A DNA stretch of 64,000 nucleotides from an uncultured virus (IMG/VR IMGVR_UViG_3300001544_000071) (IMGVR_UViG_3300001544_000071); one strand, 5' to 3'. Positions 1 through 64,000 are shown, numbered from the stretch's first letter. The notes: generated by a model not told the origin, from the sequence alone. Translations and numbers: made by a program.

Positions 1-95
1 TCCCTTGTCCCCCCTGTCTTTTTATTCCCTTGTCCCCCTGTCTTTTTATTCCCTTGTCCCCCTGTCTTTTTATTCCCTTGTCCCCCTGTCTTTTT
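1..95. repeat. Tandem repeat, 4 x 24 bp (TCCCTTGTCCCCCTGTCTTTTTAT)
   Basis: Directly visible; truncated by the window start. Confidence 0.95.
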
Positions 96-205
96 GTGTT
101 ATGTGAATAGAAGTATACTATTATAATTCACAGGTCAAAAATCGCGCGGCCAAAACGGTTGCAAAAAAACAAAAAATCAAAAAAGACTCCCCTCAGCAGG
201 AATGT

Positions 206-272
206 CGCATAACACATAGCGCATAACACATAGCGCATAACACATAGCGCATAACACATAGCGCATAACACA
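206..272 (+). repeat. Tandem repeat, ~5 x 14 bp (CGCATAACACATAG)
   Basis: Directly visible. Confidence 0.95.
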
Positions 273-279
273 AAATAGC

Positions 280-438
280 GTTATGCGCTATGTCTCCCCG
301 CTCCCCTTAGCGTTATGCGCAATTCCCCGTAACCCGATTCTGTTATGCGCAATTCCCCGCTCCCCTTAGCGTTATGCGCAATTCCCCGCTCCCCTTAGCG
401 TTATGCGCAATTCCCCGTAACCCGATTCTGTTATGCGC
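280..438 (-). repeat. Six GTTATGCGC cores at 29-32 bp spacing
   Basis: Cores at 280, 312, 342, 371, 400, 430; the core is the reverse complement of GCGCATAAC in the 206-272 array. Confidence 0.9.
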
Positions 439-658
439 AATAATTAACATATTCTCTTTTATCTTTTTGGAATAGTTTGCTACGCATAACAACACTAATT
501 GCATAACCAAAACAACCAACAAAACAAGTTTTATATTTAACCTGTTTTACCCAGTTACCTTGATTGTCTTGAAAATAGGGAATAATGAAAAAGTTATCTG
601 CGTTATGTAAAACTTCCCATTTTATCCCTTGCTTTTTAATTGTTTTTAAGACTTTCAT
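431..658 (-). CDS. Hypothetical protein (75 aa)
   Basis: ORF with AAGGGGG SD-like sequence upstream. Confidence 0.55.
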   Translation of the reverse strand: MKVLKTIKKQGIKWEVLHNADNFFIIPYFQDNQGNWVKQVKYKTCFVGCFGYAISVVMRSKLFQKDKREYVNYCA

Positions 659-668
659 AGAATCCCCC

Positions 669-717
669 TTAAAATGCTTAAAATATGCTTAAAATATGCT
701 TAAAATATGCTTAAAAT
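669..717. repeat. Tandem 11-bp repeat (AAAATATGCTT)
   Basis: Directly visible, ~4 copies. Confidence 0.85.
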
Positions 718-764
718 GTTGTTAATGTATACTTTTTCATACTTATTTGTCTACTTTTTCATAC

Positions 765-1583
765 TTTTTAGTATACTTCATTGCGCATAATGCGCTTGTT
801 AGTTGACATTTAGTATACTTAATGACGCATTTTCGTAAAATTAGTGGTGTATTGCACTGTATATTATACAAAAAACCCTATTTTTTAGGCTTTTTTGGCC
901 TATTTTTAAGTTAATATGTTGAAAAAACAACAAAAAACAAACAAAAAATGGCATAATCGGTCAAGACGGAACGCAAAAAACAGAGGAAAATGCCCATTTT
1001 TCGGTTTCTTTTTTTCGGTTAATTCCTTACCCTGTAATGACTTACGTGAAAGTATACTATTTTTTGCTTTATTATTATTCGTGTTTTTCACTCCAAAAAA
1101 TAATTTTTTTTTCAAAAAATCAGTAAAATAATCCTTTTTTCTTTTGTTTTTTTCAAAATTAAAACAAAAAGTACTAATCTAATTTAGTATACTATTTTGC
1201 TATACTATTTTTTGTATAGAGAAAAATAATAATTTTTTTTTATTTTTATAAAAAAACTGTTTTACACTGTTTGTATTTAATCAAATAATAGTATACTATT
1301 CCATAATTCCTTACTACATAACGACTTACGCCAAAAAACAAACAACAAAAAAGCCCAAAAAAGCCTTATTTTCATAATCGGTCATGGCCGATTATACCCA
1401 TTTTGGCCATTTTTTGGCCTTAATTTTGCTATACTATCATAAAAACAAGCTATTTTAACCCATTTTTAGGGCTTTTTTGCATTATTAACAGTGTAATACA
1501 CCACTAATTTTACGAAAATGCGTCATTAAGTATACTTTATAGCACATAACACGTTTGTTATACGACAAAAAGTATACTAAAAA
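765..1583. repeat. Long degenerate inverted repeat centred at ~1174
   Basis: 812-860 vs 1488-1536 match 48/49 as reverse complements; other symmetric islands share the same centre. Confidence 0.9.
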
Positions 1584-1620
1584 GCCCAGTTTTACCGCTT
1601 TTTTGGGCAAAACTGGGCTT
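1582..1620 (-). terminator. Putative intrinsic terminator
   Basis: AAGCCCAGTTTT...AAAACTGGGCTT hairpin just after the 1637 stop, with a T-run on the - strand. Confidence 0.6.
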
Positions 1621-1636
1621 AAAAATGTGCGATATT

Positions 1637-2620
1637 TTATAAAATACCGCTCACTTTTGATAAATTCGGCTTTTCGGCCATGAATCTTACAGCCATTTTT
1701 TCGGCTTTTTCGGCCATTTTTTGGCTTTCAAGTCTATGAACTATGTCAAGTAATTTATTCCTTGACACGTTTCCAAAATATCGGCTATTCATACGATTAA
1801 CCGATTTTTTCAGCGCATGGCCTAACCTTACTTTATTGGAAACCTGTTGTTTCCATTGAATAAGGTTAGCTATTTGTTTGCCACTTAACATGGCAAACAC
1901 ATTTTCAGTACCTACTTTTTCTAAGTTTTGCATAACAATATTTTCAGGGTTATATCGGTTATAATTCCTTGACGAACTAATACCGATTCCTACCCTTTCG
2001 TCAGTTGAAAGGCCGTTACATGCACTAAAGATTGTAACGGCTTTTTCGCTTTCAATAGCGAATAACCCACTGTCATACTCTGTTTTGGCAATTTTTAATT
2101 TATCACCAAAACATATAACATCGTCAATATTATTGACTATATCAATAAAATTGACTTCCATAGTCAAGTTTGACAGCCTTGAAAGCTGTCTCTTTTCTAC
2201 TTGGCTATCTTGAATACGCTCAATGGCCTCATTGAACGATAAGCCCTTGGCTTTTTCCCTGCGTATCCGATGTATTGCCGAGTTGTAACAATACATTGGA
2301 GACATATTCCTTGCTTTTTCAATCTTTGCAAGGATTTTTTCCATGTTTTTTTCTAGGCGTTCAATGTTAAAATCACCCTTTTTTTCTAAAGCATTTTTTT
2401 CCTCTTGCAATAAAAGAAACTTTTTTGTTTCTTTTTCTATTATTGCTTGGGGAATAAGGTACGCAATGGATAAAATATCCATAGCGTTTTTATAACCGAG
2501 ACTTAAAACAGTCTCGGTTAATGCTTGCCATGACAAGGCGTTTTTTTCTGCCTTGTCCATTTTTTGCCATGCTAGGCGCATGGCTTTAATTTTGTTTGCT
2601 TTTTCTACTGTCATTGTCAT
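1637..2620 (-). CDS. Putative divergent sigma70-family (ECF/sigma28-like) sigma factor
   Basis: AMDILSIAYL resembles region 2.2; YCYNSAIHRIRR resembles region 2.4; NPENIV...FAMLSGKQ resembles the linker/4.1; good SD (AAGGA). Confidence 0.5.
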   Translation of the reverse strand: MTMTVEKANKIKAMRLAWQKMDKAEKNALSWQALTETVLSLGYKNAMDILSIAYLIPQAIIEKETKKFLLLQEEKNALEKKGDFNIERLEKNMEKILAKIEKARNMSPMYCYNSAIHRIRREKAKGLSFNEAIERIQDSQVEKRQLSRLSNLTMEVNFIDIVNNIDDVICFGDKLKIAKTEYDSGLFAIESEKAVTIFSACNGLSTDERVGIGISSSRNYNRYNPENIVMQNLEKVGTENVFAMLSGKQIANLIQWKQQVSNKVRLGHALKKSVNRMNSRYFGNVSRNKLLDIVHRLESQKMAEKAEKMAVRFMAEKPNLSKVSGIL

Positions 2621-2669
2621 AGCGGTATCCTTTAACGTAATATTAAACTACACAAGTAGTTATACTTAT

Positions 2670-2698
2670 ATTATCGCATATTTTGTAAAATTAGTCAA
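2670..2698 (-). promoter_or_regulatory. Host sigma70-type promoter for the 1637-2620 gene
   Basis: TTGACT-N17-GATAAT on the - strand. Confidence 0.6.
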
Positions 2699-2738
2699 AC
2701 AATAATTGATTATTTTTTCAATTTTCTTAAAAATAATA

Positions 2739-2774
2739 GGCCATTTTACTACATTGTTGTATAGTAAAATGGCC
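2739..2774 (-). terminator. Putative terminator hairpin
   Basis: GGCCATTTTACTA...TAGTAAAATGGCC downstream of the 2853 stop. Confidence 0.55.
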
Positions 2775-2852
2775 ATATAAACTACTTTTTGCATTTTCGG
2801 CAAGTATGATACTTACCCTTAAAATGCTTAAAACAAACAACACAAACAACTT

Positions 2853-3191
2853 TCATTTTTCACCCCGTTTTACATACAATGGTATGTCAATGTTGAATCC
2901 ACGTACTAACAACCCAGTGTTTATATCCATATTGGTTACACTTTCACAGTTGTAATGGATATTGCCGTAATGGGCAATTAAGCAATGCTCAATATGCTCA
3001 TTGTGTTTTTTTGGCAATAGATTTTTAACAAGTTTCATCGAATTGCCTTTACACTCATACATCGCAAGATTAACTGTAAGGCGCAATACATTACCGTCAA
3101 TTGCATAATGGGCAATTTGAAAGCCTAGCCATTTAAGGCATTTGATAACGTCAATTGCATAATCGGCGTTAAGTTTTTTCGGTAGTTTCAT
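2853..3191 (-). CDS. Hypothetical protein
   Basis: ORF with AAGGAG SD. Confidence 0.75.
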   Translation of the reverse strand: MKLPKKLNADYAIDVIKCLKWLGFQIAHYAIDGNVLRLTVNLAMYECKGNSMKLVKNLLPKKHNEHIEHCLIAHYGNIHYNCESVTNMDINTGLLVRGFNIDIPLYVKRGEK

Positions 3192-3194
3192 TGG

Positions 3195-3644
3195 TTACTC
3201 CTTATATTCAACAAGTTTTTCAATTGTGTTGTATTTTAACCTAGTGTCAAAATACCTAATAAGTTCAACATCATTTGGTAAATGTAGTTTTGTTGAACTG
3301 TTGTTATTATCAACCCAATATCCACCGGATATTGTATTCTTTTTAACAATCAACAATGCACATTTATCAACCAAATAATAACCTTGAAAATTACCCATGT
3401 AACTATCTTCAATAGCCTGTAAGGTTTTTTCTGTTGCGTCTTGCAAGGCATAAAAACAAGCAAAACATAGGTTTTTTCCTTCCAGTGTGTCAAGGTTGAA
3501 AGAATACCTTATTGTATTTAACAAGTTTTCTTTAGGCTGTATTGTTTCACAGCACATACAATAAATTGCTTTTTCATCAGTAGTAAAGCAATTACAGCCA
3601 AAATGTGTACTTTCACAATAGGTACAGTTTTCAAGTGTTTTCAT
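3195..3644 (-). CDS. Hypothetical Cys-rich (zinc-finger-like) protein
   Basis: CxxC pairs; start moved to ATG 3644 behind an AAGAGGA SD. Confidence 0.7.
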   Translation of the reverse strand: MKTLENCTYCESTHFGCNCFTTDEKAIYCMCCETIQPKENLLNTIRYSFNLDTLEGKNLCFACFYALQDATEKTLQAIEDSYMGNFQGYYLVDKCALLIVKKNTISGGYWVDNNNSSTKLHLPNDVELIRYFDTRLKYNTIEKLVEYKE

Positions 3645-3672
3645 GGTTTTCCTCTTTAGTGTTTTGATACCC

Positions 3673-4047
3673 ATATAGGCAATAAAAAAGTAAAGTGAGA
3701 CATTTTTCTTAAAAATATTTTTTGTCCCATTTTGCTTTAAGGCAAAAAGATAAAGATTATTTTTTGTCCCATTTTGCTTTTTTATTGCCTATATTCCCGA
3801 TTTTCAAAAAATATAGGCAATAAAAAAGCAAAATGGGACAACTTTTATTTTTTGTCCCATTTTGCTTTAAGGCAAAAAGATAAAGATTATTTTTTGTCCC
3901 ATTTTGCTTTAAGGCAAAAAGATAAAGATTATTTTTTGTCCCATTTTGCTTTTTTATTGCCTATATTTTCAGCTTGCGCAAGGCAAGCAAAAAAGTTTCA
4001 CCTAACGGCAAGAAAAATGTCTCACCTGCATTTTTTATTGCCTATAT
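3673..4047. promoter_or_regulatory. Divergent promoter cluster: five full TGTC(T/C)CA-N10-TTATTGCCTATAT copies plus 42-bp direct repeats
   Basis: Copies at 3673-3702(-), 3765-3794(+), 3811-3840(-), 3937-3966(+), 4018-4047(+). Confidence 0.8.
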
Positions 4048-4092
4048 CAACGGAAACCAAAAAACAAAACTAATTTTAAGAGAGGTAACACA

Positions 4093-4356
4093 ATGGCAAA
4101 AAACAAAACAATGGATTTTTCTTCCGCTCCCGACACTCCGGTAGCTAGGACAACAGACAATAAAGCTCCGGCAGCCCTTATCTGTACTATTACAGATAGT
4201 GAAGGCCGGCAATGGGGAACGGTAGCACTGGACTCTAAGCAGTTCAGTACTGGAAGTGTGGGTTTCTACGGTAACGGCAAGATACTTAACCCTGCTAACC
4301 CGATAGCCAGATACCAGATAGGCTTTACAGCTACACTGGTTGGGAGCAAAGGGTAA
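4093..4356 (+). CDS. Hypothetical protein
   Basis: GAGG SD; first gene after the motif at 4018. Confidence 0.8.
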   Translation: MAKNKTMDFSSAPDTPVARTTDNKAPAALICTITDSEGRQWGTVALDSKQFSTGSVGFYGNGKILNPANPIARYQIGFTATLVGSKG

Positions 4357-4480
4357 CATGGTTATTCAGGGGTGGTCATCCTTAGTGGTGGCTGTAGTAA
4401 GTGGTACACTGTACCATGAGCGCACGGGCGGTTCGGCGCACTCCTATACTGTTTGATAAACTAATAAATTGGAGGTATAT

Positions 4481-4762
4481 ATGGTTAGTGTTTTAATCAA
4501 TAACAGCGGTAGGGCTGTTAATAATCACATTGTACACAATGCTCCCAGCGGTGCATATTTGCAGTCATACGCAAGTATTGTGGCTTACGTCTCCCATGAC
4601 AGGAAAGAGGTTTTATTGGGCAGGAGTTGGAACTTTAGCAGGACTACTGTGAAGTATGTACGGCAATTCATAGCACAACTGACAGGACTGCAATACACAT
4701 CACAGGAACTACAGCAGGAGTTTGAGGTAGTATGTCTTGAGAGCAAAAGGAGAGAGGAATGA
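4481..4762 (+). CDS. Hypothetical phage protein (QSY...SRTT motif)
   Basis: GGAGG SD; motif pattern recalled from phage early genes. Confidence 0.75.
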   Translation: MVSVLINNSGRAVNNHIVHNAPSGAYLQSYASIVAYVSHDRKEVLLGRSWNFSRTTVKYVRQFIAQLTGLQYTSQELQQEFEVVCLESKRREE

Positions 4763-4995
4763 ATGTTAGCTATTGCTGGCGTGATACAAAGAACGGCAAG
4801 GGTGTAATTCTTTACAAGCGTGAAGGCGCGAAGGTTGTAGCAAGAAAAGGCATAACAGGAAAAGCGGCTGAACGCTTTAGGGGACAGTTTGCCATAGCAA
4901 AGGCACAGGAAGTTGACGGCAGGAGTAATCCGGTAGGATTGCCGCTGAAACACATTGTTTGTGAAAGCTGGTTTAAGGGGGAAAGTTGTGAGTAG
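4759..4995 (+). CDS. Hypothetical protein
   Basis: ATGA overlap with the upstream gene; SD. Confidence 0.7.
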   Translation: MNVSYCWRDTKNGKGVILYKREGAKVVARKGITGKAAERFRGQFAIAKAQEVDGRSNPVGLPLKHIVCESWFKGESCE

Positions 4996-5284
4996 AAAAA
5001 TACCAAAAGTACAAAACCTGAATAGCATATTGCTGGAAGGGTATGCTGTGGATTTGGTTGGGGACACTTTTGTTCTGCTTTCTTCAAGGATTGCAGACAA
5101 GAAGTTAGGGCAGGAAGTAACAGCAGTCAGGATTATGATACAGAATGAGGAACTGCTGGCAGGTGTACAGACACAGTATAAAGAAAAGAGAGGTGTGCGG
5201 GTAGTGGGCAGGATTGCGGCTATAACAGCCAGATTTGGGGACACTCTTGCCATTATTCCCGAACATATTGAATGGAGACCGTAA
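4988..5284 (+). CDS. ssb: Short SSB-like OB-fold protein (spirochaete type)
   Basis: NLNSILLEG...GVRVVGR...EHIEWRP matches the Treponema-type SSB pattern. Confidence 0.7.
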   Translation: MSRKIPKVQNLNSILLEGYAVDLVGDTFVLLSSRIADKKLGQEVTAVRIMIQNEELLAGVQTQYKEKRGVRVVGRIAAITARFGDTLAIIPEHIEWRP

Positions 5285-5670
5285 TGAACGTAACAATCAA
5301 CAAGCAAAGCAGGAAAGCCATATTGTGCCGGTTTCCTTGTAAGACGGAGGATAACTCTGTCAATGAGTTGGAAGTAACTGTCCAGTATCAGGTAGACGGG
5401 GAATATGGCAGGGGCTATGTGATGTATGTAACACCGCAATTCCGTAGCGCACAATATCCGCATATTACCGCAAAGCCGTGTCTTAGGCAAATGATGCGGC
5501 AAGTACCCCGCTTTTCCGAAAGGGTTATGTTTAATATAATCCATGACAGGATTGCGAAGCAGGTTATGTTTGGTATGTTGTTCGAAGTCATAGGGAATTA
5601 TGGCATTACTTTTGAGGATAAACATCTTACTGACTGGGTACAGGAAACATGGGGGAGGTATCAAGCATGA
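5284..5670 (+). CDS. Hypothetical protein
   Basis: Coupled ORF with GGAG SD. Confidence 0.7.
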   Translation: MNVTINKQSRKAILCRFPCKTEDNSVNELEVTVQYQVDGEYGRGYVMYVTPQFRSAQYPHITAKPCLRQMMRQVPRFSERVMFNIIHDRIAKQVMFGMLFEVIGNYGITFEDKHLTDWVQETWGRYQA

Positions 5671-5891
5671 TAGTAACTATTGAGTACAGTGTTGTTATAG
5701 ATGTGCCGGTGGAAGGTATGTCAGTGCTGCAATTGGAAGAATTGCAGGACAGCAATAATCCTGACGACAGGGACAGGTTTGAGGAAATTATGGACAGGAC
5801 TTATGCGACAGCTCTGGAGTTTGTGCGTAATGGCCTTGAGGCAGACTCTGAAGGAAACAAGGGCTTGCTTACTGTTTTGGACAAGAGGTAA
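5667..5891 (+). CDS. Hypothetical acidic protein
   Basis: ATGA coupling; GGAGG SD. Confidence 0.7.
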   Translation: MIVTIEYSVVIDVPVEGMSVLQLEELQDSNNPDDRDRFEEIMDRTYATALEFVRNGLEADSEGNKGLLTVLDKR

Positions 5892-5893
5892 AT

Positions 5894-6232
5894 ATGGGGC
5901 ATAAGGTTGTAACTGTTGTAGCAAAGTTTGTTTGCCATGATGACTGGTCGGCGGATAAGATAATTACCCATGCGCTTGCTGAAAGCGATGGTGTGCCATG
6001 TACGATTGATGTAACGGAAACCGAGGCTGTGCATACGCCAGCCCCTACTTTCATGGGTGCGGATTGTATAGACTGCGACCATGAGGAACTTTCAGATGTT
6101 TCGTTGCTCTATCCTGATGAGCAGGTGTGTCCATGCAGGGCTTGCAGCTACAGGAACGTCTGTTGTGTCAACATGAGCGTTGCTACTCGTGCTAATTGCA
6201 GCAGGTATCAAGATTTCTTGAAATCGCTGTGA
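5894..6232 (+). CDS. Hypothetical Cys-rich protein
   Basis: GAGG SD. Confidence 0.7.
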   Translation: MGHKVVTVVAKFVCHDDWSADKIITHALAESDGVPCTIDVTETEAVHTPAPTFMGADCIDCDHEELSDVSLLYPDEQVCPCRACSYRNVCCVNMSVATRANCSRYQDFLKSL

Positions 6233-6308
6233 TAGCCTGCTGTTAGCAGGAATACATCAAAGTTAAGGCGGTGTGAATGACAGCATAGTACACACATATC
6301 GGTACTCA

Positions 6309-6339
6309 CCCTGCTCTTGTCCTTGAGCAGGGATTTTTT
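6309..6339 (+). terminator. Intrinsic terminator
   Basis: CCCTGCTC...GAGCAGGG followed by ATTTTTT. Confidence 0.7.
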
Positions 6340-6428
6340 GTAAGGGCAGAAGGAAACAGGCGCATTGCGTGGAAACTTGGCGGTATCCCAATAAAGCGGT
6401 TTTCTTCTGCCTTTTCAAAAAAGAAAAA

Positions 6429-6458
6429 TGTCTCACTTTCAAAAATTATTGCCTATAT
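6429..6458 (+). promoter_or_regulatory. Phage promoter motif
   Basis: TGTCTCA-N10-TTATTGCCTATAT, 21 nt before ATG 6480. Confidence 0.85.
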
Positions 6459-6479
6459 AAACGAAATCGGAGGTTAAAA

Positions 6480-6977
6480 ATGCACTTTGAAAAAAAGATA
6501 AATACGAATAGCAGGAAAGCTATGACGGACTACCTGAAAAACCATTTTAGGTATCACACCATGAATAGCTGGAACGGAATGACCAGTTATGCCCATAATG
6601 TGAAAATATACAACTTGCCTTTAACTACACAGGAAAAGGAAAAAGTGTATGAACTTATGGAACACCCTGCCTTTTATGAGGTCATTTATGACAGGCTTGC
6701 TGATTTTAACGAAAAAGGCTTTGAAGCAGGGTTTAATGGGCGTTCAAATGGGTATTTGGTACTGTATCCGAGGGAAAGTTGGGAGCTTGACAAACATGCC
6801 AATTACAGCGAATGGACAATGGAGGAATTAAGGGAACGTGTTAGATTGTTGCAAAGGTTCGCCAGACTTGCCGATGACATCATTGAAGAAGTCAGGTGGA
6901 TGGCGAATAACATGGAATTGGTGGAAGAAGAAATCCAAGTTACCAAGAAGGTAAAAGTACTCAAGGAGAAAACATGA
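6480..6977 (+). CDS. Hypothetical phage protein (HFRYHTMNSWN...GRSNGYLVL)
   Basis: GGAGG SD. Confidence 0.8.
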   Translation: MHFEKKINTNSRKAMTDYLKNHFRYHTMNSWNGMTSYAHNVKIYNLPLTTQEKEKVYELMEHPAFYEVIYDRLADFNEKGFEAGFNGRSNGYLVLYPRESWELDKHANYSEWTMEELRERVRLLQRFARLADDIIEEVRWMANNMELVEEEIQVTKKVKVLKEKT

Positions 6978-7462
6978 CATTAAAGCAGTTTAAGGAAAAA
7001 TACAAAGGCAACCGTATTGCACAATACAATAACTCTTTCGATATGTTGAAAGTTCTTGTAGGTGATATTGCGTTTTTCACGTCTTTGCGTAAGGCCGTGC
7101 CGAAGAAAGACAGGTACACACGGCAGAACTATGACGAAGCAATAAGGGCATTGGAACAGTTGAAGCAGGACGTAGAAACTATTCAAGAACCGGTATTGTG
7201 CAAAACGTGTAAGGCAGAGCTTGAAGACCTGACAAGTAACAAGTATTGTGATGTTTGCTGGGGTGATATGCGTAAAGTGGTTGTTACTACGGTATTGCAT
7301 GTTCCTTCTGCTGTAACAGAAAAAGACGTGCAGGAAGCCGTGCAAAACAGGCTTAATATCGCAGGACAGCGTGAAGACGTGTTTAATATGGATTGCCTTG
7401 CTTCTTGCGATATTGGGAGTGTCAGCGTGTACGGCAGGCGGAGTTTAGGGAAAAACAACTAG
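6974..7462 (+). CDS. Hypothetical protein
   Basis: ATGA coupling; AAGGAG SD. Confidence 0.75.
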   Translation: MTLKQFKEKYKGNRIAQYNNSFDMLKVLVGDIAFFTSLRKAVPKKDRYTRQNYDEAIRALEQLKQDVETIQEPVLCKTCKAELEDLTSNKYCDVCWGDMRKVVVTTVLHVPSAVTEKDVQEAVQNRLNIAGQREDVFNMDCLASCDIGSVSVYGRRSLGKNN

Positions 7463-7653
7463 CCCTTGCGTAAGGGTGATGCCGAATTGATAGTAGGTGT
7501 TGTTTATATAATGTAAGGCTTCCGTAACAGGAAGCCGTTTTTATAAAACACATAAAGTTTATCAGCCTGTCAGCGGCGAAGGAGACGGGACACAGCTTTT
7601 GCTAGATACTTTATGTGTTTTATAAAAGCAGACTGCTTTTTTTGAAAGATTTT

Positions 7654-7683
7654 TGTCTCATTCTTAAAAATTATTGCCTATAT
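7654..7683 (+). promoter_or_regulatory. Phage promoter motif
   Basis: TGTCTCA-N10-TTATTGCCTATAT before ATG 7701. Confidence 0.85.
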
Positions 7684-7700
7684 AGGCGAAGGAGAAAAAT

Positions 7701-7910
7701 ATGAAAATATGGCAACAGGGAGATTGGACAGTTGTGGAACACAAATTATTCGGGGAAATCGGGCAGAGCGGTATGCCCAAAACTGTGGGTTCGGTTTTTG
7801 AGTTGTTTTCAACTGAAACCGATTATGACCAAGGCATGTTTTTTAATGCTATAGACCCTGCCGTAGCGTATGGGGAAAAATTGGCACAGGAGGATTTGGA
7901 AAATGAATAA
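7701..7910 (+). CDS. Hypothetical protein
   Basis: AAGGAG SD. Confidence 0.75.
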   Translation: MKIWQQGDWTVVEHKLFGEIGQSGMPKTVGSVFELFSTETDYDQGMFFNAIDPAVAYGEKLAQEDLENE

Positions 7911-8499
7911 AGATAAACCTGTAGTTGTAGGCAGAGGCACACAACTTTTCAACGAATTACGCTGGCTTGGGAAAGTTATCAACAAGGATAGAGATGTTTG
8001 GCAGGTACTCCATGTGGAACATACAGAGGACGAAATTATCCTTGTAACCACAGATGGGCGCAGGCTTCACAAGGTTCAAACAAAACTTGGTACGTTATGT
8101 CATCCAAAGTTTTTGCCGGCTGGGGATTATATGTTCGAGAAAAATAACGATAAGGAAGTTGTGTTGACATCGTATGATATACAGTATCCGAATTGGCGGC
8201 GTGTTACGCCGGAAGGCAATCCCGAACATTTTCCGAAGTATTTGTACACAATCGACTTGAAAATACCGGAGTACACGACAAACGACAAAAGTAATTTTTC
8301 CGTTGCTTTCGGCCAGCTTACACTTTTGACCGACACGATATTTGATTTACGGTACATAGAAGCAATGGCTGACGATGACAGGTACTGGACAATAAAGTGG
8401 TATAGCAAGAAGTATGCCTTTTTGTTCAGTAACGGTATCCGGCACGCCTCTATTATGTCCAAACAGGATATGGTAATGCAGGAAGTGAGAAAGTTGTAA
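7903..8499 (+). CDS. Beta-sliding-clamp-like domain protein
   Basis: LVTTDGRRL and YPNWRRVTP resemble the DnaN motifs ATDGHRL and FPDYxRVIP. Confidence 0.5.
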   Translation: MNKDKPVVVGRGTQLFNELRWLGKVINKDRDVWQVLHVEHTEDEIILVTTDGRRLHKVQTKLGTLCHPKFLPAGDYMFEKNNDKEVVLTSYDIQYPNWRRVTPEGNPEHFPKYLYTIDLKIPEYTTNDKSNFSVAFGQLTLLTDTIFDLRYIEAMADDDRYWTIKWYSKKYAFLFSNGIRHASIMSKQDMVMQEVRKL

Positions 8500-8508
8500 G
8501 GAGAGTTT

Positions 8509-9261
8509 ATGGAAACCGTTATTAACAAAATTGTTATGCCGGGTTGGATTGATAAAAAACCGGTGTTTGTGCGTATAAATTACAACACACCGGAACAAAA
8601 AAGAATGAACACACATATAAGGCCGGAAGGGGACAGCAACGAATTGTCTATAACCGGCGTGGTTAATCCAAAATCCAACGGCAATGCCGATAGAGGCGGA
8701 CAATGCGACAATGCGCTTTTGGAAATCGACACCTATAACGAAAAAGAAGGTTGGACAAGAGAAAATGTGGTAGAGCTTTACAGGATATGGAATAAATACC
8801 ATCTTAACCACATGAATCCGGGCTGCCCATGCACAGACCATATCGATATGACGCAGAAAATACCTGTTTATAGTTATGGATACGGCAACAAACATCGTAT
8901 CATGGAAGAACACATTTTAAGCGGTAGATGTGTTGACTATACCGAGTACCTTAACATTGCCAAGAAAATGCGCAGGACTGATTACTATGTTTGCGATAAC
9001 TATCTTGACAGCCCTGAACACAATCCCGAAGTGTTGGTTTTGATTGAAGAAGGGTATCTTGAGGTGCGTGCGCAGGTAGAACAAAAGGCTGTGGGTTGGG
9101 TAGATTATACCAAACATCCAGAGGGCTGGTTGTTAAGGCCATGTCCTGTGTGCGGATATAAGTACGGTTCTGAATGGACAAGAAGGGACATTCCTACCGA
9201 AGTTTTGCAATGGCTTGTTGACCTTCCCGAAACACAAGTGAGGTACGCATGGAAAAAATAG
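8509..9261 (+). CDS. Hypothetical phage protein (GGQC...HLN...CPVCGYKYG)
   Basis: AAGGAG SD; zinc-ribbon motifs. Confidence 0.8.
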   Translation: METVINKIVMPGWIDKKPVFVRINYNTPEQKRMNTHIRPEGDSNELSITGVVNPKSNGNADRGGQCDNALLEIDTYNEKEGWTRENVVELYRIWNKYHLNHMNPGCPCTDHIDMTQKIPVYSYGYGNKHRIMEEHILSGRCVDYTEYLNIAKKMRRTDYYVCDNYLDSPEHNPEVLVLIEEGYLEVRAQVEQKAVGWVDYTKHPEGWLLRPCPVCGYKYGSEWTRRDIPTEVLQWLVDLPETQVRYAWKK

Positions 9262-9662
9262 TATTACCAAAAGAATTGCGCATGAGCATAAAGTCCATGT
9301 CTTTCAGGGACAGGACACCTTTTCATCAGAGCATGATTGTTGTTGCTTACAGGGAGCATGGGAAACAAAAATGGGTACAGCCCATTGACGCAAGGTTTTA
9401 CATGAGCAAAGCCGGAAATGTTTCCTGTGCCGTTTGGGTAAGGACATACCAGAATTACGGGCTGGGCATTGCTAAAGCAGACGGCTACGGATACCACAAG
9501 GCCAGCGCAGCGTTACATCACGCTTTGCTTGACATGGGATTTGAAATACCCGAAGAATTAAGCTGCTATTGCAAAGGCGAGACTGCTATGCAAAACACCT
9601 TACTTGAAATAGCAAAAGCGTTGGGCTACGATAATTGCCATGTTGTTTGGGCGCACAGATAA
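9249..9662 (+). CDS. Hypothetical phage protein (GYGYHKASAA motif)
   Basis: GAGG SD; followed by a hairpin at 9668-9694. Confidence 0.75.
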   Translation: MEKIVLPKELRMSIKSMSFRDRTPFHQSMIVVAYREHGKQKWVQPIDARFYMSKAGNVSCAVWVRTYQNYGLGIAKADGYGYHKASAALHHALLDMGFEIPEELSCYCKGETAMQNTLLEIAKALGYDNCHVVWAHR

Positions 9663-9710
9663 TATACAAGGCAGAGGGAGTTTCCTTCTGCCTTTGTAGT
9701 TTTCAAGTAC

Positions 9711-9790
9711 TTTTCAGATATTTTTTAGATATTTTTTAGATATTTTTTAGATATTTTTCAGATACTTTTCAGATATTTTTCAGATATTTT
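9711..9790. repeat. Tandem 11-bp repeat (TTTTT(T/C)AGATA), ~7 copies
   Basis: Directly visible, immediately upstream of a promoter motif. Confidence 0.85.
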
Positions 9791-9791
9791 T

Positions 9792-9821
9792 TGTCTCATT
9801 TTGATTTTTTATTGCCTATAT
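9792..9821 (+). promoter_or_regulatory. Phage promoter motif
   Basis: TGTCTCA-N10-TTATTGCCTATAT. Confidence 0.85.
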
Positions 9822-9854
9822 AATCGAAATAATTTTATAACACAGGAGGTTAAA

Positions 9855-10082
9855 ATGTTCATAGAGATTTATCATTGTATTTACTGCGATGCGGTAGTAC
9901 TGGAACACCAAAATTGCAACAGGTCAGAGGATTATCAGGTTTTCTGTCCTATGTGCAATATAAACGAACAGGAAGGGCATAAACACGTAACAATGGAACG
10001 GGTTGACTCTTACCATGAAAATCTTGCAGGTACTCTTGCAAATATACAGGAGTATCTAAGGGCTGTGGGTATTAAACTATGA
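9855..10082 (+). CDS. Hypothetical zinc-ribbon protein
   Basis: AGGAGG SD; two CxxC. Confidence 0.7.
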   Translation: MFIEIYHCIYCDAVVLEHQNCNRSEDYQVFCPMCNINEQEGHKHVTMERVDSYHENLAGTLANIQEYLRAVGIKL

Positions 10083-10146
10083 GGGAAGTCCTTTTGTCTG
10101 TTGCGTATTGGCGATTTATGTGGCGGTCGTTTGACCGCCGGAAGTA

Positions 10147-10461
10147 TTGGGAGGAATAGTGAAAAAAGACCGGAGTTTACAAGCTGTTATTGGAATAATA
10201 GCAGTAACTTCCCTTATTGTGGGTGTGTCGGTATTCTTGTTGTTTTCTTTTATGGGCAGACAGCCTGAACCACCGCCCCCGCCTAGAACGTTTGTTGTAG
10301 ATTTTCGCAGGCTTGACGACAGGTGGGCTTTGGCGAATTATTATGTCTTAACGTATGTTATAGACAAGCGGCCTTATGAGATAATTAGCCGGAACAGGGG
10401 AAGGCTGGAGCAACTCGTAAGGATAATCGACCCGAATTGGCGATGTAATTTCGTTTATTAA
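10147..10461 (+). CDS. Hypothetical membrane protein
   Basis: N-terminal TM helix, Pro-rich linker; exact start uncertain. Confidence 0.65.
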   Translation: MGGIVKKDRSLQAVIGIIAVTSLIVGVSVFLLFSFMGRQPEPPPPPRTFVVDFRRLDDRWALANYYVLTYVIDKRPYEIISRNRGRLEQLVRIIDPNWRCNFVY

Positions 10462-10470
10462 GGAGACAAA

Positions 10471-10956
10471 ATGAAAGTACTTACACAAAAACAAGCGGAC
10501 AATATAGCCAGAGACCTTGTTACTGCTTGTGCGGATATTAAAAAGCTGTCTGAAAATGCTTACGCTTTTATAAGCACTTCAAATGGCTTTGCATGTCATA
10601 ACAATAGGATAGGTTTTCAATTAGCACACCGAGAACCCGGACGACTTAGAGCAAAGATTTTGGAGCATAAGGAGCGTAACCAATACACGGCTTTTGAAAA
10701 AGGGAGCAAGCATTATAAATATTATAAACAGAAAAGAGACATTTATAATGTTGTTTGTCAGATACTTGAAAATCAAAGAGCGTTCACATACACTCTTGTT
10801 GAAACGTCAAGGCGTATTATTAAGGTATATGTGTACGCTTCCAGCGAAAAGGCAGCCAGAACTTTCGTAGCCGAGAATCCGAGAGCTTACACTCTGCTTC
10901 GTGATGATTCGCTTTCTGTTGACTATATGTTCCACCCGGAGAATACAAATGGATAG
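10471..10956 (+). CDS. Hypothetical protein
   Basis: AAGGAG SD. Confidence 0.75.
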   Translation: MKVLTQKQADNIARDLVTACADIKKLSENAYAFISTSNGFACHNNRIGFQLAHREPGRLRAKILEHKERNQYTAFEKGSKHYKYYKQKRDIYNVVCQILENQRAFTYTLVETSRRIIKVYVYASSEKAARTFVAENPRAYTLLRDDSLSVDYMFHPENTNG

Positions 10957-11194
10957 AGAACAGGAAGTGCTTTTGTGGATGGTCGCACAAATCCACACAT
11001 GGGAGCGGTCGCCACATGAAATAATCGGCAGGGCAGCAGCTTTGGTTAAATTAACCGGAGTCGGACAAGACGTTGTAGAAGATATTCGCCGGGGTTCCGG
11101 CGCAGGGCTGGAAGAAATGTTAAAAAAGATATTTCCGGGGGCTGTTGTTGCGCCTGTAGAGTTTGAAAGAGAAGGAGAAGAAAATGTTGATTGA
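10949..11194 (+). CDS. Hypothetical protein
   Basis: Coupled ORF; GGAG SD. Confidence 0.6.
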   Translation: MDREQEVLLWMVAQIHTWERSPHEIIGRAAALVKLTGVGQDVVEDIRRGSGAGLEEMLKKIFPGAVVAPVEFEREGEENVD

Positions 11195-12182
11195 ACAATT
11201 TTCAGATGTTTTTCCGTTTGGTGTTTGCGACCAGTGCGGATATGAGTTTAACAGCGAAGAACGTAATGAGTACGAATACCGCAAATGTCCTAAATGCGGG
11301 GAAGATTTAGGTTTAGGCGACCCACATGAAGACGATGGGCAGTATAAGAGGAATCTGGAAAAATTGCGGGAATTGGTTGCTGTTGAAAAAACTGTGTTAT
11401 GTGATTCTTGCGGAAAGGAAGCAGATTTTAACAATTTGGGCGGTAACTGTACCATGTGCGGTGATGACCTTTGTGTTGATTGTGCTATGTGGCCAGAGAC
11501 CGGAGAGTGTAAAAGTTGTGTTCAAAATGCTTTAAGTTTATACGGAAAGGCGTGGCAAGAACTAACAGGCATTATTGGACGTGGTGAACACCCTACATGG
11601 GAACATTTACGCACACACTATTTCAAGAAGCAATATGAGGCTGTTCGTAAACATGCAAAGCAGGGCAATCCTTTGCCTTTATTAAAAGAGGCAGAGGCCG
11701 GCGCAGGCATGGAAATGGACAGCGGTGCTTTTGTATCCGGCGGAAAAAAATCTGACGCAGGAAAATTGCGCTGGGACTTACTGCCTTTAGAAGCCTTGGT
11801 TGACACAGTTAAGCGTTTTACTTTCGGAGCAATCAAATATTCCGATAATAACTGGAAACAACCGCCACATAATCCCGATAAGTTCTATGCAGGACTTATG
11901 AGACATATTGAGGCATGGCGAAGCGGTAAGCGTGATGACATAGACGAAACAGGAAACATAACAAGCCACATATCCGGCGTTATCTGGAACGCCATTGCTT
12001 TGCAGTGGTTTGAGATACAGGAAAAGAACCACAAGTGGAAATGTCCGTCTTGCGATGACCCGGCCTGTACACAATTGCTTACAACACTTTGCAGAGAAAA
12101 GCAGCACTGGAAGGAAGATAAGCCAACTGTACCGGTGTCAAGCATGGCATGGTTTCCTAATCACATGAAAAATAAGCCATGA
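11184..12182 (+). CDS. Zinc-finger / dATP-dGTP diphosphohydrolase (DUF5664-type) fusion
   Basis: KSDAGKLRWDLLP...GAIKYSDNNW...LMRH...SH..WN signature; multiple N-terminal CxxC. Confidence 0.8.
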   Translation: MLIEQFSDVFPFGVCDQCGYEFNSEERNEYEYRKCPKCGEDLGLGDPHEDDGQYKRNLEKLRELVAVEKTVLCDSCGKEADFNNLGGNCTMCGDDLCVDCAMWPETGECKSCVQNALSLYGKAWQELTGIIGRGEHPTWEHLRTHYFKKQYEAVRKHAKQGNPLPLLKEAEAGAGMEMDSGAFVSGGKKSDAGKLRWDLLPLEALVDTVKRFTFGAIKYSDNNWKQPPHNPDKFYAGLMRHIEAWRSGKRDDIDETGNITSHISGVIWNAIALQWFEIQEKNHKWKCPSCDDPACTQLLTTLCREKQHWKEDKPTVPVSSMAWFPNHMKNKP

Positions 12183-12294
12183 GTATAAATTACTACGGCA
12201 AAAAGTATGTTCGTGTGTGGTGGCTTGTAGTCGCCACACTATTTGGATTTAATGCAGGGATTTTATTCCTGCTAATTTTAACAGGGGGTATTTA

Positions 12295-12612
12295 ATGGTC
12301 GAGAAAATAAAAAAAGAGTGGAACGGCTACATGGCCGCCAAAAAAGCGGTAGAGCAGATAGAGCCGAAAAGCATTGAAGTTATCAATTCAGACAATTTGG
12401 AATATCGCAAAAACTCGAATAATTCAAGAAAAGGCGTTGGTTTTGGTTTTTCTCCGGGCGACAGATTTATCAGAGTGTGGAACTTATATGAAGGCAGTGG
12501 ACAACAAATGATGAGCGTTCACCTTGACAACATTACAGCCGTCATTGAAGCCTTGACGCTTTTCCAGTCCGGGGACATAAACAACCTGCCGGAAGGTTGG
12601 CACTCGGTATGA
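12295..12612 (+). CDS. Hypothetical protein
   Basis: ORF with SD. Confidence 0.7.
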   Translation: MVEKIKKEWNGYMAAKKAVEQIEPKSIEVINSDNLEYRKNSNNSRKGVGFGFSPGDRFIRVWNLYEGSGQQMMSVHLDNITAVIEALTLFQSGDINNLPEGWHSV

Positions 12613-12790
12613 TTGTAGCGTTTGAATATGATGTTACTTTCGTGCATTTTGAGAACGAAAGCGAGCCAAGAGAGAACTGCCTTAAATGTGCTTTTCTTGT
12701 GGATAAAAAGTGCCTGACAAGAAAGATGACACTGTGTAGATTTGGTTCGGCAGGATACTTTTCCCTTAATAAAATAACAGAGGTTGAAAA

Positions 12791-13438
12791 ATGATACAAC
12801 AATGGGAAGACAACAGACCTCACCTCACAAACATGGACTTGGCGATTTTACAGACCTTGCCCGATAATTTACCCGGCGCAGTATCACTGCTGGTAGGCGG
12901 GGAAGTTTCCGGCGATGAGCTTGGTGATATAGTGTATGCCAAAGTCATGGCCTTGAATGATTACCCGCAGTTAAACAACAATGTCCTTGTTACTCCGACC
13001 GAGTACGGGACATTGCGTTTGTTGCGTTGGCAATTCAAAAAGGATTTGTGGATGCAATTTCCCCGGAACATCAGGAATATGATGTTTGCGAGGGAAACCA
13101 AAAGGCTTGGACTGGAAAAATGGACAGAGGAGTTTAATAACTTTTATCAGGGCGTTATTTATGCAAATAACTTATATAACTGTTACATCAAAGATGAGTG
13201 TCCTATCACCCAAACATACCTTAACGGCGTAATGGTTTTTAACAAACCAACCGCTCTTGACATACAACCGCATACTTTCTTCTGCCAAACGGTTTTTCAG
13301 GATATAAAAATAATCCCCATGACCGATGCGCAGAAGGAATTGAGGGATATTGCGCTGTGTAATGAAACACAGAGACTTACCAACAAAGAACTTGATTTTT
13401 TGTTTGAAATTGTGAAAAATCAACCATTTTCCACTTGA
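12791..13438 (+). CDS. Hypothetical protein
   Basis: GAGG SD; coupled ORF. Confidence 0.75.
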   Translation: MIQQWEDNRPHLTNMDLAILQTLPDNLPGAVSLLVGGEVSGDELGDIVYAKVMALNDYPQLNNNVLVTPTEYGTLRLLRWQFKKDLWMQFPRNIRNMMFARETKRLGLEKWTEEFNNFYQGVIYANNLYNCYIKDECPITQTYLNGVMVFNKPTALDIQPHTFFCQTVFQDIKIIPMTDAQKELRDIALCNETQRLTNKELDFLFEIVKNQPFST

Positions 13439-13464
13439 CAAGTTTTCTAAAATGTGTTTATAAT
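13435..13464 (+). promoter_or_regulatory. Consensus sigma70 promoter
   Basis: TTGACA-N18-TATAAT. Confidence 0.8.
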
Positions 13465-13485
13465 GGAAGAAGCGAAGGAGCAAAC

Positions 13486-14058
13486 ATGAAAAAACCGCTT
13501 ATTTTAGCCCCAAAGGTTACTTTTAAGGAAGAAGACCATGAATACCACCTTAACGGTAAACAATTGTCCGGCATAACGAGATTGATTGCAAAGCGTATGA
13601 ATATTCGTATGCCGGAAGATTTTGTGGGCGAAGCACGGACGGAAGGGCTTCATATCCACAAAGCCGTGCAGGATTGGCTTACAAAAGGGACGTGGGAGAG
13701 TATTCACCCCGGAGCTTTATTTGTCAAGAAGTATATGGAAACACAATGCCGAAATCCGCCGGAAGTATGTCATGCGGAAATACTTGTGTCTGATATGAAG
13801 CAGTATGCTTCCAGCGTGGACATTATAAAGGTAAATGAAGACGATAGTTTTACGTTATACGACATTAAGCGGTCTTTCAAACGGCCTTATGTTACGTGGC
13901 AGTTGTCTATTTATAAATACTTTATTCAGAAAATGTTTCCGGACAGGAAAATCGGCCAGCTTTATTGCATTGCCGTAAAGGATAAATGCGTTTACCCGGT
14001 ATTTCCTTTTTCTGTCGCAGATGTGGAAGAATTGCTTTATGGTACAGCCAAGATATAA
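13486..14058 (+). CDS. PD-(D/E)XK exonuclease
   Basis: H-x-Y...SGIT...G-x-x-IH...VD...YDIK...WQLSIY pattern. Confidence 0.8.
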   Translation: MKKPLILAPKVTFKEEDHEYHLNGKQLSGITRLIAKRMNIRMPEDFVGEARTEGLHIHKAVQDWLTKGTWESIHPGALFVKKYMETQCRNPPEVCHAEILVSDMKQYASSVDIIKVNEDDSFTLYDIKRSFKRPYVTWQLSIYKYFIQKMFPDRKIGQLYCIAVKDKCVYPVFPFSVADVEELLYGTAKI

Positions 14059-14572
14059 GGAGCAGTACGAATTGTTTGTAGCTTTAGTAGCAGAAGGAAA
14101 AACAAGACAAGAACTTCAAACAATTCTTGGTAAGAAGCGTAGTGCAATACAGCAATACGCTTCTAAACATAAAATAAAGCTGGGTAAGATTAAAAGACAG
14201 GAAAACATTTGGTTTCCCGAATATGTTTTGATAGATGGTATCCGTGTGGATTTTTCACCATGCGACAGGGACTGGCTTGAAAAATATCGTTGGCGTATAG
14301 ATACTTATGGTTATGCAAGAACCTATTGTCCTGAAAGGAAACAGGATATTCGTATGCACCAGTTGATTATTCGGGATATGAATTGCGGAAATTATATTGA
14401 GGCTGTTAAAAACATACACCATAAAGATTATAACAAATGCAATAACAGGAGAGAAAATCTTCATGTGTTTGCTAACCCCAAACAGCATTGGTATTTTGAA
14501 AAGTATGTTTGTACACACCCTAATAATCCCCGGTTTGGTTTTAAGCACCAAAAGGAGGCGTTACCGTTTTGA
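14039..14572 (+). CDS. HNH endonuclease with N-terminal HTH
   Basis: RMHQLI...IHHKDYNKCNNRRENL. Confidence 0.8.
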   Translation: MVQPRYKEQYELFVALVAEGKTRQELQTILGKKRSAIQQYASKHKIKLGKIKRQENIWFPEYVLIDGIRVDFSPCDRDWLEKYRWRIDTYGYARTYCPERKQDIRMHQLIIRDMNCGNYIEAVKNIHHKDYNKCNNRRENLHVFANPKQHWYFEKYVCTHPNNPRFGFKHQKEALPF

Positions 14573-14790
14573 GTGAGAAAGAAGTTATTACAATTACAGA
14601 TAAAACTCCACGATGTCCCTACAGAAAACAAACAATAACTGTAGAGTTTCGGGCTAGAGATGAAACCACTACAGATACCGAGGAGTTTTGGGCAAAGTGT
14701 TTGTTAATGTTATGCCCTATGCGGAGTTTGGGTTTTGCCGACACAACATATTGTAAACGTGTTCAGCGTGAGAAATATTCATAAAGGAAA

Positions 14791-14820
14791 TGTCTCATTC
14801 TGATTTTTTATTGCCTATAT
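14791..14820 (+). promoter_or_regulatory. Phage promoter motif
   Basis: TGTCTCA-N10-TTATTGCCTATAT. Confidence 0.85.
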
Positions 14821-14833
14821 ATGTGAGGATTGC

Positions 14834-15109
14834 ATGACCAGAAAAGAAAAAAGAGCCGCCGAAAAACAAATGCGCAAAATTGACAAAATGCGCGGACGGC
14901 GTAATGGTGAAATGAATCTTGAAGTTCTAAGCAACCTTGCGGATAAGGGAACGGTCAACTTTATTAACCGTGATAACACTGCTGTACAGCAGATAGATAA
15001 AATAAATAGGGAGAGAAACACATGGCTAAAAAGACTGCGGTTGTTGCTACGACTAGCGCGGGTGAGACTATACCGGCTTTGGTCATTTCGCCGGGAAAAG
15101 TTCCGGTAG
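14834..15109 (+). CDS. Hypothetical basic protein
   Basis: Directly behind the promoter motif; GAGG SD; overlaps the next gene. Confidence 0.5.
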   Translation: MTRKEKRAAEKQMRKIDKMRGRRNGEMNLEVLSNLADKGTVNFINRDNTAVQQIDKINRERNTWLKRLRLLLRLARVRLYRLWSFRREKFR

Positions 15110-15981
15110 TAGGCGGTAATTTCGATGCGCTTGAAGCGCATTTAGTAGCCGTCCGGGATAAGTACAGAGAAATTGACATAAAGAAAACGCCGATTGATGA
15201 TGTACTTGTTATCAAAAAGCAATTTCAGTCGTTTCGTACTTATATTGAAAAAGAAGAAAAACGTGTAAACACGGATTTCTTTAATAACCCAAAGAAAATA
15301 CTGGCAGGGCATTTTGCAAGGCTATATGCTCTTGCTGCTGAAATTGAAAACCAGTGTGATGAAGTTATTGAAAAAGAAGATGCAAAACGCATTGAACAGA
15401 TTAACATGGCCATTGACGCTTATGTGGCCGAGTTTACTGCTGATACCGTATTGACACAAAAGTTTTTGGCGCAAATTGAGCGCAAAAAAATGTATTACAA
15501 CAAGACGCAGGACGAAGCGGACACACGAAACGATATTTTGGCGCAGGTTACGGCATTAGCTAAAGCACAAAAAGCCGAAGAAGCCGGTTTGCGGATGATT
15601 AAAAAAGCGTGTGATGTAAGTCCGTTACTTAACTTAGACCTGTATGAGAGCATGTTCTTGAACGGAGACGACATTGCTTCTGTACTGGAAGCAATAGAAC
15701 AAGAAGCTAAGAGGTTAAACAATGTCCAAACCACTACGGAGGCCGGGGAGAACGGAACGCCGGTCGTTGTATCTAGGGAAGCAGAGGAAACAGAAGAAAC
15801 AGAAACCGAAGCACAGGCATTTGTGGAAGATGCTGACGATATTGATTTCGACAGCGATTTGCCTAGCCGTACTAAAACTATTACTATCAAGCTGACTTAC
15901 CCTGCCGATGTAGCAGGTGCGCTGACACAGTTGTTTGAAATGCTTTCCAAGAAGGGTGTACATAGTGAGGTTGTAGGGTAA
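15022..15981 (+). CDS. DUF1351-like coiled-coil protein
   Basis: NFDAL...KY...long helical region; acidic linker; position in the recombination module. Confidence 0.65.
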   Translation: MAKKTAVVATTSAGETIPALVISPGKVPVVGGNFDALEAHLVAVRDKYREIDIKKTPIDDVLVIKKQFQSFRTYIEKEEKRVNTDFFNNPKKILAGHFARLYALAAEIENQCDEVIEKEDAKRIEQINMAIDAYVAEFTADTVLTQKFLAQIERKKMYYNKTQDEADTRNDILAQVTALAKAQKAEEAGLRMIKKACDVSPLLNLDLYESMFLNGDDIASVLEAIEQEAKRLNNVQTTTEAGENGTPVVVSREAEETEETETEAQAFVEDADDIDFDSDLPSRTKTITIKLTYPADVAGALTQLFEMLSKKGVHSEVVG

Positions 15982-16101
15982 TGGCATTTCTTATTTTCTT
16001 GGCTTTATTTGGCGCAGTTGTCTTTGTGCTATTTATTGTTTTGTTTTTAATCGGACTTTTGTTCGGTGAAAAAGATTAGATAATTATGAGAGGAGAGAAG
16101 T

Positions 16102-17046
16102 ATGGCAAAAACAAAAGCCGTTCCTGCTAAGGCAGGGAAAACACAAAACCTTGACGAACTTAATAATTTAGTTGGTCAAATCGGGCAGTACGAAGCCGAA
16201 AACAAGGATATTGGCAGTCGTCAATTTTCTTACCTTCGTATTGTAGGCAATTCAGCTAATGACCCTGTAATGAAGGAAGGGAAACCGGAGTACATTAAGG
16301 GTGTCAAAGAAGGCTATTGGACAATTCCGTCCAAAAAAATGAACCTTGGTAAATCTTTCCCGGTTACAATTGTAGCCATGTTCAAGGTTTACGAAGACAG
16401 CATCCCCGGCGTGAAAAAAGACCCGAAATCCAAACAAGAGCCTATGCGCCAAGTAGTTAATTACTGGATGCCGGAGGATGCAGAGCAAGTTCCGTTGGAA
16501 GGGATATTTGACAGGGTGTATTTCGACAAACAGAAGGTAGAACACATCCTCCGGCCTGTGCATTGGATGTTCCTACGTCTGCATAATCACCCGGACATTG
16601 ACGATGCCTTGCTGACTTTCCGGTCAAAAGGTAATCGGGTGTACAAAGAGACACAGAAATTGGTTGCTCAACATGCCAAAAACAGTTGTACTGAATTGCG
16701 GTTTATTATGTCCCATCAGGAACTTAATGCCGATGGGTACGACAAGGACTATTTGTACCCGCTTTTTGAGTTTGATGGGTACAACTATGAATATGACAAA
16801 GAAGCCGGAAAAATTACCGGGCTTGTCAAAGACGGCTTCACAGTGGATGAACTGACAGAAGTACTCAAGCAGGCTGCACAGCTTCAAGAGGATTATGCGA
16901 AGCGCAGAATGGTAGCCAAGAAATCAAATCTGGCCGCCATTGTACAGGGCTTACCGCAGAAAGCCCTTGAGGACAAAGGCGCATCATACGTTGAGGATGA
17001 TGACGAAGAAGAAGCCAAACCGAAAGGTAAGGCTGCGAAGTTTTAA
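16102..17046 (+). CDS. Putative phage ssDNA-binding protein
   Basis: Acidic tail ending in Phe; located before the primase. Confidence 0.55.
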   Translation: MAKTKAVPAKAGKTQNLDELNNLVGQIGQYEAENKDIGSRQFSYLRIVGNSANDPVMKEGKPEYIKGVKEGYWTIPSKKMNLGKSFPVTIVAMFKVYEDSIPGVKKDPKSKQEPMRQVVNYWMPEDAEQVPLEGIFDRVYFDKQKVEHILRPVHWMFLRLHNHPDIDDALLTFRSKGNRVYKETQKLVAQHAKNSCTELRFIMSHQELNADGYDKDYLYPLFEFDGYNYEYDKEAGKITGLVKDGFTVDELTEVLKQAAQLQEDYAKRRMVAKKSNLAAIVQGLPQKALEDKGASYVEDDDEEEAKPKGKAAKF

Positions 17047-17050
17047 GTTT

Positions 17051-17130
17051 AGGCAGAAGAAAGTGCCGCCTGACAACGGGTAAATGCTTGGCAGTGGTTA
17101 TTGACTGCACAGCTTTCTTCTGCCTTTTTT
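17051..17130 (+). terminator. Long-loop stem with U-tract
   Basis: AGGCAGAAGAAAG...CTTTCTTCTGCCT followed by TTTTT. Confidence 0.55.
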
Positions 17131-17144
17131 ATTAAGGAGACAAC

Positions 17145-17591
17145 ATGGCGTACTATATTGTTACGTTTGAGGGAAAAGAATACATATCCCGCGAAATGTT
17201 TATGCGAGTGTTCAAATCAAGTTCCACGTCAAGGGCATACCATGACCGGGGGAAATTGATACTTGACACGATGGTATTTGGGCCAATGTCCGAGGAAGAA
17301 AAAGCATTGTATAAAGGGTACACCGCCACATTGCAGGACTTTGATGCACAAATAATCGATTTTGTAAACGCGACAGGAAAAGAAAAAACAATCCAAGAGC
17401 CGTTAGATGAAACGGCTATTTTCACATATAAGAATCGAAAATACGTGCGAATAACCAGTATAAAAGATGCTGGAAGGTATCGTATGATGAACCAACTACC
17501 TGTTGTTCGTATCTGCGGAAGGGGTGTTTATGTTGCCCTTGATACGAAAAACAAAAACGCTTCTGACCCAATTGTGATTACAGAAGNGTAA
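17145..17591 (+). CDS. Hypothetical protein
   Basis: AAGGAG SD; ambiguous base near the 3' end. Confidence 0.7.
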   Translation: MAYYIVTFEGKEYISREMFMRVFKSSSTSRAYHDRGKLILDTMVFGPMSEEEKALYKGYTATLQDFDAQIIDFVNATGKEKTIQEPLDETAIFTYKNRKYVRITSIKDAGRYRMMNQLPVVRICGRGVYVALDTKNKNASDPIVITEX

Positions 17592-17619
17592 GACGGTAAA
17601 TAACGAAAGGGAGGTAAGT

Positions 17620-19398
17620 GTGTCGGACGACCCGAAGAAAATATTAACGAAGTTCAAGTCTATTTTTTCCGGCGCACAGGATAGATTTACAATCCATGTA
17701 CCGCCGTTTACGCATAATGAGAAAAAACACAAGCAAGACGCTTCATGGGTGGGTTGGGCGCAGTACGGAAAAGCATCGTTCAAAGATATTCCTGACGGCT
17801 ATGAGCCGGGCGATGATGTTCCGGTAACAACAGAGCAATATAAAGCGCACTTAAATGGCGAAATGGGGCTTGCGCTTTCACCTTTAGTTCCGACAGTTGT
17901 GCTGTCTGACGGCGCAAAAGAAAATGTATGCGCTTACGGTATTATTGATATTGATACTTATGGTGTCAATTACACTTTTCTTATACAGAAACTGTACGCA
18001 AGCGGTTTCCAATTTGCAGCGTTCATGTCCAAATCCGGTGGCTTGCACATTTACTTTATGTTCAAGACCTACGAACCGGCGGCAGAAGTACGGCAGGTGT
18101 TGCTTGACCTTATAAAACTGTTTGGTTTACCCAAGCTGTACAAAGACGAAAAAAACGGCACATCCAAAGTAGAAGTATTTCCTGACCACGGAGAACGCAA
18201 GCCGGGAATGAAAGATAAATGTATCTTTCTACCGTTTTTTGATGCGTTAGGCGAATGTCCAAATAAAATGATTACAGCGGAAGGCAAGCTGGTAGGAATA
18301 ACCAAGGCTTTACCGCTTATTGAGAAGCAGTTTACAACCTTAAATGAGGTCAAGGCTGTTATATCCGCCTTGCCGTATTCTGATGCGCCCTATTGTATCC
18401 AAGCTGCCCTTTTGAACGGTGCGCTTTGGGAAGGTTCACATCGCAATGATTTTTTGTTTACTGTTGCTCTTTATCTTAAACTAAAGCACGGTAAGGATGC
18501 TTTCACCCTAGAAATGCTGGCGGAAGCTAACAGCAGGTTTGAAGAACCTCTGGAAGCAAAGCATGTAGAAACGTGCCACAGAAGCGCGTCCGAGGGGGAT
18601 TTTCCTCTGCTTGGGCAGTGCAAAAAAGAACCTATGGCTACGTTTTGCGACAGGGTAGCTTGTAAAGAAAGAAAATATGCTGCGGTCAAAAAAGACAAAA
18701 ATAACGTAGCGTCCAACATTGAGTTCGGACAAGTGTTTCGTATGAAAGCGGAAACGCCATACTATTTGCTGGAAGCAAGATTGGCCGGAGATGAAGGTGA
18801 TTTTAAGGTATTACGTGTCGATGCTGCTGAAAACTTTTTGAACCAAAAAACAATACAAAAAGAGTGTGTTGATAAATTGGGGCAAATAATGTGGACAGTG
18901 AAACAACAGGTATGGGAGGAGCGAGTAAATGCTGTACTGCAAAACTTACAAGAAAAAGAAGTGCCGAAAGAAATTGACACTTCGGAATTGTCTGATTTAC
19001 GTGAATTGTTTCATAGATACCTTACGCATAAATGCGCTTCGATTAACACCCCTAACCGTATCAATCTTAAACAAGTTTACTTTGCAGATGGGGTTTATTA
19101 TTTCAAGAATGACGGGGTAAAAGACTATCTGCGAATAGCCAAGTATACGTTAGGCAGAGTAAACTTGACGGAAGAATTAAAGCGTTTCGGTTGCACCGAA
19201 GGCGAAGTAAGCTGGATACGCAAAGACGGTACTTTAGCTGTTGTTAAATGTTGGATGAAACAAGAAGACGATGTGTTAAAAGAAATGACTCGTTTCTTCG
19301 ATGACGTTGTTGACGAAGATGCGGAGATAATAGCACAAAACAAATTAAACAAAGGGGGAGACGATGGGGAAGCAGAAAAAGAAGAAAGACGTTTCTGA
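17620..19398 (+). CDS. AEP-family DNA primase
   Basis: IDID, SKSGGLHIY, HRNDFLF (PriCT-like) motifs. Confidence 0.8.
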   Translation: MSDDPKKILTKFKSIFSGAQDRFTIHVPPFTHNEKKHKQDASWVGWAQYGKASFKDIPDGYEPGDDVPVTTEQYKAHLNGEMGLALSPLVPTVVLSDGAKENVCAYGIIDIDTYGVNYTFLIQKLYASGFQFAAFMSKSGGLHIYFMFKTYEPAAEVRQVLLDLIKLFGLPKLYKDEKNGTSKVEVFPDHGERKPGMKDKCIFLPFFDALGECPNKMITAEGKLVGITKALPLIEKQFTTLNEVKAVISALPYSDAPYCIQAALLNGALWEGSHRNDFLFTVALYLKLKHGKDAFTLEMLAEANSRFEEPLEAKHVETCHRSASEGDFPLLGQCKKEPMATFCDRVACKERKYAAVKKDKNNVASNIEFGQVFRMKAETPYYLLEARLAGDEGDFKVLRVDAAENFLNQKTIQKECVDKLGQIMWTVKQQVWEERVNAVLQNLQEKEVPKEIDTSELSDLRELFHRYLTHKCASINTPNRINLKQVYFADGVYYFKNDGVKDYLRIAKYTLGRVNLTEELKRFGCTEGEVSWIRKDGTLAVVKCWMKQEDDVLKEMTRFFDDVVDEDAEIIAQNKLNKGGDDGEAEKEERRF

Positions 19399-19532
19399 TA
19401 CTTCTATAAGCGGTAGTTATAATCCTGTTACAATACGCGATGACATACACGAACTGCGTCAGTTTTATAAATTACCGTGTAGAAAATGCGCTTACCACGA
19501 AACGCCTCTTTGTAAAGAAAAGGAAGCAGAGT

Positions 19533-20204
19533 ATGAAAATGACAAGCGCGCTAATAAACGCATGGCAGTGGTATGTAGACTGTCCTCCTACTTGGAAGGA
19601 CAGGGCTATGATGAGCCTTAAAAACACGCTTATAGGCGGTTTTACAGGGAGTGTAGCTACCGAAAGAGGCGATGCGTATGAAGCTAAGATAAACAAAGTG
19701 CTTAATACAGGAACGGGATTATCCGGGCCTGAAAAGCAGTTTTCTTTTCTGCAAGGCATGACACAGCAGGCTTGGATAAATCCATTAACTGTAGAGATAA
19801 AAAGAGGCAGAAAGAAACTGTCCTTTACTTTCAAAGGTAAAATGGATTATATCGGCGTACCGAAGCTAAAAGTACCAAACACAGATTGGCTTGGCGAAAA
19901 GATTATTGCGGATATGAAAACAACGCAAGGCGAAATTAAGCGCGATAAGTACACGGACAGTATGCAGCATATTATTTATTGCCTTGCCATGAACGTAGAA
20001 AAGTTTGTCTACTGCATTGCTCGGTTTCAGGGCGAGACTACCATGACACCAATACAGACTTCGATTATCCCGGTACAGCTTGAAGCCGGATTAGAGTACG
20101 AGCGCAAGATACTTACACAAAAAGTATCCGGCTTGGTAGATTTTTTGCACACACATTTACTGTGGGATGATTATTTCAATGTTTTTAACGGGGGGAAACC
20201 ATGA
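19533..20204 (+). CDS. PD-(D/E)XK (Cas4-like) exonuclease
   Basis: GKMD...IADMKTT...MQHIIY. Confidence 0.75.
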   Translation: MKMTSALINAWQWYVDCPPTWKDRAMMSLKNTLIGGFTGSVATERGDAYEAKINKVLNTGTGLSGPEKQFSFLQGMTQQAWINPLTVEIKRGRKKLSFTFKGKMDYIGVPKLKVPNTDWLGEKIIADMKTTQGEIKRDKYTDSMQHIIYCLAMNVEKFVYCIARFQGETTMTPIQTSIIPVQLEAGLEYERKILTQKVSGLVDFLHTHLLWDDYFNVFNGGKP

Positions 20205-20650
20205 CAACTCTTACCTATCTCGATGTAGAGCTAAAAGAAAAGATGCTTGATAAACCGCAAGATGTCGCAACGCAGCACTTGTTAACCTTTCTTGAGCGTC
20301 ATAAGGCTCTTGTCGAGAAAGGTATAACATTACGTTTTTCGTTAGGGTTTGCACATGGCAGAAAGAGAAGCTCTACAACATCAAATGTGTTATCTTTAGA
20401 TATACTTCTTTCTGCTTCCGAAGCGGTGAAGATTTGGGAAAAAGAAAATGAGCATGGAAAATATACCTTTAATTTTGGTTCACGTACCTTTATGTACAAT
20501 GAAAAGCCTGTGTATTTATCGCCGCAGGAGCAGCTTGTTTTATATCAATTGCTTGTTCTTAAACATACTGCTGTTGATGTCTGCTGGGCGCAGATTTTAT
20601 TCAGACTGCGAAAAAGGTTTGGGGAAACTTTTCTGAAAGGATTTTTATGA
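20201..20650 (+). CDS. Hypothetical protein with possible C-terminal winged helix
   Basis: LSPQEQLVL...LFRLRKRFG resembles an OmpR-type wHTH. Confidence 0.5.
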   Translation: MTTLTYLDVELKEKMLDKPQDVATQHLLTFLERHKALVEKGITLRFSLGFAHGRKRSSTTSNVLSLDILLSASEAVKIWEKENEHGKYTFNFGSRTFMYNEKPVYLSPQEQLVLYQLLVLKHTAVDVCWAQILFRLRKRFGETFLKGFL

Positions 20651-22140
20651 GTATAACTTTTAAGGCAAAAGATGTTGTTGTTTATATTGCCGGGGCTGGA
20701 AGCGGTAAAACTACAGCCCTTAGACAAGACCTTACAGGCATGTTAAAGGTTTATAAACCAAATGAGGTTGCTTTCACAACCTTTACAAAAAAAGGTGTGG
20801 CGACCGGGATTGAGCAGGTAATGCAGCACACAAGACTTGAAAAATCAGACTTACTGTATTTTCAAACTTTACATAGCATGTGTTTTAGACAGTCCGGGTT
20901 GACGAAGGTTAATATGTTGGAAAACAAAGACATAGACGCTTTTAATAAAACAACAGGTTATAAGTTATCTTCGGTAAAGGCTTGGGGAAATCAATCCGAA
21001 GACGACAGACTGTTAGAACGGTATAATGCTATACGTTCCGGGGCAAAGCAAGGCATAATAATTCATGCTAAGTATGATGAAGAAAGATATTACCGGCTGA
21101 CAAAAGCGTATGAAAAGTTCAAGGAAGTGAATAACCTCGTAGACTTTTACGATTGTCTTTTAAGGTATATGGAAGTAGGTAAGCCGTTGCCTTGTGCTGC
21201 TTTGTTTTTAGACGAAGCGCAAGACGTTACTGCGTTACAATGGCGTGTCATAACAAAGGCTTCGCAAAATTGCGAAAAGATAAGAATTGCCGGCGACCCT
21301 ATGCAGGCCATATTTTCGTATCAAGGAGCGGAACCGGGTATCCTTATCAGTCTTGCCAAGAAATACCATACTGTTGAGCTTAATCGCACCTATAGACTAC
21401 CTGAAAGAATATGTGTGCTGGCCGATACTATTGTTGAAGTAACGCAGGAAAAAATGCCGCGAAAACATATACCTGTTAAAAAAATAAAAGGCCATGTACA
21501 AGAAATTGTGGACAGGGAAGTTTTTGGACGTATAATAAAGAAGGATTATGCAGAAAACAGCAAACAACCGTATCGCTGGTTTGTACTTTTTAGGTGTAAT
21601 CATTTTTTATCGGATGTTACGTCTGTGCTGGAACAGCTTATAATTCCATACCATACGTCAGAAGATTTTGTTTTGGCGGATAGGGAATTAAATAAAATAC
21701 GCCGGTACTATGACCATAGGAAAGAAGGGTACAGTACTGAAAAAAGACGTTTAGAGTTTATGGAGCGATATGGTATAAAAGATATTAACGATTGCTTCAC
21801 AGAAAGCAATTTAATACCAAGCAGCAGGCGTTATATCTATCTCGATTATGTAGAAAAATACGGCATAGATGCTTTAATAGTAATGTCCAAAGCACCGCCG
21901 TTTTGTCTGGTAACAACCGTACATAAGGTAAAGGGCGGTGAGGCAGATAATGTCGCTGTGTTTCTTGATGCTACACCGCAGGTACAAGATAATGTAATTG
22001 TTGACGCAGACCAAGAACTTAGGATTTTCTATGTTGCTTGCACACGCGCAAAAGAAAGCCTGTACGTTGTACAGCCGGTACGGAAGTTCAATATACGCGA
22101 TGTTTGGGAAAGCGTTGTCGCCGAAGGAGGGCCGTTTTGA
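20647..22140 (+). CDS. UvrD/Rep-like SF1 helicase
   Basis: AGAGSGKT, LDEAQD, GDPMQAIF, TVHKVKGGE, YVACTRAK. Confidence 0.92.
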   Translation: MSITFKAKDVVVYIAGAGSGKTTALRQDLTGMLKVYKPNEVAFTTFTKKGVATGIEQVMQHTRLEKSDLLYFQTLHSMCFRQSGLTKVNMLENKDIDAFNKTTGYKLSSVKAWGNQSEDDRLLERYNAIRSGAKQGIIIHAKYDEERYYRLTKAYEKFKEVNNLVDFYDCLLRYMEVGKPLPCAALFLDEAQDVTALQWRVITKASQNCEKIRIAGDPMQAIFSYQGAEPGILISLAKKYHTVELNRTYRLPERICVLADTIVEVTQEKMPRKHIPVKKIKGHVQEIVDREVFGRIIKKDYAENSKQPYRWFVLFRCNHFLSDVTSVLEQLIIPYHTSEDFVLADRELNKIRRYYDHRKEGYSTEKRRLEFMERYGIKDINDCFTESNLIPSSRRYIYLDYVEKYGIDALIVMSKAPPFCLVTTVHKVKGGEADNVAVFLDATPQVQDNVIVDADQELRIFYVACTRAKESLYVVQPVRKFNIRDVWESVVAEGGPF

Positions 22141-22502
22141 TAGCGAAACGAATTGAGGATTTGGAAAAACTTGTCTTGTTTATTGCAAACGAAACATTAG
22201 ATTATAAGGCTTGTCAGCAACTTATGGCAGCTACAAACTATGGGTTTTGTATGGACTGTCATAAAATAATACACAATTCCGAATTGTACGGCACAGGAAG
22301 CGCAGGTTTTCGATGTTATTCATGCAAAAAGGCGTGGGCGAAAAAATGAAGCCCGTCCTTAAAATAAAGCCGTTGCATAAATGTGACGGCTGTATAGCTT
22401 CGGAATGGAAACCACGTAATAATCGGCGCAAAAGCCGGTGGTGTAACAAAAATCGCTGTTGGGCAGTATTTGTTGTGGCTGGCTGTAAAGGCATAAAATG
22501 CG

Positions 22503-22688
22503 ATGCCCGGCAGAAAGAATAAATCCAAACCGGATAAAACAATTGAAGAACTGCGGCGCAGGATTGATGACCCTGCATACATGCAAGCGGCTATTGAAGG
22601 GCTGGCGGAAAAGCTGGCTAAGGAAGTAACGAAAAATGAAAGTAAGAGAAGTATCACTCGATATAGAAACGTCAGACCCGTTACTTGA
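22503..22688 (+). CDS. Small protein resembling the C-terminus of FlgM anti-sigma
   Basis: IEELRRRIDDPAYMQAAIEGLAEKL; weak SD; overlaps polA start. Confidence 0.4.
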   Translation: MPGRKNKSKPDKTIEELRRRIDDPAYMQAAIEGLAEKLAKEVTKNESKRSITRYRNVRPVT

Positions 22689-24891
22689 CGACACCGGCCC
22701 AAGCTGGACACATGGACAGGGCAAGGTACTTGTTACCGGGCTGTACGATGTAGCAAAAAAGAGAGCCGGGTACATAGATGGGGCAGGCGGAAAAACTGTC
22801 CGGGAAATGTTTACTTCTGCTTCTACGACAATCATTGGAGCAAAAGTACAGTATGATGCCGGTTGGCTTGTGCATGAACACGGCCTTGACTGGCGTGATG
22901 TGAAATGTAATTTTATTTGTGTTCAAATAGCTGAAAGTCTGGTTGACCAATACCAGCCTTTTAAGCTCGATGATTTAGCATGGAAATACCTGAAAGAACG
23001 AAAAGGCGCAGGGGATTTACCAAGGATTTGCGCATCGCTTGGATTAAAAGGCGATTTTAGAAAACATCTTGCAACGCTTTGGGAAAAAGGTGAAAAATAT
23101 CGTGCTTTAATACGAAATTATTGTGTCAGCGATGCAGACCAACCGGCGCGGATTTGGGAAAAGCAGAAGAAAATCCTTGAAGAAACCGGGCAGATGGAAG
23201 CGTTCATTATAAACATGAAAATGCTGAAAGCCATGTGTAAAGCGAAAGCTCGCGGTGTACGGATTGATTATGAACGCTGGCAACACAATTGTAAGGTTGT
23301 AAAAGAGATACATGATAAATTGTCCGAGCAGTTCCACAGGAAGTACGGTGAAGTAAACTTGCGAAGCCCAAAACAAATGGGCGAGTTTATGACCAAACAT
23401 AACGTTCCTTTCAAATGGCGTATAACGGTGCGCGGTTTAGAACCGGATGAAGTTATTACTGAAAAGGTTTATAAAAAAACTGGAATTAAAAAAATAACAA
23501 AAAAGTCCGGGTTCAAAGTAGGCCAGCATGGTTTTGAAGGGACGCAGGTTGCGGAGCATCGCAAAAAACTTAAAGACGATTTTCCGACTATCCGCATAGA
23601 AAAAGATAAACTTAAAATCTATGAGGATGACCAGTACAAAGAAAGAACATTAACGCAGCTTACAGCTAAAGGGTACAACGTAATTGTCGGTCCTTGTATT
23701 GACAAGTATTTTTTGCTGGAAAACAAGCATACGCATCCAATCGTAGCCGACCTTGTTGAGTATAAACAGGTGAAGGATATAATCAGCAAGTTTTTGGGCG
23801 AGAAGTTTGGTCGATACTTGGTATATCATAAAAGCAAGAAGGAGTGGCGACTACATGCAAACTTCAATCCGGTGGGAGCTAGACAAACCGGCAGGCTATC
23901 ATCGAATGGGCCGAACCTACAAAACATTCCGTCAAAAACTGTTCTTTTTGCGGGAACTGAATATGAGGTTGATTTGTCCGTTATGTGCCGTGAAATCTTC
24001 CTGCCGGAAAAAGGACACATTTTTGTTAAGCTGGATTTTTCCGGTCAGGAAAACAGGCTGCAAGCGCATTTCGCGGTGGGAGCAAGCGGTAGACGTATTA
24101 GAAAAATGTACCGTGATAATCCGAGGCTGGATGAACACAAGTTTGTCGGAGAAGCATCAGGACTCGTTGAGGAGTTCGGACCGGACAAAGGACGAAAGTT
24201 CGCAAAAAACGTGCGCTTTGGGCTTTCATACGGTATGCAACTCATTCGGATGTGCTTACAGTTTGGGTGGGTTAAGGACTTTGCCCAAAAGCTGTCAGAT
24301 GCGGTTAAGGACGCTTCCCCGTGGTTCGTAGAGACAATGGAAGAAGTACAGGCAGTTGTACGTGAGCGTGGCTACATAATAACGCTCTTAGGCAGAAGAA
24401 TATGGCTAAAAGGCTGGAAGAATATGTCTAAAGCCGAACTTGCTTTTGCCAAAGTCTACGCCTTCTACAACTACCTTATACAAGGTTCAGCGTCAGACCA
24501 AACCAAAGCCTGTCAGGTAGCCTGTGACGAGACGGAGACAGAGGAAAGATTACTGCTGACCGTACACGATGAGGGAGATTTCTCTCTGCCTATGACAAAA
24601 GCTGGATTAGCAAGGCTTAAAGAGCTTGTACGGATACACTGTGAAACCCTACCGATTGATGTGCCTGTTATTTGCGACCCGGAATTGGGAACAGATTGGG
24701 CGCATCTTGAAGGGCAAAAGCTGGATAACAACGGATACCCAACAGAAACTATTGACGAACTGTGGGAACGTATGTGTAAAATAGTTGAGTCGGGTGAAAG
24801 AGCCAAGCCCCGCATATTCGACTTGGCGGATATAGAAGACTTGGAAACTGATGAAGATGAGGAGGAAGATGAAGATGTAGAAGTAGCGTGA
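22636..24891 (+). CDS. polA: DNA polymerase family A
   Basis: Exo LDIET; TGRLSS.GPNLQNIP; motif A LDFSGQE; motif B AKNVRFGLSYG; motif C VHDE. Confidence 0.95.
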   Translation: MKVREVSLDIETSDPLLDDTGPSWTHGQGKVLVTGLYDVAKKRAGYIDGAGGKTVREMFTSASTTIIGAKVQYDAGWLVHEHGLDWRDVKCNFICVQIAESLVDQYQPFKLDDLAWKYLKERKGAGDLPRICASLGLKGDFRKHLATLWEKGEKYRALIRNYCVSDADQPARIWEKQKKILEETGQMEAFIINMKMLKAMCKAKARGVRIDYERWQHNCKVVKEIHDKLSEQFHRKYGEVNLRSPKQMGEFMTKHNVPFKWRITVRGLEPDEVITEKVYKKTGIKKITKKSGFKVGQHGFEGTQVAEHRKKLKDDFPTIRIEKDKLKIYEDDQYKERTLTQLTAKGYNVIVGPCIDKYFLLENKHTHPIVADLVEYKQVKDIISKFLGEKFGRYLVYHKSKKEWRLHANFNPVGARQTGRLSSNGPNLQNIPSKTVLFAGTEYEVDLSVMCREIFLPEKGHIFVKLDFSGQENRLQAHFAVGASGRRIRKMYRDNPRLDEHKFVGEASGLVEEFGPDKGRKFAKNVRFGLSYGMQLIRMCLQFGWVKDFAQKLSDAVKDASPWFVETMEEVQAVVRERGYIITLLGRRIWLKGWKNMSKAELAFAKVYAFYNYLIQGSASDQTKACQVACDETETEERLLLTVHDEGDFSLPMTKAGLARLKELVRIHCETLPIDVPVICDPELGTDWAHLEGQKLDNNGYPTETIDELWERMCKIVESGERAKPRIFDLADIEDLETDEDEEEDEDVEVA

Positions 24892-24922
24892 GGATTATAA
24901 ACAAAATTATAAAGGAGCAAAC

Positions 24923-25177
24923 ATGAAAGAAAACCTTGGTAAGAAGGGCCGGGACAAAATAACCGGCTTTGAAGGCACAATTACTGTGTATGCACAGCAT
25001 TTGTACGGGTGCGATAGTTATGTATTAACTCCGCGCACAAAAGAAAACAAAAAGGAAAGCGGCGAGTGCTTTGATGTTGGCCGCATTGAAATCCTTGAGC
25101 AAGAAGTAACGGCAGAAGAAGTAGCCGACCCGTCAGGTAAGAAAGGCGGGGAAGATATTTCCTGCTTGGTGGAGTAA
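24923..25177 (+). CDS. Hypothetical phage protein (DKITGFEG...GC)
   Basis: AAGGAG SD. Confidence 0.8.
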   Translation: MKENLGKKGRDKITGFEGTITVYAQHLYGCDSYVLTPRTKENKKESGECFDVGRIEILEQEVTAEEVADPSGKKGGEDISCLVE

Positions 25178-25180
25178 GGT

Positions 25181-26140
25181 ATGCCAAAGATAGCCTATCA
25201 AAGTGGGTTCATTCGCCCATTAGGACAGCGAATGATACGTTACGTGAATGAGATTGTCGAAGCGTACAATGTGATGGGCTATCAGTTGACGCTCCGGCAA
25301 GTCTACTACCAACTGGTAGCCAGAGATATTATTCCAAACAGTGATAAATCGTATCATAATCTTGGGGAACTGGTAAGCAAAGGCAGACTACTAGGACTTA
25401 TCGACTGGTATGCTATTGAGGACAGAACAAGATTTGTACGAAAACTTTCCCATTGGAATGAGCCGTCTGAAATTGTTCATTCGGCAGTCAATTCTTACAG
25501 GATTGACCTTTGGGAAGACCAACCGCAATACGTGGAAGTATGGGTTGAAAAAGATGCGCTGATTGGAATTGTACAACAGGTTGCTAATAAGTTTGATGTA
25601 CCTTGCTTTTCTTGCCGGGGCTATACTTCACAAACGGAAATGTGGAACGCTGCTAAAAGGCTTCAAGAGAAATCTTATGAAGGCGAACGGCCTGTGAAAA
25701 TTATTCACCTTGGCGACCATGACCCTTCGGGTATTGATATGACAAGGGATATATTTGACAGGATTGATATGTTTATGGCCGGCGGTTTTGGCGAGGAGCC
25801 GATACACGTAGATTTTGCAATCAACCGTATTGCGCTGAACATGGACCAAATCAAGAAGTATAAGCCGCCGCCAAATCCGGCCAAAGTAACCGATGCCCGG
25901 TTTGACAAGTACGTTAAGAAGTTCGGTAATACTTGTTGGGAACTTGATGCTATTGAGCCTGACAAGCTCGATGCGCTTATTGGTTCTACCATTGTTGACT
26001 ATATGGACAAAGAAAAAATGAAGCAGCGTCAGGCGCAAATGGAAGAACAGAGGGAACAGCTTAAAGATGCTGTTGAGTTTGTCGCTTATCCTGACCGTTG
26101 GTCTAGGACTGGAAAACAGGGGTATTATTTTGGAGAATAA
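25181..26140 (+). CDS. Topo VI-A/Spo11-like wHTH-TOPRIM protein
   Basis: LTLRQVYY, VWVEKDAL, LGDHDPSG, WELDA. Confidence 0.8.
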   Translation: MPKIAYQSGFIRPLGQRMIRYVNEIVEAYNVMGYQLTLRQVYYQLVARDIIPNSDKSYHNLGELVSKGRLLGLIDWYAIEDRTRFVRKLSHWNEPSEIVHSAVNSYRIDLWEDQPQYVEVWVEKDALIGIVQQVANKFDVPCFSCRGYTSQTEMWNAAKRLQEKSYEGERPVKIIHLGDHDPSGIDMTRDIFDRIDMFMAGGFGEEPIHVDFAINRIALNMDQIKKYKPPPNPAKVTDARFDKYVKKFGNTCWELDAIEPDKLDALIGSTIVDYMDKEKMKQRQAQMEEQREQLKDAVEFVAYPDRWSRTGKQGYYFGE

Positions 26141-26141
26141 A

Positions 26142-26360
26142 ATGGAAACAATAGGTGTTTTCATAGAAGCAGATGAAAACGATGACGGTGTGTTCAAAAT
26201 TGGTACTGATGAAGGTATTTTTATTACCTTAGCGCACGAACACATATTAAATGCAGCGACTGAAATCATATTAGATAAAGTCGCAAAGAAGAAGTTCCAA
26301 CCAACACCTGAAATAACTGTGCTTCGTGTAGCTTTACAAAAAATGGCAGAGCAAAAATGA
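26142..26360 (+). CDS. Hypothetical protein
   Basis: GGAG SD; coupled ORF. Confidence 0.6.
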   Translation: METIGVFIEADENDDGVFKIGTDEGIFITLAHEHILNAATEIILDKVAKKKFQPTPEITVLRVALQKMAEQK

Positions 26361-26761
26361 TTGGAAACATGAAACGCATAATTAACCTCTGCAACGGTCC
26401 GTACACAGATGAGGCTGACTTCAAAAAGGCTTTTCTTCTGCAAATGCGAAAACGGTTTAGAGGTGTAACATTTTTTGAAATTGAAAACGAAAAAGAAGAT
26501 GGTATGCCGGACATATTGGCAGCCAGTTACGGCCAACCTGCCGTATTTACAGAATTAAAGTTTATCAGGGAAGACGGCAAAGCGGTGTTTCAACCAACAC
26601 AGCCGCTTTGGTATAAAATAAACGCAAAACTGCGTATACAAATAATTGCATGGGATAGCCGTAACAGAACTGTTGTATGGATTGACCCGGCGTATGTTGT
26701 ACGCAAAAAAGAATTGCGTATTGATGTTCCATTGGAGATTAAGGAGGAAATTGAGATATGA
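26357..26761 (+). CDS. VRR-NUC-like nuclease / resolvase
   Basis: E..F...GMPD...ELK...Q..W. Confidence 0.75.
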   Translation: MIGNMKRIINLCNGPYTDEADFKKAFLLQMRKRFRGVTFFEIENEKEDGMPDILAASYGQPAVFTELKFIREDGKAVFQPTQPLWYKINAKLRIQIIAWDSRNRTVVWIDPAYVVRKKELRIDVPLEIKEEIEI

Positions 26762-28149
26762 AATGGCTGATAATCCCAACCCAATCATTTTCGGGTGGCA
26801 AATTGAAGAAAAAAGAAGAAGTTACTTTTGAAGATTTGCCGTGGATTGTCAGGCTATTTTTGAAAGTATTTAAGAACAGAGTGTTTGTTATCCATGATGA
26901 AATAAGCTGGATAAAAACAAATGTACCGATGGACGAAAAAAAGAAAAGCTCCCGTAGCCGCACAATAAAGCTGTTGGAACAATACAGCGAGTCTCGATGC
27001 GGTATGACCGGGACGCTTATGACAAAAAGCCCGGTTAATGTTTTAGACCCGTATCAGTTTCTTTCTAAATCCTTCTTTGAAGGGGAAAGCGCGTGGGACA
27101 TTGCGGAAACATATTCGATTATGATTACCCTTCGTGCAGCTAAAGGCGCAAGGGTAATCATACCGCAAAAAGAATGGGACGCAATACGCAAACGTATGAT
27201 AAATGCTTATAAGTTTGGCGGTGAAGTACAGCTTGCAGGGTGCAGAGTAAGGCTGCGAAAAGAGTATGGGCTTTCAAAAGAGGAATGTGAACATATTCTT
27301 ATAAGCAAACAATATAACCCATTCATTAACATTGACCAGCTTATGAAGCGCATGTCCAGCGTAACCATGACTGTAAATCGTGAGGACATTTTTGATATTT
27401 CCCACGATAAGTTTGTCTATAAACCTATACGCAGATATGTTACAATAAGTGACCAAGCGAAAACATTGGGTAATCAGCTTGTAAAAGTAGGGTTTACTGA
27501 TAACATTACTTTGGGTAAAACAAAAGCCTTGGAATTGATGATAAGGCTACAGGATTTATGCAATGGATTTGAACCAATTAAAGACGATGCCGACCTTATG
27601 GCTGCTGAAATTGCGGCAATGGAAGGCCGAAAAGTCAAAGTTCCGGTTCGTTACGAACCGTTACCGGAAAATCCTAAGCTGGATGCTCTTGTTGATTTAC
27701 TCCAAGAAATTGACACCAATAAAAATCAAGTCGTGGTCTGGTGTTCTAGGCGAAACGCCTTTGCGTCAATTGAAGAAAGACTTACAAAAGAAGGAATATC
27801 TTTTGTATCGTATTCCGGTTCCCAAACTGATGAGCAGAAGAAAGAAGCCGAACAAGCCATTACTGACGGTTCAGCAAGGATTTTCATTGCAAATCCTGCT
27901 TCTGCCGCGTTTGGACTTAATGCACTCAAGGAACTTAACTATATGGTGTGGTACACGGTCGGCGCATCGGTTGAGCAATACCATCAGGCGCAGCATAGAA
28001 TATTGCGCGGACAATCCAAAGCACCTAAGTTCGCATACGAAATATGCGTTAAAGGGTCAGTTGAAGAACGTAACTATAGAACGCTCGAAGCCGGACAAGA
28101 ATTGTTAGGTGAAGCTAACAATGCTGATATATTCCGGTTTGCAGCATAA
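26758..28149 (+). CDS. SNF2-family helicase, C-terminal part (motifs II-VI; no Walker A)
   Basis: HDEIS, MTGT, VVVWC, AAFGLN, QAQHRILR. Confidence 0.85.
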   Translation: MKWLIIPTQSFSGGKLKKKEEVTFEDLPWIVRLFLKVFKNRVFVIHDEISWIKTNVPMDEKKKSSRSRTIKLLEQYSESRCGMTGTLMTKSPVNVLDPYQFLSKSFFEGESAWDIAETYSIMITLRAAKGARVIIPQKEWDAIRKRMINAYKFGGEVQLAGCRVRLRKEYGLSKEECEHILISKQYNPFINIDQLMKRMSSVTMTVNREDIFDISHDKFVYKPIRRYVTISDQAKTLGNQLVKVGFTDNITLGKTKALELMIRLQDLCNGFEPIKDDADLMAAEIAAMEGRKVKVPVRYEPLPENPKLDALVDLLQEIDTNKNQVVVWCSRRNAFASIEERLTKEGISFVSYSGSQTDEQKKEAEQAITDGSARIFIANPASAAFGLNALKELNYMVWYTVGASVEQYHQAQHRILRGQSKAPKFAYEICVKGSVEERNYRTLEAGQELLGEANNADIFRFAA

Positions 28150-28159
28150 GGAGAGTAAA

Positions 28160-28360
28160 ATGAGAATATGCGGTTGTGAAGGTTGTAGTTGTCATATAAA
28201 TCCGCCGTGCAATTCGTGCATTACGCATTTTAATTGCGCTAACTGTAACGTGTCGGTGTGTCAAGACGAGTGTGATGATGATAACGAGTTCCTGTGGAAC
28301 GAATTGTCAGTAAACCAATTGTGTAGCACATGCTTAACGTATACTTTAGTAGGAGTTTGA
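28160..28360 (+). CDS. Small Cys-rich protein
   Basis: CSCHINPPC motif; AAGGAG SD. Confidence 0.7.
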   Translation: MRICGCEGCSCHINPPCNSCITHFNCANCNVSVCQDECDDDNEFLWNELSVNQLCSTCLTYTLVGV

Positions 28361-28498
28361 TATGACAAAACAAGAAGTAATTCAAAAGGTTTTGGACATC
28401 TTGGCGGATGATTTAGCCGATGCTTCGACTGCCGAAAGACAGACGATGTTACAAACCACGATTGATTTAATCAATCAGTTATTCCCATAGGAGAAAAC

Positions 28499-28717
28499 AT
28501 GATAAACAAACAAGACGAAGATTGTTATGACTTGGTTTGCGACCACTGTGAAACCGAACATGAAGACGGGCCGTTTGACAGTTTTGAAGAAGCAAACAGG
28601 GTTCGCAAAACTGACGGTTGGCTGACAGGCAAAAGCAAGAAATCAAAAGAATGGTTTAACCTTTGTACCGAGTGCCGTGCAGAACCGGACACCCGAAAGG
28701 AGTGGTTTGACAAATGA
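28499..28717 (+). CDS. Small zinc-ribbon protein
   Basis: CDHC...GW...CTEC. Confidence 0.7.
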   Translation: MINKQDEDCYDLVCDHCETEHEDGPFDSFEEANRVRKTDGWLTGKSKKSKEWFNLCTECRAEPDTRKEWFDK

Positions 28718-28971
28718 AAAAAGTAATTTTGGTTCACGCCCCTTGGTGTGCTGCCTGTCAGCCCATGAAAACATGGTGGTTCCAGCAGACCGTACCGGAA
28801 GGCGTGGAAATTGAAATGATGGAAGCGGATGACCCGGAACTTGAAAAATCGGGGATTTCTTCTCTGCCTACAATTCTTTTCTTAAATGAAGAAGGAGCAG
28901 AAGAAACAAGAGCAACCGGGGTAAAAACAGAACAGGAAATTGCGACAATTATTAAAATGTTGCGGTGGTAA
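28714..28971 (+). CDS. Thioredoxin-like protein
   Basis: APWCAAC and SSLPT cis-Pro motif. Confidence 0.85.
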   Translation: MKKVILVHAPWCAACQPMKTWWFQQTVPEGVEIEMMEADDPELEKSGISSLPTILFLNEEGAEETRATGVKTEQEIATIIKMLRW

Positions 28972-28992
28972 TTTTGAATAAAGGAGCAAAAC

Positions 28993-29283
28993 ATGAAAGC
29001 GTATGACTGGCAGAAGAAAGCGGTACAGCGGTTCAAAGACGCTAAAGCATTTATGCTTAATGTCTGTTGTGGCGGCGGAAAAACATTTGCAGCGATATTG
29101 ATTGCACTGGAGAAAAAACTGCCGGTCATCGTTATCGCTCCCAAAACCATTTGCAATCAATGGAAAGATGATTTGATTGCAAATGGTGTGGCGGAAAAGG
29201 ATATTTTCGTTTATAATCAACCTATGTACTCAAAAGACAAAATGAAATACGAAAATGAGGTGCGGATATGGCTGAACGCCTAA
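28993..29283 (+). CDS. SF2/SNF2 helicase N-terminal part (Q motif, Walker A, Ia)
   Basis: YDWQ, CGGGKT, VIVIAPKT; own AAGGAG SD. Confidence 0.85.
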   Translation: MKAYDWQKKAVQRFKDAKAFMLNVCCGGGKTFAAILIALEKKLPVIVIAPKTICNQWKDDLIANGVAEKDIFVYNQPMYSKDKMKYENEVRIWLNA

Positions 29284-30401
29284 AGTACAGGGACACCGGC
29301 TTTGAGTATGTAAAAGGCTCCGAGAACGTCATTTTTTCAAATGGTATAGTTCTTAAACTTGAGGAGTTCAAGGAGCTTGATAAACATAAAGCTGTTGTTT
29401 TAACTATTTTGCAGATGGCTAAAGATGGCGCACCGCTGTACGATTTTGAGTACGCGGCCAAAGAGGGAACATTACGACAATTAAAAGGCCCAACTTTAGC
29501 TCTGCCTCCTGTAAAGAAGCAGAAGAAGAAACCGCCGATACCGGAAAATGCCTATGAGAGTATATTGGAGCAAAAAGAAGCACCAATAAGCACCAATGCG
29601 CTTTTTGATGAACCTAAAAGCAATTACGAACCTAAAACAACCAGAGTGCCTCTTATTGTCCAGTCTGTAATGATATTGGTAGCCGTTGGAAGTGCGATTA
29701 TGTCGAGCTACCACACTACCATGTTTATCTGGACAAGTGGAAGGCCGATGTGGATTGCGCTGGCGACCGGGATTATAATGATTTTCTTTTCTGCTACGGC
29801 GTTTACAGCGGCGCGTTATTTTTTGCAGGAAAAGAACGCTTCAATGATATTCGGTGCGATATTTATTGTGCTTGGGTTAGGTGTTGTAGCGTATTCTATG
29901 TTTGCAACGCTGGCTGTAAACTATGACCAGTTTCAATGGGAGGAGCGTCAAGAACATGTCGTTATTATACAAAGCACGACAGAAGCGGAAATTGAAGCGC
30001 AAAGAAGGTTCGTTTTACAGTCCGAAGCTGACCGTCTTGACCAAGAAATCGAGCGGCTTAGTGCGGAAGTTTACCACTGGCGCACACGTTCATGGCAGCG
30101 ACATGATGAAGTTGCTGCTGATTTACGGGAGCTTGTTAGAGACCGTGGGGAGCTTACACTGGCAATTATTGATGCAGGTTCACGTCAGGTGGCTGCGCAG
30201 GGGGTGGTTGCTGCCGAAAGAATAACAATATTTGTATTTGTGTCCGAGTTGTTTGGTTTCGCCGAAGATTTAATGCGCTTTTTTGTTTTAACTATTCCGG
30301 CGTTGTTCTACGATATAGCAGCCCCGTTTGGGTTTACTATAATTTTATTATTAGAAGACAGGAGAAGAAAAAATGTCGAACAAACCGCCTTTAGGAATTA
30401 G
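29268..30401 (+). CDS. Multi-TM coiled-coil membrane protein
   Basis: Three TM helices, coiled coil, C-terminal TM. Confidence 0.75.
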   Translation: MAERLKYRDTGFEYVKGSENVIFSNGIVLKLEEFKELDKHKAVVLTILQMAKDGAPLYDFEYAAKEGTLRQLKGPTLALPPVKKQKKKPPIPENAYESILEQKEAPISTNALFDEPKSNYEPKTTRVPLIVQSVMILVAVGSAIMSSYHTTMFIWTSGRPMWIALATGIIMIFFSATAFTAARYFLQEKNASMIFGAIFIVLGLGVVAYSMFATLAVNYDQFQWEERQEHVVIIQSTTEAEIEAQRRFVLQSEADRLDQEIERLSAEVYHWRTRSWQRHDEVAADLRELVRDRGELTLAIIDAGSRQVAAQGVVAAERITIFVFVSELFGFAEDLMRFFVLTIPALFYDIAAPFGFTIILLLEDRRRKNVEQTAFRN

Positions 30402-30675
30402 ATTCAAAATGAGAGGGGTGCAAATAGTATTGTTATTCTTGACAATGCTTGCGGTCATTGTTGTTGTATCGGCAATAAGCGCATTGATTACATTGTGTAT
30501 CGTTACGCTTATTATCACCATACAGCATATTTTTGGTTTAGCACTTAATGTGTGTAAAATAACAGCCATAACATTGATAAGCGTCATGGCTGTTATATCG
30601 GGCATGGTGGTTCACCGATTATGGACCACCAGAAAGTTTAAGGTCCCGGACACGGAGCAAACCGCGCCTCAATAA
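30373..30675 (+). CDS. Small membrane protein
   Basis: Two long hydrophobic stretches. Confidence 0.55.
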   Translation: MSNKPPLGIRFKMRGVQIVLLFLTMLAVIVVVSAISALITLCIVTLIITIQHIFGLALNVCKITAITLISVMAVISGMVVHRLWTTRKFKVPDTEQTAPQ

Positions 30676-31126
30676 CTCTTTCCTGTCCGGGTCCGGGCGC
30701 GGTGATTACCAGCTTGGTAATAGCCGTTTCGGATACCGGGTCGGTAGGGTCAAAGGTATCAGCATCTTCTGGCCAGATTGGAGCAGAAAGGAACCAGCCA
30801 ACAAACTGATACCCTGCGCCCGGAATGGCTTCAAGAAGTATTTCCGTACCTTGGTTGACCGTATAGCTGCTTGGCGCGGCTATACTGAACCCGTCTGCCG
30901 CTGCCTGCGGTGTTACAACAGTCTTGAAAAATACTGGCTGCGGTGTTACTGGTAACGCTACATTAAGCCCAACTCTGGTGAGTTGGATTTGGTGAATGGG
31001 ATTATCAGCATTTTCAAAATCATTTGTCACGGGGATAGTATTTTCCCGGACAATCATTTTTTCCGTTTGGTCACGAAATGTAACCCTGTACTCCTGCATT
31101 AAAACCTGTGTAGTCTGTCCTGACAT
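30638..31126 (-). CDS. InlB B-repeat-like beta-domain virion protein
   Basis: GTEILLEAIPGAGYQFVGW...EARF. Confidence 0.65.
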   Translation of the reverse strand: MSGQTTQVLMQEYRVTFRDQTEKMIVRENTIPVTNDFENADNPIHQIQLTRVGLNVALPVTPQPVFFKTVVTPQAAADGFSIAAPSSYTVNQGTEILLEAIPGAGYQFVGWFLSAPIWPEDADTFDPTDPVSETAITKLVITAPGPGQERVIEARFAPCPGP

Positions 31127-31135
31127 AACTACCTC

Positions 31136-31540
31136 CTAGCGAACTACGCCACCTAATCTGTCGGCATGGTTTTCAGGCCAGCCCTTAAAATACCATTCCC
31201 ACGACCTATTAAAAATACGTCTCCTGTGCCATCGCAGAAAAGAAGGTATACCAACAATAAAAGCAAGGCTCCAGCCAAAAATACGTGATTGGGCTACATG
31301 ACCGTACTCATGCTGCCGTAATCTGTTGTTGCTTAGGTTTCTTGCTTCTCTTGAATGAGGCATAAAGATACGGTCGCCTATAGCAAACGCGCTTGTTTTG
31401 TTTGTGCGGTAATAAGTTATTTTTATTAGCCGCTGGTTAAACATAAACATTTCATATCGCTTCTCACGTAAGAAAAGCGGTATGATACGCGCAACAATAA
31501 TTTGTGGTAATTCCCACAAAACCCATAAAAAGTTTTTCAT
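31136..31540 (-). CDS. HExxH (HEYGH) membrane metallopeptidase-like protein
   Basis: WELPQ...HEYGH..QS...E..ADRLG; paralog of 62272-62700. Confidence 0.7.
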   Translation of the reverse strand: MKNFLWVLWELPQIIVARIIPLFLREKRYEMFMFNQRLIKITYYRTNKTSAFAIGDRIFMPHSREARNLSNNRLRQHEYGHVAQSRIFGWSLAFIVGIPSFLRWHRRRIFNRSWEWYFKGWPENHADRLGGVVR

Positions 31541-32073
31541 CCTAATATCCTTAATAAAGGAAACTTTGTCCGTAACAACGGACGGCCAACAGTCCAAAGA
31601 ACTAAAAGGCCAAGCAGCGTACCCATTATAACAGTGCGAGTCCTAGCATTTGCCAATCGTATTTGCTGCTGTGCTATAATTGCGTCAAGCTCATCGAGTT
31701 CCTGATGTAACCAAAATAACTGCATGTCCCGGCGTTCCATGCGCTCGCCGATTTGCTCATTGAACCTCCGCAAGTCGCTGTTCGACTGCGATAATTGCTC
31801 GTACAAAGCTGTCAACGCTGCGTAGCCATGCTCCAAACTCATTATGTTGGCCTGCAATATTCTCAAACTCCTCTCTTGCGCTTCGTATATCCTCTGCCCC
31901 TCGTTGAATAAGCTCTCCCATGCGCTCAATGTCCCGTTGTTGCTGTTCGATTGTTCGCCGTTGGTCTGCGACCAGATTGGCATCAGCCCACACGTCATCA
32001 GGGCGAACACCAGTACTACGACCGGGAGCGGTACTGCAAGCCGTGATAAAAATAATCGTGATAAGTAAAACAT
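31537..32073 (-). CDS. Spanin-like coiled-coil protein (N-terminal signal, C-terminal TM)
   Basis: AGGAGG SD; overlapped by a lipoprotein gene. Confidence 0.65.
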   Translation of the reverse strand: MFYLSRLFLSRLAVPLPVVVLVFALMTCGLMPIWSQTNGEQSNSNNGTLSAWESLFNEGQRIYEAQERSLRILQANIMSLEHGYAALTALYEQLSQSNSDLRRFNEQIGERMERRDMQLFWLHQELDELDAIIAQQQIRLANARTRTVIMGTLLGLLVLWTVGRPLLRTKFPLLRILG

Positions 32074-32092
32074 AAAAAATCCTCCTACGCAC
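31757..32092 (-). CDS. o-spanin-like lipoprotein
   Basis: MRRRIF..IIFITAC lipobox followed by a coiled coil. Confidence 0.65.
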   Translation of the reverse strand: MRRRIFYVLLITIIFITACSTAPGRSTGVRPDDVWADANLVADQRRTIEQQQRDIERMGELIQRGAEDIRSAREEFENIAGQHNEFGAWLRSVDSFVRAIIAVEQRLAEVQ

Positions 32093-32366
32093 CTTCGGCT
32101 CCTTTCTGCATTTCTACAGCAATGGAATTGTCTAGTTCGGTAATGCAGGCAATAAGTTTACCGGCATGTTGTATTTCGTCATTCATAATTTCTTTTAATT
32201 TGTCAGTAACAAGACTGTTTCCGGGACCAAGGCAATCAATAATTTCAGCGTACAAGTTCTGCGCAGACATTTCATCTGCCACCGCTCCACGCAAAGCCCG
32301 AATTACCTGCGCCACAGATGTAAACTTACCATCTTTGGGTATTTGTCTTGTTTGTACTAAAGCCAT
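32085..32366 (-). CDS. Ferritin-like half-domain protein
   Basis: DE..A...Y...EI..DE..H. Confidence 0.7.
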   Translation of the reverse strand: MALVQTRQIPKDGKFTSVAQVIRALRGAVADEMSAQNLYAEIIDCLGPGNSLVTDKLKEIMNDEIQHAGKLIACITELDNSIAVEMQKGAEGA

Positions 32367-32368
32367 AC

Positions 32369-32770
32369 TTAAATCCTACCCGAAGTATTGTGTTTTGTCA
32401 AACCAACTTCAAAGCTCGTTCCCTGCGGTGTAATCCTAGCCGTAAGCCGTACACCCGGCCCTTCGTCATATACTGCCTGTTGGACTTGTAAAAGGATTAA
32501 GGCAGAAGGAACCTCCCCTATAACATACTCCGCCCACTGAACACCTTCGCCTTCGTCTACCGGGTCCATTCCTTTCTGCCTCACAATAGCAAACATAGCC
32601 CTGTCCAGCATTTCTTCGTTTGGGTCATCGAGCATTTCAACGTCCGTAATGATGTTGGGGTCGAACTTATTATCTCGTATTGGAAATAAGTCAAACACAT
32701 CATCCGTCAACACCATTACCGCGCCTTGGGGCTGCATACGCTGTTCTTTTCTGCTTACCTTAAAGTCCAT
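32369..32770 (-). CDS. Putative baseplate wedge / sheath-initiator protein
   Basis: Size, synteny, GVQW motif. Confidence 0.45.
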   Translation of the reverse strand: MDFKVSRKEQRMQPQGAVMVLTDDVFDLFPIRDNKFDPNIITDVEMLDDPNEEMLDRAMFAIVRQKGMDPVDEGEGVQWAEYVIGEVPSALILLQVQQAVYDEGPGVRLTARITPQGTSFEVGLTKHNTSGRI

Positions 32771-32779
32771 ACCTGTCTC

Positions 32780-34714
32780 CTAGATACAGAATCCGAAGCA
32801 CACACGGCTTCCAACGTTTGCGCCTGTTTGCTGCGGCTGGCCGATATTGCTTATGTGTCTGTATGAAAGCCCATTGGTTAAGGTAGGCGAGCGAAGCCAA
32901 TAAGACCGGGCTGTATTGGTTCCATCAACCTTTATTCTGTCTGCGTCCGATGAGCCGACATAAATTGTATATTGGCTGCCTTCTATTGCATTTGTATTTT
33001 GCGGCACACCCGTTATTTCAATCTCGGAGAATAACCATATATCGTCTTGTACTGTTGTTACAGTTTGGCTTTGACTTCCCGTAGTTGTGGGTTTCAATAC
33101 CGTTTTTATAGCACTTCTTAACGCCAAAGGCAAAAGGGAGTATATGGTAGGTAGGGTTGTAAGACGCATAAAACTGTTTTCCCAACCGTTACTGTTATTT
33201 CCTGATGTGTCCATCGCAGATGACCACAATAGAGTATTTATCTCTACAGTCATCCCGGCTTTACCGCCGCCAACAAGGTCATCATGGTTAAAGGCGATTA
33301 TTCTGAATTGGGCGGTTTGTCCGTCAACTGTCTCGGTTCTTACATCTCCTACGGAGTAAGGATTTGCAATGTTGCCGGCTATAACATCCTGTATTGTACT
33401 GTTAATAACTGCCCAACTGTCTGTGCTGAAATCACCTGTTGATACACCCTGCACTGTTACTGTTATTGTTGTTGTAGTGGTTTGACCTGCGTTATTCATA
33501 ACAGCGCATTGGAATACGTATACACCTTCAACAAGGTCTGAAACCAGTGTAGAAGCAGCGTTGGGTGTAGCAATAGTATAAGTAACAGGGCCGCTAACTC
33601 TTGTCCAGAAAATACTACTTACGGGTAAGTCTGATGTTATATTCGCGCTCAATGTAGTGCTGTTTGTAGGCAGAGTAAGAGTTACATTCGGTCCAAGGTC
33701 AACTGACGGAGGCTGTGCCGGCGGGGAAATCTGGTCGAACTCCCAAACAAGATGCCCAAGTAACTCCGGTCTTGTTGCAAGTATCGGGTCGCCTGAACGG
33801 ATAATACGGACAGGCGGAGAGGATATACCATAATAGTAAAGGCGAAGATGACCGTCATGTTCAACACGGAAAGTCCACACACCCATAACGCCGATTATTG
33901 TCATGCCTTTTGGGTTCTTGCTGACATACCAGTCTTGCAGTGTCTGCCAGAAACCAGCACTATTTCTTCTGCCTGTGCGTGTGTATTGTATAGCAGTGTC
34001 TCTATACGTTACTTCCTGTACAATAACTTCTTTATTGCTGTCGTCACTATGTACCTGCAATATCAAAATACCGCTGTCATCTTGCGGTAACGGTGGTCCG
34101 TTCTGTACAACAAAAGGTGAGGCCGTGTTGATATGATGCCAAAGTCCTGTGTATGTATAATAATCAAAACTATTCCAAGCCTCATTTACCAGAAGTCTTG
34201 AAGTTGTAGTGTATTCTCTTAATATCTGCCAAAACACTGTGTTGGTAGGCGGTATGCCTGTAATACCGTCAGGGCTTTGCGCTGTACGAATGTACCACTG
34301 AAATATATTTATAGTACCAATATTAACAACAGTATATACAACGTCACCCGGCCTGTACGTTTGAAAAGCATCATATTCATTTGCGTTCCTTGCATTAAAT
34401 CGGGTCAACTGCATAAACAAACGCACAATAGTATCGATAACCATGTTAAGGTTAAAAGACATCCTGCCGGTAAAGTGATTTTGAAACAGCCTTGAAATAG
34501 ACGTGCCTTGTGTTTGTATACCGCTATTAAGCATAGCTTCCGATGTTTCCAATGCTGACGCGCTGTTGTCCGGTATTCTGTTGTCTGCCCTGTTGCTTTC
34601 AATATCCATTTCATCGTAGGCTTCTTGTGTATAACTAAACCGGGCAATCCTGCCGCGAGTACCTGCAAGCCTTTGAAACACATCACTTAATATATTAAAA
34701 TCCTGTTGGCTCAT
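32780..34714 (-). CDS. Tail fibre / receptor-binding protein with PKD and DUF6273-like domains
   Basis: WTRVSGP...GVYVF (PKD); WENSFMR...WLRSP...FGFCI. Confidence 0.75.
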   Translation of the reverse strand: MSQQDFNILSDVFQRLAGTRGRIARFSYTQEAYDEMDIESNRADNRIPDNSASALETSEAMLNSGIQTQGTSISRLFQNHFTGRMSFNLNMVIDTIVRLFMQLTRFNARNANEYDAFQTYRPGDVVYTVVNIGTINIFQWYIRTAQSPDGITGIPPTNTVFWQILREYTTTSRLLVNEAWNSFDYYTYTGLWHHINTASPFVVQNGPPLPQDDSGILILQVHSDDSNKEVIVQEVTYRDTAIQYTRTGRRNSAGFWQTLQDWYVSKNPKGMTIIGVMGVWTFRVEHDGHLRLYYYGISSPPVRIIRSGDPILATRPELLGHLVWEFDQISPPAQPPSVDLGPNVTLTLPTNSTTLSANITSDLPVSSIFWTRVSGPVTYTIATPNAASTLVSDLVEGVYVFQCAVMNNAGQTTTTTITVTVQGVSTGDFSTDSWAVINSTIQDVIAGNIANPYSVGDVRTETVDGQTAQFRIIAFNHDDLVGGGKAGMTVEINTLLWSSAMDTSGNNSNGWENSFMRLTTLPTIYSLLPLALRSAIKTVLKPTTTGSQSQTVTTVQDDIWLFSEIEITGVPQNTNAIEGSQYTIYVGSSDADRIKVDGTNTARSYWLRSPTLTNGLSYRHISNIGQPQQTGANVGSRVCFGFCI

Positions 34715-34723
34715 AAATCCTCC

Positions 34724-35668
34724 TTATGGCCCGACTGCCCTGTTAATAAAGTCAAAATCCTTAAACTTCATTCGCATAACGAAAAGCCATGCGATATACC
34801 TGCGCTGCGGATTAGCCACCGCTGCGGCATTGTTTAAGCTGTATGTCACAACACGCCAATGCTCTCTCTGTGAAAGCTCTATTTCATACACATAATCTTC
34901 GGTCAGTAGTTTTGTTATTTCAATCAATGAACTGATATTTACACCGATGCGGCGTATTCTCTGCATCGCCTGAAACAACAACATAAAAACTTCAATCTCC
35001 AGCGGTAAATATGTTTGGATAAACTCTTGGTAATGCAGGTACTTAAAACCGTACCATTCACCATAAGCTAGACCCAAAGAAGGGTCAGGAGGAGCAGGGA
35101 AAAGGTTCTGTTCCAATAAACTTCCTTCATCATCAAATATATTAAAACCTTCCCATGTATAGCCGATAAGCTCGGCACCGCGCTCCCTGTATGTTGCACG
35201 TAATTCGGCACGGGCGTAGGTATTTATATCTGTTGGGAAAGTTTCATGTTGTAATCTTCTAAACACAAAATGTTCTTCTGTTGGACTGCCGCCTCTGAAA
35301 TCAAGGAAGCCTCTCTCTGTCCTGTAAATAACATCGCCATCTGTACTTATCCATACGTTTGTTCTTTCGGGATGCGGTGCTTCCCATGAACGCATAGCAT
35401 TGGTAAACCAAATAGAACCTAAAGACGTGTCTCCAAACGCGCGTAACTGGAAAAGGCCGCCTATTTTTATAAGATTTATTATATCATTTTCACGCATCGG
35501 CGTGTCGTATCTTCCTGCCATGCTCGGCGCAAGCCATTGAAAGTTTCTGTGATATGCAAGCTCGTCAACCATACCCATGCGTAAGATGTGTCTGTTTAAG
35601 AAAGTACAAACATGGTTAATCAACCAGCCGTTAAGCTCGCCCCTGAAAAAGCGAAAGAACTTTTTCAT
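34724..35668 (-). CDS. Putative baseplate protein
   Basis: Synteny. Confidence 0.5.
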   Translation of the reverse strand: MKKFFRFFRGELNGWLINHVCTFLNRHILRMGMVDELAYHRNFQWLAPSMAGRYDTPMRENDIINLIKIGGLFQLRAFGDTSLGSIWFTNAMRSWEAPHPERTNVWISTDGDVIYRTERGFLDFRGGSPTEEHFVFRRLQHETFPTDINTYARAELRATYRERGAELIGYTWEGFNIFDDEGSLLEQNLFPAPPDPSLGLAYGEWYGFKYLHYQEFIQTYLPLEIEVFMLLFQAMQRIRRIGVNISSLIEITKLLTEDYVYEIELSQREHWRVVTYSLNNAAAVANPQRRYIAWLFVMRMKFKDFDFINRAVGP

Positions 35669-35671
35669 CTG

Positions 35672-35983
35672 CTACCTCAACGAAAACGGTATTGTCAACG
35701 GTTTTGACAATTTAGGAACTTGCGGCACCGCCGGCAAATTAGGCGGTCTGATTGGCCGCGCCGGAGGATTAGGCATGTTAGGCCACGGTATCTGACCGAA
35801 ACCAAGCCCTGCGGATATGCCTTTCATTATATCAATACAGGCTTGGCCTATTACCTGAATATTGGGAGCAGAAGGAAGGTCAGCCTCATTTATCCCCTGC
35901 TGCATGTTATCAATAAACTGGTCGGTCGTGGGTATTTCAGGGAACCCCGGTCTTGAAGTTCCTCCGGGCATTGGTATAGGCAT
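35672..35983 (-). CDS. Pro-rich hypothetical protein
   Basis: GGAGGTG SD before ATG 35983. Confidence 0.65.
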   Translation of the reverse strand: MPIPMPGGTSRPGFPEIPTTDQFIDNMQQGINEADLPSAPNIQVIGQACIDIMKGISAGLGFGQIPWPNMPNPPARPIRPPNLPAVPQVPKLSKPLTIPFSLR

Positions 35984-38241
35984 TATATCACCTCCACAGG
36001 AATAAGCAGAAGTAAAGCTAACATGAACCATCTTACCGCGCTTAGGCGCATTGTAACAAGCTGTCCATTCTGTGTGTTGCGTAACGTAAGCATACGTTCC
36101 CTTGCGTCATAAATAAGTTCCATTACATCACACGGGCCGCTCATGGTAAGTCTTTGCCTATTGCTGGAAAACACAAACTGCCAGTGGCTTGTAAGGCCGC
36201 GTTGGTCTGTTTCTTCTACCGTGACACCGGCAATACCGCCGCCTAAAGAAGTAACACGTCCAAGCTGCCCTACAGATAAAGAAGCATTACCTCCGACAAT
36301 ACTGGCTTCCGGCGTAATCCTAGAGTTACCTACGTTAATTACAAAATCGCCTTCACGCGCAGAAGCAGCCGTTTCGGGCGGCGTGTGCATATCATTCCAT
36401 ATTGGTATAAAACCCGGCGGCCTTGGAGGACGGTCTGGTATTGGTATGTCTATATCATCAACACCAATAGGCAAATAAGTATACCGGAACCGGAGACGCG
36501 CCATTAAAACTCTCGCTCCCGACACACTCCAACCCGGCTGATTAAATATATTGGCAAGGTCGGCTTCAAGCCCTATGTATGTTAGCTGCTCTTGTCCCCA
36601 CCAACGACTAAACCAGTTCTGTATAAACTCACCGCCAACCAAAGGAGCGGCAAACTTTACTTCTGCTTCTATGTTACCAAGGTCAGGGAAAGCAAAATTA
36701 AGCAGCGTCAAAGTATCATTACGTCTGTTGCCGGGCGGAGTACCTGTCGAAAGAATTGCTTGTACAACAAGCCGCAAACCGCTGTAATTTATATTAGGCA
36801 GAGAGGAAGCCGAAGCCACTACTATATCTTCTTCTGCTTCAGCTACACCGTCAGCCGGCCTCGTTACACGATAATTATAAGCTACAAACACACCGTTAAT
36901 AGGCACAAAAGTCTGAAAAGGCGGTGGGTGATGCGGTATCGCTTCTACGAACTCTACGGCTAGTTCGTGCAGTCTTTGTGTTAAATTGATTACCGGGATA
37001 TTATATAAAAGTAAATCTGATGCGCTTGGGAACATCATGCTCATTGGATTATTGATTGTTGCAAATCCTACCACTGCTGCTCTGCCTAAATCAGCATTAA
37101 CACCCTGTACGCCGCCGACATAAGTACCCATAATGCCTGCCGGAAATCCGGGCAGCGGTCTTATATTATTCATGTTTACAAGACCGCTGGCTGTCCATGT
37201 CGGGTCTACTCCGCCTACTGTTGCTGTGGAAACAAATACCGATGTTGCTTGCCCTGACGCTAAAGTAGTGGTTGGAATATTAAACTCATAGGTACGGCCT
37301 TCTACAATACTGTATGTACCGCCGACAATTGTTATGGGAGCTAATGTGGTATTTTCAAAATAAAAGTGTCGTTCAGCAAACTCCTCGTCTGCCGGTAAGC
37401 TGCCTTGGATAACCGATGTGACCGTGCTTTGCAATCCGTTTGCGTTTGCAACTCCGGCAGGTTCAAATGTTACACGCATACCCGACCGGGCGTTGGTAAT
37501 TGCCGGCCCGTCAGTTCTAGCCGTATTGTTCATACCTTGCCCCGGAGCAAGATTTGTAGGAGCAAGCGTAAACGAAAACTCTTGTCCGTCTATGGTAAGT
37601 ACATAAGTACCGCCCGGTATGTCAACATCACGCCCCATGCTGTGCGCCATTGTTTGTCTGTTTGCATAATTGCCGGGTACAGGCGGTAAGGTAATTGTGG
37701 GAGCTAAAGCGTCTCTCATACCATCGTACAACCACTGTACCATATCAATTGCACGGGGAGGCTGGTCCATACCACGACCATCGCGCCGGTTTACTCCTTG
37801 CTGTATTGCGCTTTCCACTTCACCCATAACATCCCAAGGTATCATTCGCAGCAAGGTCAATAAAGTGGGCATGACCGAACTTACATCAAAGTTCATTCGT
37901 TGCTGCTGCGGTCCGCCTTGCTTATTAACTTCTATAAAAACCTGCCGTGTTAAAGCATTAAAACCAACATTACCTAAAGGTATTCTTACTCTTGCACCGC
38001 CTGAAAACCTCGCACCGACAATACCAAGAACCGGTCTTGAGTGTTCGGGCGGCTGATGCGGTATCCAATCAACTAATGCTCGTAAAAACTCATACGCCCA
38101 CTGGCGTACATCGAGCATAGGGATAAGTCCCCAATTGTTCGGAGGGAACATATTCATGGGGCTTTCAAAGTGAATGGCTTCGCAAATATCAAGCCACCAT
38201 CTCGGCGGCCAGCCCTGCGTGTCTTCTACGTTGTCTGCCAT
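35983..38241 (-). CDS. Baseplate-associated protein with two J-like beta domains
   Basis: GGTY...F...L..G repeats; synteny. Confidence 0.6.
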   Translation of the reverse strand: MADNVEDTQGWPPRWWLDICEAIHFESPMNMFPPNNWGLIPMLDVRQWAYEFLRALVDWIPHQPPEHSRPVLGIVGARFSGGARVRIPLGNVGFNALTRQVFIEVNKQGGPQQQRMNFDVSSVMPTLLTLLRMIPWDVMGEVESAIQQGVNRRDGRGMDQPPRAIDMVQWLYDGMRDALAPTITLPPVPGNYANRQTMAHSMGRDVDIPGGTYVLTIDGQEFSFTLAPTNLAPGQGMNNTARTDGPAITNARSGMRVTFEPAGVANANGLQSTVTSVIQGSLPADEEFAERHFYFENTTLAPITIVGGTYSIVEGRTYEFNIPTTTLASGQATSVFVSTATVGGVDPTWTASGLVNMNNIRPLPGFPAGIMGTYVGGVQGVNADLGRAAVVGFATINNPMSMMFPSASDLLLYNIPVINLTQRLHELAVEFVEAIPHHPPPFQTFVPINGVFVAYNYRVTRPADGVAEAEEDIVVASASSLPNINYSGLRLVVQAILSTGTPPGNRRNDTLTLLNFAFPDLGNIEAEVKFAAPLVGGEFIQNWFSRWWGQEQLTYIGLEADLANIFNQPGWSVSGARVLMARLRFRYTYLPIGVDDIDIPIPDRPPRPPGFIPIWNDMHTPPETAASAREGDFVINVGNSRITPEASIVGGNASLSVGQLGRVTSLGGGIAGVTVEETDQRGLTSHWQFVFSSNRQRLTMSGPCDVMELIYDARERMLTLRNTQNGQLVTMRLSAVRWFMLALLLLIPVEVI

Positions 38242-39446
38242 GTGTCTATATTATCCCCAATATAAGTTATACCGGCCAACTGCGGCAGCATGAGGCGCGG
38301 TATTTCTACCTCTGCTACGCTTTCTAAAGCTCCATCAACAAGTTCTTGTATGTAAACCTTGCGTACTACTACGCTCGGTATATCATGGTCTTCTAAATCT
38401 CTATAAATTAAAGGCTCGTTTATTTCAGGTAAATGTTGTGTCATTATCTTATATTTACGCAAAATCCTGTCAATCCTGTTTTCCACTTGCGCTCTTTGTA
38501 TAAGCTGATTGTCAAACCTGTAATGTATGGTTAAGTAAAACTCTTTGCGTTTGTGAAACATAAAAAACACAGGGGTCAAACCGCCCACAAAAATATCGTT
38601 GCGGTAATTCACAACTTCTTCTTGCGTGTTCATGTGCGTAGTGTAAACAGTACGCGACATAACTGTTTCTGCAAAATCTTTATTCGGTACGCCTGTTAAT
38701 ACAATCAGCAAGGTTTTAGGCTGCAACTCCGTACCATCTTCCAATACAGCCACATCATCACTGCTTTGGTTAAATAAAAGGTTACAAGAGAAAATACTCG
38801 GTAAAGCATTTATGGCAAGCTCAAGTTCACGTAATGTATCCTGTCTTGTTGTATCTGTAAGCAGCCTTTGTCTTATTTCAAAATCGGTTTCAGGCAGTCT
38901 CCCAAGAGAGTTCGAGTTTTCCAACACTTCCCAATCAATAAATGTACTTATGCGTTCACCATCGACACGGACAACATTGGCAAACTGTTCACCTGTAAGC
39001 TCAAACATACCAACGTCACGGGAAGTAAAAAGACCGACCGTAAACTCTCCGGGACCAAGTACTACATCATCTGTTGCGTAATAATAAAAAGGCTGCCCGG
39101 TTAAAGAGACGTATTGGTAAGTACCTCTGGAAAGCGTTACTGTCTCCTCAATATCGCTGTTTGTTATTACTACTCTGGCAATAGAAGCCTTACCACCTAT
39201 TCGTCTTTCACCTGTAATAAACATTGCGCTTTCAAGGTCATCCGGGTCGGCAAATCTTGGGTCGAAACGGTATTTAAGAGCCAACACAACATCACGTATT
39301 TTAACATAGCCTGCCGCTATAGATTTAAGAACCAGAAAAAGTTTATTTGTATTAACTCGTGCCACACTTGACGGCGCAATTACAGCATCAAAAGTATTTA
39401 CAAGGTCGGCAGTTTCCTCATCAGTTGTCCTTAATTCTATCGCCAT
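38226..39446 (-). CDS. Baseplate J-like protein
   Basis: LGRLPETDFEIRQR motif; size and synteny. Confidence 0.8.
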   Translation of the reverse strand: MAIELRTTDEETADLVNTFDAVIAPSSVARVNTNKLFLVLKSIAAGYVKIRDVVLALKYRFDPRFADPDDLESAMFITGERRIGGKASIARVVITNSDIEETVTLSRGTYQYVSLTGQPFYYYATDDVVLGPGEFTVGLFTSRDVGMFELTGEQFANVVRVDGERISTFIDWEVLENSNSLGRLPETDFEIRQRLLTDTTRQDTLRELELAINALPSIFSCNLLFNQSSDDVAVLEDGTELQPKTLLIVLTGVPNKDFAETVMSRTVYTTHMNTQEEVVNYRNDIFVGGLTPVFFMFHKRKEFYLTIHYRFDNQLIQRAQVENRIDRILRKYKIMTQHLPEINEPLIYRDLEDHDIPSVVVRKVYIQELVDGALESVAEVEIPRLMLPQLAGITYIGDNIDTWQTT

Positions 39447-39494
39447 TGTCCGTCTCCTTCTATAATTCTACCCTGAAAGCAGAAAAAAAGCAAC

Positions 39495-40109
39495 TCATGT
39501 CATCGTTCCTACACCGGTAGCGGTTGCTACGGCTACCGTTATTACGTTGCCAAGCATGGCTGCTGTGGTTCCTGCGGCTAATTGGGCTGCCATGAACGCA
39601 TCTCCGCCGGCAGTCATGGGAACCATAGCTACAAATGCCGCTGCTGCGGCTGTGGTTAATGGTAAGCCTGCTGCCGGTAATACGATACCTACGCCTACAC
39701 CCGGCCCTGACCACGGTACGGTAGAGCCTGTTGGCGGTGTTATAATCCCTGTTGACTGTGTGTGCGTAGTAGCAGCAGCGCACATGGCCGTTAAGCCTGC
39801 TCCAAAAGCCGGGGCTAATATGGCTACATCACTGCCCGGAGCCGGAGCAGCGGCCATAGCTTGACAGGCAGCATACAAAATATCGGCCATGATTGTGCCG
39901 TCTGCCAACGCTTCACCTACACCTGCACCGGCATAAACACCGGGTACAATGGGGCCGGCATCAACTGTGTTTATTATACCGCCGTTTATGTAGGCTTCAT
40001 AAGCCTTACCTATTTCATTACACATCCATCTGTCGTCATAAAACTCTGTAAACATTGTATTAAACACATCGAGTAAAGATAATTGCAGTTCAACAGGGTC
40101 TAATGCCAT
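39495..40109 (-). CDS. Ala/Gly-rich spike-associated protein with internal duplication
   Basis: Synteny after the spike gene. Confidence 0.55.
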   Translation of the reverse strand: MALDPVELQLSLLDVFNTMFTEFYDDRWMCNEIGKAYEAYINGGIINTVDAGPIVPGVYAGAGVGEALADGTIMADILYAACQAMAAAPAPGSDVAILAPAFGAGLTAMCAAATTHTQSTGIITPPTGSTVPWSGPGVGVGIVLPAAGLPLTTAAAAAFVAMVPMTAGGDAFMAAQLAAGTTAAMLGNVITVAVATATGVGTMT

Positions 40110-41233
40110 CAGTCTACCACCTGATTTTGTATAGCTTTCGCTGCCGTCAATAACGCCTGTGTTGCAGGACTTGTGAAATGCTCGGCAGGACTGCCGACAG
40201 TATGGAAACCCATTAGTATATCATTGTATATGTCTAAGATACCACCGATGGTATTTATCTGATTACCGATAGTAAGCAGACCTGTACCCTGCACAAATAA
40301 TTTAATTGCCGTCCGGGATACCAACTCTAAAACGCCGCCGAATACAAGGTCAAAGGCTTTTTCAAAAGCCATTTTTATACCAGCATCGCTTATTATTTCT
40401 ATGTCCGCATCTTCTCCAAGTACGGCAGTAATGGGAGCGGAACTGTCAAAATATATCGGCGCACCTTTACCATGTTGAATTACTGTCGGCGCGTCATGTT
40501 CATCGTCAGGGTCGCGTTTTATATTGATTGCAGCGTCAGAACGAAAATCAATTGGAGCTTTTTCGCTATACCAAATATCAGATAAGGCTTCTACTCTTTC
40601 GTCTTCATCTTCATCTTTCTCAACGCCCTTAAACCCCACCCGCTGTTTTAATTTTGACCGTTGATTTATGTTAATTGGCCGTTTTTCACCAACAGAAAAG
40701 TTTACTTCATGCTCTTTTCCATCGCCGGAAACAAAACCCATTTCAAACTTCTTTCTGCTTGAAATAGCTGTTTTAGCAGCAATGCTGGCAGATAAGATAA
40801 CATCGTCTTCGTCTTTATACACTGATACCTGAATTGCCGAAGCTGCTTTTAATGTGCTTACCAAAATGCCTGTCATACTGTTTACAGAATATCCATTATG
40901 TGTATTATCAAAAATTACATGGTCATCTTCTGTTCTGCTTTCAATATCATTAAACATTTCAGGGTGCATTTTATTCATAGCTAATAAGAGTACTAAATCT
41001 TTTTCTTGCGGCTGTATATTTACTTCAAAAAGGGCAGAAGAAAGTCCCAGCAACGTAACATCAATTTCTTGTACGGTTTCGCTTTCTTGTTGTAGTACAG
41101 GTATGATACGCACATTATATTTATCAATAACTTCGCTTACAAAACCGTAAGATACGATAGGGAGTTCTCGAAGCCATAACTTTTGAATAAGTTCTTTGTT
41201 ATTTTTAACATAATCAAATGCGTCAGGCATCAT
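40109..41233 (-). CDS. Baseplate spike (gpV-like) protein
   Basis: N-terminal OB-like region (P...DLVLL), beta-helix-like repeats, C-terminal His residues. Confidence 0.6.
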   Translation of the reverse strand: MMPDAFDYVKNNKELIQKLWLRELPIVSYGFVSEVIDKYNVRIIPVLQQESETVQEIDVTLLGLSSALFEVNIQPQEKDLVLLLAMNKMHPEMFNDIESRTEDDHVIFDNTHNGYSVNSMTGILVSTLKAASAIQVSVYKDEDDVILSASIAAKTAISSRKKFEMGFVSGDGKEHEVNFSVGEKRPININQRSKLKQRVGFKGVEKDEDEDERVEALSDIWYSEKAPIDFRSDAAINIKRDPDDEHDAPTVIQHGKGAPIYFDSSAPITAVLGEDADIEIISDAGIKMAFEKAFDLVFGGVLELVSRTAIKLFVQGTGLLTIGNQINTIGGILDIYNDILMGFHTVGSPAEHFTSPATQALLTAAKAIQNQVVD

Positions 41234-43157
41234 CTTCCTCACTTGTATACTCTATATACGGCACATAGATGTCGTCACCTTCGTATAATACACCTAATTC
41301 TAAACCTTCTAGTTCTGCCGGCATAGATGTTTCGGGACCGCGCTCTAGGTTTGCGTCATTGAGAGTTTCATTATCAGGATTTGCAAGTAGAAACTCAACA
41401 GCTTCTCTATGTGTAATACCGGCTACCACACCTTCTTCAACATCATAAATATCACTATTATTTAACACAAAATGCTCTGCGATATTCCACCATGTTCTTG
41501 GCACACGTACTACTTGTCCATCGTCCCCTACAACAGAAGCTCTACCAACCTGCACGGCTCGCCAGCGTAATGTGCGCTGCATAGCAGCAACCGCTTCTTC
41601 TGTAGTCTGTTCTTCTTCTGTTTCTTCACCTGCAAGCAAAGCCACATCTTGCGGAGGCGCGTCAACACACATTATTGTCATTTTGTTTCTATCTTCAACT
41701 GTACCGAACTCAACATCAATAAGCAAAGCTCGAAACCAGTGGTCTCTAGGAGAAGGGAAAAAGAAGCCGACCATATCACCTAACAAATATCTTGAAGAAA
41801 AACCTATAAGCTGGAGCGGTGAAATAAACCCCGCAAACGGACAGCGTATGTGCCTTAACGCTCCAATAGACACATCATAAACCGCAGGCAGAAGAATAGG
41901 CCGCGCTTCCCTGCGGTTGGCCGGCATAGCTTGTACTAGGTCGGATATGTTTTCATTTACGCTATAGAAAAACAAATTGCCGTCAACTAACGGAAAGTAT
42001 CTTAAATCAGGAAACGCTTCTACCATAGCGGTCACTTGTGCTTCAAGCAGGGGCATTATTCGAATACCAACATATCTTTCTAACACATAGGCGGTTGTAG
42101 TAAGCCCGGCTCCCGTGCCTCTTGGCAGCGTGTTACTTTGCGACATACGAGCAACGCCGGGAGATACCATACAAATAACGCCAATATCAATAGCATCTTC
42201 CACAGTCATAACACCGTTTTCATCAAGCGGCACTTCCAGCATTTCAGGGTTTGTAGGGTCAGGAACGATATGTCCTGCATCATTACGCTGCATACCGCGT
42301 AATAATAATTTTTGTTTTATTTCACCTTCCGGTATTGCTGTATCCGCAAATGCTTTCGGGTTTGCTCTGCTATCTACAACAGCGTATTGCATACCTTGTT
42401 GCCGCACAAAACGTCTTGTAATAAGCGCAAATAAAGTTACTTCTATACGTGTAAGCGGCATGTCCGGTCTTGTAGATGTATGTCCTAACACCATATCAGA
42501 ACGAAGGTCTCTGCTATTTAAGAACTGCCTAAGTCCTGCGTCTCTTGCCCATGTAAGCCCATAACTCATGTTACCAATAACACATGATATATTTGTTACT
42601 CTGTCCGGCGGTAAAGTTTCTGCATGGACATATAAAACACGGCACTCAATCTGTAGCAGTGTGTCAAGCGTTCTGTCTGCATCAGTTACAGTAAAGCCAG
42701 CCATTTCATTAAACATGCGCAAACGGTTAAACTCATCTTCGGGGTCAGCCGTTTCGTCTGTATCGCTTGCTAAGGGTGGTCTTGCCCAATTAGGAAACTG
42801 GTTACGATACCCCATTTGTACTACCGCACCTGTAATGGGATTATTGCCTACGCTTAGTATTTCTTCATCTGCGGTCATGTTAAGTATATGTAGATTTGTT
42901 ATTCTTATTTGTAATTGAATTGATACACTATTTGCAACTTGTTTATATGTAACGACAATAGATGGTTTCTGGCGTACCTGCACAAAAAACGGCGTACCAT
43001 CGTATGTTTTTTGTACTTCGTAATCGCTGCGTACAACAAAGCTATCACCATTTTGCCGTATCAGCTTAACATTTATTATCCTGTCAAATAATGCAAACTG
43101 ACTGTGCGCTGCTGTGATGTCACCTCGTATTATTTCTCCGCCGCGCCTTATGTCCAT
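41223..43157 (-). CDS. Putative baseplate hub protein
   Basis: Synteny; VQMGY motif. Confidence 0.55.
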   Translation of the reverse strand: MDIRRGGEIIRGDITAAHSQFALFDRIINVKLIRQNGDSFVVRSDYEVQKTYDGTPFFVQVRQKPSIVVTYKQVANSVSIQLQIRITNLHILNMTADEEILSVGNNPITGAVVQMGYRNQFPNWARPPLASDTDETADPEDEFNRLRMFNEMAGFTVTDADRTLDTLLQIECRVLYVHAETLPPDRVTNISCVIGNMSYGLTWARDAGLRQFLNSRDLRSDMVLGHTSTRPDMPLTRIEVTLFALITRRFVRQQGMQYAVVDSRANPKAFADTAIPEGEIKQKLLLRGMQRNDAGHIVPDPTNPEMLEVPLDENGVMTVEDAIDIGVICMVSPGVARMSQSNTLPRGTGAGLTTTAYVLERYVGIRIMPLLEAQVTAMVEAFPDLRYFPLVDGNLFFYSVNENISDLVQAMPANRREARPILLPAVYDVSIGALRHIRCPFAGFISPLQLIGFSSRYLLGDMVGFFFPSPRDHWFRALLIDVEFGTVEDRNKMTIMCVDAPPQDVALLAGEETEEEQTTEEAVAAMQRTLRWRAVQVGRASVVGDDGQVVRVPRTWWNIAEHFVLNNSDIYDVEEGVVAGITHREAVEFLLANPDNETLNDANLERGPETSMPAELEGLELGVLYEGDDIYVPYIEYTSEEDDA

Positions 43158-43483
43158 GAAAAGTCCTCGTACAGAATAACAGTACATTGGTGCATATTAT
43201 CTTGTGTCATTATATGTCCTCTAAGTTCAGGCAGACTTGATTTTACACCAACAATTCTGTTACCAATCCCTATAACAGATGTTTGTATTGCGCTATGTAG
43301 TATTGTGCCGTCTTGTCCATATTGCTGTACTACAATAACGATTTTATTCACACGGCCTATATTATTATTACCCTGAAAATGTTCATCAACAATAATAAAT
43401 ACGGCTTCTAAATTAGTACCGTAGCGTATACTATACCTGTCATTAACAAACAGTTCTTTATCCAGCGTTAGTATCATTTGCAT
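43148..43483 (-). CDS. Putative baseplate plug protein
   Basis: Size and synteny. Confidence 0.45.
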   Translation of the reverse strand: MQMILTLDKELFVNDRYSIRYGTNLEAVFIIVDEHFQGNNNIGRVNKIVIVVQQYGQDGTILHSAIQTSVIGIGNRIVGVKSSLPELRGHIMTQDNMHQCTVILYEDFSWT

Positions 43484-44423
43484 CTCCTTCTATAGCAAAG
43501 AAAGGCATTGTACTCGTTATCTCGCTATTACCCATAGCCAGTGCGCCCAAATGATTTATCGTATTAACAGCCCAAAGTCTTTCTTTTACATTTGTTTTAC
43601 CGCGCACAGGAGCAAGACTAAGTACAGGTAGTTCACGTACAGTCATATCCATGCGCCATACATCATCCTCTATACCGCGTTTTTCTGCCGTACAATCAGT
43701 TATTACAACATATTTAGTTTCAAAACCCATCCATGTCTTAAATTGTATTGTACCGCCTCTGCTAAACATAGCATCTAACGAGTTCTTATTAACCATATTG
43801 TTAAGAGACACTACGCCTTCTTCTTCCTCTGCTAAAGGCGACCAGATGCTTTGGTCTATAAATGCTGTTTGTCCTTTCGTCAAAAATGCTATTACATGTT
43901 CAAATTGTTCTTCGATAAAAGGTATGGCGGCAGGCGATACACCAGAGCTTTCACCTGTGACCATACCAAAAAATTGTTTTATGTACTGCGCAGAAAATAA
44001 ACCTTGCTTCACAAAACGTCCAAAAGGCATAAAAGGTACAACAATTTCCATGCGATACTCTTTAGGTTGTAATACTACATTATCCACAATAGTCTGCATT
44101 GCACCGCGCCTTAACGGAACTCCGGCATCTTCTTCGTCACCGCTTTCGCTTTCCGGCGGCTCGTACATAAGAACACGTTTTGTACTTGTTTCTGCTCTCT
44201 GTATTTCACTATAACGAAGTATTTGAAAGAAGCAGAAAGGAAGCGTCACTTTATCATAAGTCGGTACCCAATTCCGGTCGAAAAAGCAAGTTAAGTTCTG
44301 CCAGTAATCCAATGTTTCTCTTGCAAGATTAAGAACTGTTTGCACCATAATTGGAGTTTGCCCGGTATCTACACCGGCTGCTTGGGTAGAATGACCGCCT
44401 GAAATTAAACCGGAACCTCTCAT
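43458..44423 (-). CDS. Tail tube-initiator / distal tail protein
   Basis: IVDNVVLQP...VIT pattern; follows the tape measure gene. Confidence 0.6.
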   Translation of the reverse strand: MRGSGLISGGHSTQAAGVDTGQTPIMVQTVLNLARETLDYWQNLTCFFDRNWVPTYDKVTLPFCFFQILRYSEIQRAETSTKRVLMYEPPESESGDEEDAGVPLRRGAMQTIVDNVVLQPKEYRMEIVVPFMPFGRFVKQGLFSAQYIKQFFGMVTGESSGVSPAAIPFIEEQFEHVIAFLTKGQTAFIDQSIWSPLAEEEEGVVSLNNMVNKNSLDAMFSRGGTIQFKTWMGFETKYVVITDCTAEKRGIEDDVWRMDMTVRELPVLSLAPVRGKTNVKERLWAVNTINHLGALAMGNSEITSTMPFFAIEGDANDTNAG

Positions 44424-47400
44424 TATCTATTCCTCCCAAAAACATTCCAAAAGTTTTCAGCCCCTTGTTGTAATGCTCGTCCTGTGCGCTGTAATATGTT
44501 TGGATTACTCGGCGCATCTCCGTATGTGCTTGGATTTATACGCTCGGTTCTTTCGTCTTCTTCTACACGCACCGTTTCAGTTGTTCCCCGTTCATGGTAA
44601 ACATTAACAGATACATCGGTTTGCGGTGCTTGTTGTGTGCTAAAAAATCTGTGGAACCAACCCATGTCATCTGCCGCGCTGCCTGCGGCTGCAGGTAAGT
44701 ATTCCCGTGAAGCAGCACCACCAACACCTAAAACAATTTCTCGCGCATCATGTCTTTGTCCTGCATATACACCGCCGGCTACAAGCAATGCTCGATACAT
44801 ACTTCCTTCCGGTACATATCTATCACGATACCTTTGCGCCATAGTTGCTGTTTGGGCATCCCACGCTTCCTGCGGTATATACGCACGTTGACCACCATAC
44901 CTGACCGCTGTAACATTGTGTGCATCTCTATCTGCTGCTGTTCTTGTGTTTTGTAGGCGTTGCATTGCTGCAAAATAATTTCTTATAGGAACATGCTGCA
45001 TCCCTTCTACCAAAGACCTTTCACGCGCAAAAGAAATCACGCCGGGGTGACGCACTGTACCATCGAGCGGAAAGTCTCGATTATATGCTGCTGAACTACG
45101 CATGGCATCTATTCTTGTCTCTGTATTTCTTGCTGCTCCAATATTTATATAAGCTGTCATAAGTAATTGCCTTATGCGTTCACCCTGTTCGCGTATACTT
45201 GCATCATCGGACAATAACATATTATGTATTGCTTCACCTACGCCGGGTACAGGTGATAAAACACCGTCTCTATAAAAAGTGTGTTCCCATCCGCGCATTT
45301 GAGCTTCAAGTGCTGCCGGAGAGCGCGGCCTCATAAAACGCTGCGGATTAGCCATTGCTTCTTCTACGGACATGTGCCTGTATTCCGGGCGTATGTCCAT
45401 GAAAAAACCACCTATTGCAGAGTTTTGTAATTCAGTGAACGCGGCTAAAGCTACTTGTTCGGCGTGTGCAACATCACTTCTAGCTGCTGCTACCTGCGCT
45501 CTTGCTTCGTTGTGTGTATTTTCATTTATTTGATGTATTGCAGCTTCTAGTCCGGGAATATTTACACCCGGCAAACGAGATAGTCCTATAGCCAAGTTTG
45601 TAAGCGTTCTGTGCATATTATCTATTGCACGTAATAAACCATCTGCAAAATGTATTACAATTCCTCTACGCAACGACTCAATTAACGCATCAAACTCTGT
45701 TCTTATTGTACGCGCAGCACGTCCTATTTGTGCTAAAGCATCTTCATCATCCGGTCTTAACATAGCTACGCGGGTTAAACTTGCCCTGTCTATTTCACCT
45801 ATCATATTTTCTATAGCAGCAAAAAATGTTTGTTCGCCGCGCATCGCCGCCCTGATTTCTTCGGATGCTCTTTCTCTGCCTCCGGGCGAAGTATCAAGAT
45901 GGGCAAGCCAATTTGCTATAAAATCTGCGTCTGCTTCCAAACCGGCATTTGTGAGATACCCTGCAAGACGCTGTGCATCCATTTGTGCGCCGGTCACATC
46001 GGGGATATTATTTATTATTGAGTACAACCCTGTACCCAATACAGCACTGCCGGCCTCGGCTATATTACCACCGCGTAACGCACGTTGCAGAACAAGGTCA
46101 ATAACCCTGTCCATCTGCCCTGTATTAGCCATTGCCGGCGCAAGTTGTCCCAATAACTGCGACAGCCCCGCGCCTCTATCAGCAACAAGATTACCTGCCC
46201 TGTTACTGAAAGATTGCATATAGCTCATCATGTCTATCGGTCTTGCATTTTCACCCCGTCCGGTATGTTCTGCAAAAGCATTGAATAAAGCGACTTGCTC
46301 CGTATCTAAGTTTGTAGCTATAGCTCTGGCATTACGACCAATAACTTCATTACCGATACGCACAACAGTATCAGCAATTCTGGCAAGAACTCTGTACAAC
46401 ATCGTACCCATTGCCACAATAGCTCCAACAATTAAAGCAGCCGCTCCTATTTTACCAAACACACGGCCTACCCTGCCTGCCGTCTTTGAAGAAAAGCCTA
46501 ACCTATGCAAAGCCCTCCCAATCCTTCCTGAATGTCGTAAATCACGAGCCTCTTGCCTACGGCGTTTCCTATACCTGTAATCTTCACCGCGTATAGTTCC
46601 TGCGCCTGCGCCGGTAGTAAAATATCTGTCTCTCGCATCATCCATTTGCTGCCGTGCGCCTTCTTCCGCTGCAACTCTATCGTCAGCTAACGTGCCGGAC
46701 ATTGCTATAGCATTTGCTTTTGTAGTGGCGTGTGCAGTTTTACGTGCGTATCGTAATTTCTCATTGCGCTCATCTGCACCACCTGTAAGGGTTTCACCTG
46801 TAATACGCATATATTCTGTATCTTCTGCGGTACGTCTATCAGTAGTATCCTGAATAGCTTCTCTTACAACTGAACCTACTGTGCGTAATTTATTATTTTT
46901 ATCAATATATTCCGCGCCCTGAACTGTATGTATGTTACGACCATCCACATAACCGCGCACACCTGCGCCCAAAGCGTCTCTAACTTTTCTTTTTATTTGT
47001 TCTGCTTCTCTTTCGCTAAAATCAGCAGGGATTGTTTGTGTGGTCATTCGGGCTGATGGGGAACCAAATCTGCCTGTGTATCTTTTTTCTAAGAGCGGTT
47101 GTATAGCTGGCTTTGCTGCAATATCAGGGCGTTGTACCATATCTAGCAATACTGTATCAACCACAGCTTGATTAACATCTGCCCTACGGTCTGTGCTTAA
47201 ACCAGCAACACTAAGCGATGCTGCTCTACCGCCGGTTCGTAAAAAACTGCTGTACTGCGAACCACCACCTGTACCTATGGCTCGCTGTGCTGCCTGTACT
47301 GCCATCTTATCAAATTGAGCAAGGATTTTTCCGGGGTCAAGTCCGGCGGCGCGTAATTGAGCTTCTAAGGCTTGTGTGTCAGCACGAGAATATTCTAAAT

Positions 47401-47443
47401 TAAAGTGACTGCCGGGTCTTGGTGTTGTACCTGTCCAAGCCAA
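44423..47443 (-). CDS. Tape measure protein
   Basis: 1006 aa, Ala/Arg-rich helical, TM segment; follows the chaperones. Confidence 0.8.
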   Translation of the reverse strand: MAWTGTTPRPGSHFNLEYSRADTQALEAQLRAAGLDPGKILAQFDKMAVQAAQRAIGTGGGSQYSSFLRTGGRAASLSVAGLSTDRRADVNQAVVDTVLLDMVQRPDIAAKPAIQPLLEKRYTGRFGSPSARMTTQTIPADFSEREAEQIKRKVRDALGAGVRGYVDGRNIHTVQGAEYIDKNNKLRTVGSVVREAIQDTTDRRTAEDTEYMRITGETLTGGADERNEKLRYARKTAHATTKANAIAMSGTLADDRVAAEEGARQQMDDARDRYFTTGAGAGTIRGEDYRYRKRRRQEARDLRHSGRIGRALHRLGFSSKTAGRVGRVFGKIGAAALIVGAIVAMGTMLYRVLARIADTVVRIGNEVIGRNARAIATNLDTEQVALFNAFAEHTGRGENARPIDMMSYMQSFSNRAGNLVADRGAGLSQLLGQLAPAMANTGQMDRVIDLVLQRALRGGNIAEAGSAVLGTGLYSIINNIPDVTGAQMDAQRLAGYLTNAGLEADADFIANWLAHLDTSPGGRERASEEIRAAMRGEQTFFAAIENMIGEIDRASLTRVAMLRPDDEDALAQIGRAARTIRTEFDALIESLRRGIVIHFADGLLRAIDNMHRTLTNLAIGLSRLPGVNIPGLEAAIHQINENTHNEARAQVAAARSDVAHAEQVALAAFTELQNSAIGGFFMDIRPEYRHMSVEEAMANPQRFMRPRSPAALEAQMRGWEHTFYRDGVLSPVPGVGEAIHNMLLSDDASIREQGERIRQLLMTAYINIGAARNTETRIDAMRSSAAYNRDFPLDGTVRHPGVISFARERSLVEGMQHVPIRNYFAAMQRLQNTRTAADRDAHNVTAVRYGGQRAYIPQEAWDAQTATMAQRYRDRYVPEGSMYRALLVAGGVYAGQRHDAREIVLGVGGAASREYLPAAAGSAADDMGWFHRFFSTQQAPQTDVSVNVYHERGTTETVRVEEDERTERINPSTYGDAPSNPNILQRTGRALQQGAENFWNVFGRNR

Positions 47444-47455
47444 CTCATCCTCCTC

Positions 47456-48153
47456 CTACCTTACCGGCCTGCTTGCTTCCGCCACACGTCTAGCATGGTC
47501 AGCAAGATTACCTCTAGCTTTCAAATAATTCATAAACTCAAACAACTCACGCCAGTCGTAAGGTCTAGCTCCGCCTTCTTTAAGCATAACATTATGGCAG
47601 AAAAGAAGGAAGTTGGTCCCAAACGTCTCATTTATGATAGCAGTTTCCGCAGCACCTTCTTGACTATCCCCGTCTTTTTCTTTTTTCTTTCTGCCTTCGG
47701 TCCGGGGCTTTGACCGCTCGAAGGCAGAGGAAACTTTTTTGCGAGATAACCCGCCATAAACTCGGTGAGCCAGTACACCAGATAAGGATAATCGGCCACA
47801 CATTGCATGAAACGTAAATCATCATCTTTGGTTGTTACGTGCATGTGTCCGAGCGTTGATTTGCTGCCGTCATCGTTAATCATAATTATTTCTAATCGCT
47901 TACCAACAAGATATTGCATAGTAAGGTCATATAGAACATCAAAATTATCAAGGTCGCATAATGCCCTGCACTCCTCAAGCACAGGTACAGAAGCAAGACC
48001 CTCCGGGAATACAAACTCAATTCTGTCGAGTTTGATAAAATCCCGCAAGGTCTTTATTTCTTCCTTACCCTCAAGCTCTTGTGCATTAAGCACAAGAAAC
48101 TTGGGTTTTGTCGGGGGCTGCGCAGCCCCGGTAGCCATCTTTACCGGGTCCAT
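47456..48153 (-). CDS. Tail assembly chaperone (47632-48153) with -1 frameshift extension to 47456
   Basis: In-frame A AAA AAG heptamers at 47734-47740 and 47680-47686; overlapping -1 ORF. Confidence 0.75.
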
Positions 48154-48164
48154 AAATCAGTCTC

Positions 48165-48956
48165 CTATATAAATGGTGTCGAGAAGTTCTGCTGACCTGT
48201 AAGGTCTCTATGACCGCCGGGTTCATTCCCTGCGATGTCAGAACTACCAAGGGTGTTACCGTCAGCATTTTGGAGTGTGTCAATTTCAACTGCCTGCTGG
48301 TCATTAACACCACCCACACTGACAAGTCCGATACCGTTAATTGTGAACGGTCTGAAATTGCCTTGTAAGCCGTACTGATTACCAACTGCCCAAAGAACTT
48401 TGTCTACACCAATGCCGCCGTCCATAAGTCCTTCTATCCAACCGCCGTAAAGCATCTGCATTGGATAGATAGGTACTGCGTTACCGGCATCAACGTCATG
48501 CGGAACATTGGCAAAAGATACACCATAGTACACTCTGGTAAGCGCACCGGCTGATGTAAATCGCCGTCTGGTCAACACACCGCCAACATTATCCTTTGAA
48601 GAAATAATGAAAGGCGCAATAGCCGTAAGGTCGCCGTCTTTTACAAGACCTGTACCCGGAACAACCTGCAAGGTCGCTCTACCGGCCATGACGTGATTAG
48701 TAATAGTTATGGTTGAACCATCGACCATTACTTCCTGTATCGCATTGTCCTGATTAGGAACAGCGTTAAAAAACGTGTCATTCAAACGCAAGGCCGAAGA
48801 AATATTTACTTCGTTAGCGTTTGCAAACACACTGTCCCTTTGCGAAGCTACGGAAACTTGCCCTGTTAAGAACGGATGTGCGTAAGTGTAAATAGAACCG
48901 CCAGCAGTTCTAAATACCGCACGGGGGGCTGTCCCCTTTCTGTTATTAGCAAACAT
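48165..48956 (-). CDS. Tail tube protein
   Basis: Between sheath and chaperone; beta-rich. Confidence 0.7.
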   Translation of the reverse strand: MFANNRKGTAPRAVFRTAGGSIYTYAHPFLTGQVSVASQRDSVFANANEVNISSALRLNDTFFNAVPNQDNAIQEVMVDGSTITITNHVMAGRATLQVVPGTGLVKDGDLTAIAPFIISSKDNVGGVLTRRRFTSAGALTRVYYGVSFANVPHDVDAGNAVPIYPMQMLYGGWIEGLMDGGIGVDKVLWAVGNQYGLQGNFRPFTINGIGLVSVGGVNDQQAVEIDTLQNADGNTLGSSDIAGNEPGGHRDLTGQQNFSTPFI

Positions 48957-48968
48957 TTATTCTGCCTC

Positions 48969-51686
48969 CTACTCTGAAACTATGCCGCCGGAAACCTCAA
49001 CCATGTCGAGGTCATCCTTGTACCACGCTTTCCAAGCCGAAGCCGCAGACAAAGCAGTCCGGGATACTCGCGCCGTGGCAAAGTCAGGGAACATAAGCAT
49101 AACATTAAACAATCTGCCGTTAGTACCGGCAAATCTCGCCAACGTGCGACCAACCAAGCGTTGTATCTCTTGGTACGCATCTTCATCCGTAAGCATCGGA
49201 TTTGTAAGCGTTCCACGGTCAGTAACCATGTTAGCTGCCTGCATGGACATAGTATAGTCCGCAAACTTGGCTATCATCTGCATTGTGACCGGAATACCGG
49301 CATCAGTGTCGCCTATACCGCGAGCCATTGTCAGATAACTTTCCTGCGGAGTGTTATCCGAAATAGTTGCAAAATGCCCAACGTTCATTTCTCTAAGCTG
49401 CTGATGCCCGGCCATGTCGTTTTCATTAACACTGCTATCCAACCAACTCGGCCAACCCAAAGGTCTGATGCGTGTGCCGGAAAGACGAAGCAGAGAAAGT
49501 TTGTTGCCGATGAAAGTGCCGGAAGTATTACGCTGTGCAAACCACGCAGCCAATATGTCAGCTACGATATAGTCCGCTTCGCTGTGTATAAGCATGGTTG
49601 TATTTTGGCACTCCATGAACATAAGCATTGCCCAATAGTATCTATCGCGTGAGGCTACAAGTAAACCTGTTATGGTATCGAATATAGGTAATCCGGTATT
49701 CGGGTCTGTGTCTCCGGTAGGTACTTTTTGTTCCTGCCGTACTGCTTCAAGCTGCTGTTGTCTTGTCGCGTAGCGTACCCAACATCTGCTCATCGGGCTT
49801 GGGGCTTGGTTTTCGTATGAAATGCGCACCAATGACCACATCCAAGATAATGCAAGATTATTCCTACAAAGCAGAGCAAGAGCCAACGACATATCGAAGA
49901 ACTGTGATGTAGCTTGGAACGCTGCACCTATAGGATTTCGTCCTTGTATTGTACTTTCCACACGTACAGAAATGCCGGCAGGCAGTTCAGGCGTTATAGC
50001 CCTTGGGTCCATCTCAACAAGATTACCGGCAGGGTCAGGTACTAAACCTTGGCCAAGGTTGGGATTTATACCAACTGTGGTAGCATGGATACGAACCAAT
50101 GCAGTAATATCATCCGGCCTAAGCTGCGTAGGCGTTGGAATAACAATATCGAATAACTTTTCACCATCGCTGTACACATAGGTTCCTGCCGGAATTATAA
50201 CCGTCTGACCATCCCCTGCGGCTGTACCGTCAATCACATTTGCGCTGGTAACAACAATACCCGGAGCCGGCAGTAAGCCGAAGAACAGGTTTGTAATATC
50301 ATTACCGTCAGCAAGATTATTGGCCGGTCCAACAGTGGTGGGCGTTACGTTATAAACAGTATAACTTCCACCGCCGGGAGCAAGATTAACACCGCCTGTC
50401 GGTACAGTAATACTCCAAATGCGCAAGCCGTCATTATAAGTGTACGTTCCTGCTTCAAGCAGAATAGAAACACCCGGAGGAATGACAGGATTACCCTGTA
50501 CTCCGCCTGTTACAAGCAAGGAAGCCGGGAAACCAAGTGCGGGTGAAAGCGCACTAATGCCGACAGTACCGGCAGTAATAAGGCCGGGATGTGCAGCATC
50601 AACGCCGTTAGCTGTTGCAGTAAAGGTTACAGCATGTGTACCGCCAGCAGCAAGTGTTACGTCAGCAGGTATATTTACACTATAACCAAGGCCAGCCGCA
50701 AGAGCGTAGTCACCTAATGTTATCGTTCTGTCGCCTGTGTCGCCGTTTGTGCCTTGCGCTCCGCCGGGAATGAGCATTATTTCGCTGTCTGTCGGACTAC
50801 CCGCAAGATTTGGTACTAAAGCTGAACCACCGCCCAACGATGAAGGCGTAGTAGTGTCAACCCAATTTGCATCAACATTACCTGTTACCAATGATACCGT
50901 AAAGGTGTCACTTCCGCCGGCAAGAATAATAACATCCCCGCCTGCTATGGTAAACTCGTAGTCCGAACCGGCAATACTTATAATGTAAGTAGTACCGTCA
51001 GGCAATGTTATATCAGTCGCGCCAATATTATTGATTTGTATTTCGTGTGTTGCTGGCGCGGCTGCTACAACAGTCGCATCATTAACAATGGTAACATTAA
51101 GCGTTGCTGCTGTACCGGGGTCGCCGGGACCGGCTGCAATTGGATTGGTAAAGACCACATCCTGCCTTGCGAAAGTACCGCCTCTTGTTCTGTTGGAAAG
51201 GCGAATATCCATAGATGCCGGCAAGCCCGGAGTAGGCTGTATAACAACATCCCTGCCATCGTAATGCGGGTCAAACATGTATTTGAAGTATGAGAAAGAA
51301 AACAGAGCTTGGAACGCGGCAGTCAATGGCGCATAACTTATGCTCCTGTTCTGGATGTCCCAACCATCCGCTACTTCATCGTCAAATACGATAAGATAAA
51401 TAACCACATCGCCATTTGTGTCCTGTCTGAAAATTGGCTGCCATTGGGCAAGCAAATCTCCGGTCATTACACCGATGTAATTATCCACAACAGCTACAAA
51501 CACCGCAGGGCGTTCAGGAGACAGATAAGCGTCAGACCAGCCGACTATATTCTGTGCCGCGAACCGCTTTGGTATGTAGATGCTTTGAGCGTTGAACAAC
51601 TCATTTGTGTTGTTCACAATCACGTCTGTCGTAGAGCGAAAACGCATACGCATGTGCGCTAACGAACCAACATAATTTAAGTTCAC
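48969..51686 (-). CDS. Tail sheath protein with large beta-domain insertion
   Basis: GTG start behind AGGAGGT; synteny; C-terminal W...DDL..V.V.G. Confidence 0.75.
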   Translation of the reverse strand: MNLNYVGSLAHMRMRFRSTTDVIVNNTNELFNAQSIYIPKRFAAQNIVGWSDAYLSPERPAVFVAVVDNYIGVMTGDLLAQWQPIFRQDTNGDVVIYLIVFDDEVADGWDIQNRSISYAPLTAAFQALFSFSYFKYMFDPHYDGRDVVIQPTPGLPASMDIRLSNRTRGGTFARQDVVFTNPIAAGPGDPGTAATLNVTIVNDATVVAAAPATHEIQINNIGATDITLPDGTTYIISIAGSDYEFTIAGGDVIILAGGSDTFTVSLVTGNVDANWVDTTTPSSLGGGSALVPNLAGSPTDSEIMLIPGGAQGTNGDTGDRTITLGDYALAAGLGYSVNIPADVTLAAGGTHAVTFTATANGVDAAHPGLITAGTVGISALSPALGFPASLLVTGGVQGNPVIPPGVSILLEAGTYTYNDGLRIWSITVPTGGVNLAPGGGSYTVYNVTPTTVGPANNLADGNDITNLFFGLLPAPGIVVTSANVIDGTAAGDGQTVIIPAGTYVYSDGEKLFDIVIPTPTQLRPDDITALVRIHATTVGINPNLGQGLVPDPAGNLVEMDPRAITPELPAGISVRVESTIQGRNPIGAAFQATSQFFDMSLALALLCRNNLALSWMWSLVRISYENQAPSPMSRCWVRYATRQQQLEAVRQEQKVPTGDTDPNTGLPIFDTITGLLVASRDRYYWAMLMFMECQNTTMLIHSEADYIVADILAAWFAQRNTSGTFIGNKLSLLRLSGTRIRPLGWPSWLDSSVNENDMAGHQQLREMNVGHFATISDNTPQESYLTMARGIGDTDAGIPVTMQMIAKFADYTMSMQAANMVTDRGTLTNPMLTDEDAYQEIQRLVGRTLARFAGTNGRLFNVMLMFPDFATARVSRTALSAASAWKAWYKDDLDMVEVSGGIVSE

Positions 51687-51696
51687 ATCGTACCTC

Positions 51697-52269
51697 CTAT
51701 AAAGGTTCTTGTAGTATTTGCCCTGCGGCAAACGATATATATTCTAACCTGTCCCCTCCACTACGCCCTGTATCGAAGTCCAACACTTCGTCATATTGCA
51801 GTTTCATGGTCAGGGTAAATGCTTTTGTTGTATTACCTCTGCCGAAATAATCCACATTACATGGTATTATAGGACTGATATACGGTAATATCATAGCATT
51901 ACAATACGCCTTAAATATTATAGCACAGTGGCGGGTCTTGGTCAAATGGTGCATCCACTTGGCCCACATTTCAGCCCTATGCCCTAAAAACCGTACTGTA
52001 ATACGTCCTACTTTTACTGTGGTATTCAAATTATTTATATTAAAATCATGCGTAAGTCTGTCATCATCATCAATCCAATACTGTATCCATGTATCCTGTG
52101 TGCCGGGGTCTATTGGGTTTTCAAAGTTATGTTGCATAGGAACAACAAACTTCATGGCCTCATCAAACTGCTGCTGTGTCATACCTTCATGGCGAAAGAA
52201 AAGGTCAGTCAATGCACCGCGTAATGTATCAAAATTAAGTCCTGAAATATTTATAAACACGCCGGCCAT
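51697..52269 (-). CDS. Neck / tail terminator protein
   Basis: Synteny. Confidence 0.55.
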   Translation of the reverse strand: MAGVFINISGLNFDTLRGALTDLFFRHEGMTQQQFDEAMKFVVPMQHNFENPIDPGTQDTWIQYWIDDDDRLTHDFNINNLNTTVKVGRITVRFLGHRAEMWAKWMHHLTKTRHCAIIFKAYCNAMILPYISPIIPCNVDYFGRGNTTKAFTLTMKLQYDEVLDFDTGRSGGDRLEYISFAAGQILQEPL

Positions 52270-53003
52270 TACGCAGCCTCCTTGTCGAGCGCAATATAAA
52301 TATTTATACTTTCAATAAGCTGCCCCGAAGCATAAAAAGTACGCTCTACATTCAAGCCTAACGCCCTGCGTCTTGCCAGTGTTTCAGCCGAAGTTATATG
52401 TTTTAAGTTTATTTTACCTGTGTATAATGCGCTAACAATATCCTGTTTAATAATTAGCCTGACTTCCTGTAGTGCGCTGTGATGCTGTTGATTTGACCAC
52501 GCGGCAAACTCCTCTATGCGTAAATCTTCGCCCTGCCGTTGCGCCGCTTCTTCCATAACTTCTTCACGAATACGGGCTACAACAATATCAAACTCCTCTT
52601 TTACCCAAGAGTATGGAAATATAGTATCAAAATATGTATCAACAAAAGGCACACCGCCATTAAAACGGTCTGTTAATATTCGGTACAATCGTTCAAAAGT
52701 CATATTAGACGCACCATATTGTCCTACTCTGTCTGCCGTTTGTACGTCTGTTATAAAAGATGCTGCGGCAGAAGAAAATATATTATTACGAATATTGTCC
52801 GGGAAATCGTAAGTTATACTGGCTCCGTTGTCTACCCAACCAAATCTTGTGTTAAGCTCCTCCATTGCGTTAACACCCGGAATTGTAGCTCCTTCGACAG
52901 CCACAAAATCCATATCCATTGTGTCTTTATCAGACGGGCCGGAAAAAGCTCTGCGTATATTTTTAGCGAACATCTTAACAAGAGAGATTACTTTCCCTGC
53001 CAT
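52269..53003 (-). CDS. Neck / tail-completion protein
   Basis: SAETLARR...ASGQLIESI motif. Confidence 0.55.
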   Translation of the reverse strand: MAGKVISLVKMFAKNIRRAFSGPSDKDTMDMDFVAVEGATIPGVNAMEELNTRFGWVDNGASITYDFPDNIRNNIFSSAAASFITDVQTADRVGQYGASNMTFERLYRILTDRFNGGVPFVDTYFDTIFPYSWVKEEFDIVVARIREEVMEEAAQRQGEDLRIEEFAAWSNQQHHSALQEVRLIIKQDIVSALYTGKINLKHITSAETLARRRALGLNVERTFYASGQLIESINIYIALDKEAA

Positions 53004-53013
53004 TGCTCGCCAC

Positions 53014-53424
53014 CTAGTACGCATTGTTTATATTAACCTCCACCTGCTCGTTACGCACTTGCAGGTCTGTTACGCCTGTTACGATTTCAAGTTTATAAAC
53101 AGCAAAACCGCCTTCACGGGCAAAGTTATTATCTTGTATAAACTTGAACATTTCCCCGCTGTCCTCCACATACATCCCTTGCCGTATCATGCTGTTTGGA
53201 ATACGGTCAAAGCAAAAAAACTTTGCCTGCTGCCCTTCAACAAAAGTGTCGTCAGGAATACCGGCGGCTCCGCCTGTATCCCTTGTAATATAGGCGCGTA
53301 TCTGTGTAAGCCTTACCGCTCTGTCTGTAAATCCACCGCCGGGCAAAGCCGCCATGTGGAATATATCAAAGCGGCGCATCAATTCAGGGAACGATGCAAG
53401 CATATCACCATACACGCCGGGCAT
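53014..53424 (-). CDS. Head-closure protein
   Basis: Size and synteny. Confidence 0.55.
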   Translation of the reverse strand: MPGVYGDMLASFPELMRRFDIFHMAALPGGGFTDRAVRLTQIRAYITRDTGGAAGIPDDTFVEGQQAKFFCFDRIPNSMIRQGMYVEDSGEMFKFIQDNNFAREGGFAVYKLEIVTGVTDLQVRNEQVEVNINNAY

Positions 53425-53425
53425 T

Positions 53426-53773
53426 TTATTCCCTCACTACAGTTAATTCCTCCAAGGTGGTATTACCAGTCTTGGCGGTTTTTATATTAGGCGAGAGAGG
53501 GGCAGAAGAAATACTGCCTGCTGTCATAGATGGCGAAGGAGCAAACACCATAGGCTTCTGCCCCTGTCCCGCCTCTCCGATAGGATAGGCTTTGCCTGAA
53601 ACTATGCGGACTTCTCGGTCAAAAATTGTAGCCATTTTTTGTTTTACCATGTCAGTAACACAGGCTTCTAAGGACTGCGGCATCCTGTAAGCTACACCAT
53701 GTCTGTAAACATGTCCGCTAATTGTGCAATTAACATGCACTATAAACCACTTGTTTGTCATTTTGTTTGTCAT
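53426..53773 (-). CDS. Hypothetical head-region protein
   Basis: Coupled ORF. Confidence 0.6.
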   Translation of the reverse strand: MTNKMTNKWFIVHVNCTISGHVYRHGVAYRMPQSLEACVTDMVKQKMATIFDREVRIVSGKAYPIGEAGQGQKPMVFAPSPSMTAGSISSAPLSPNIKTAKTGNTTLEELTVVRE

Positions 53774-54246
53774 CGTATTCGCCCTCCGAGACGCACTCTT
53801 TTCACTGCGGTACTAATCATCATGTAGGCTTTATGTCCCCAAGGATTTGATTTCAAAGGCATAAGTAAATCCCTGAAATCAGGGTTTTGTCCCCGGACAA
53901 AATTATCCTGAAAGGTAAGCGCAACCGCACCAATTCGCTTACCCTTTAATGGTATACCTCCCATGATAGGAACGCCCGACACAAGTAACGGATACTGGTC
54001 AGCTATATACCAACAAGCCAAGAGCCTAAACAACAATTGAGTTTTGTCAAAGTATATTTGCTCTGGTTGCATGTCAAATAAAGTTTGGCAGCCTGTGAAC
54101 ATTGTGTAGACCGCATCAATAGCTTCGAGCATTACATTTTCGTATTTCTCATCAGCCAAGTCGGGGAACGACATTAGATGCCATCTGCGAATGTCCGGGA
54201 CGGTTATGCGTCTCGGTACACCGTCTACAAATATAGGGGTGTCCAC
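53770..54246 (-). CDS. Head-tail adaptor (DUF4054-like)
   Basis: FPDL...LLAC...IGAVALTF...SNPWG pattern. Confidence 0.65.
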   Translation of the reverse strand: MDTPIFVDGVPRRITVPDIRRWHLMSFPDLADEKYENVMLEAIDAVYTMFTGCQTLFDMQPEQIYFDKTQLLFRLLACWYIADQYPLLVSGVPIMGGIPLKGKRIGAVALTFQDNFVRGQNPDFRDLLMPLKSNPWGHKAYMMISTAVKRVRLGGRIR

Positions 54247-54258
54247 AGGCTACCTCAA

Positions 54259-54756
54259 CTAAAACTTCGCGTTCTTGCCTTTCTTTTCGCCTTCCCCTTC
54301 GGTAGTGGGCGCAGAAAGACAATCTTCAAGGCCGCAGCATTTAGCAGCAAGGCTTTCAATCTGGTCTTGCAAAGGAAGTGTCGCTTTGGCAACCGCAGCG
54401 TCAATATCTTCCTGTGTAAACCCACCGCCGCCTTTTTCAAGCTCGTTGATACGTTTGGTCAAATCCTGTATCTGCTTTTCTTTAGCAGCTATGATACTTT
54501 GCGGCGTTTGCACCGACATCGGAAGTTCACTGCGGAGAACAAGTTTTTTCTGCTTGATAAACGAAACAAAAACATTACTCTCTTTTTCCAACGCTTTCAA
54601 CGTTTCGTCCGAAACCTGTGTGAACCCATTATGTGCCATCAAGCCTGTGTACTTGTTCAGCATCTTTGGATAAAAATCCATTGTCTGTTTTGTACCATCA
54701 GGCCCTTTATAATGGCAGCGTACTTGTTTATCATGCAAGCACTCAATATATTTCAT
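54259..54756 (-). CDS. Coiled-coil protein downstream of the capsid gene
   Basis: AAGGAG SD. Confidence 0.7.
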   Translation of the reverse strand: MKYIECLHDKQVRCHYKGPDGTKQTMDFYPKMLNKYTGLMAHNGFTQVSDETLKALEKESNVFVSFIKQKKLVLRSELPMSVQTPQSIIAAKEKQIQDLTKRINELEKGGGGFTQEDIDAAVAKATLPLQDQIESLAAKCCGLEDCLSAPTTEGEGEKKGKNAKF

Positions 54757-54803
54757 AAAATTGCTCCTTCAAAGGGGGCTTACGCCCCCAATTTTAAGTT
54801 ACC

Positions 54804-56345
54804 TTACGGTACCCACCAATTATTCGTTCCCATGCCTTCAATGACATGCACAACCTTCTCCACAGGCACAAGCAAAGAACCAACACGTTTCAACGCGGTT
54901 CTCACTACACCATCCCTAAAGCCGGGAGCAGAAGGAAGTATCATTTTGTCAATCGGCACCGGACACAAAATCATTTCAGACATGCCGCCGTCAAGCGCAG
55001 ACTGAATTGTGGGGAACGTCATAAACATAATATCCCACGGATTTGGGTTGAACGGAGTGTCAGGCATGAGCATTGGGTCAGGCACGATTTCAAAAGACTT
55101 GTACAGCCCATCGCCGGACTTGGTGGCCATTGTGCCTACCAGTTTGTTGCCGCTTTCATAAATCGTATTGATTACTGAAAGAGGATTGTTCTGGTTAAAC
55201 ACACGCGAGAGTTGGCTGTATTTGAATACTTTATAAAGTATTGGAGAGCAACGAATCTTACACTCAACCGGGAGGAAGTTTAGCTCCTCCATTTTGTTTG
55301 CGATGAAGTGCGACAATTTGACGAGTAAGTCGGCACCGACTGTTGAGTTGGTTCCGTCAAACTCCTCTTGCCACAATTCAGCGGCAGGCTGGAACTGATA
55401 CTGCTCTACCGTTCCGTCACGCATGGCAATTTGGGTAAGCCCTTCAAAGCCGGTTTCAGCATGGCCGAAATAGATAAGCACGTTGAGAAGCTGTTCGAGC
55501 ATGAGGTTTGCGTAAGCATCCCTTGAGCCAATTGTAGCATTGGTAAGCCAGTTGCCGGGCATCGCTCCGATTGCCATTTCCTGTATCTGCGGACTTTCAT
55601 AGTCAATAACAATGTTGATAAGCTCGGACAACATCGTACCTGTCCGGTTTTTGGCCGCGATACTGGTGTTGAACGTAGTCATTGTTTTTGCTACGTTGGA
55701 TACCCTTGCATAACCTTCAAAAGTTTCTGTGAAGATTTGAACAAGGTCTGCCCATACGTTAGGAAGGCCAATCTTATTGACCATCCCTTCCGCATATCCT
55801 TGAAGGAACGGCTGGCGGAATATGCGCTGGATTAACGCAATATCCCAATGCGGAGTTGTCATACCAGCAAGGATACTATCGTTTACACGCTTTGCAATCC
55901 GGTCAACAACAAATTGTCCCGTTTTCTGGTCGAAGTACCCATAGTGCTGAATAGTATCTGTTACACGCTTTTCAGCTTCTTTGGGTTCAAGACCAGATTT
56001 AATATACTCTGCCCTCTGCTCGGCGGCATAGCGCAAAATACTGTCAGTCGCCCTTTGGACAACACTTCTGCGCTTCAAGTTTTCGTCAACAAGAAGTTCG
56101 TCATGTATCATCTTTTCGGGAGTTTCAAAATACAGAGCCTCGGCCATCGTCTGATGTGTGCCGCGAACCCTGTAACCGCCTCTGGCAGCAATGCCGGCAT
56201 CCGTATTACGTCCAATGTGGATGCCCTTATAATTCCCACTATCAATCATTGTGGGAAACTGCTGTACCAGAACTTCTTCTGCTTTTCTGCCCCAGTCATG
56301 GAAAGCAGGAGCAGTATTCAAAAAAGTTTGATTATCTGTCATCAT
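54804..56345 (-). CDS. Major capsid protein
   Basis: Synteny; IYFGH..GFEGL HK97-like motif; hairpin after the stop. Confidence 0.75.
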   Translation of the reverse strand: MMTDNQTFLNTAPAFHDWGRKAEEVLVQQFPTMIDSGNYKGIHIGRNTDAGIAARGGYRVRGTHQTMAEALYFETPEKMIHDELLVDENLKRRSVVQRATDSILRYAAEQRAEYIKSGLEPKEAEKRVTDTIQHYGYFDQKTGQFVVDRIAKRVNDSILAGMTTPHWDIALIQRIFRQPFLQGYAEGMVNKIGLPNVWADLVQIFTETFEGYARVSNVAKTMTTFNTSIAAKNRTGTMLSELINIVIDYESPQIQEMAIGAMPGNWLTNATIGSRDAYANLMLEQLLNVLIYFGHAETGFEGLTQIAMRDGTVEQYQFQPAAELWQEEFDGTNSTVGADLLVKLSHFIANKMEELNFLPVECKIRCSPILYKVFKYSQLSRVFNQNNPLSVINTIYESGNKLVGTMATKSGDGLYKSFEIVPDPMLMPDTPFNPNPWDIMFMTFPTIQSALDGGMSEMILCPVPIDKMILPSAPGFRDGVVRTALKRVGSLLVPVEKVVHVIEGMGTNNWWVP

Positions 56346-56355
56346 AGCATTTCTC

Positions 56356-57054
56356 CTACAATCCAATCGTCAGGAAAACGGCTTCGTTTTCCGGCTCGAA
56401 GATTTCAATAAATCCGCCAAAAGTTGCTCCGGCCATTGTCGGGTTTGCCTGCTGTGCAACAGTAAGTACCGCCATAATGGGGAACCCGGAAGTGTTGCTA
56501 AAGAACATGCCGAGCTTACAACCATCAGCACCAGCGATGTATGCAGCAAGCCAGTCGGAGTAAACCATTCTGGTTGCAGGAACATCTAAAGTCCTGTCGC
56601 CTTGCAAATACGCAAGATAATTGGCTTCTTCGCCTACTTCGGTCATTGTAACCTTATAGCCTACATAGCCCTTGCGAATCATATCCGCACGACCGAACTG
56701 CGGCACACCCCATCCCTGAACAGGATGTCCGGTTTGCCAACCTTGGTTGAACTCGGATACACCGATAAAAAGTCCGACCGCAGGTTTTTCAGTATGAACA
56801 ACACCGGGGTCAACATCCATTCGAGTGATGTCCCTCCACAATCCATTTCCGTATGGAACTGCACCAGCAGCTAACAATACGTTAGACGGTCCAATATCCA
56901 CACGCGAAAAGCTCTCTTTAAGAGCAGGTACACGGCCATCCACATTGCGCATGAGGAAGCCGTTGGTTCTATCGCGCCCACGCCAAACATGCTCTTGCCC
57001 TATGCGAAGCGGAGTATTAGGTCCGTATGTTGCCCCTACGCCACTGTTACCCAC
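56356..57054 (-). CDS. Capsid decoration / cement protein
   Basis: Between protease and capsid genes. Confidence 0.6.
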   Translation of the reverse strand: MGNSGVGATYGPNTPLRIGQEHVWRGRDRTNGFLMRNVDGRVPALKESFSRVDIGPSNVLLAAGAVPYGNGLWRDITRMDVDPGVVHTEKPAVGLFIGVSEFNQGWQTGHPVQGWGVPQFGRADMIRKGYVGYKVTMTEVGEEANYLAYLQGDRTLDVPATRMVYSDWLAAYIAGADGCKLGMFFSNTSGFPIMAVLTVAQQANPTMAGATFGGFIEIFEPENEAVFLTIGL

Positions 57055-57057
57055 AGA

Positions 57058-58263
57058 CTACCCCCTATTGAGTGCGCTTCCAAGAATGAACGCACCATCT
57101 TCAAGTAATTGAGTATCCACACCATCTTCGGTGCGAGTACCTTCCTTTTCTTTCTCTTTGGATTTTTCATCACCCTTAATACCAAGAGCAGTTTTGACTT
57201 GGCCTGTAACAGCCTTTTCAATCATGCCGGCAATACTATCAGTAATGCGTTTCTCCTGTTCGGCAAACATTTCTTCGATAGTTTTTTCTTTACTATCGGT
57301 TGTTTTCTTGCCTTCTTCTTTTTTGCCTTCTTCTTTCTTTTCAGGTTCACCGGCAGCATCTTGTGTTTTCACACCAGCTTTTTCAAACAGTTTTTTAATA
57401 CTGTCATCTGCCGTAGTAACCGAAGCCGCATCTGCGTATGCTTGGTCAAGAACCCTAGCAACGTCATCTGCTTTCAGCAACGCCTCTACTGGATGCGTCA
57501 GCGCATCTTGGACAGCCCCGGAGAGAATGTCTTTAGCATCCCCATCAGGCAATCCAGCCATGTGAGCCGAAATGTCGCCGACAAGTTTTTCTTTGCCAGC
57601 AGCATCCAAAGTATGCAAGGTTCTTGCGCCCTCTAGGACAATCTTAGAAAACGAAAAGCCCTCGTCTTTGGTTCGGCCAATGCCAAGAAAAGATAATACA
57701 CCTTTCTTTCCTGCCATATTTATGCCTCCAAACGATATATTGGGCGCTTTATCCTGCACCCTGACTTGTGGCCCACCGCGACCGCGAGCCGTAATCACTA
57801 CTCCATTTACAGAAAGTATATCTTTAAGAATAAAATCGTATTGTCCCGTAATATCGGGAATTGCAACACTTCTGTAATCTGCACTTGTTTCTTTGTTACC
57901 TTGAAGGTAATACTCATAACTGTCTTTGGTATAAAAAGCCATCTTTCCAAATATACCAATCTCACCGCCTTCAAGTTCTCTTTTAATTATATTTTCACCT
58001 ATGATACCTGATGCCTGTAATCTAAAATTATCAGGGTCAGTTTCGCTAGGAGTATGTTCTTTTGTTACAACAGCGAAGGCGAATTTGTCCTTACAGCGTT
58101 CAATCACTTCTTTAGGCCGGTACTCCGTATACCACATCTTTTTAACAGCAGGAGTAAACCCACGTTGTATCATCTCATCATAAGTATAGTTATAAACACC
58201 GCTGCGCGCTAAACACGCTTCTTTAATTGCGAGCGCAGGATGTTTGTCAGCCACTCTCATCAT
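57058..58263 (-). CDS. Head maturation protease/scaffold (DUF2213-like)
   Basis: ARSGVYNY...YRP...EH...ETSADY...RGRGG..VRV.D. Confidence 0.85.
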   Translation of the reverse strand: MMRVADKHPALAIKEACLARSGVYNYTYDEMIQRGFTPAVKKMWYTEYRPKEVIERCKDKFAFAVVTKEHTPSETDPDNFRLQASGIIGENIIKRELEGGEIGIFGKMAFYTKDSYEYYLQGNKETSADYRSVAIPDITGQYDFILKDILSVNGVVITARGRGGPQVRVQDKAPNISFGGINMAGKKGVLSFLGIGRTKDEGFSFSKIVLEGARTLHTLDAAGKEKLVGDISAHMAGLPDGDAKDILSGAVQDALTHPVEALLKADDVARVLDQAYADAASVTTADDSIKKLFEKAGVKTQDAAGEPEKKEEGKKEEGKKTTDSKEKTIEEMFAEQEKRITDSIAGMIEKAVTGQVKTALGIKGDEKSKEKEKEGTRTEDGVDTQLLEDGAFILGSALNRG

Positions 58264-60110
58264 AAACCTACCCTCTTACTCCGGGCTTTTGATATACCCT
58301 GTTTCTTTGTGCCGGGGCCTTTGTGAGACACTTTCTCCATCGACTTCTGTTTCAAAGGGTCGTCATACGAATGGCCTTGCTTCTCTTTTGTCGAAGAAGC
58401 AGAAGAACTGTCCACTTCAAGACCGGCCATTTCCGCTTCGTGCGCTTCTTGCTCTCTTGCGTCAAGAATAGCCTGTCGTTCTTCAAGTTTAGCACGAAGT
58501 TCAGCGTCAATGTGTACAAGACCGCCGGATATTTGTTGCAGCATATCAGCACTGTCAGGCATCGGCATACCGCCGGCAACCATATCAAAGAAACCTTTAG
58601 ACGCTGCTGCAAGTACGGCTACCTTATCTTCAATATCGGTTATTTTCTGTTCGTCAAACGATATTTGTGTATACTCAATATGGTCAAGTACATGTTTATC
58701 CATGCCTAAAGCATTTATAACTTGTAGCATTGCGATAGGTTTAAGCTGTGCTTGTACCTCTGCGTACATAAGTCTGTTGGTTTCTTCCTGACGTGTCCAC
58801 GGGTCTTTGCTGGATTTACCGCCGCCAATACCTTTTTTCTCGACAGTAAATATAGCTTCTTCCAGCAACCCTGCTTTAGCCGCCAAGTCCTGTCTTACAA
58901 GCCTTGTTAATTCAGATACCTCACCAAAATCACGCTGTATGGCTTTAAGGTCGCCTATAACATCAAGGTTCACAGGATTAAGAGGTGATGCTTCGCGCAC
59001 TCTTATTGTATCTTCTTCCCCCATTTGGTCGAGTATCATTGAGCCTTCCATAGCCATTGGTCCGTCTACGTTGAATGTACGCGCCAACAATGACATTTGG
59101 TTTATCATTGTAGGGATAGACTGCATTACATTGTAGTAGTTAAAAACTGCTTCAATCCATCCGGGTATGTCCGATACTCCCCATCCCATATTAAGCAGCA
59201 CTCCCCAATATCCGGGCTGCGGTGCGGTGACGACACGCGCAATGCGGGAGGAGTGAACGTCTGTGCCGAGGAAAGGTATGTAAAAATATCGCGGCTTGCG
59301 GAAGTCTTCGCTTGTCGGGTTCCAGTTTGGAAAATGTACTGTATTCCAGCGGTCAAGTGTTACCCATCTGTCAATACAATCTTTTTTAATTAACCCATAC
59401 CGGGCTAATTGCTCCACAGGAAGCGTCATAGCGACAGGCGTATCGCCTTTGAAAAACGGAAAAAGGAGAGAACCGGAAAATACCAAGCTCTCCCGTAAGC
59501 TATCTGAAATAGCCTTGGCAAGTCCTGTGCGTATCATATCTCTTGCAATAGTTTCTAGCTGGTCAGCAGAATAAAATGGATTTTTTATATGTACGCCATT
59601 CAGTAACATTGATTTGGCTTTCTTGCCGATTATCACTTCCGGGATACCTTTTTGACTGTATACCGTAGCAGCCTCTCCCGGAGTTATGTAAAGGTTAGGT
59701 GAAACCCTACCTGCCTTTGCAGGGTCTTGTCCGGCCACACCTGTATTCCACATGTTATTTGAAATACCGCCCATTCTGCCGCCCGGATTGCCGGTAGCAA
59801 AATCACGAAAGCCTATAGCATCGGCTACGCGATTTACAACAGATGTGCCTTCTTTCAACGATGTATTTATTATAAGCCCAAGGTCAGCAGAACGAGCTTT
59901 AACATCATCAAGGCTATCAACTACGCGATTGATTTGCTTAAATCTTATACGGCACTCGTTTTCGATTATATCATTGATTTCTGTTTGTGTAGACATGGGA
60001 AGTCCCTTAAAGGAACGGTCATTGTTTATAACAACACTTCCGTCCCTTGTGCGAGAGGTAGTAGTTTTTGTGCGGTTAATCCGCGTCCAAACAGCACTCC
60101 ACCATGACAT
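58260..60110 (-). CDS. Portal protein (DUF1073-like)
   Basis: LDRW, VHSSRI, GWGVS motifs; synteny. Confidence 0.8.
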   Translation of the reverse strand: MSWWSAVWTRINRTKTTTSRTRDGSVVINNDRSFKGLPMSTQTEINDIIENECRIRFKQINRVVDSLDDVKARSADLGLIINTSLKEGTSVVNRVADAIGFRDFATGNPGGRMGGISNNMWNTGVAGQDPAKAGRVSPNLYITPGEAATVYSQKGIPEVIIGKKAKSMLLNGVHIKNPFYSADQLETIARDMIRTGLAKAISDSLRESLVFSGSLLFPFFKGDTPVAMTLPVEQLARYGLIKKDCIDRWVTLDRWNTVHFPNWNPTSEDFRKPRYFYIPFLGTDVHSSRIARVVTAPQPGYWGVLLNMGWGVSDIPGWIEAVFNYYNVMQSIPTMINQMSLLARTFNVDGPMAMEGSMILDQMGEEDTIRVREASPLNPVNLDVIGDLKAIQRDFGEVSELTRLVRQDLAAKAGLLEEAIFTVEKKGIGGGKSSKDPWTRQEETNRLMYAEVQAQLKPIAMLQVINALGMDKHVLDHIEYTQISFDEQKITDIEDKVAVLAAASKGFFDMVAGGMPMPDSADMLQQISGGLVHIDAELRAKLEERQAILDAREQEAHEAEMAGLEVDSSSASSTKEKQGHSYDDPLKQKSMEKVSHKGPGTKKQGISKARSKRVGL

Positions 60111-60113
60111 ATT

Positions 60114-60914
60114 TTACGCCTTCCTTAAAACAACACACTTTAATAATTTATCCAAACTAAGTATGCCCATACCATGAACAAAATCATTTTTCGTTACAAT
60201 CTGCGGCGCAGTATTCGGTATAGTAAACGACACAGGAATAGATATAGGTCCGTCAAGCCATACAATATTAAAAGGCTCTACTGCCCCACGGGATACCACT
60301 GACACAGGACCGGAACCAGTAGCATTAAATAACACAGAAAAGTTTGTATCATAAGCACCAGCAAAATCAGCACTCCAAACAAACCTAGCATATGCGCCAA
60401 AGTTTACGGGTGTTTCTGTGCTGCCTTCACCATTACACTGTAAGTAATGTTCAACTTCCCATCCGGGACTCCATAGTTCATGCGCTGCGTTCCCTAAAAT
60501 ATCGCGCAAATCTTCCAAGGGAGGTACGTTCACCATATCCACACGCCATCCGGCCAAATCCGTACCGAGTGGTATATCAGCTAACAAGTACTCTATAATG
60601 TCAACATCTAAAAGAGCTTCTGCTAACTGCTCCCACGACATATTAAAACTTTTACTAACACCAAACGCGGGAGCAGAAGAAATGAACTGGCTGAACCACT
60701 TAATATCATCGGGAGTTGCGCTGCCCCCGTAGATACGCGCAGCAACATCTTCAAACACAATGCCGTGCGCCGGCACGCTGATAAGTTTAGTGATTTCTCT
60801 AAAAAACAATGTTAACTGATGTTCCGGTATTAAACCCCATGTGACCTTTGTATTTAAGTCCGCACTTTTCCCTGCCTCGCGCAAGAAGGTATTCATCCAG
60901 TCCAAATATTTCAT
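60114..60914 (-). CDS. Hypothetical (possibly virion) protein
   Basis: ORF within the operon. Confidence 0.65.
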   Translation of the reverse strand: MKYLDWMNTFLREAGKSADLNTKVTWGLIPEHQLTLFFREITKLISVPAHGIVFEDVAARIYGGSATPDDIKWFSQFISSAPAFGVSKSFNMSWEQLAEALLDVDIIEYLLADIPLGTDLAGWRVDMVNVPPLEDLRDILGNAAHELWSPGWEVEHYLQCNGEGSTETPVNFGAYARFVWSADFAGAYDTNFSVLFNATGSGPVSVVSRGAVEPFNIVWLDGPISIPVSFTIPNTAPQIVTKNDFVHGMGILSLDKLLKCVVLRKA

Positions 60915-60915
60915 T

Positions 60916-61356
60916 CTACTGCCTTATCTTCAACCAGCCAAGAACACGTTCCATGCTCCACTGGCTTTCGTTTGCGCCGCCGGCTTGACCGCGCATAGCA
61001 GCTATACCGTTCTGGTCAAAAATAGTAATACCGCCTTGCCCATTGTCACTGGCAGTACAAATACCAACGTGTCCCCAACGGTTCGTTGCAGACGGCCCGA
61101 ACACAACAGTATCCCCCGGTTCCGGCCTCGCAGGACTTCCCTGTTGATACGGAATAGCTTCAAAGATACGCCGCGTAACCGGCCCGACATCAGTGTTGTA
61201 TCTGGTAAACAGACCAGAAGCTCCGCCATCAGCACCCAATCTTTCAAGTGTGGGCATCCCTAAAAAGCCTTCTGTATACTCGCGAAACAGCGCAACGCAC
61301 TGACCGTCACGGATTACTTTTCCGCGCCATTTGTTTACAAACTCTTGTATTCTCAT
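60916..61356 (-). CDS. CHAP-domain endolysin
   Basis: GQCVAL...PGD.VVF...WGHVGI...DQN...LGW. Confidence 0.85.
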   Translation of the reverse strand: MRIQEFVNKWRGKVIRDGQCVALFREYTEGFLGMPTLERLGADGGASGLFTRYNTDVGPVTRRIFEAIPYQQGSPARPEPGDTVVFGPSATNRWGHVGICTASDNGQGGITIFDQNGIAAMRGQAGGANESQWSMERVLGWLKIRQ

Positions 61357-61357
61357 A

Positions 61358-61726
61358 TTACCAATCTCCCCATTGCTGATTTTGCTGCTGGCCGCCGCGC
61401 ATTTGCTGTTGCTGCTGCGCGTTACCGCCGCTCATAGCTCTATTTATAAGCATCGGTATACCTTGGATAATCGCCTCATACCCAAATTGCATAACCGCCA
61501 AGCCCAAAGCAAACAAGTTCCATCCCCAAGTAACTGTACTGTTGATGAAAGGCATTTGCATAAGCACATTAAATGCAAGACATATAAGTCCCACAATCGA
61601 ATAGGTACGCCTGCGCTTACAGTTTACCCAATTTTTTAACCACTGTACAATCCCTATCGTTGCAATAGCCACAACAAGCACATGTGTTACAAGCACGGTC
61701 GTATCATACGCCATGATATTTTCCAT
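61358..61726 (-). CDS. Holin
   Basis: Three TM helices adjacent to the endolysin; two Met near the N-terminus. Confidence 0.65.
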   Translation of the reverse strand: MENIMAYDTTVLVTHVLVVAIATIGIVQWLKNWVNCKRRRTYSIVGLICLAFNVLMQMPFINSTVTWGWNLFALGLAVMQFGYEAIIQGIPMLINRAMSGGNAQQQQQMRGGQQQNQQWGDW

Positions 61727-61728
61727 GC

Positions 61729-62268
61729 TTACCTCCTGTCTTCTACCTCTGCCTCCGTTAAAGCCAAATCAATCTTAACACTCCGTAAAGTAGGCATTAA
61801 AGCTATTGCTACACGATACACTTCTGCATTGTTTACAGCAAAATCAACTACGTCTTTCGACACATCCCCATTTTGTTTTTTAGCTATGTATCTAAGACCA
61901 GCAAATAATCGTTCTGCCGCTTGTATATTGTCATTATAAAATACTAATTTTAACTGGTCAATTGCTATTTCATTAACGGTTTCCGTTAATTTATCAATGC
62001 GGTCTGACATATTCTGCAATTTTTCCCAAATCTTTTCCAAAGTTTCCTCATACTTTGCTTTTGTAGCTATATATTCTGTTTGGCATTTTGTATGCGGACA
62101 ATGTAGTGACGGCACATCAATTAAACTATTTGTCTGTGTATCAAACTCCAGCGGACCAAGTTTTCTTAACCTGCGCGCCAACCGCGTATTCTTAAATGTA
62201 AAAACAATAATAATCGACAATATTACAAGATACAACAAATAAGCAGAAAGAAAGTCATATAATGTCAT
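61729..62268 (-). CDS. Membrane-anchored coiled-coil protein (holin/antiholin-like)
   Basis: N-terminal TM plus coiled coil. Confidence 0.55.
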   Translation of the reverse strand: MTLYDFLSAYLLYLVILSIIIVFTFKNTRLARRLRKLGPLEFDTQTNSLIDVPSLHCPHTKCQTEYIATKAKYEETLEKIWEKLQNMSDRIDKLTETVNEIAIDQLKLVFYNDNIQAAERLFAGLRYIAKKQNGDVSKDVVDFAVNNAEVYRVAIALMPTLRSVKIDLALTEAEVEDRR

Positions 62269-62271
62269 TCC

Positions 62272-62700
62272 CTACCTCATTGCTTCAAGCCACGATAATC
62301 GGTCAACATTGCCAAGCCTGTCCGCCCATGCTTCTGTCCAACGGCTGTAATACCAACTTAATCGGTCAAATCTTGTTTTATGTCCGTGGAACCAACGGCT
62401 CCAAAGATTACAAAATATAGCAGAATAGATACCAATCACGATAAGATACAACGGTCCAAAATACAAAGATTGTTTGGAATGACCATATTCGTGCCTAATT
62501 GTCGTATAATCCTGCCGCCTAAGCAGAATATAATCCCCCAAAGACACCCCGGAAAGAAACCTTGAAATACGGCCTTTCGGCAGGAACAAGAACCAAGTTA
62601 TGTCATTTGTTTTATGTTTTGTTGCTTTTAGAGCGCGGATAAGGATAAGGGCTAAAATATGTTGCGGTAACTGCCAAATCCACAAAATTATACTGCGCAT
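62272..62700 (-). CDS. HExxH (HEYGH) membrane metallopeptidase-like protein
   Basis: WQLPQ...HEYGHSKQS...E.WADRLG. Confidence 0.75.
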   Translation of the reverse strand: MRSIILWIWQLPQHILALILIRALKATKHKTNDITWFLFLPKGRISRFLSGVSLGDYILLRRQDYTTIRHEYGHSKQSLYFGPLYLIVIGIYSAIFCNLWSRWFHGHKTRFDRLSWYYSRWTEAWADRLGNVDRLSWLEAMR

Positions 62701-62705
62701 GGTAA

Positions 62706-62735
62706 ATTATAGGGGTATGTATTATTTTTTGTCAA
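62706..62735 (-). promoter_or_regulatory. Consensus sigma70 promoter (probably leaderless transcript)
   Basis: TTGACA-N18-TATAAT, 5 nt before ATG 62700. Confidence 0.75.
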
Positions 62736-62741
62736 GTGCTG

Positions 62742-62776
62742 AAAAAGAGCCGTTTCCTGCGGAAGAAACGGCTCAA
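62742..62776 (-). terminator. Intrinsic terminator
   Basis: GAGCCGTTTC...GAAACGGCTC followed by TTTTT. Confidence 0.75.
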
Positions 62777-62836
62777 ACGAAAAAGGAGGAAACACGAAAC
62801 AGTCCACAAAACCAACGTACTTAAATTATAACAGAT

Positions 62837-63064
62837 TTAAGAAGGATTGTCAACAGGTACTTTATACTCCATTTTGTAATATCGAATTGTGTAGGCAATA
62901 GGTTTTATTGTCACATCACCGTCTTTTGTGGCAAGTTTGAACTCACCGTTAGGTAATTGCTCTATGCTTTTCAGACCGTGCATACCCACTTGGTCAACCA
63001 TTACGGCATTATTCGGCCAGAAACTTTCGACCGAAATGATTTTTTGTTTGTTTGATTTCGCCAT
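62837..63064 (-). CDS. Hypothetical protein
   Basis: AGGAG SD; extended -10 TGtTATAAT at 63086-63094. Confidence 0.7.
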   Translation of the reverse strand: MAKSNKQKIISVESFWPNNAVMVDQVGMHGLKSIEQLPNGEFKLATKDGDVTIKPIAYTIRYYKMEYKVPVDNPS

Positions 63065-63144
63065 CTTTTTGTCTCCTATGGGATAATTATAACAGAGAAG
63101 CAGAAGAAAACACAAGGGCGTTTCGAGTTGGTTTTGCATGATTG

Positions 63145-63882
63145 GCACACCCAAAACGGGCATACGCATACAGGGGGGAGTCATCATCATTTGATGGGGG
63201 GACACGGACATACTATACGTGTTCTTAGTACCGCTGCCGTAGAATGGGGTAGTGGCCTAGTTGCTATTATTGGTTCGGGAGCAGCAGCGCACTCTCATGG
63301 TATAGCAACGGCTATAACTCCTAATCTTGCTCGTTCTGTTTTTGCCACCGTATCCGGCAGTGTAGTCGTTGGAGGGACAGAGTTAGGCGGAGGGTCTACA
63401 AATACTTCTGCCGCGGATGCTACTGTAGGCAGTGCAACAGCAACAAACCAAAACACAGGTTCCGGCACAGCCCATAATAACCTTCAACCCTACATAACTT
63501 GTTTTATGTGGCGCAGGGTTAGCTAGTTCGTTTCCACATGTAGCAGGTAATAAAGGGCTGTAAATTATTATGTGCATTTCCGCTGCCGTTAGCCTGTATA
63601 GCTGGCGTTACCGTAGTCAATGCTCCTACGTTCGCCGCTCCGACTGCTGCATCAGATGAGCCGGTAGCCAATACAAAAGAGTTTGCGTTTGAAAAAGTAG
63701 GTCCTTGTCCGTTAAACAAAGATACAGACATCCTAATAAAACCAGTACTCGCACTTTGGTCAGGCCCAACCTGTACTCTGCGCCCTACACCCAACCCTTC
63801 CATAGCAATTACTGTATGGGAGTGTCCCCCACCGGTGTGTCCATGACTCCCCCCTGTATGCGTATGCCCGTTTTGGGTGTGC
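63145..63882. repeat. Putative invertible segment bounded by perfect 40-bp inverted repeats (63145-63184 / 63843-63882)
   Basis: GCACACCCAAAACGGGCATACGCATACAGGGGGGAGTCAT and its exact reverse complement. Confidence 0.9.
63146..63526 (+). CDS. Silent alternative tail-fibre C-terminal cassette
   Basis: Begins HTQNGHTHTGGSH at the repeat, ends HNNLQPYITCFMWRRVS; no credible start codon or SD. Confidence 0.8.
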   Translation, partial: HTQNGHTHTGGSHHHLMGGHGHTIRVLSTAAVEWGSGLVAIIGSGAAAHSHGIATAITPNLARSVFATVSGSVVVGGTELGGGSTNTSAADATVGSATATNQNTGSGTAHNNLQPYITCFMWRRVS

Positions 63883-64000
63883 GTATGACTCGGCATCTGC
63901 GCTACGGTTAAGGTGTGTGTTGCTGCACCGCCGAGTTGTTCTACGTTCTGAAACTGTGCGTTACCTTCATCAACACCAACTGGCACACGCCCATTGCCCC
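63519..64000 (-). CDS. Tail fibre (HxH needle type), 3' end; start lies beyond the window
   Basis: GGAATHTLTVAQMPSHTH...HNNLQPFITCYMWKRT signature. Confidence 0.85.
   Translation of the reverse strand, partial: GNGRVPVGVDEGNAQFQNVEQLGGAATHTLTVAQMPSHTHTQNGHTHTGGSHGHTGGGHSHTVIAMEGLGVGRRVQVGPDQSASTGFIRMSVSLFNGQGPTFSNANSFVLATGSSDAAVGAANVGALTTVTPAIQANGSGNAHNNLQPFITCYMWKRTS

Follow-up and report, generated by a model that had tools for sequence, protein, structure and literature searches.

In HSV oriL and oriS, in the SV40 core origin and in archaeal origins with inverted ORB elements, inverted initiator sites flank an AT-rich centre, and the whole is set between diverging transcription units. These palindromes measure from tens to about 150 bp and are often perfect. 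P1 oriR carries DnaA boxes at both of its ends. Symmetric sites also serve transcription control in the phi29 early/late switch and in lambda OL/OR, where copies of a dyad site are arranged around or between outward promoters and a multimeric nucleoprotein complex is formed.

The iss region of phage T5 is described as 1.2 kb of untranslated DNA in which direct repeats, inverted repeats and palindromes are nested, and its inverted repeats carry eight DnaA boxes in symmetric positions (10.1101/866236). The same account reports the nest to be conserved among 25 T5-like phages and places it away from the mapped T5 origins (10.1101/866236). For the PLE satellite, a repeat-rich non-coding region between divergent operons is described as shown experimentally to be the origin (PMC7145576). 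A repeat-rich, AT-rich and partly palindromic control region or origin is, as a kind of element, already known.

Here, we compare with these systems a locus from an uncultured virus (IMGVR_UViG_3300001544_000071). The whole stretch of DNA analysed, hereafter the window, is 64,000 nucleotides long, and its gene content indicates that it is the genome of an uncultured phage without a close cultured relative. A degenerate, ungapped palindrome occupies positions 764–1584. We regard it as the central part of a non-coding control region where the early (replication) genes give way to the late (packaging and structural) ones, and propose, tentatively, that its most likely function is that of a bidirectional replication origin.

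The arms of this palindrome are 320 nt long and degenerate and its centre is asymmetric, which sets it apart from the HSV, SV40 and archaeal origins, and no protein homology connects it to them. Compared with the phi29 switch (roughly 220 bp) its scale is larger, its promoter calls are weak and its regulator is only postulated; there is no gene between its arms, unlike lambda, where cI lies between the operators. With iteron/DnaA-box theta origins such as that of PLE, as far as the published account describes the latter, it shares an AT-rich stretch and clustered repeated sites in non-coding DNA between operons. The differences are that its symmetry spans 820 bp with the best-kept sites 627 bp apart, that no known initiator gene is adjacent and that DnaA boxes (at most one mismatch) are absent from positions 1–4000 of the window; an origin role is a prediction. 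The likeness to the T5 iss region, within what is described of it, lies in more than 1 kb of untranslated, nested repeats and palindromes whose layout is conserved within a phage group. Against the approximately eight symmetric DnaA boxes of T5, the window has none, while one relative (G002) has three and four in its inverted repeats. The T5 region further differs in being part of the long terminal repeat of a 121-kb genome, with partner repeats kilobases apart; in the material described, no genes were seen to be shared with the window phage, whose own sites are not DnaA boxes.

The Phage Genome and the Surroundings of the Palindrome

The window encodes a family-A DNA polymerase (PolA; 22636–24891), an AEP primase with a PriCT-1 domain (17620–19398), UvrD-like and SNF2-like helicases, a portal protein (58260–60110) and a head protease, and is without terminase genes. 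PolA is at most 27% identical to that of any phage in the collection, positions 1–4000 had no match among INPHARED phages by blastn, and searches for rRNA, tRNA and Rfam families returned no matches in the window. Two DNA sequencing runs of a single sample, perhaps its own source, match the window with shares of 0.97 and 0.94 and a further run with 0.18, while no RNA run was listed. Gene orientation is rightward between about 4.1 and 30.6 kb and leftward from there to 64 kb. The palindrome sits in a non-coding stretch of 1.6 kb; a leftward early operon ends on one side of it, and relatives carry their packaging/late operon on the other. The features around it are the following.

1–95, no strand: four 24-bp tandem repeats, cut by the window start
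112–119, no strand: AGTATACT site, the eighth, outside the palindrome
206–441, no strand: head-to-head iteron arrays, GCGCATAA facing TTATGCGC
431–658, minus strand: 75-aa ORF, ribosome-binding site GGGGG; the promoter-like site of the left arm is 150 nt upstream
660–720, no strand: five 11-bp A-tract repeats (AAAATATGCTT), flanking the left arm
764–1584, no strand: the whole degenerate, ungapped palindrome; 212/321 complementary per arm in the ungapped scan; 26.6% GC
1583–1620, minus strand: hairpin with a 10-bp stem (GCCCAGTTTT/AAAACTGGGC) followed by a T-run; read from the sequence, not called by a tool
1650–1629, minus strand: second hairpin, called by a tool; with 1620–1583 it ends the leftward early operon
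1637–2620, minus strand: orphan ORF of 327 aa adjoining the palindrome; no relative found

A recurrent motif, TGTC(C/T)CA...TTTTTTATTGCCTATAT, stands at the starts of the rightward early genes, and its part TTGCCTATA is found at 3785, 3957, 4038, 6449, 7674, 9812 and 14811. The motif occurs twice on the minus strand (3674–3702 and 3812–3841), and the leftward genes of 159, 112 and 327 aa (3674 to 1637) are therefore assigned to a leftward early operon. To judge by this motif, the divergent early-promoter region is 3675–4090 and not the palindrome. Across viral_contigs, the early-promoter 17-mer gave 79 single, scattered matches, none of them multi-copy, and these are taken as chance. The hairpin at 1583–1620, which abuts the right arm, is likely the terminator of the leftward operon.

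The 327-aa product matched nothing in Pfam (above cut-off), PHROGs, NCBIfam or PDB sequences and had no usable match in the ESM Atlas (pLDDT of its own model, 0.49), and viral and metagenome contigs held no related locus. The other neighbours of the palindrome (112, 159 and 75 aa) likewise had no family match, so that all four are orphans; the AEP primase gene is 16 kb away. In the iteron arrays, GCGCATAA repeats over 219–261 with a 14-bp period, and six copies of TTATGCGC follow over 281–431 in steps of 29–32 bp. This iteron is nearly confined to the region, with 11/12 window copies inside 1–800.

Geometry of the Palindrome

In an ungapped scan of the window, 764–1584 is the top-scoring long-range inverted repeat (score 103). 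Its bases pair around a single centre at 1174, where 57.7% of 409 pairs are complementary; the next-best of 100 centres scanned reaches 37.4%. All of the element pairs that a preliminary description of this DNA had assigned to one centre near 1174 were found at their positions, every pair summing to 2348. Complementarity is unevenly spread over the arm: 32/48 pairs at 764–811, 88/159 at 861–1019, 29/41 at 1020–1060 and 17/30 at 1061–1090, around a core at 812–860 that matches 1488–1536 at 48/49 positions, the single mismatch being the one already described. A repeat search reported the outer 115 nt of the arms at 81%.

That the intervening arms align without gaps although they have diverged is borne out. 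With the core left out, 134/230 pairs (58%) match over 861–1090. At other offsets the same stretch gives 67.4 ± 8.8 matches (maximum 89; z 7.6), and shuffles in 20-nt blocks give 76.2 ± 6.0 (maximum 99 of 5000; z 9.6). By both the offset test and this test against local composition, the likeness of the arms thus extends well beyond the 49-nt core, and the possibility that identity outside it is no better than that of composition-matched shuffles can be set aside. Gapped global alignment of the arms places gaps only in the asymmetric centre, save for one compensated 1-nt pair, and 320 nt per arm are kept in register without an indel despite the divergence. An assembly chimera is excluded by the degeneracy of the arms and by the recurrence of the feature in independent assemblies.

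What has been conserved? Transversions dominate among the 96 mismatches in 861–1090, and few mismatches are compatible with G–U pairing (10 on the plus strand, 19 on the minus strand). The divergence had been described as often A to T; the count was right (38/96, 39.6%) but carries no extra meaning, as base composition predicts 35.5%. Because the mismatches fit composition and show no compensatory change, it is the sites and their spacing, rather than base pairing, that appear to be conserved, in agreement with the earlier proposal: the islands stay in register while the spacers have diverged. A structured RNA or cruciform is accordingly not indicated, pairing in the arms outside the islands not being kept by compensatory change. 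Rfam has no match in 764–1584, and the strong single-strand fold (z −14.6) is a necessary consequence of the cores.

The central 167 bp (1091–1257) had been called asymmetric and very AT-rich, and are both: 23/83 pairs are complementary over 1091–1173, the level of chance, and GC is 14.4%. Of all 150-nt intervals in the 64 kb, the one poorest in GC (13.3%) falls in the palindrome region. This asymmetric centre led us to reject a protelomerase target of the N15 telRL type, for which a perfect palindrome would be expected; a scan of 56 window ORFs against PHROGs gave no match to a protelomerase family. A bias of T-tracts to one strand in both arms was also rejected (T-runs to A-runs, 7:6 on the left and 8:4 on the right). 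A-tracts in the arms show no clear phasing at 10–11 bp (power about 1.3). A direct periodicity of 239 bp in the sequence is not notable either (36% identity against a mean of 30 ± 3%); only the sites described below are evenly spaced.

Sites Within the Palindrome

The features within the palindrome are the following.

770–777, no strand: AGTATACT site, outer left, 42 bp beyond the core copy at 812; mirror partner of 1571–1578
783–795, no strand: GCGCATAATGCGC, an inverted pair of the GCGCATAA iteron
812–860, no strand: 49-nt conserved core, left copy
839–812, minus strand: sigma-70-like TTTACG-16-TATACT in the left core, facing outward
953–960, no strand: ATAATCGG island, left; mirror CCGATTAT at 1388–1395
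1020–1044, no strand: 25-bp dyad with half-sites TAATTCCTTAC and GTAATGACTTA
1051–1058, no strand: AGTATACT site, inner left, 6 bp from the dyad 1020–1044
1091–1257, no strand: asymmetric, extremely AT-rich centre, a candidate unwinding element
1186–1193, no strand: AGTATACT site in the asymmetric centre, 15.5 bp from the symmetry centre
1290–1297, no strand: AGTATACT site, inner right, 6 bp from the dyad 1304–1328
1304–1328, no strand: second copy of the 25-bp dyad
1374–1395, no strand: local dyad ATAATCGG-N6-CCGATTAT that has the right island inside it; read from the sequence
1488–1536, no strand: 49-nt conserved core, right copy, mirror of 812–860
1509–1536, plus strand: sigma-70-like TTTACG-16-TATACT in the right core, facing outward
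1571–1578, no strand: AGTATACT site, outer right, 42 bp beyond the core copy at 1529

In 64 kb there are eight copies of AGTATACT, all of them within 112–1578, against an expected 0.79; none of 100 shuffles reaches eight. The copies at 812, 1051, 1290 and 1529 follow one another in steps of exactly 239 bp, and the outermost two lie beyond the core copies by a distance equal to four helical turns. Mirror symmetry at the inner sites extends beyond the word itself (AGTATACTAT at 1051–1060 against ATAGTATACT at 1288–1297), and the dyad at 1020–1044 also appears as a direct repeat with 1304–1335 (78% in the repeat search). As exact patterns, a 33-mer of the core is absent from viral_contigs and a 23-mer from metagenome_contigs. 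Dyad sites at mirror-equal spacing around an easily melted centre have, as far as sequence can tell, the anatomy of a large symmetric protein–DNA complex.

Palindromes at the Same Place in Related Phages

The comparison with related phages that had been suggested uncovered independent assemblies with long-range inverted repeats at the same genomic place. One relative, G001 (an IMG/VR contig of 69.5 kb), was found by its primase and five more records by a PolA profile; the AEP primase, UvrD, PolA and the SNF2 helicase are common to the window and all five. G001 is syntenic with the window almost from end to end and was assembled as a permuted circle. Its palindrome (scan score 106) has 158-nt arms at 84% and a 139-nt spacer in a stretch of 25% GC, with a hairpin on the early side and the first late-side gene starting directly at the other. 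It has no sequence similarity to the window palindrome and no AGTATACT, carrying its own palindromic words instead. G002 has a 1.3-kb palindrome (7226–8570; 187/214 and 140/174). The best long-range palindromes of G005, G004 and G003 are 55/59, 35/41 and a weak 58/89, respectively. The most distant whole record from the PolA search, G006, was set aside: it lacks both a long inverted repeat and a match to this TerL, and its 123-bp end repeat, in sequence of 44–61% GC, looks like a circular-assembly overlap. The relatives' palindromes occupy an AT-rich gap just upstream of the operon with a conserved terS-like gene, TerL and portal.

A TerL profile retrieved 26 loci, from which near-duplicates (L048, L052, L060, L062) and loci with too little upstream sequence (L040, L041, L043, L050, L055, L056, L063) were dropped. 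An inverted repeat scoring at least 29 lies upstream of TerL in 14 of the 15 non-redundant loci, as against 2 of 14 equally long downstream controls; the exception, L044, scores 18 and is at a contig end. The spans of these repeats are 18–33% GC in loci that are themselves 40–55% GC. These are inverted repeats of unrelated sequence, and the palindrome is a clade-wide character that has been retained in position as its sequence changed. The centres hold tandem repeats in G004, G002, L045 and L047, and a family-wide motif search in the arms returned TA-rich words only. The best cultured TerL match (33%), Tetrasphaera phage TJE1, has a different layout with only short dispersed repeats.

Six loci of the L047 subclade are alignable. 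Their arm cores are nearly invariant, while the outer parts of the arms differ and change on both arms together: 21 of 70 positions have changed on both, as against 11.8 ± 2.2 in shuffles (0/500 reach this number) and 3–9 when the partner arm is slid. This concerted change indicates that the likeness of the two arms is maintained, whether by selection on sites, by pairing or by gene conversion. As support for an origin it carries a caveat, since this subclade has two inverted-repeat regions and the one aligned is the farther from the late operon, not the one that abuts it.

Possible Functions

In a palindrome that keeps its place but not its sequence, what is the role of the symmetry? A replication origin is ranked first on account of the AT-rich centre, the tandem repeats, the identical sites in inverted orientation, the DnaA-box arrays of G002 and the position in a non-coding gap between transcription units. 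The left arm of G002 has three DnaA boxes (at most one mismatch) and a fourth copy with two mismatches, the right arm has four (at most one mismatch) in the opposite orientation, and the spacing within the arms is 10–11 bp; these arms account for 6/8 of the genome's exact TTATCCACA. Such phased arrays in opposite orientation resemble theta origins, and were found in one of the six whole relatives. In the window, the inverted core and dyads of either side would be occupied by an initiator or accessory protein specific to the phage, for which the AEP primase or the product of an orphan neighbour gene are candidates. The two flanking complexes would then melt the AT-rich centre, loading replication machinery for each direction; in G002, arrays of host DnaA boxes would take the place of phage-specific sites. 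The cores may also carry twin outward promoters, of which the left one would face the 75-aa ORF and the late side.

The preliminary description had already suggested a bidirectional origin, a prediction that gains from the DnaA arrays of one relative and from AT-rich, repeat-bearing centres but loses from GC skew and from the T5 precedent. It had also named a packaging/terminus site and a recombination locus, and all three are candidate functions. An expected skew switch at 1174 did not appear: skew is −0.23 over 1–2000, −0.10 over 2001–4000 and +0.23 beyond, switching near 4000 with gene direction and tracking the gene strand. This weakens the case for an origin, in a test that is itself weak because coding bias dominates. 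The T5 iss region, as described, indicates that a phage palindrome may contain DnaA boxes without being an origin, which weakens the case further. Also against an origin here, the repeat-rich non-coding region at 3675–4090, the true point of divergence, is an equally placed candidate, and no initiator can be named among the orphan neighbour genes.

We consider it possible, although rather doubtful, that this clade of PolA/AEP-primase phages as a whole uses a symmetric origin, with inverted initiator-loading sites, an AT-rich, repeat-bearing centre and recruiting sites that have been swapped between lineages. Its layout may be that of two identical sites hundreds of bp apart at the early/late gene boundary, and the sites may be host DnaA boxes in one lineage and, in that of the window, AGTATACT and the 49-bp core at fixed 239-bp spacing. 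By analogy, such an origin may be the bacterial-virus counterpart of the archaeal and herpesvirus palindromic origins.

The symmetry could instead belong to control of late-operon transcription, with twin outward promoters in the cores under a dimeric regulator bound to the AGTATACT dyads. One dyad lies over each −10 and a second 42 bp downstream; the sites between may allow looping, and the left promoter may serve the late genes and the right one a short transcript or one antisense to the incoming early operon. The outward TTTACG-16-TATACT with AGTATACT covering the −10 in both cores, the spacing of four helical turns and the 75-aa ORF with its good ribosome-binding site downstream of the left site fit this arrangement, as does the position of the palindrome region immediately before the late/packaging operon in relatives. 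In G001, a promoter-like TTGACT-16-TAATAT site for the first late-side gene, read from the sequence, overlaps the outer end of the arm; in G002, a TTGTTA-17-TATATT site stands ahead of the first late gene; and in L039 the outer inverted repeat consists of two diverging copies of an upstream motif that recurs in that phage. However, promoter-like calls are not enriched (20 in the window against 17.4 ± 5.0 in shuffles, 15 in G002 against 9.9 ± 3.3), and AGTATACT, being absent from the rest of the 64 kb, is no late-promoter element of general use. No −35 stands at a suitable distance from any of the six remaining AGTATACT sites, by our reading the arms conserved within the L047 subclade contain no conserved sigma-70-like promoter, and transcription from the right-hand promoter would meet a terminator and a gene that converges on it. 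The DnaA-box arrays and the tandem repeats of the centres would also be left unexplained. On balance we hold transcription control to be somewhat unlikely as the function of the palindrome.

A DNA-entry or packaging signal, either a counterpart of T5 iss or a pac/cos site near the genome ends that may be recognised by the small terminase, is clearly unlikely. The seven DnaA boxes in the inverted arms of G002 do resemble the T5 iss region, palindromes lie 1.4–5.6 kb upstream of TerL in every relative, and several contigs, the window among them, end in or near the palindrome region. But between the palindrome and the conserved terS-like gene there are one to three genes, which is unusual for pac/cos, and assembly by itself would be expected to break contigs close to inverted or tandem repeats. 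G001 was assembled across its palindrome, its contig ending inside a gene far away, and the other end of G005 cuts the primase gene, so that the ends of G005 are not physical termini. In the T5 account, moreover, the role of the region is itself put as a hypothesis (10.1101/866236). Very unlikely, in turn, is a decaying, functionless inverted duplication in which pieces of other elements (promoter, terminator) were kept alike, perhaps through gene conversion. An identity of only 55–58% outside the islands would suit decay, and the concerted arm change in relatives could equally be gene conversion; 320 nt per arm without an indel at that divergence, and several separate islands rather than one, would not. 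Inverted repeats of unrelated sequence at 14/15 loci would moreover call for repeated retention or renewal. Most improbable is an invertible switch, in which a recombinase crossing at the 49-bp repeats would flip the 627-bp segment. Inverted 49-nt repeats do flank a segment of asymmetric content, but no recombinase or invertase family was matched by the 56 window ORFs scanned against PHROGs, nor any recombinase by the 33 ORFs of 431–30675 scanned also against Pfam; the symmetry runs through most of the supposedly invertible segment, and the centre has the same orientation in 6/6 relatives of the L047 subclade.

Novelty and Significance

A full-text literature search returned no description of the clade or the element, and database searches returned no relative. 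The element is new in its size, in a degenerate symmetry that has no gaps and whose sites are evenly spaced, and in a position conserved across the clade while the sequence there is replaced. The function of the palindrome we infer from sequence. If it is an origin, it would give a phage group seen only in metagenomes a recognisable, position-conserved landmark for replication starts, and its relatives would form a natural series in which the same architecture carries different recognition sites, useful for understanding how an origin comes to use another initiator. Should it prove to be a transcription switch or an entry signal, it would be a second large nested-palindrome element beside the unexplained iss region of T5, and the open T5 question would become testable by comparison. 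Either way, the long non-coding stretch is a constrained element and not filler.

With regard to the proteins that might bind such sites, one word of the window's 25-bp dyad, GTAATGAYTTAC, recurs in both arms of the L039 repeat and nowhere else exactly in the 652,589 bases of family sequence scanned. Noticed post hoc, this may be a lead to a shared binding protein.

Evenly spaced sites and iteron arrays at the left end

In the degenerate palindrome (764-1584, centred on 1174), four copies of AGTATACT, at 812, 1051, 1290, and 1529, are separated by a step of exactly 239 bp. Mirror symmetry alone does not demand this even step, and the sequence of the palindrome region as a whole shows no 239-bp periodicity, only the AGTATACT sites being evenly spaced. 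A second dyad-organized cluster of sites lies 0.5 kb to the left, where head-to-head iteron arrays occupy 206-441; GCGCATAA(C), with a 14-bp period, faces six copies of TTATGCGC, and the two arrays meet at ~275. TTATGCGCA is a single position away from the relaxed consensus of the DnaA box.

Early-promoter elements within the window

Five copies of TTTTTTGTCCCATTTTGCTTT, the early-promoter motif's upstream half, lie on the + strand at 3716-3960, within the divergent early-promoter region, and in three of these the -10-like part is replaced by AAGGCAAAAAGATAAAGATTAT. The 24-bp repeats at 1-95 are similar to this half. Two facing copies of the motif at 3764-3795 (+) and 3841-3810 (-) form a near-perfect 32-nt inverted repeat, with a gap of 14 bp between their -10-like ends, and may act as paired promoters that exclude one another. 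Hits of Rfam's generic hairpin models to this segment (3762-3843) stay below threshold. A further copy, at 9792-9820, lies directly downstream of eight 11-bp repeats, TTTT(C/T)AGATAT (9707-9790), which share their design with the 11-bp repeats adjoining the palindrome (660-720).

Elements in related genomes

In the relative L039, represented by its TerL locus, a motif of the form ..GCCTATAGGCAAT..AACCGGATAAAA is repeated ahead of each small early gene.

Copies of the early-gene motif in L039
11-50, motif copy
362-400, motif copy
750-795, motif copy
1108-1148, motif copy
1365-1410, motif copy
2225-2270, motif copy, inverted

The GCCTATA core of this motif matches TTGCCTATA of the window's early-promoter motif, and this match therefore suggests a promoter element common to the clade.

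In G002 (L021), the relative with a 1.3-kb palindrome, TerL (10220-12586) is 788 aa long vs. ~457 aa in relatives. Its match is split in two, at 10220-11422 and at 12410-12583; this points to an insertion, e.g., an intein or homing-endonuclease domain. A direct duplication of ~140 bp (6560-6700 and 6850-6990) is found immediately left of the palindrome of this genome. Another stretch, at 1720-2248 (around 1984), is palindromic or of low complexity (164/264).

Other features of the window

The ORF at 11163-12182 encodes a dATP/dGTP diphosphohydrolase N-terminal domain (PF18909, E 2.7e-22). Among the scanned ORFs of the window no match to a PurZ-like protein was obtained, and hence nothing points to a Z-base pathway. 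At the right end, near a tail-fiber-like ORF, lies a second long-range inverted repeat (63145-63225/63802-63882, 62/81).
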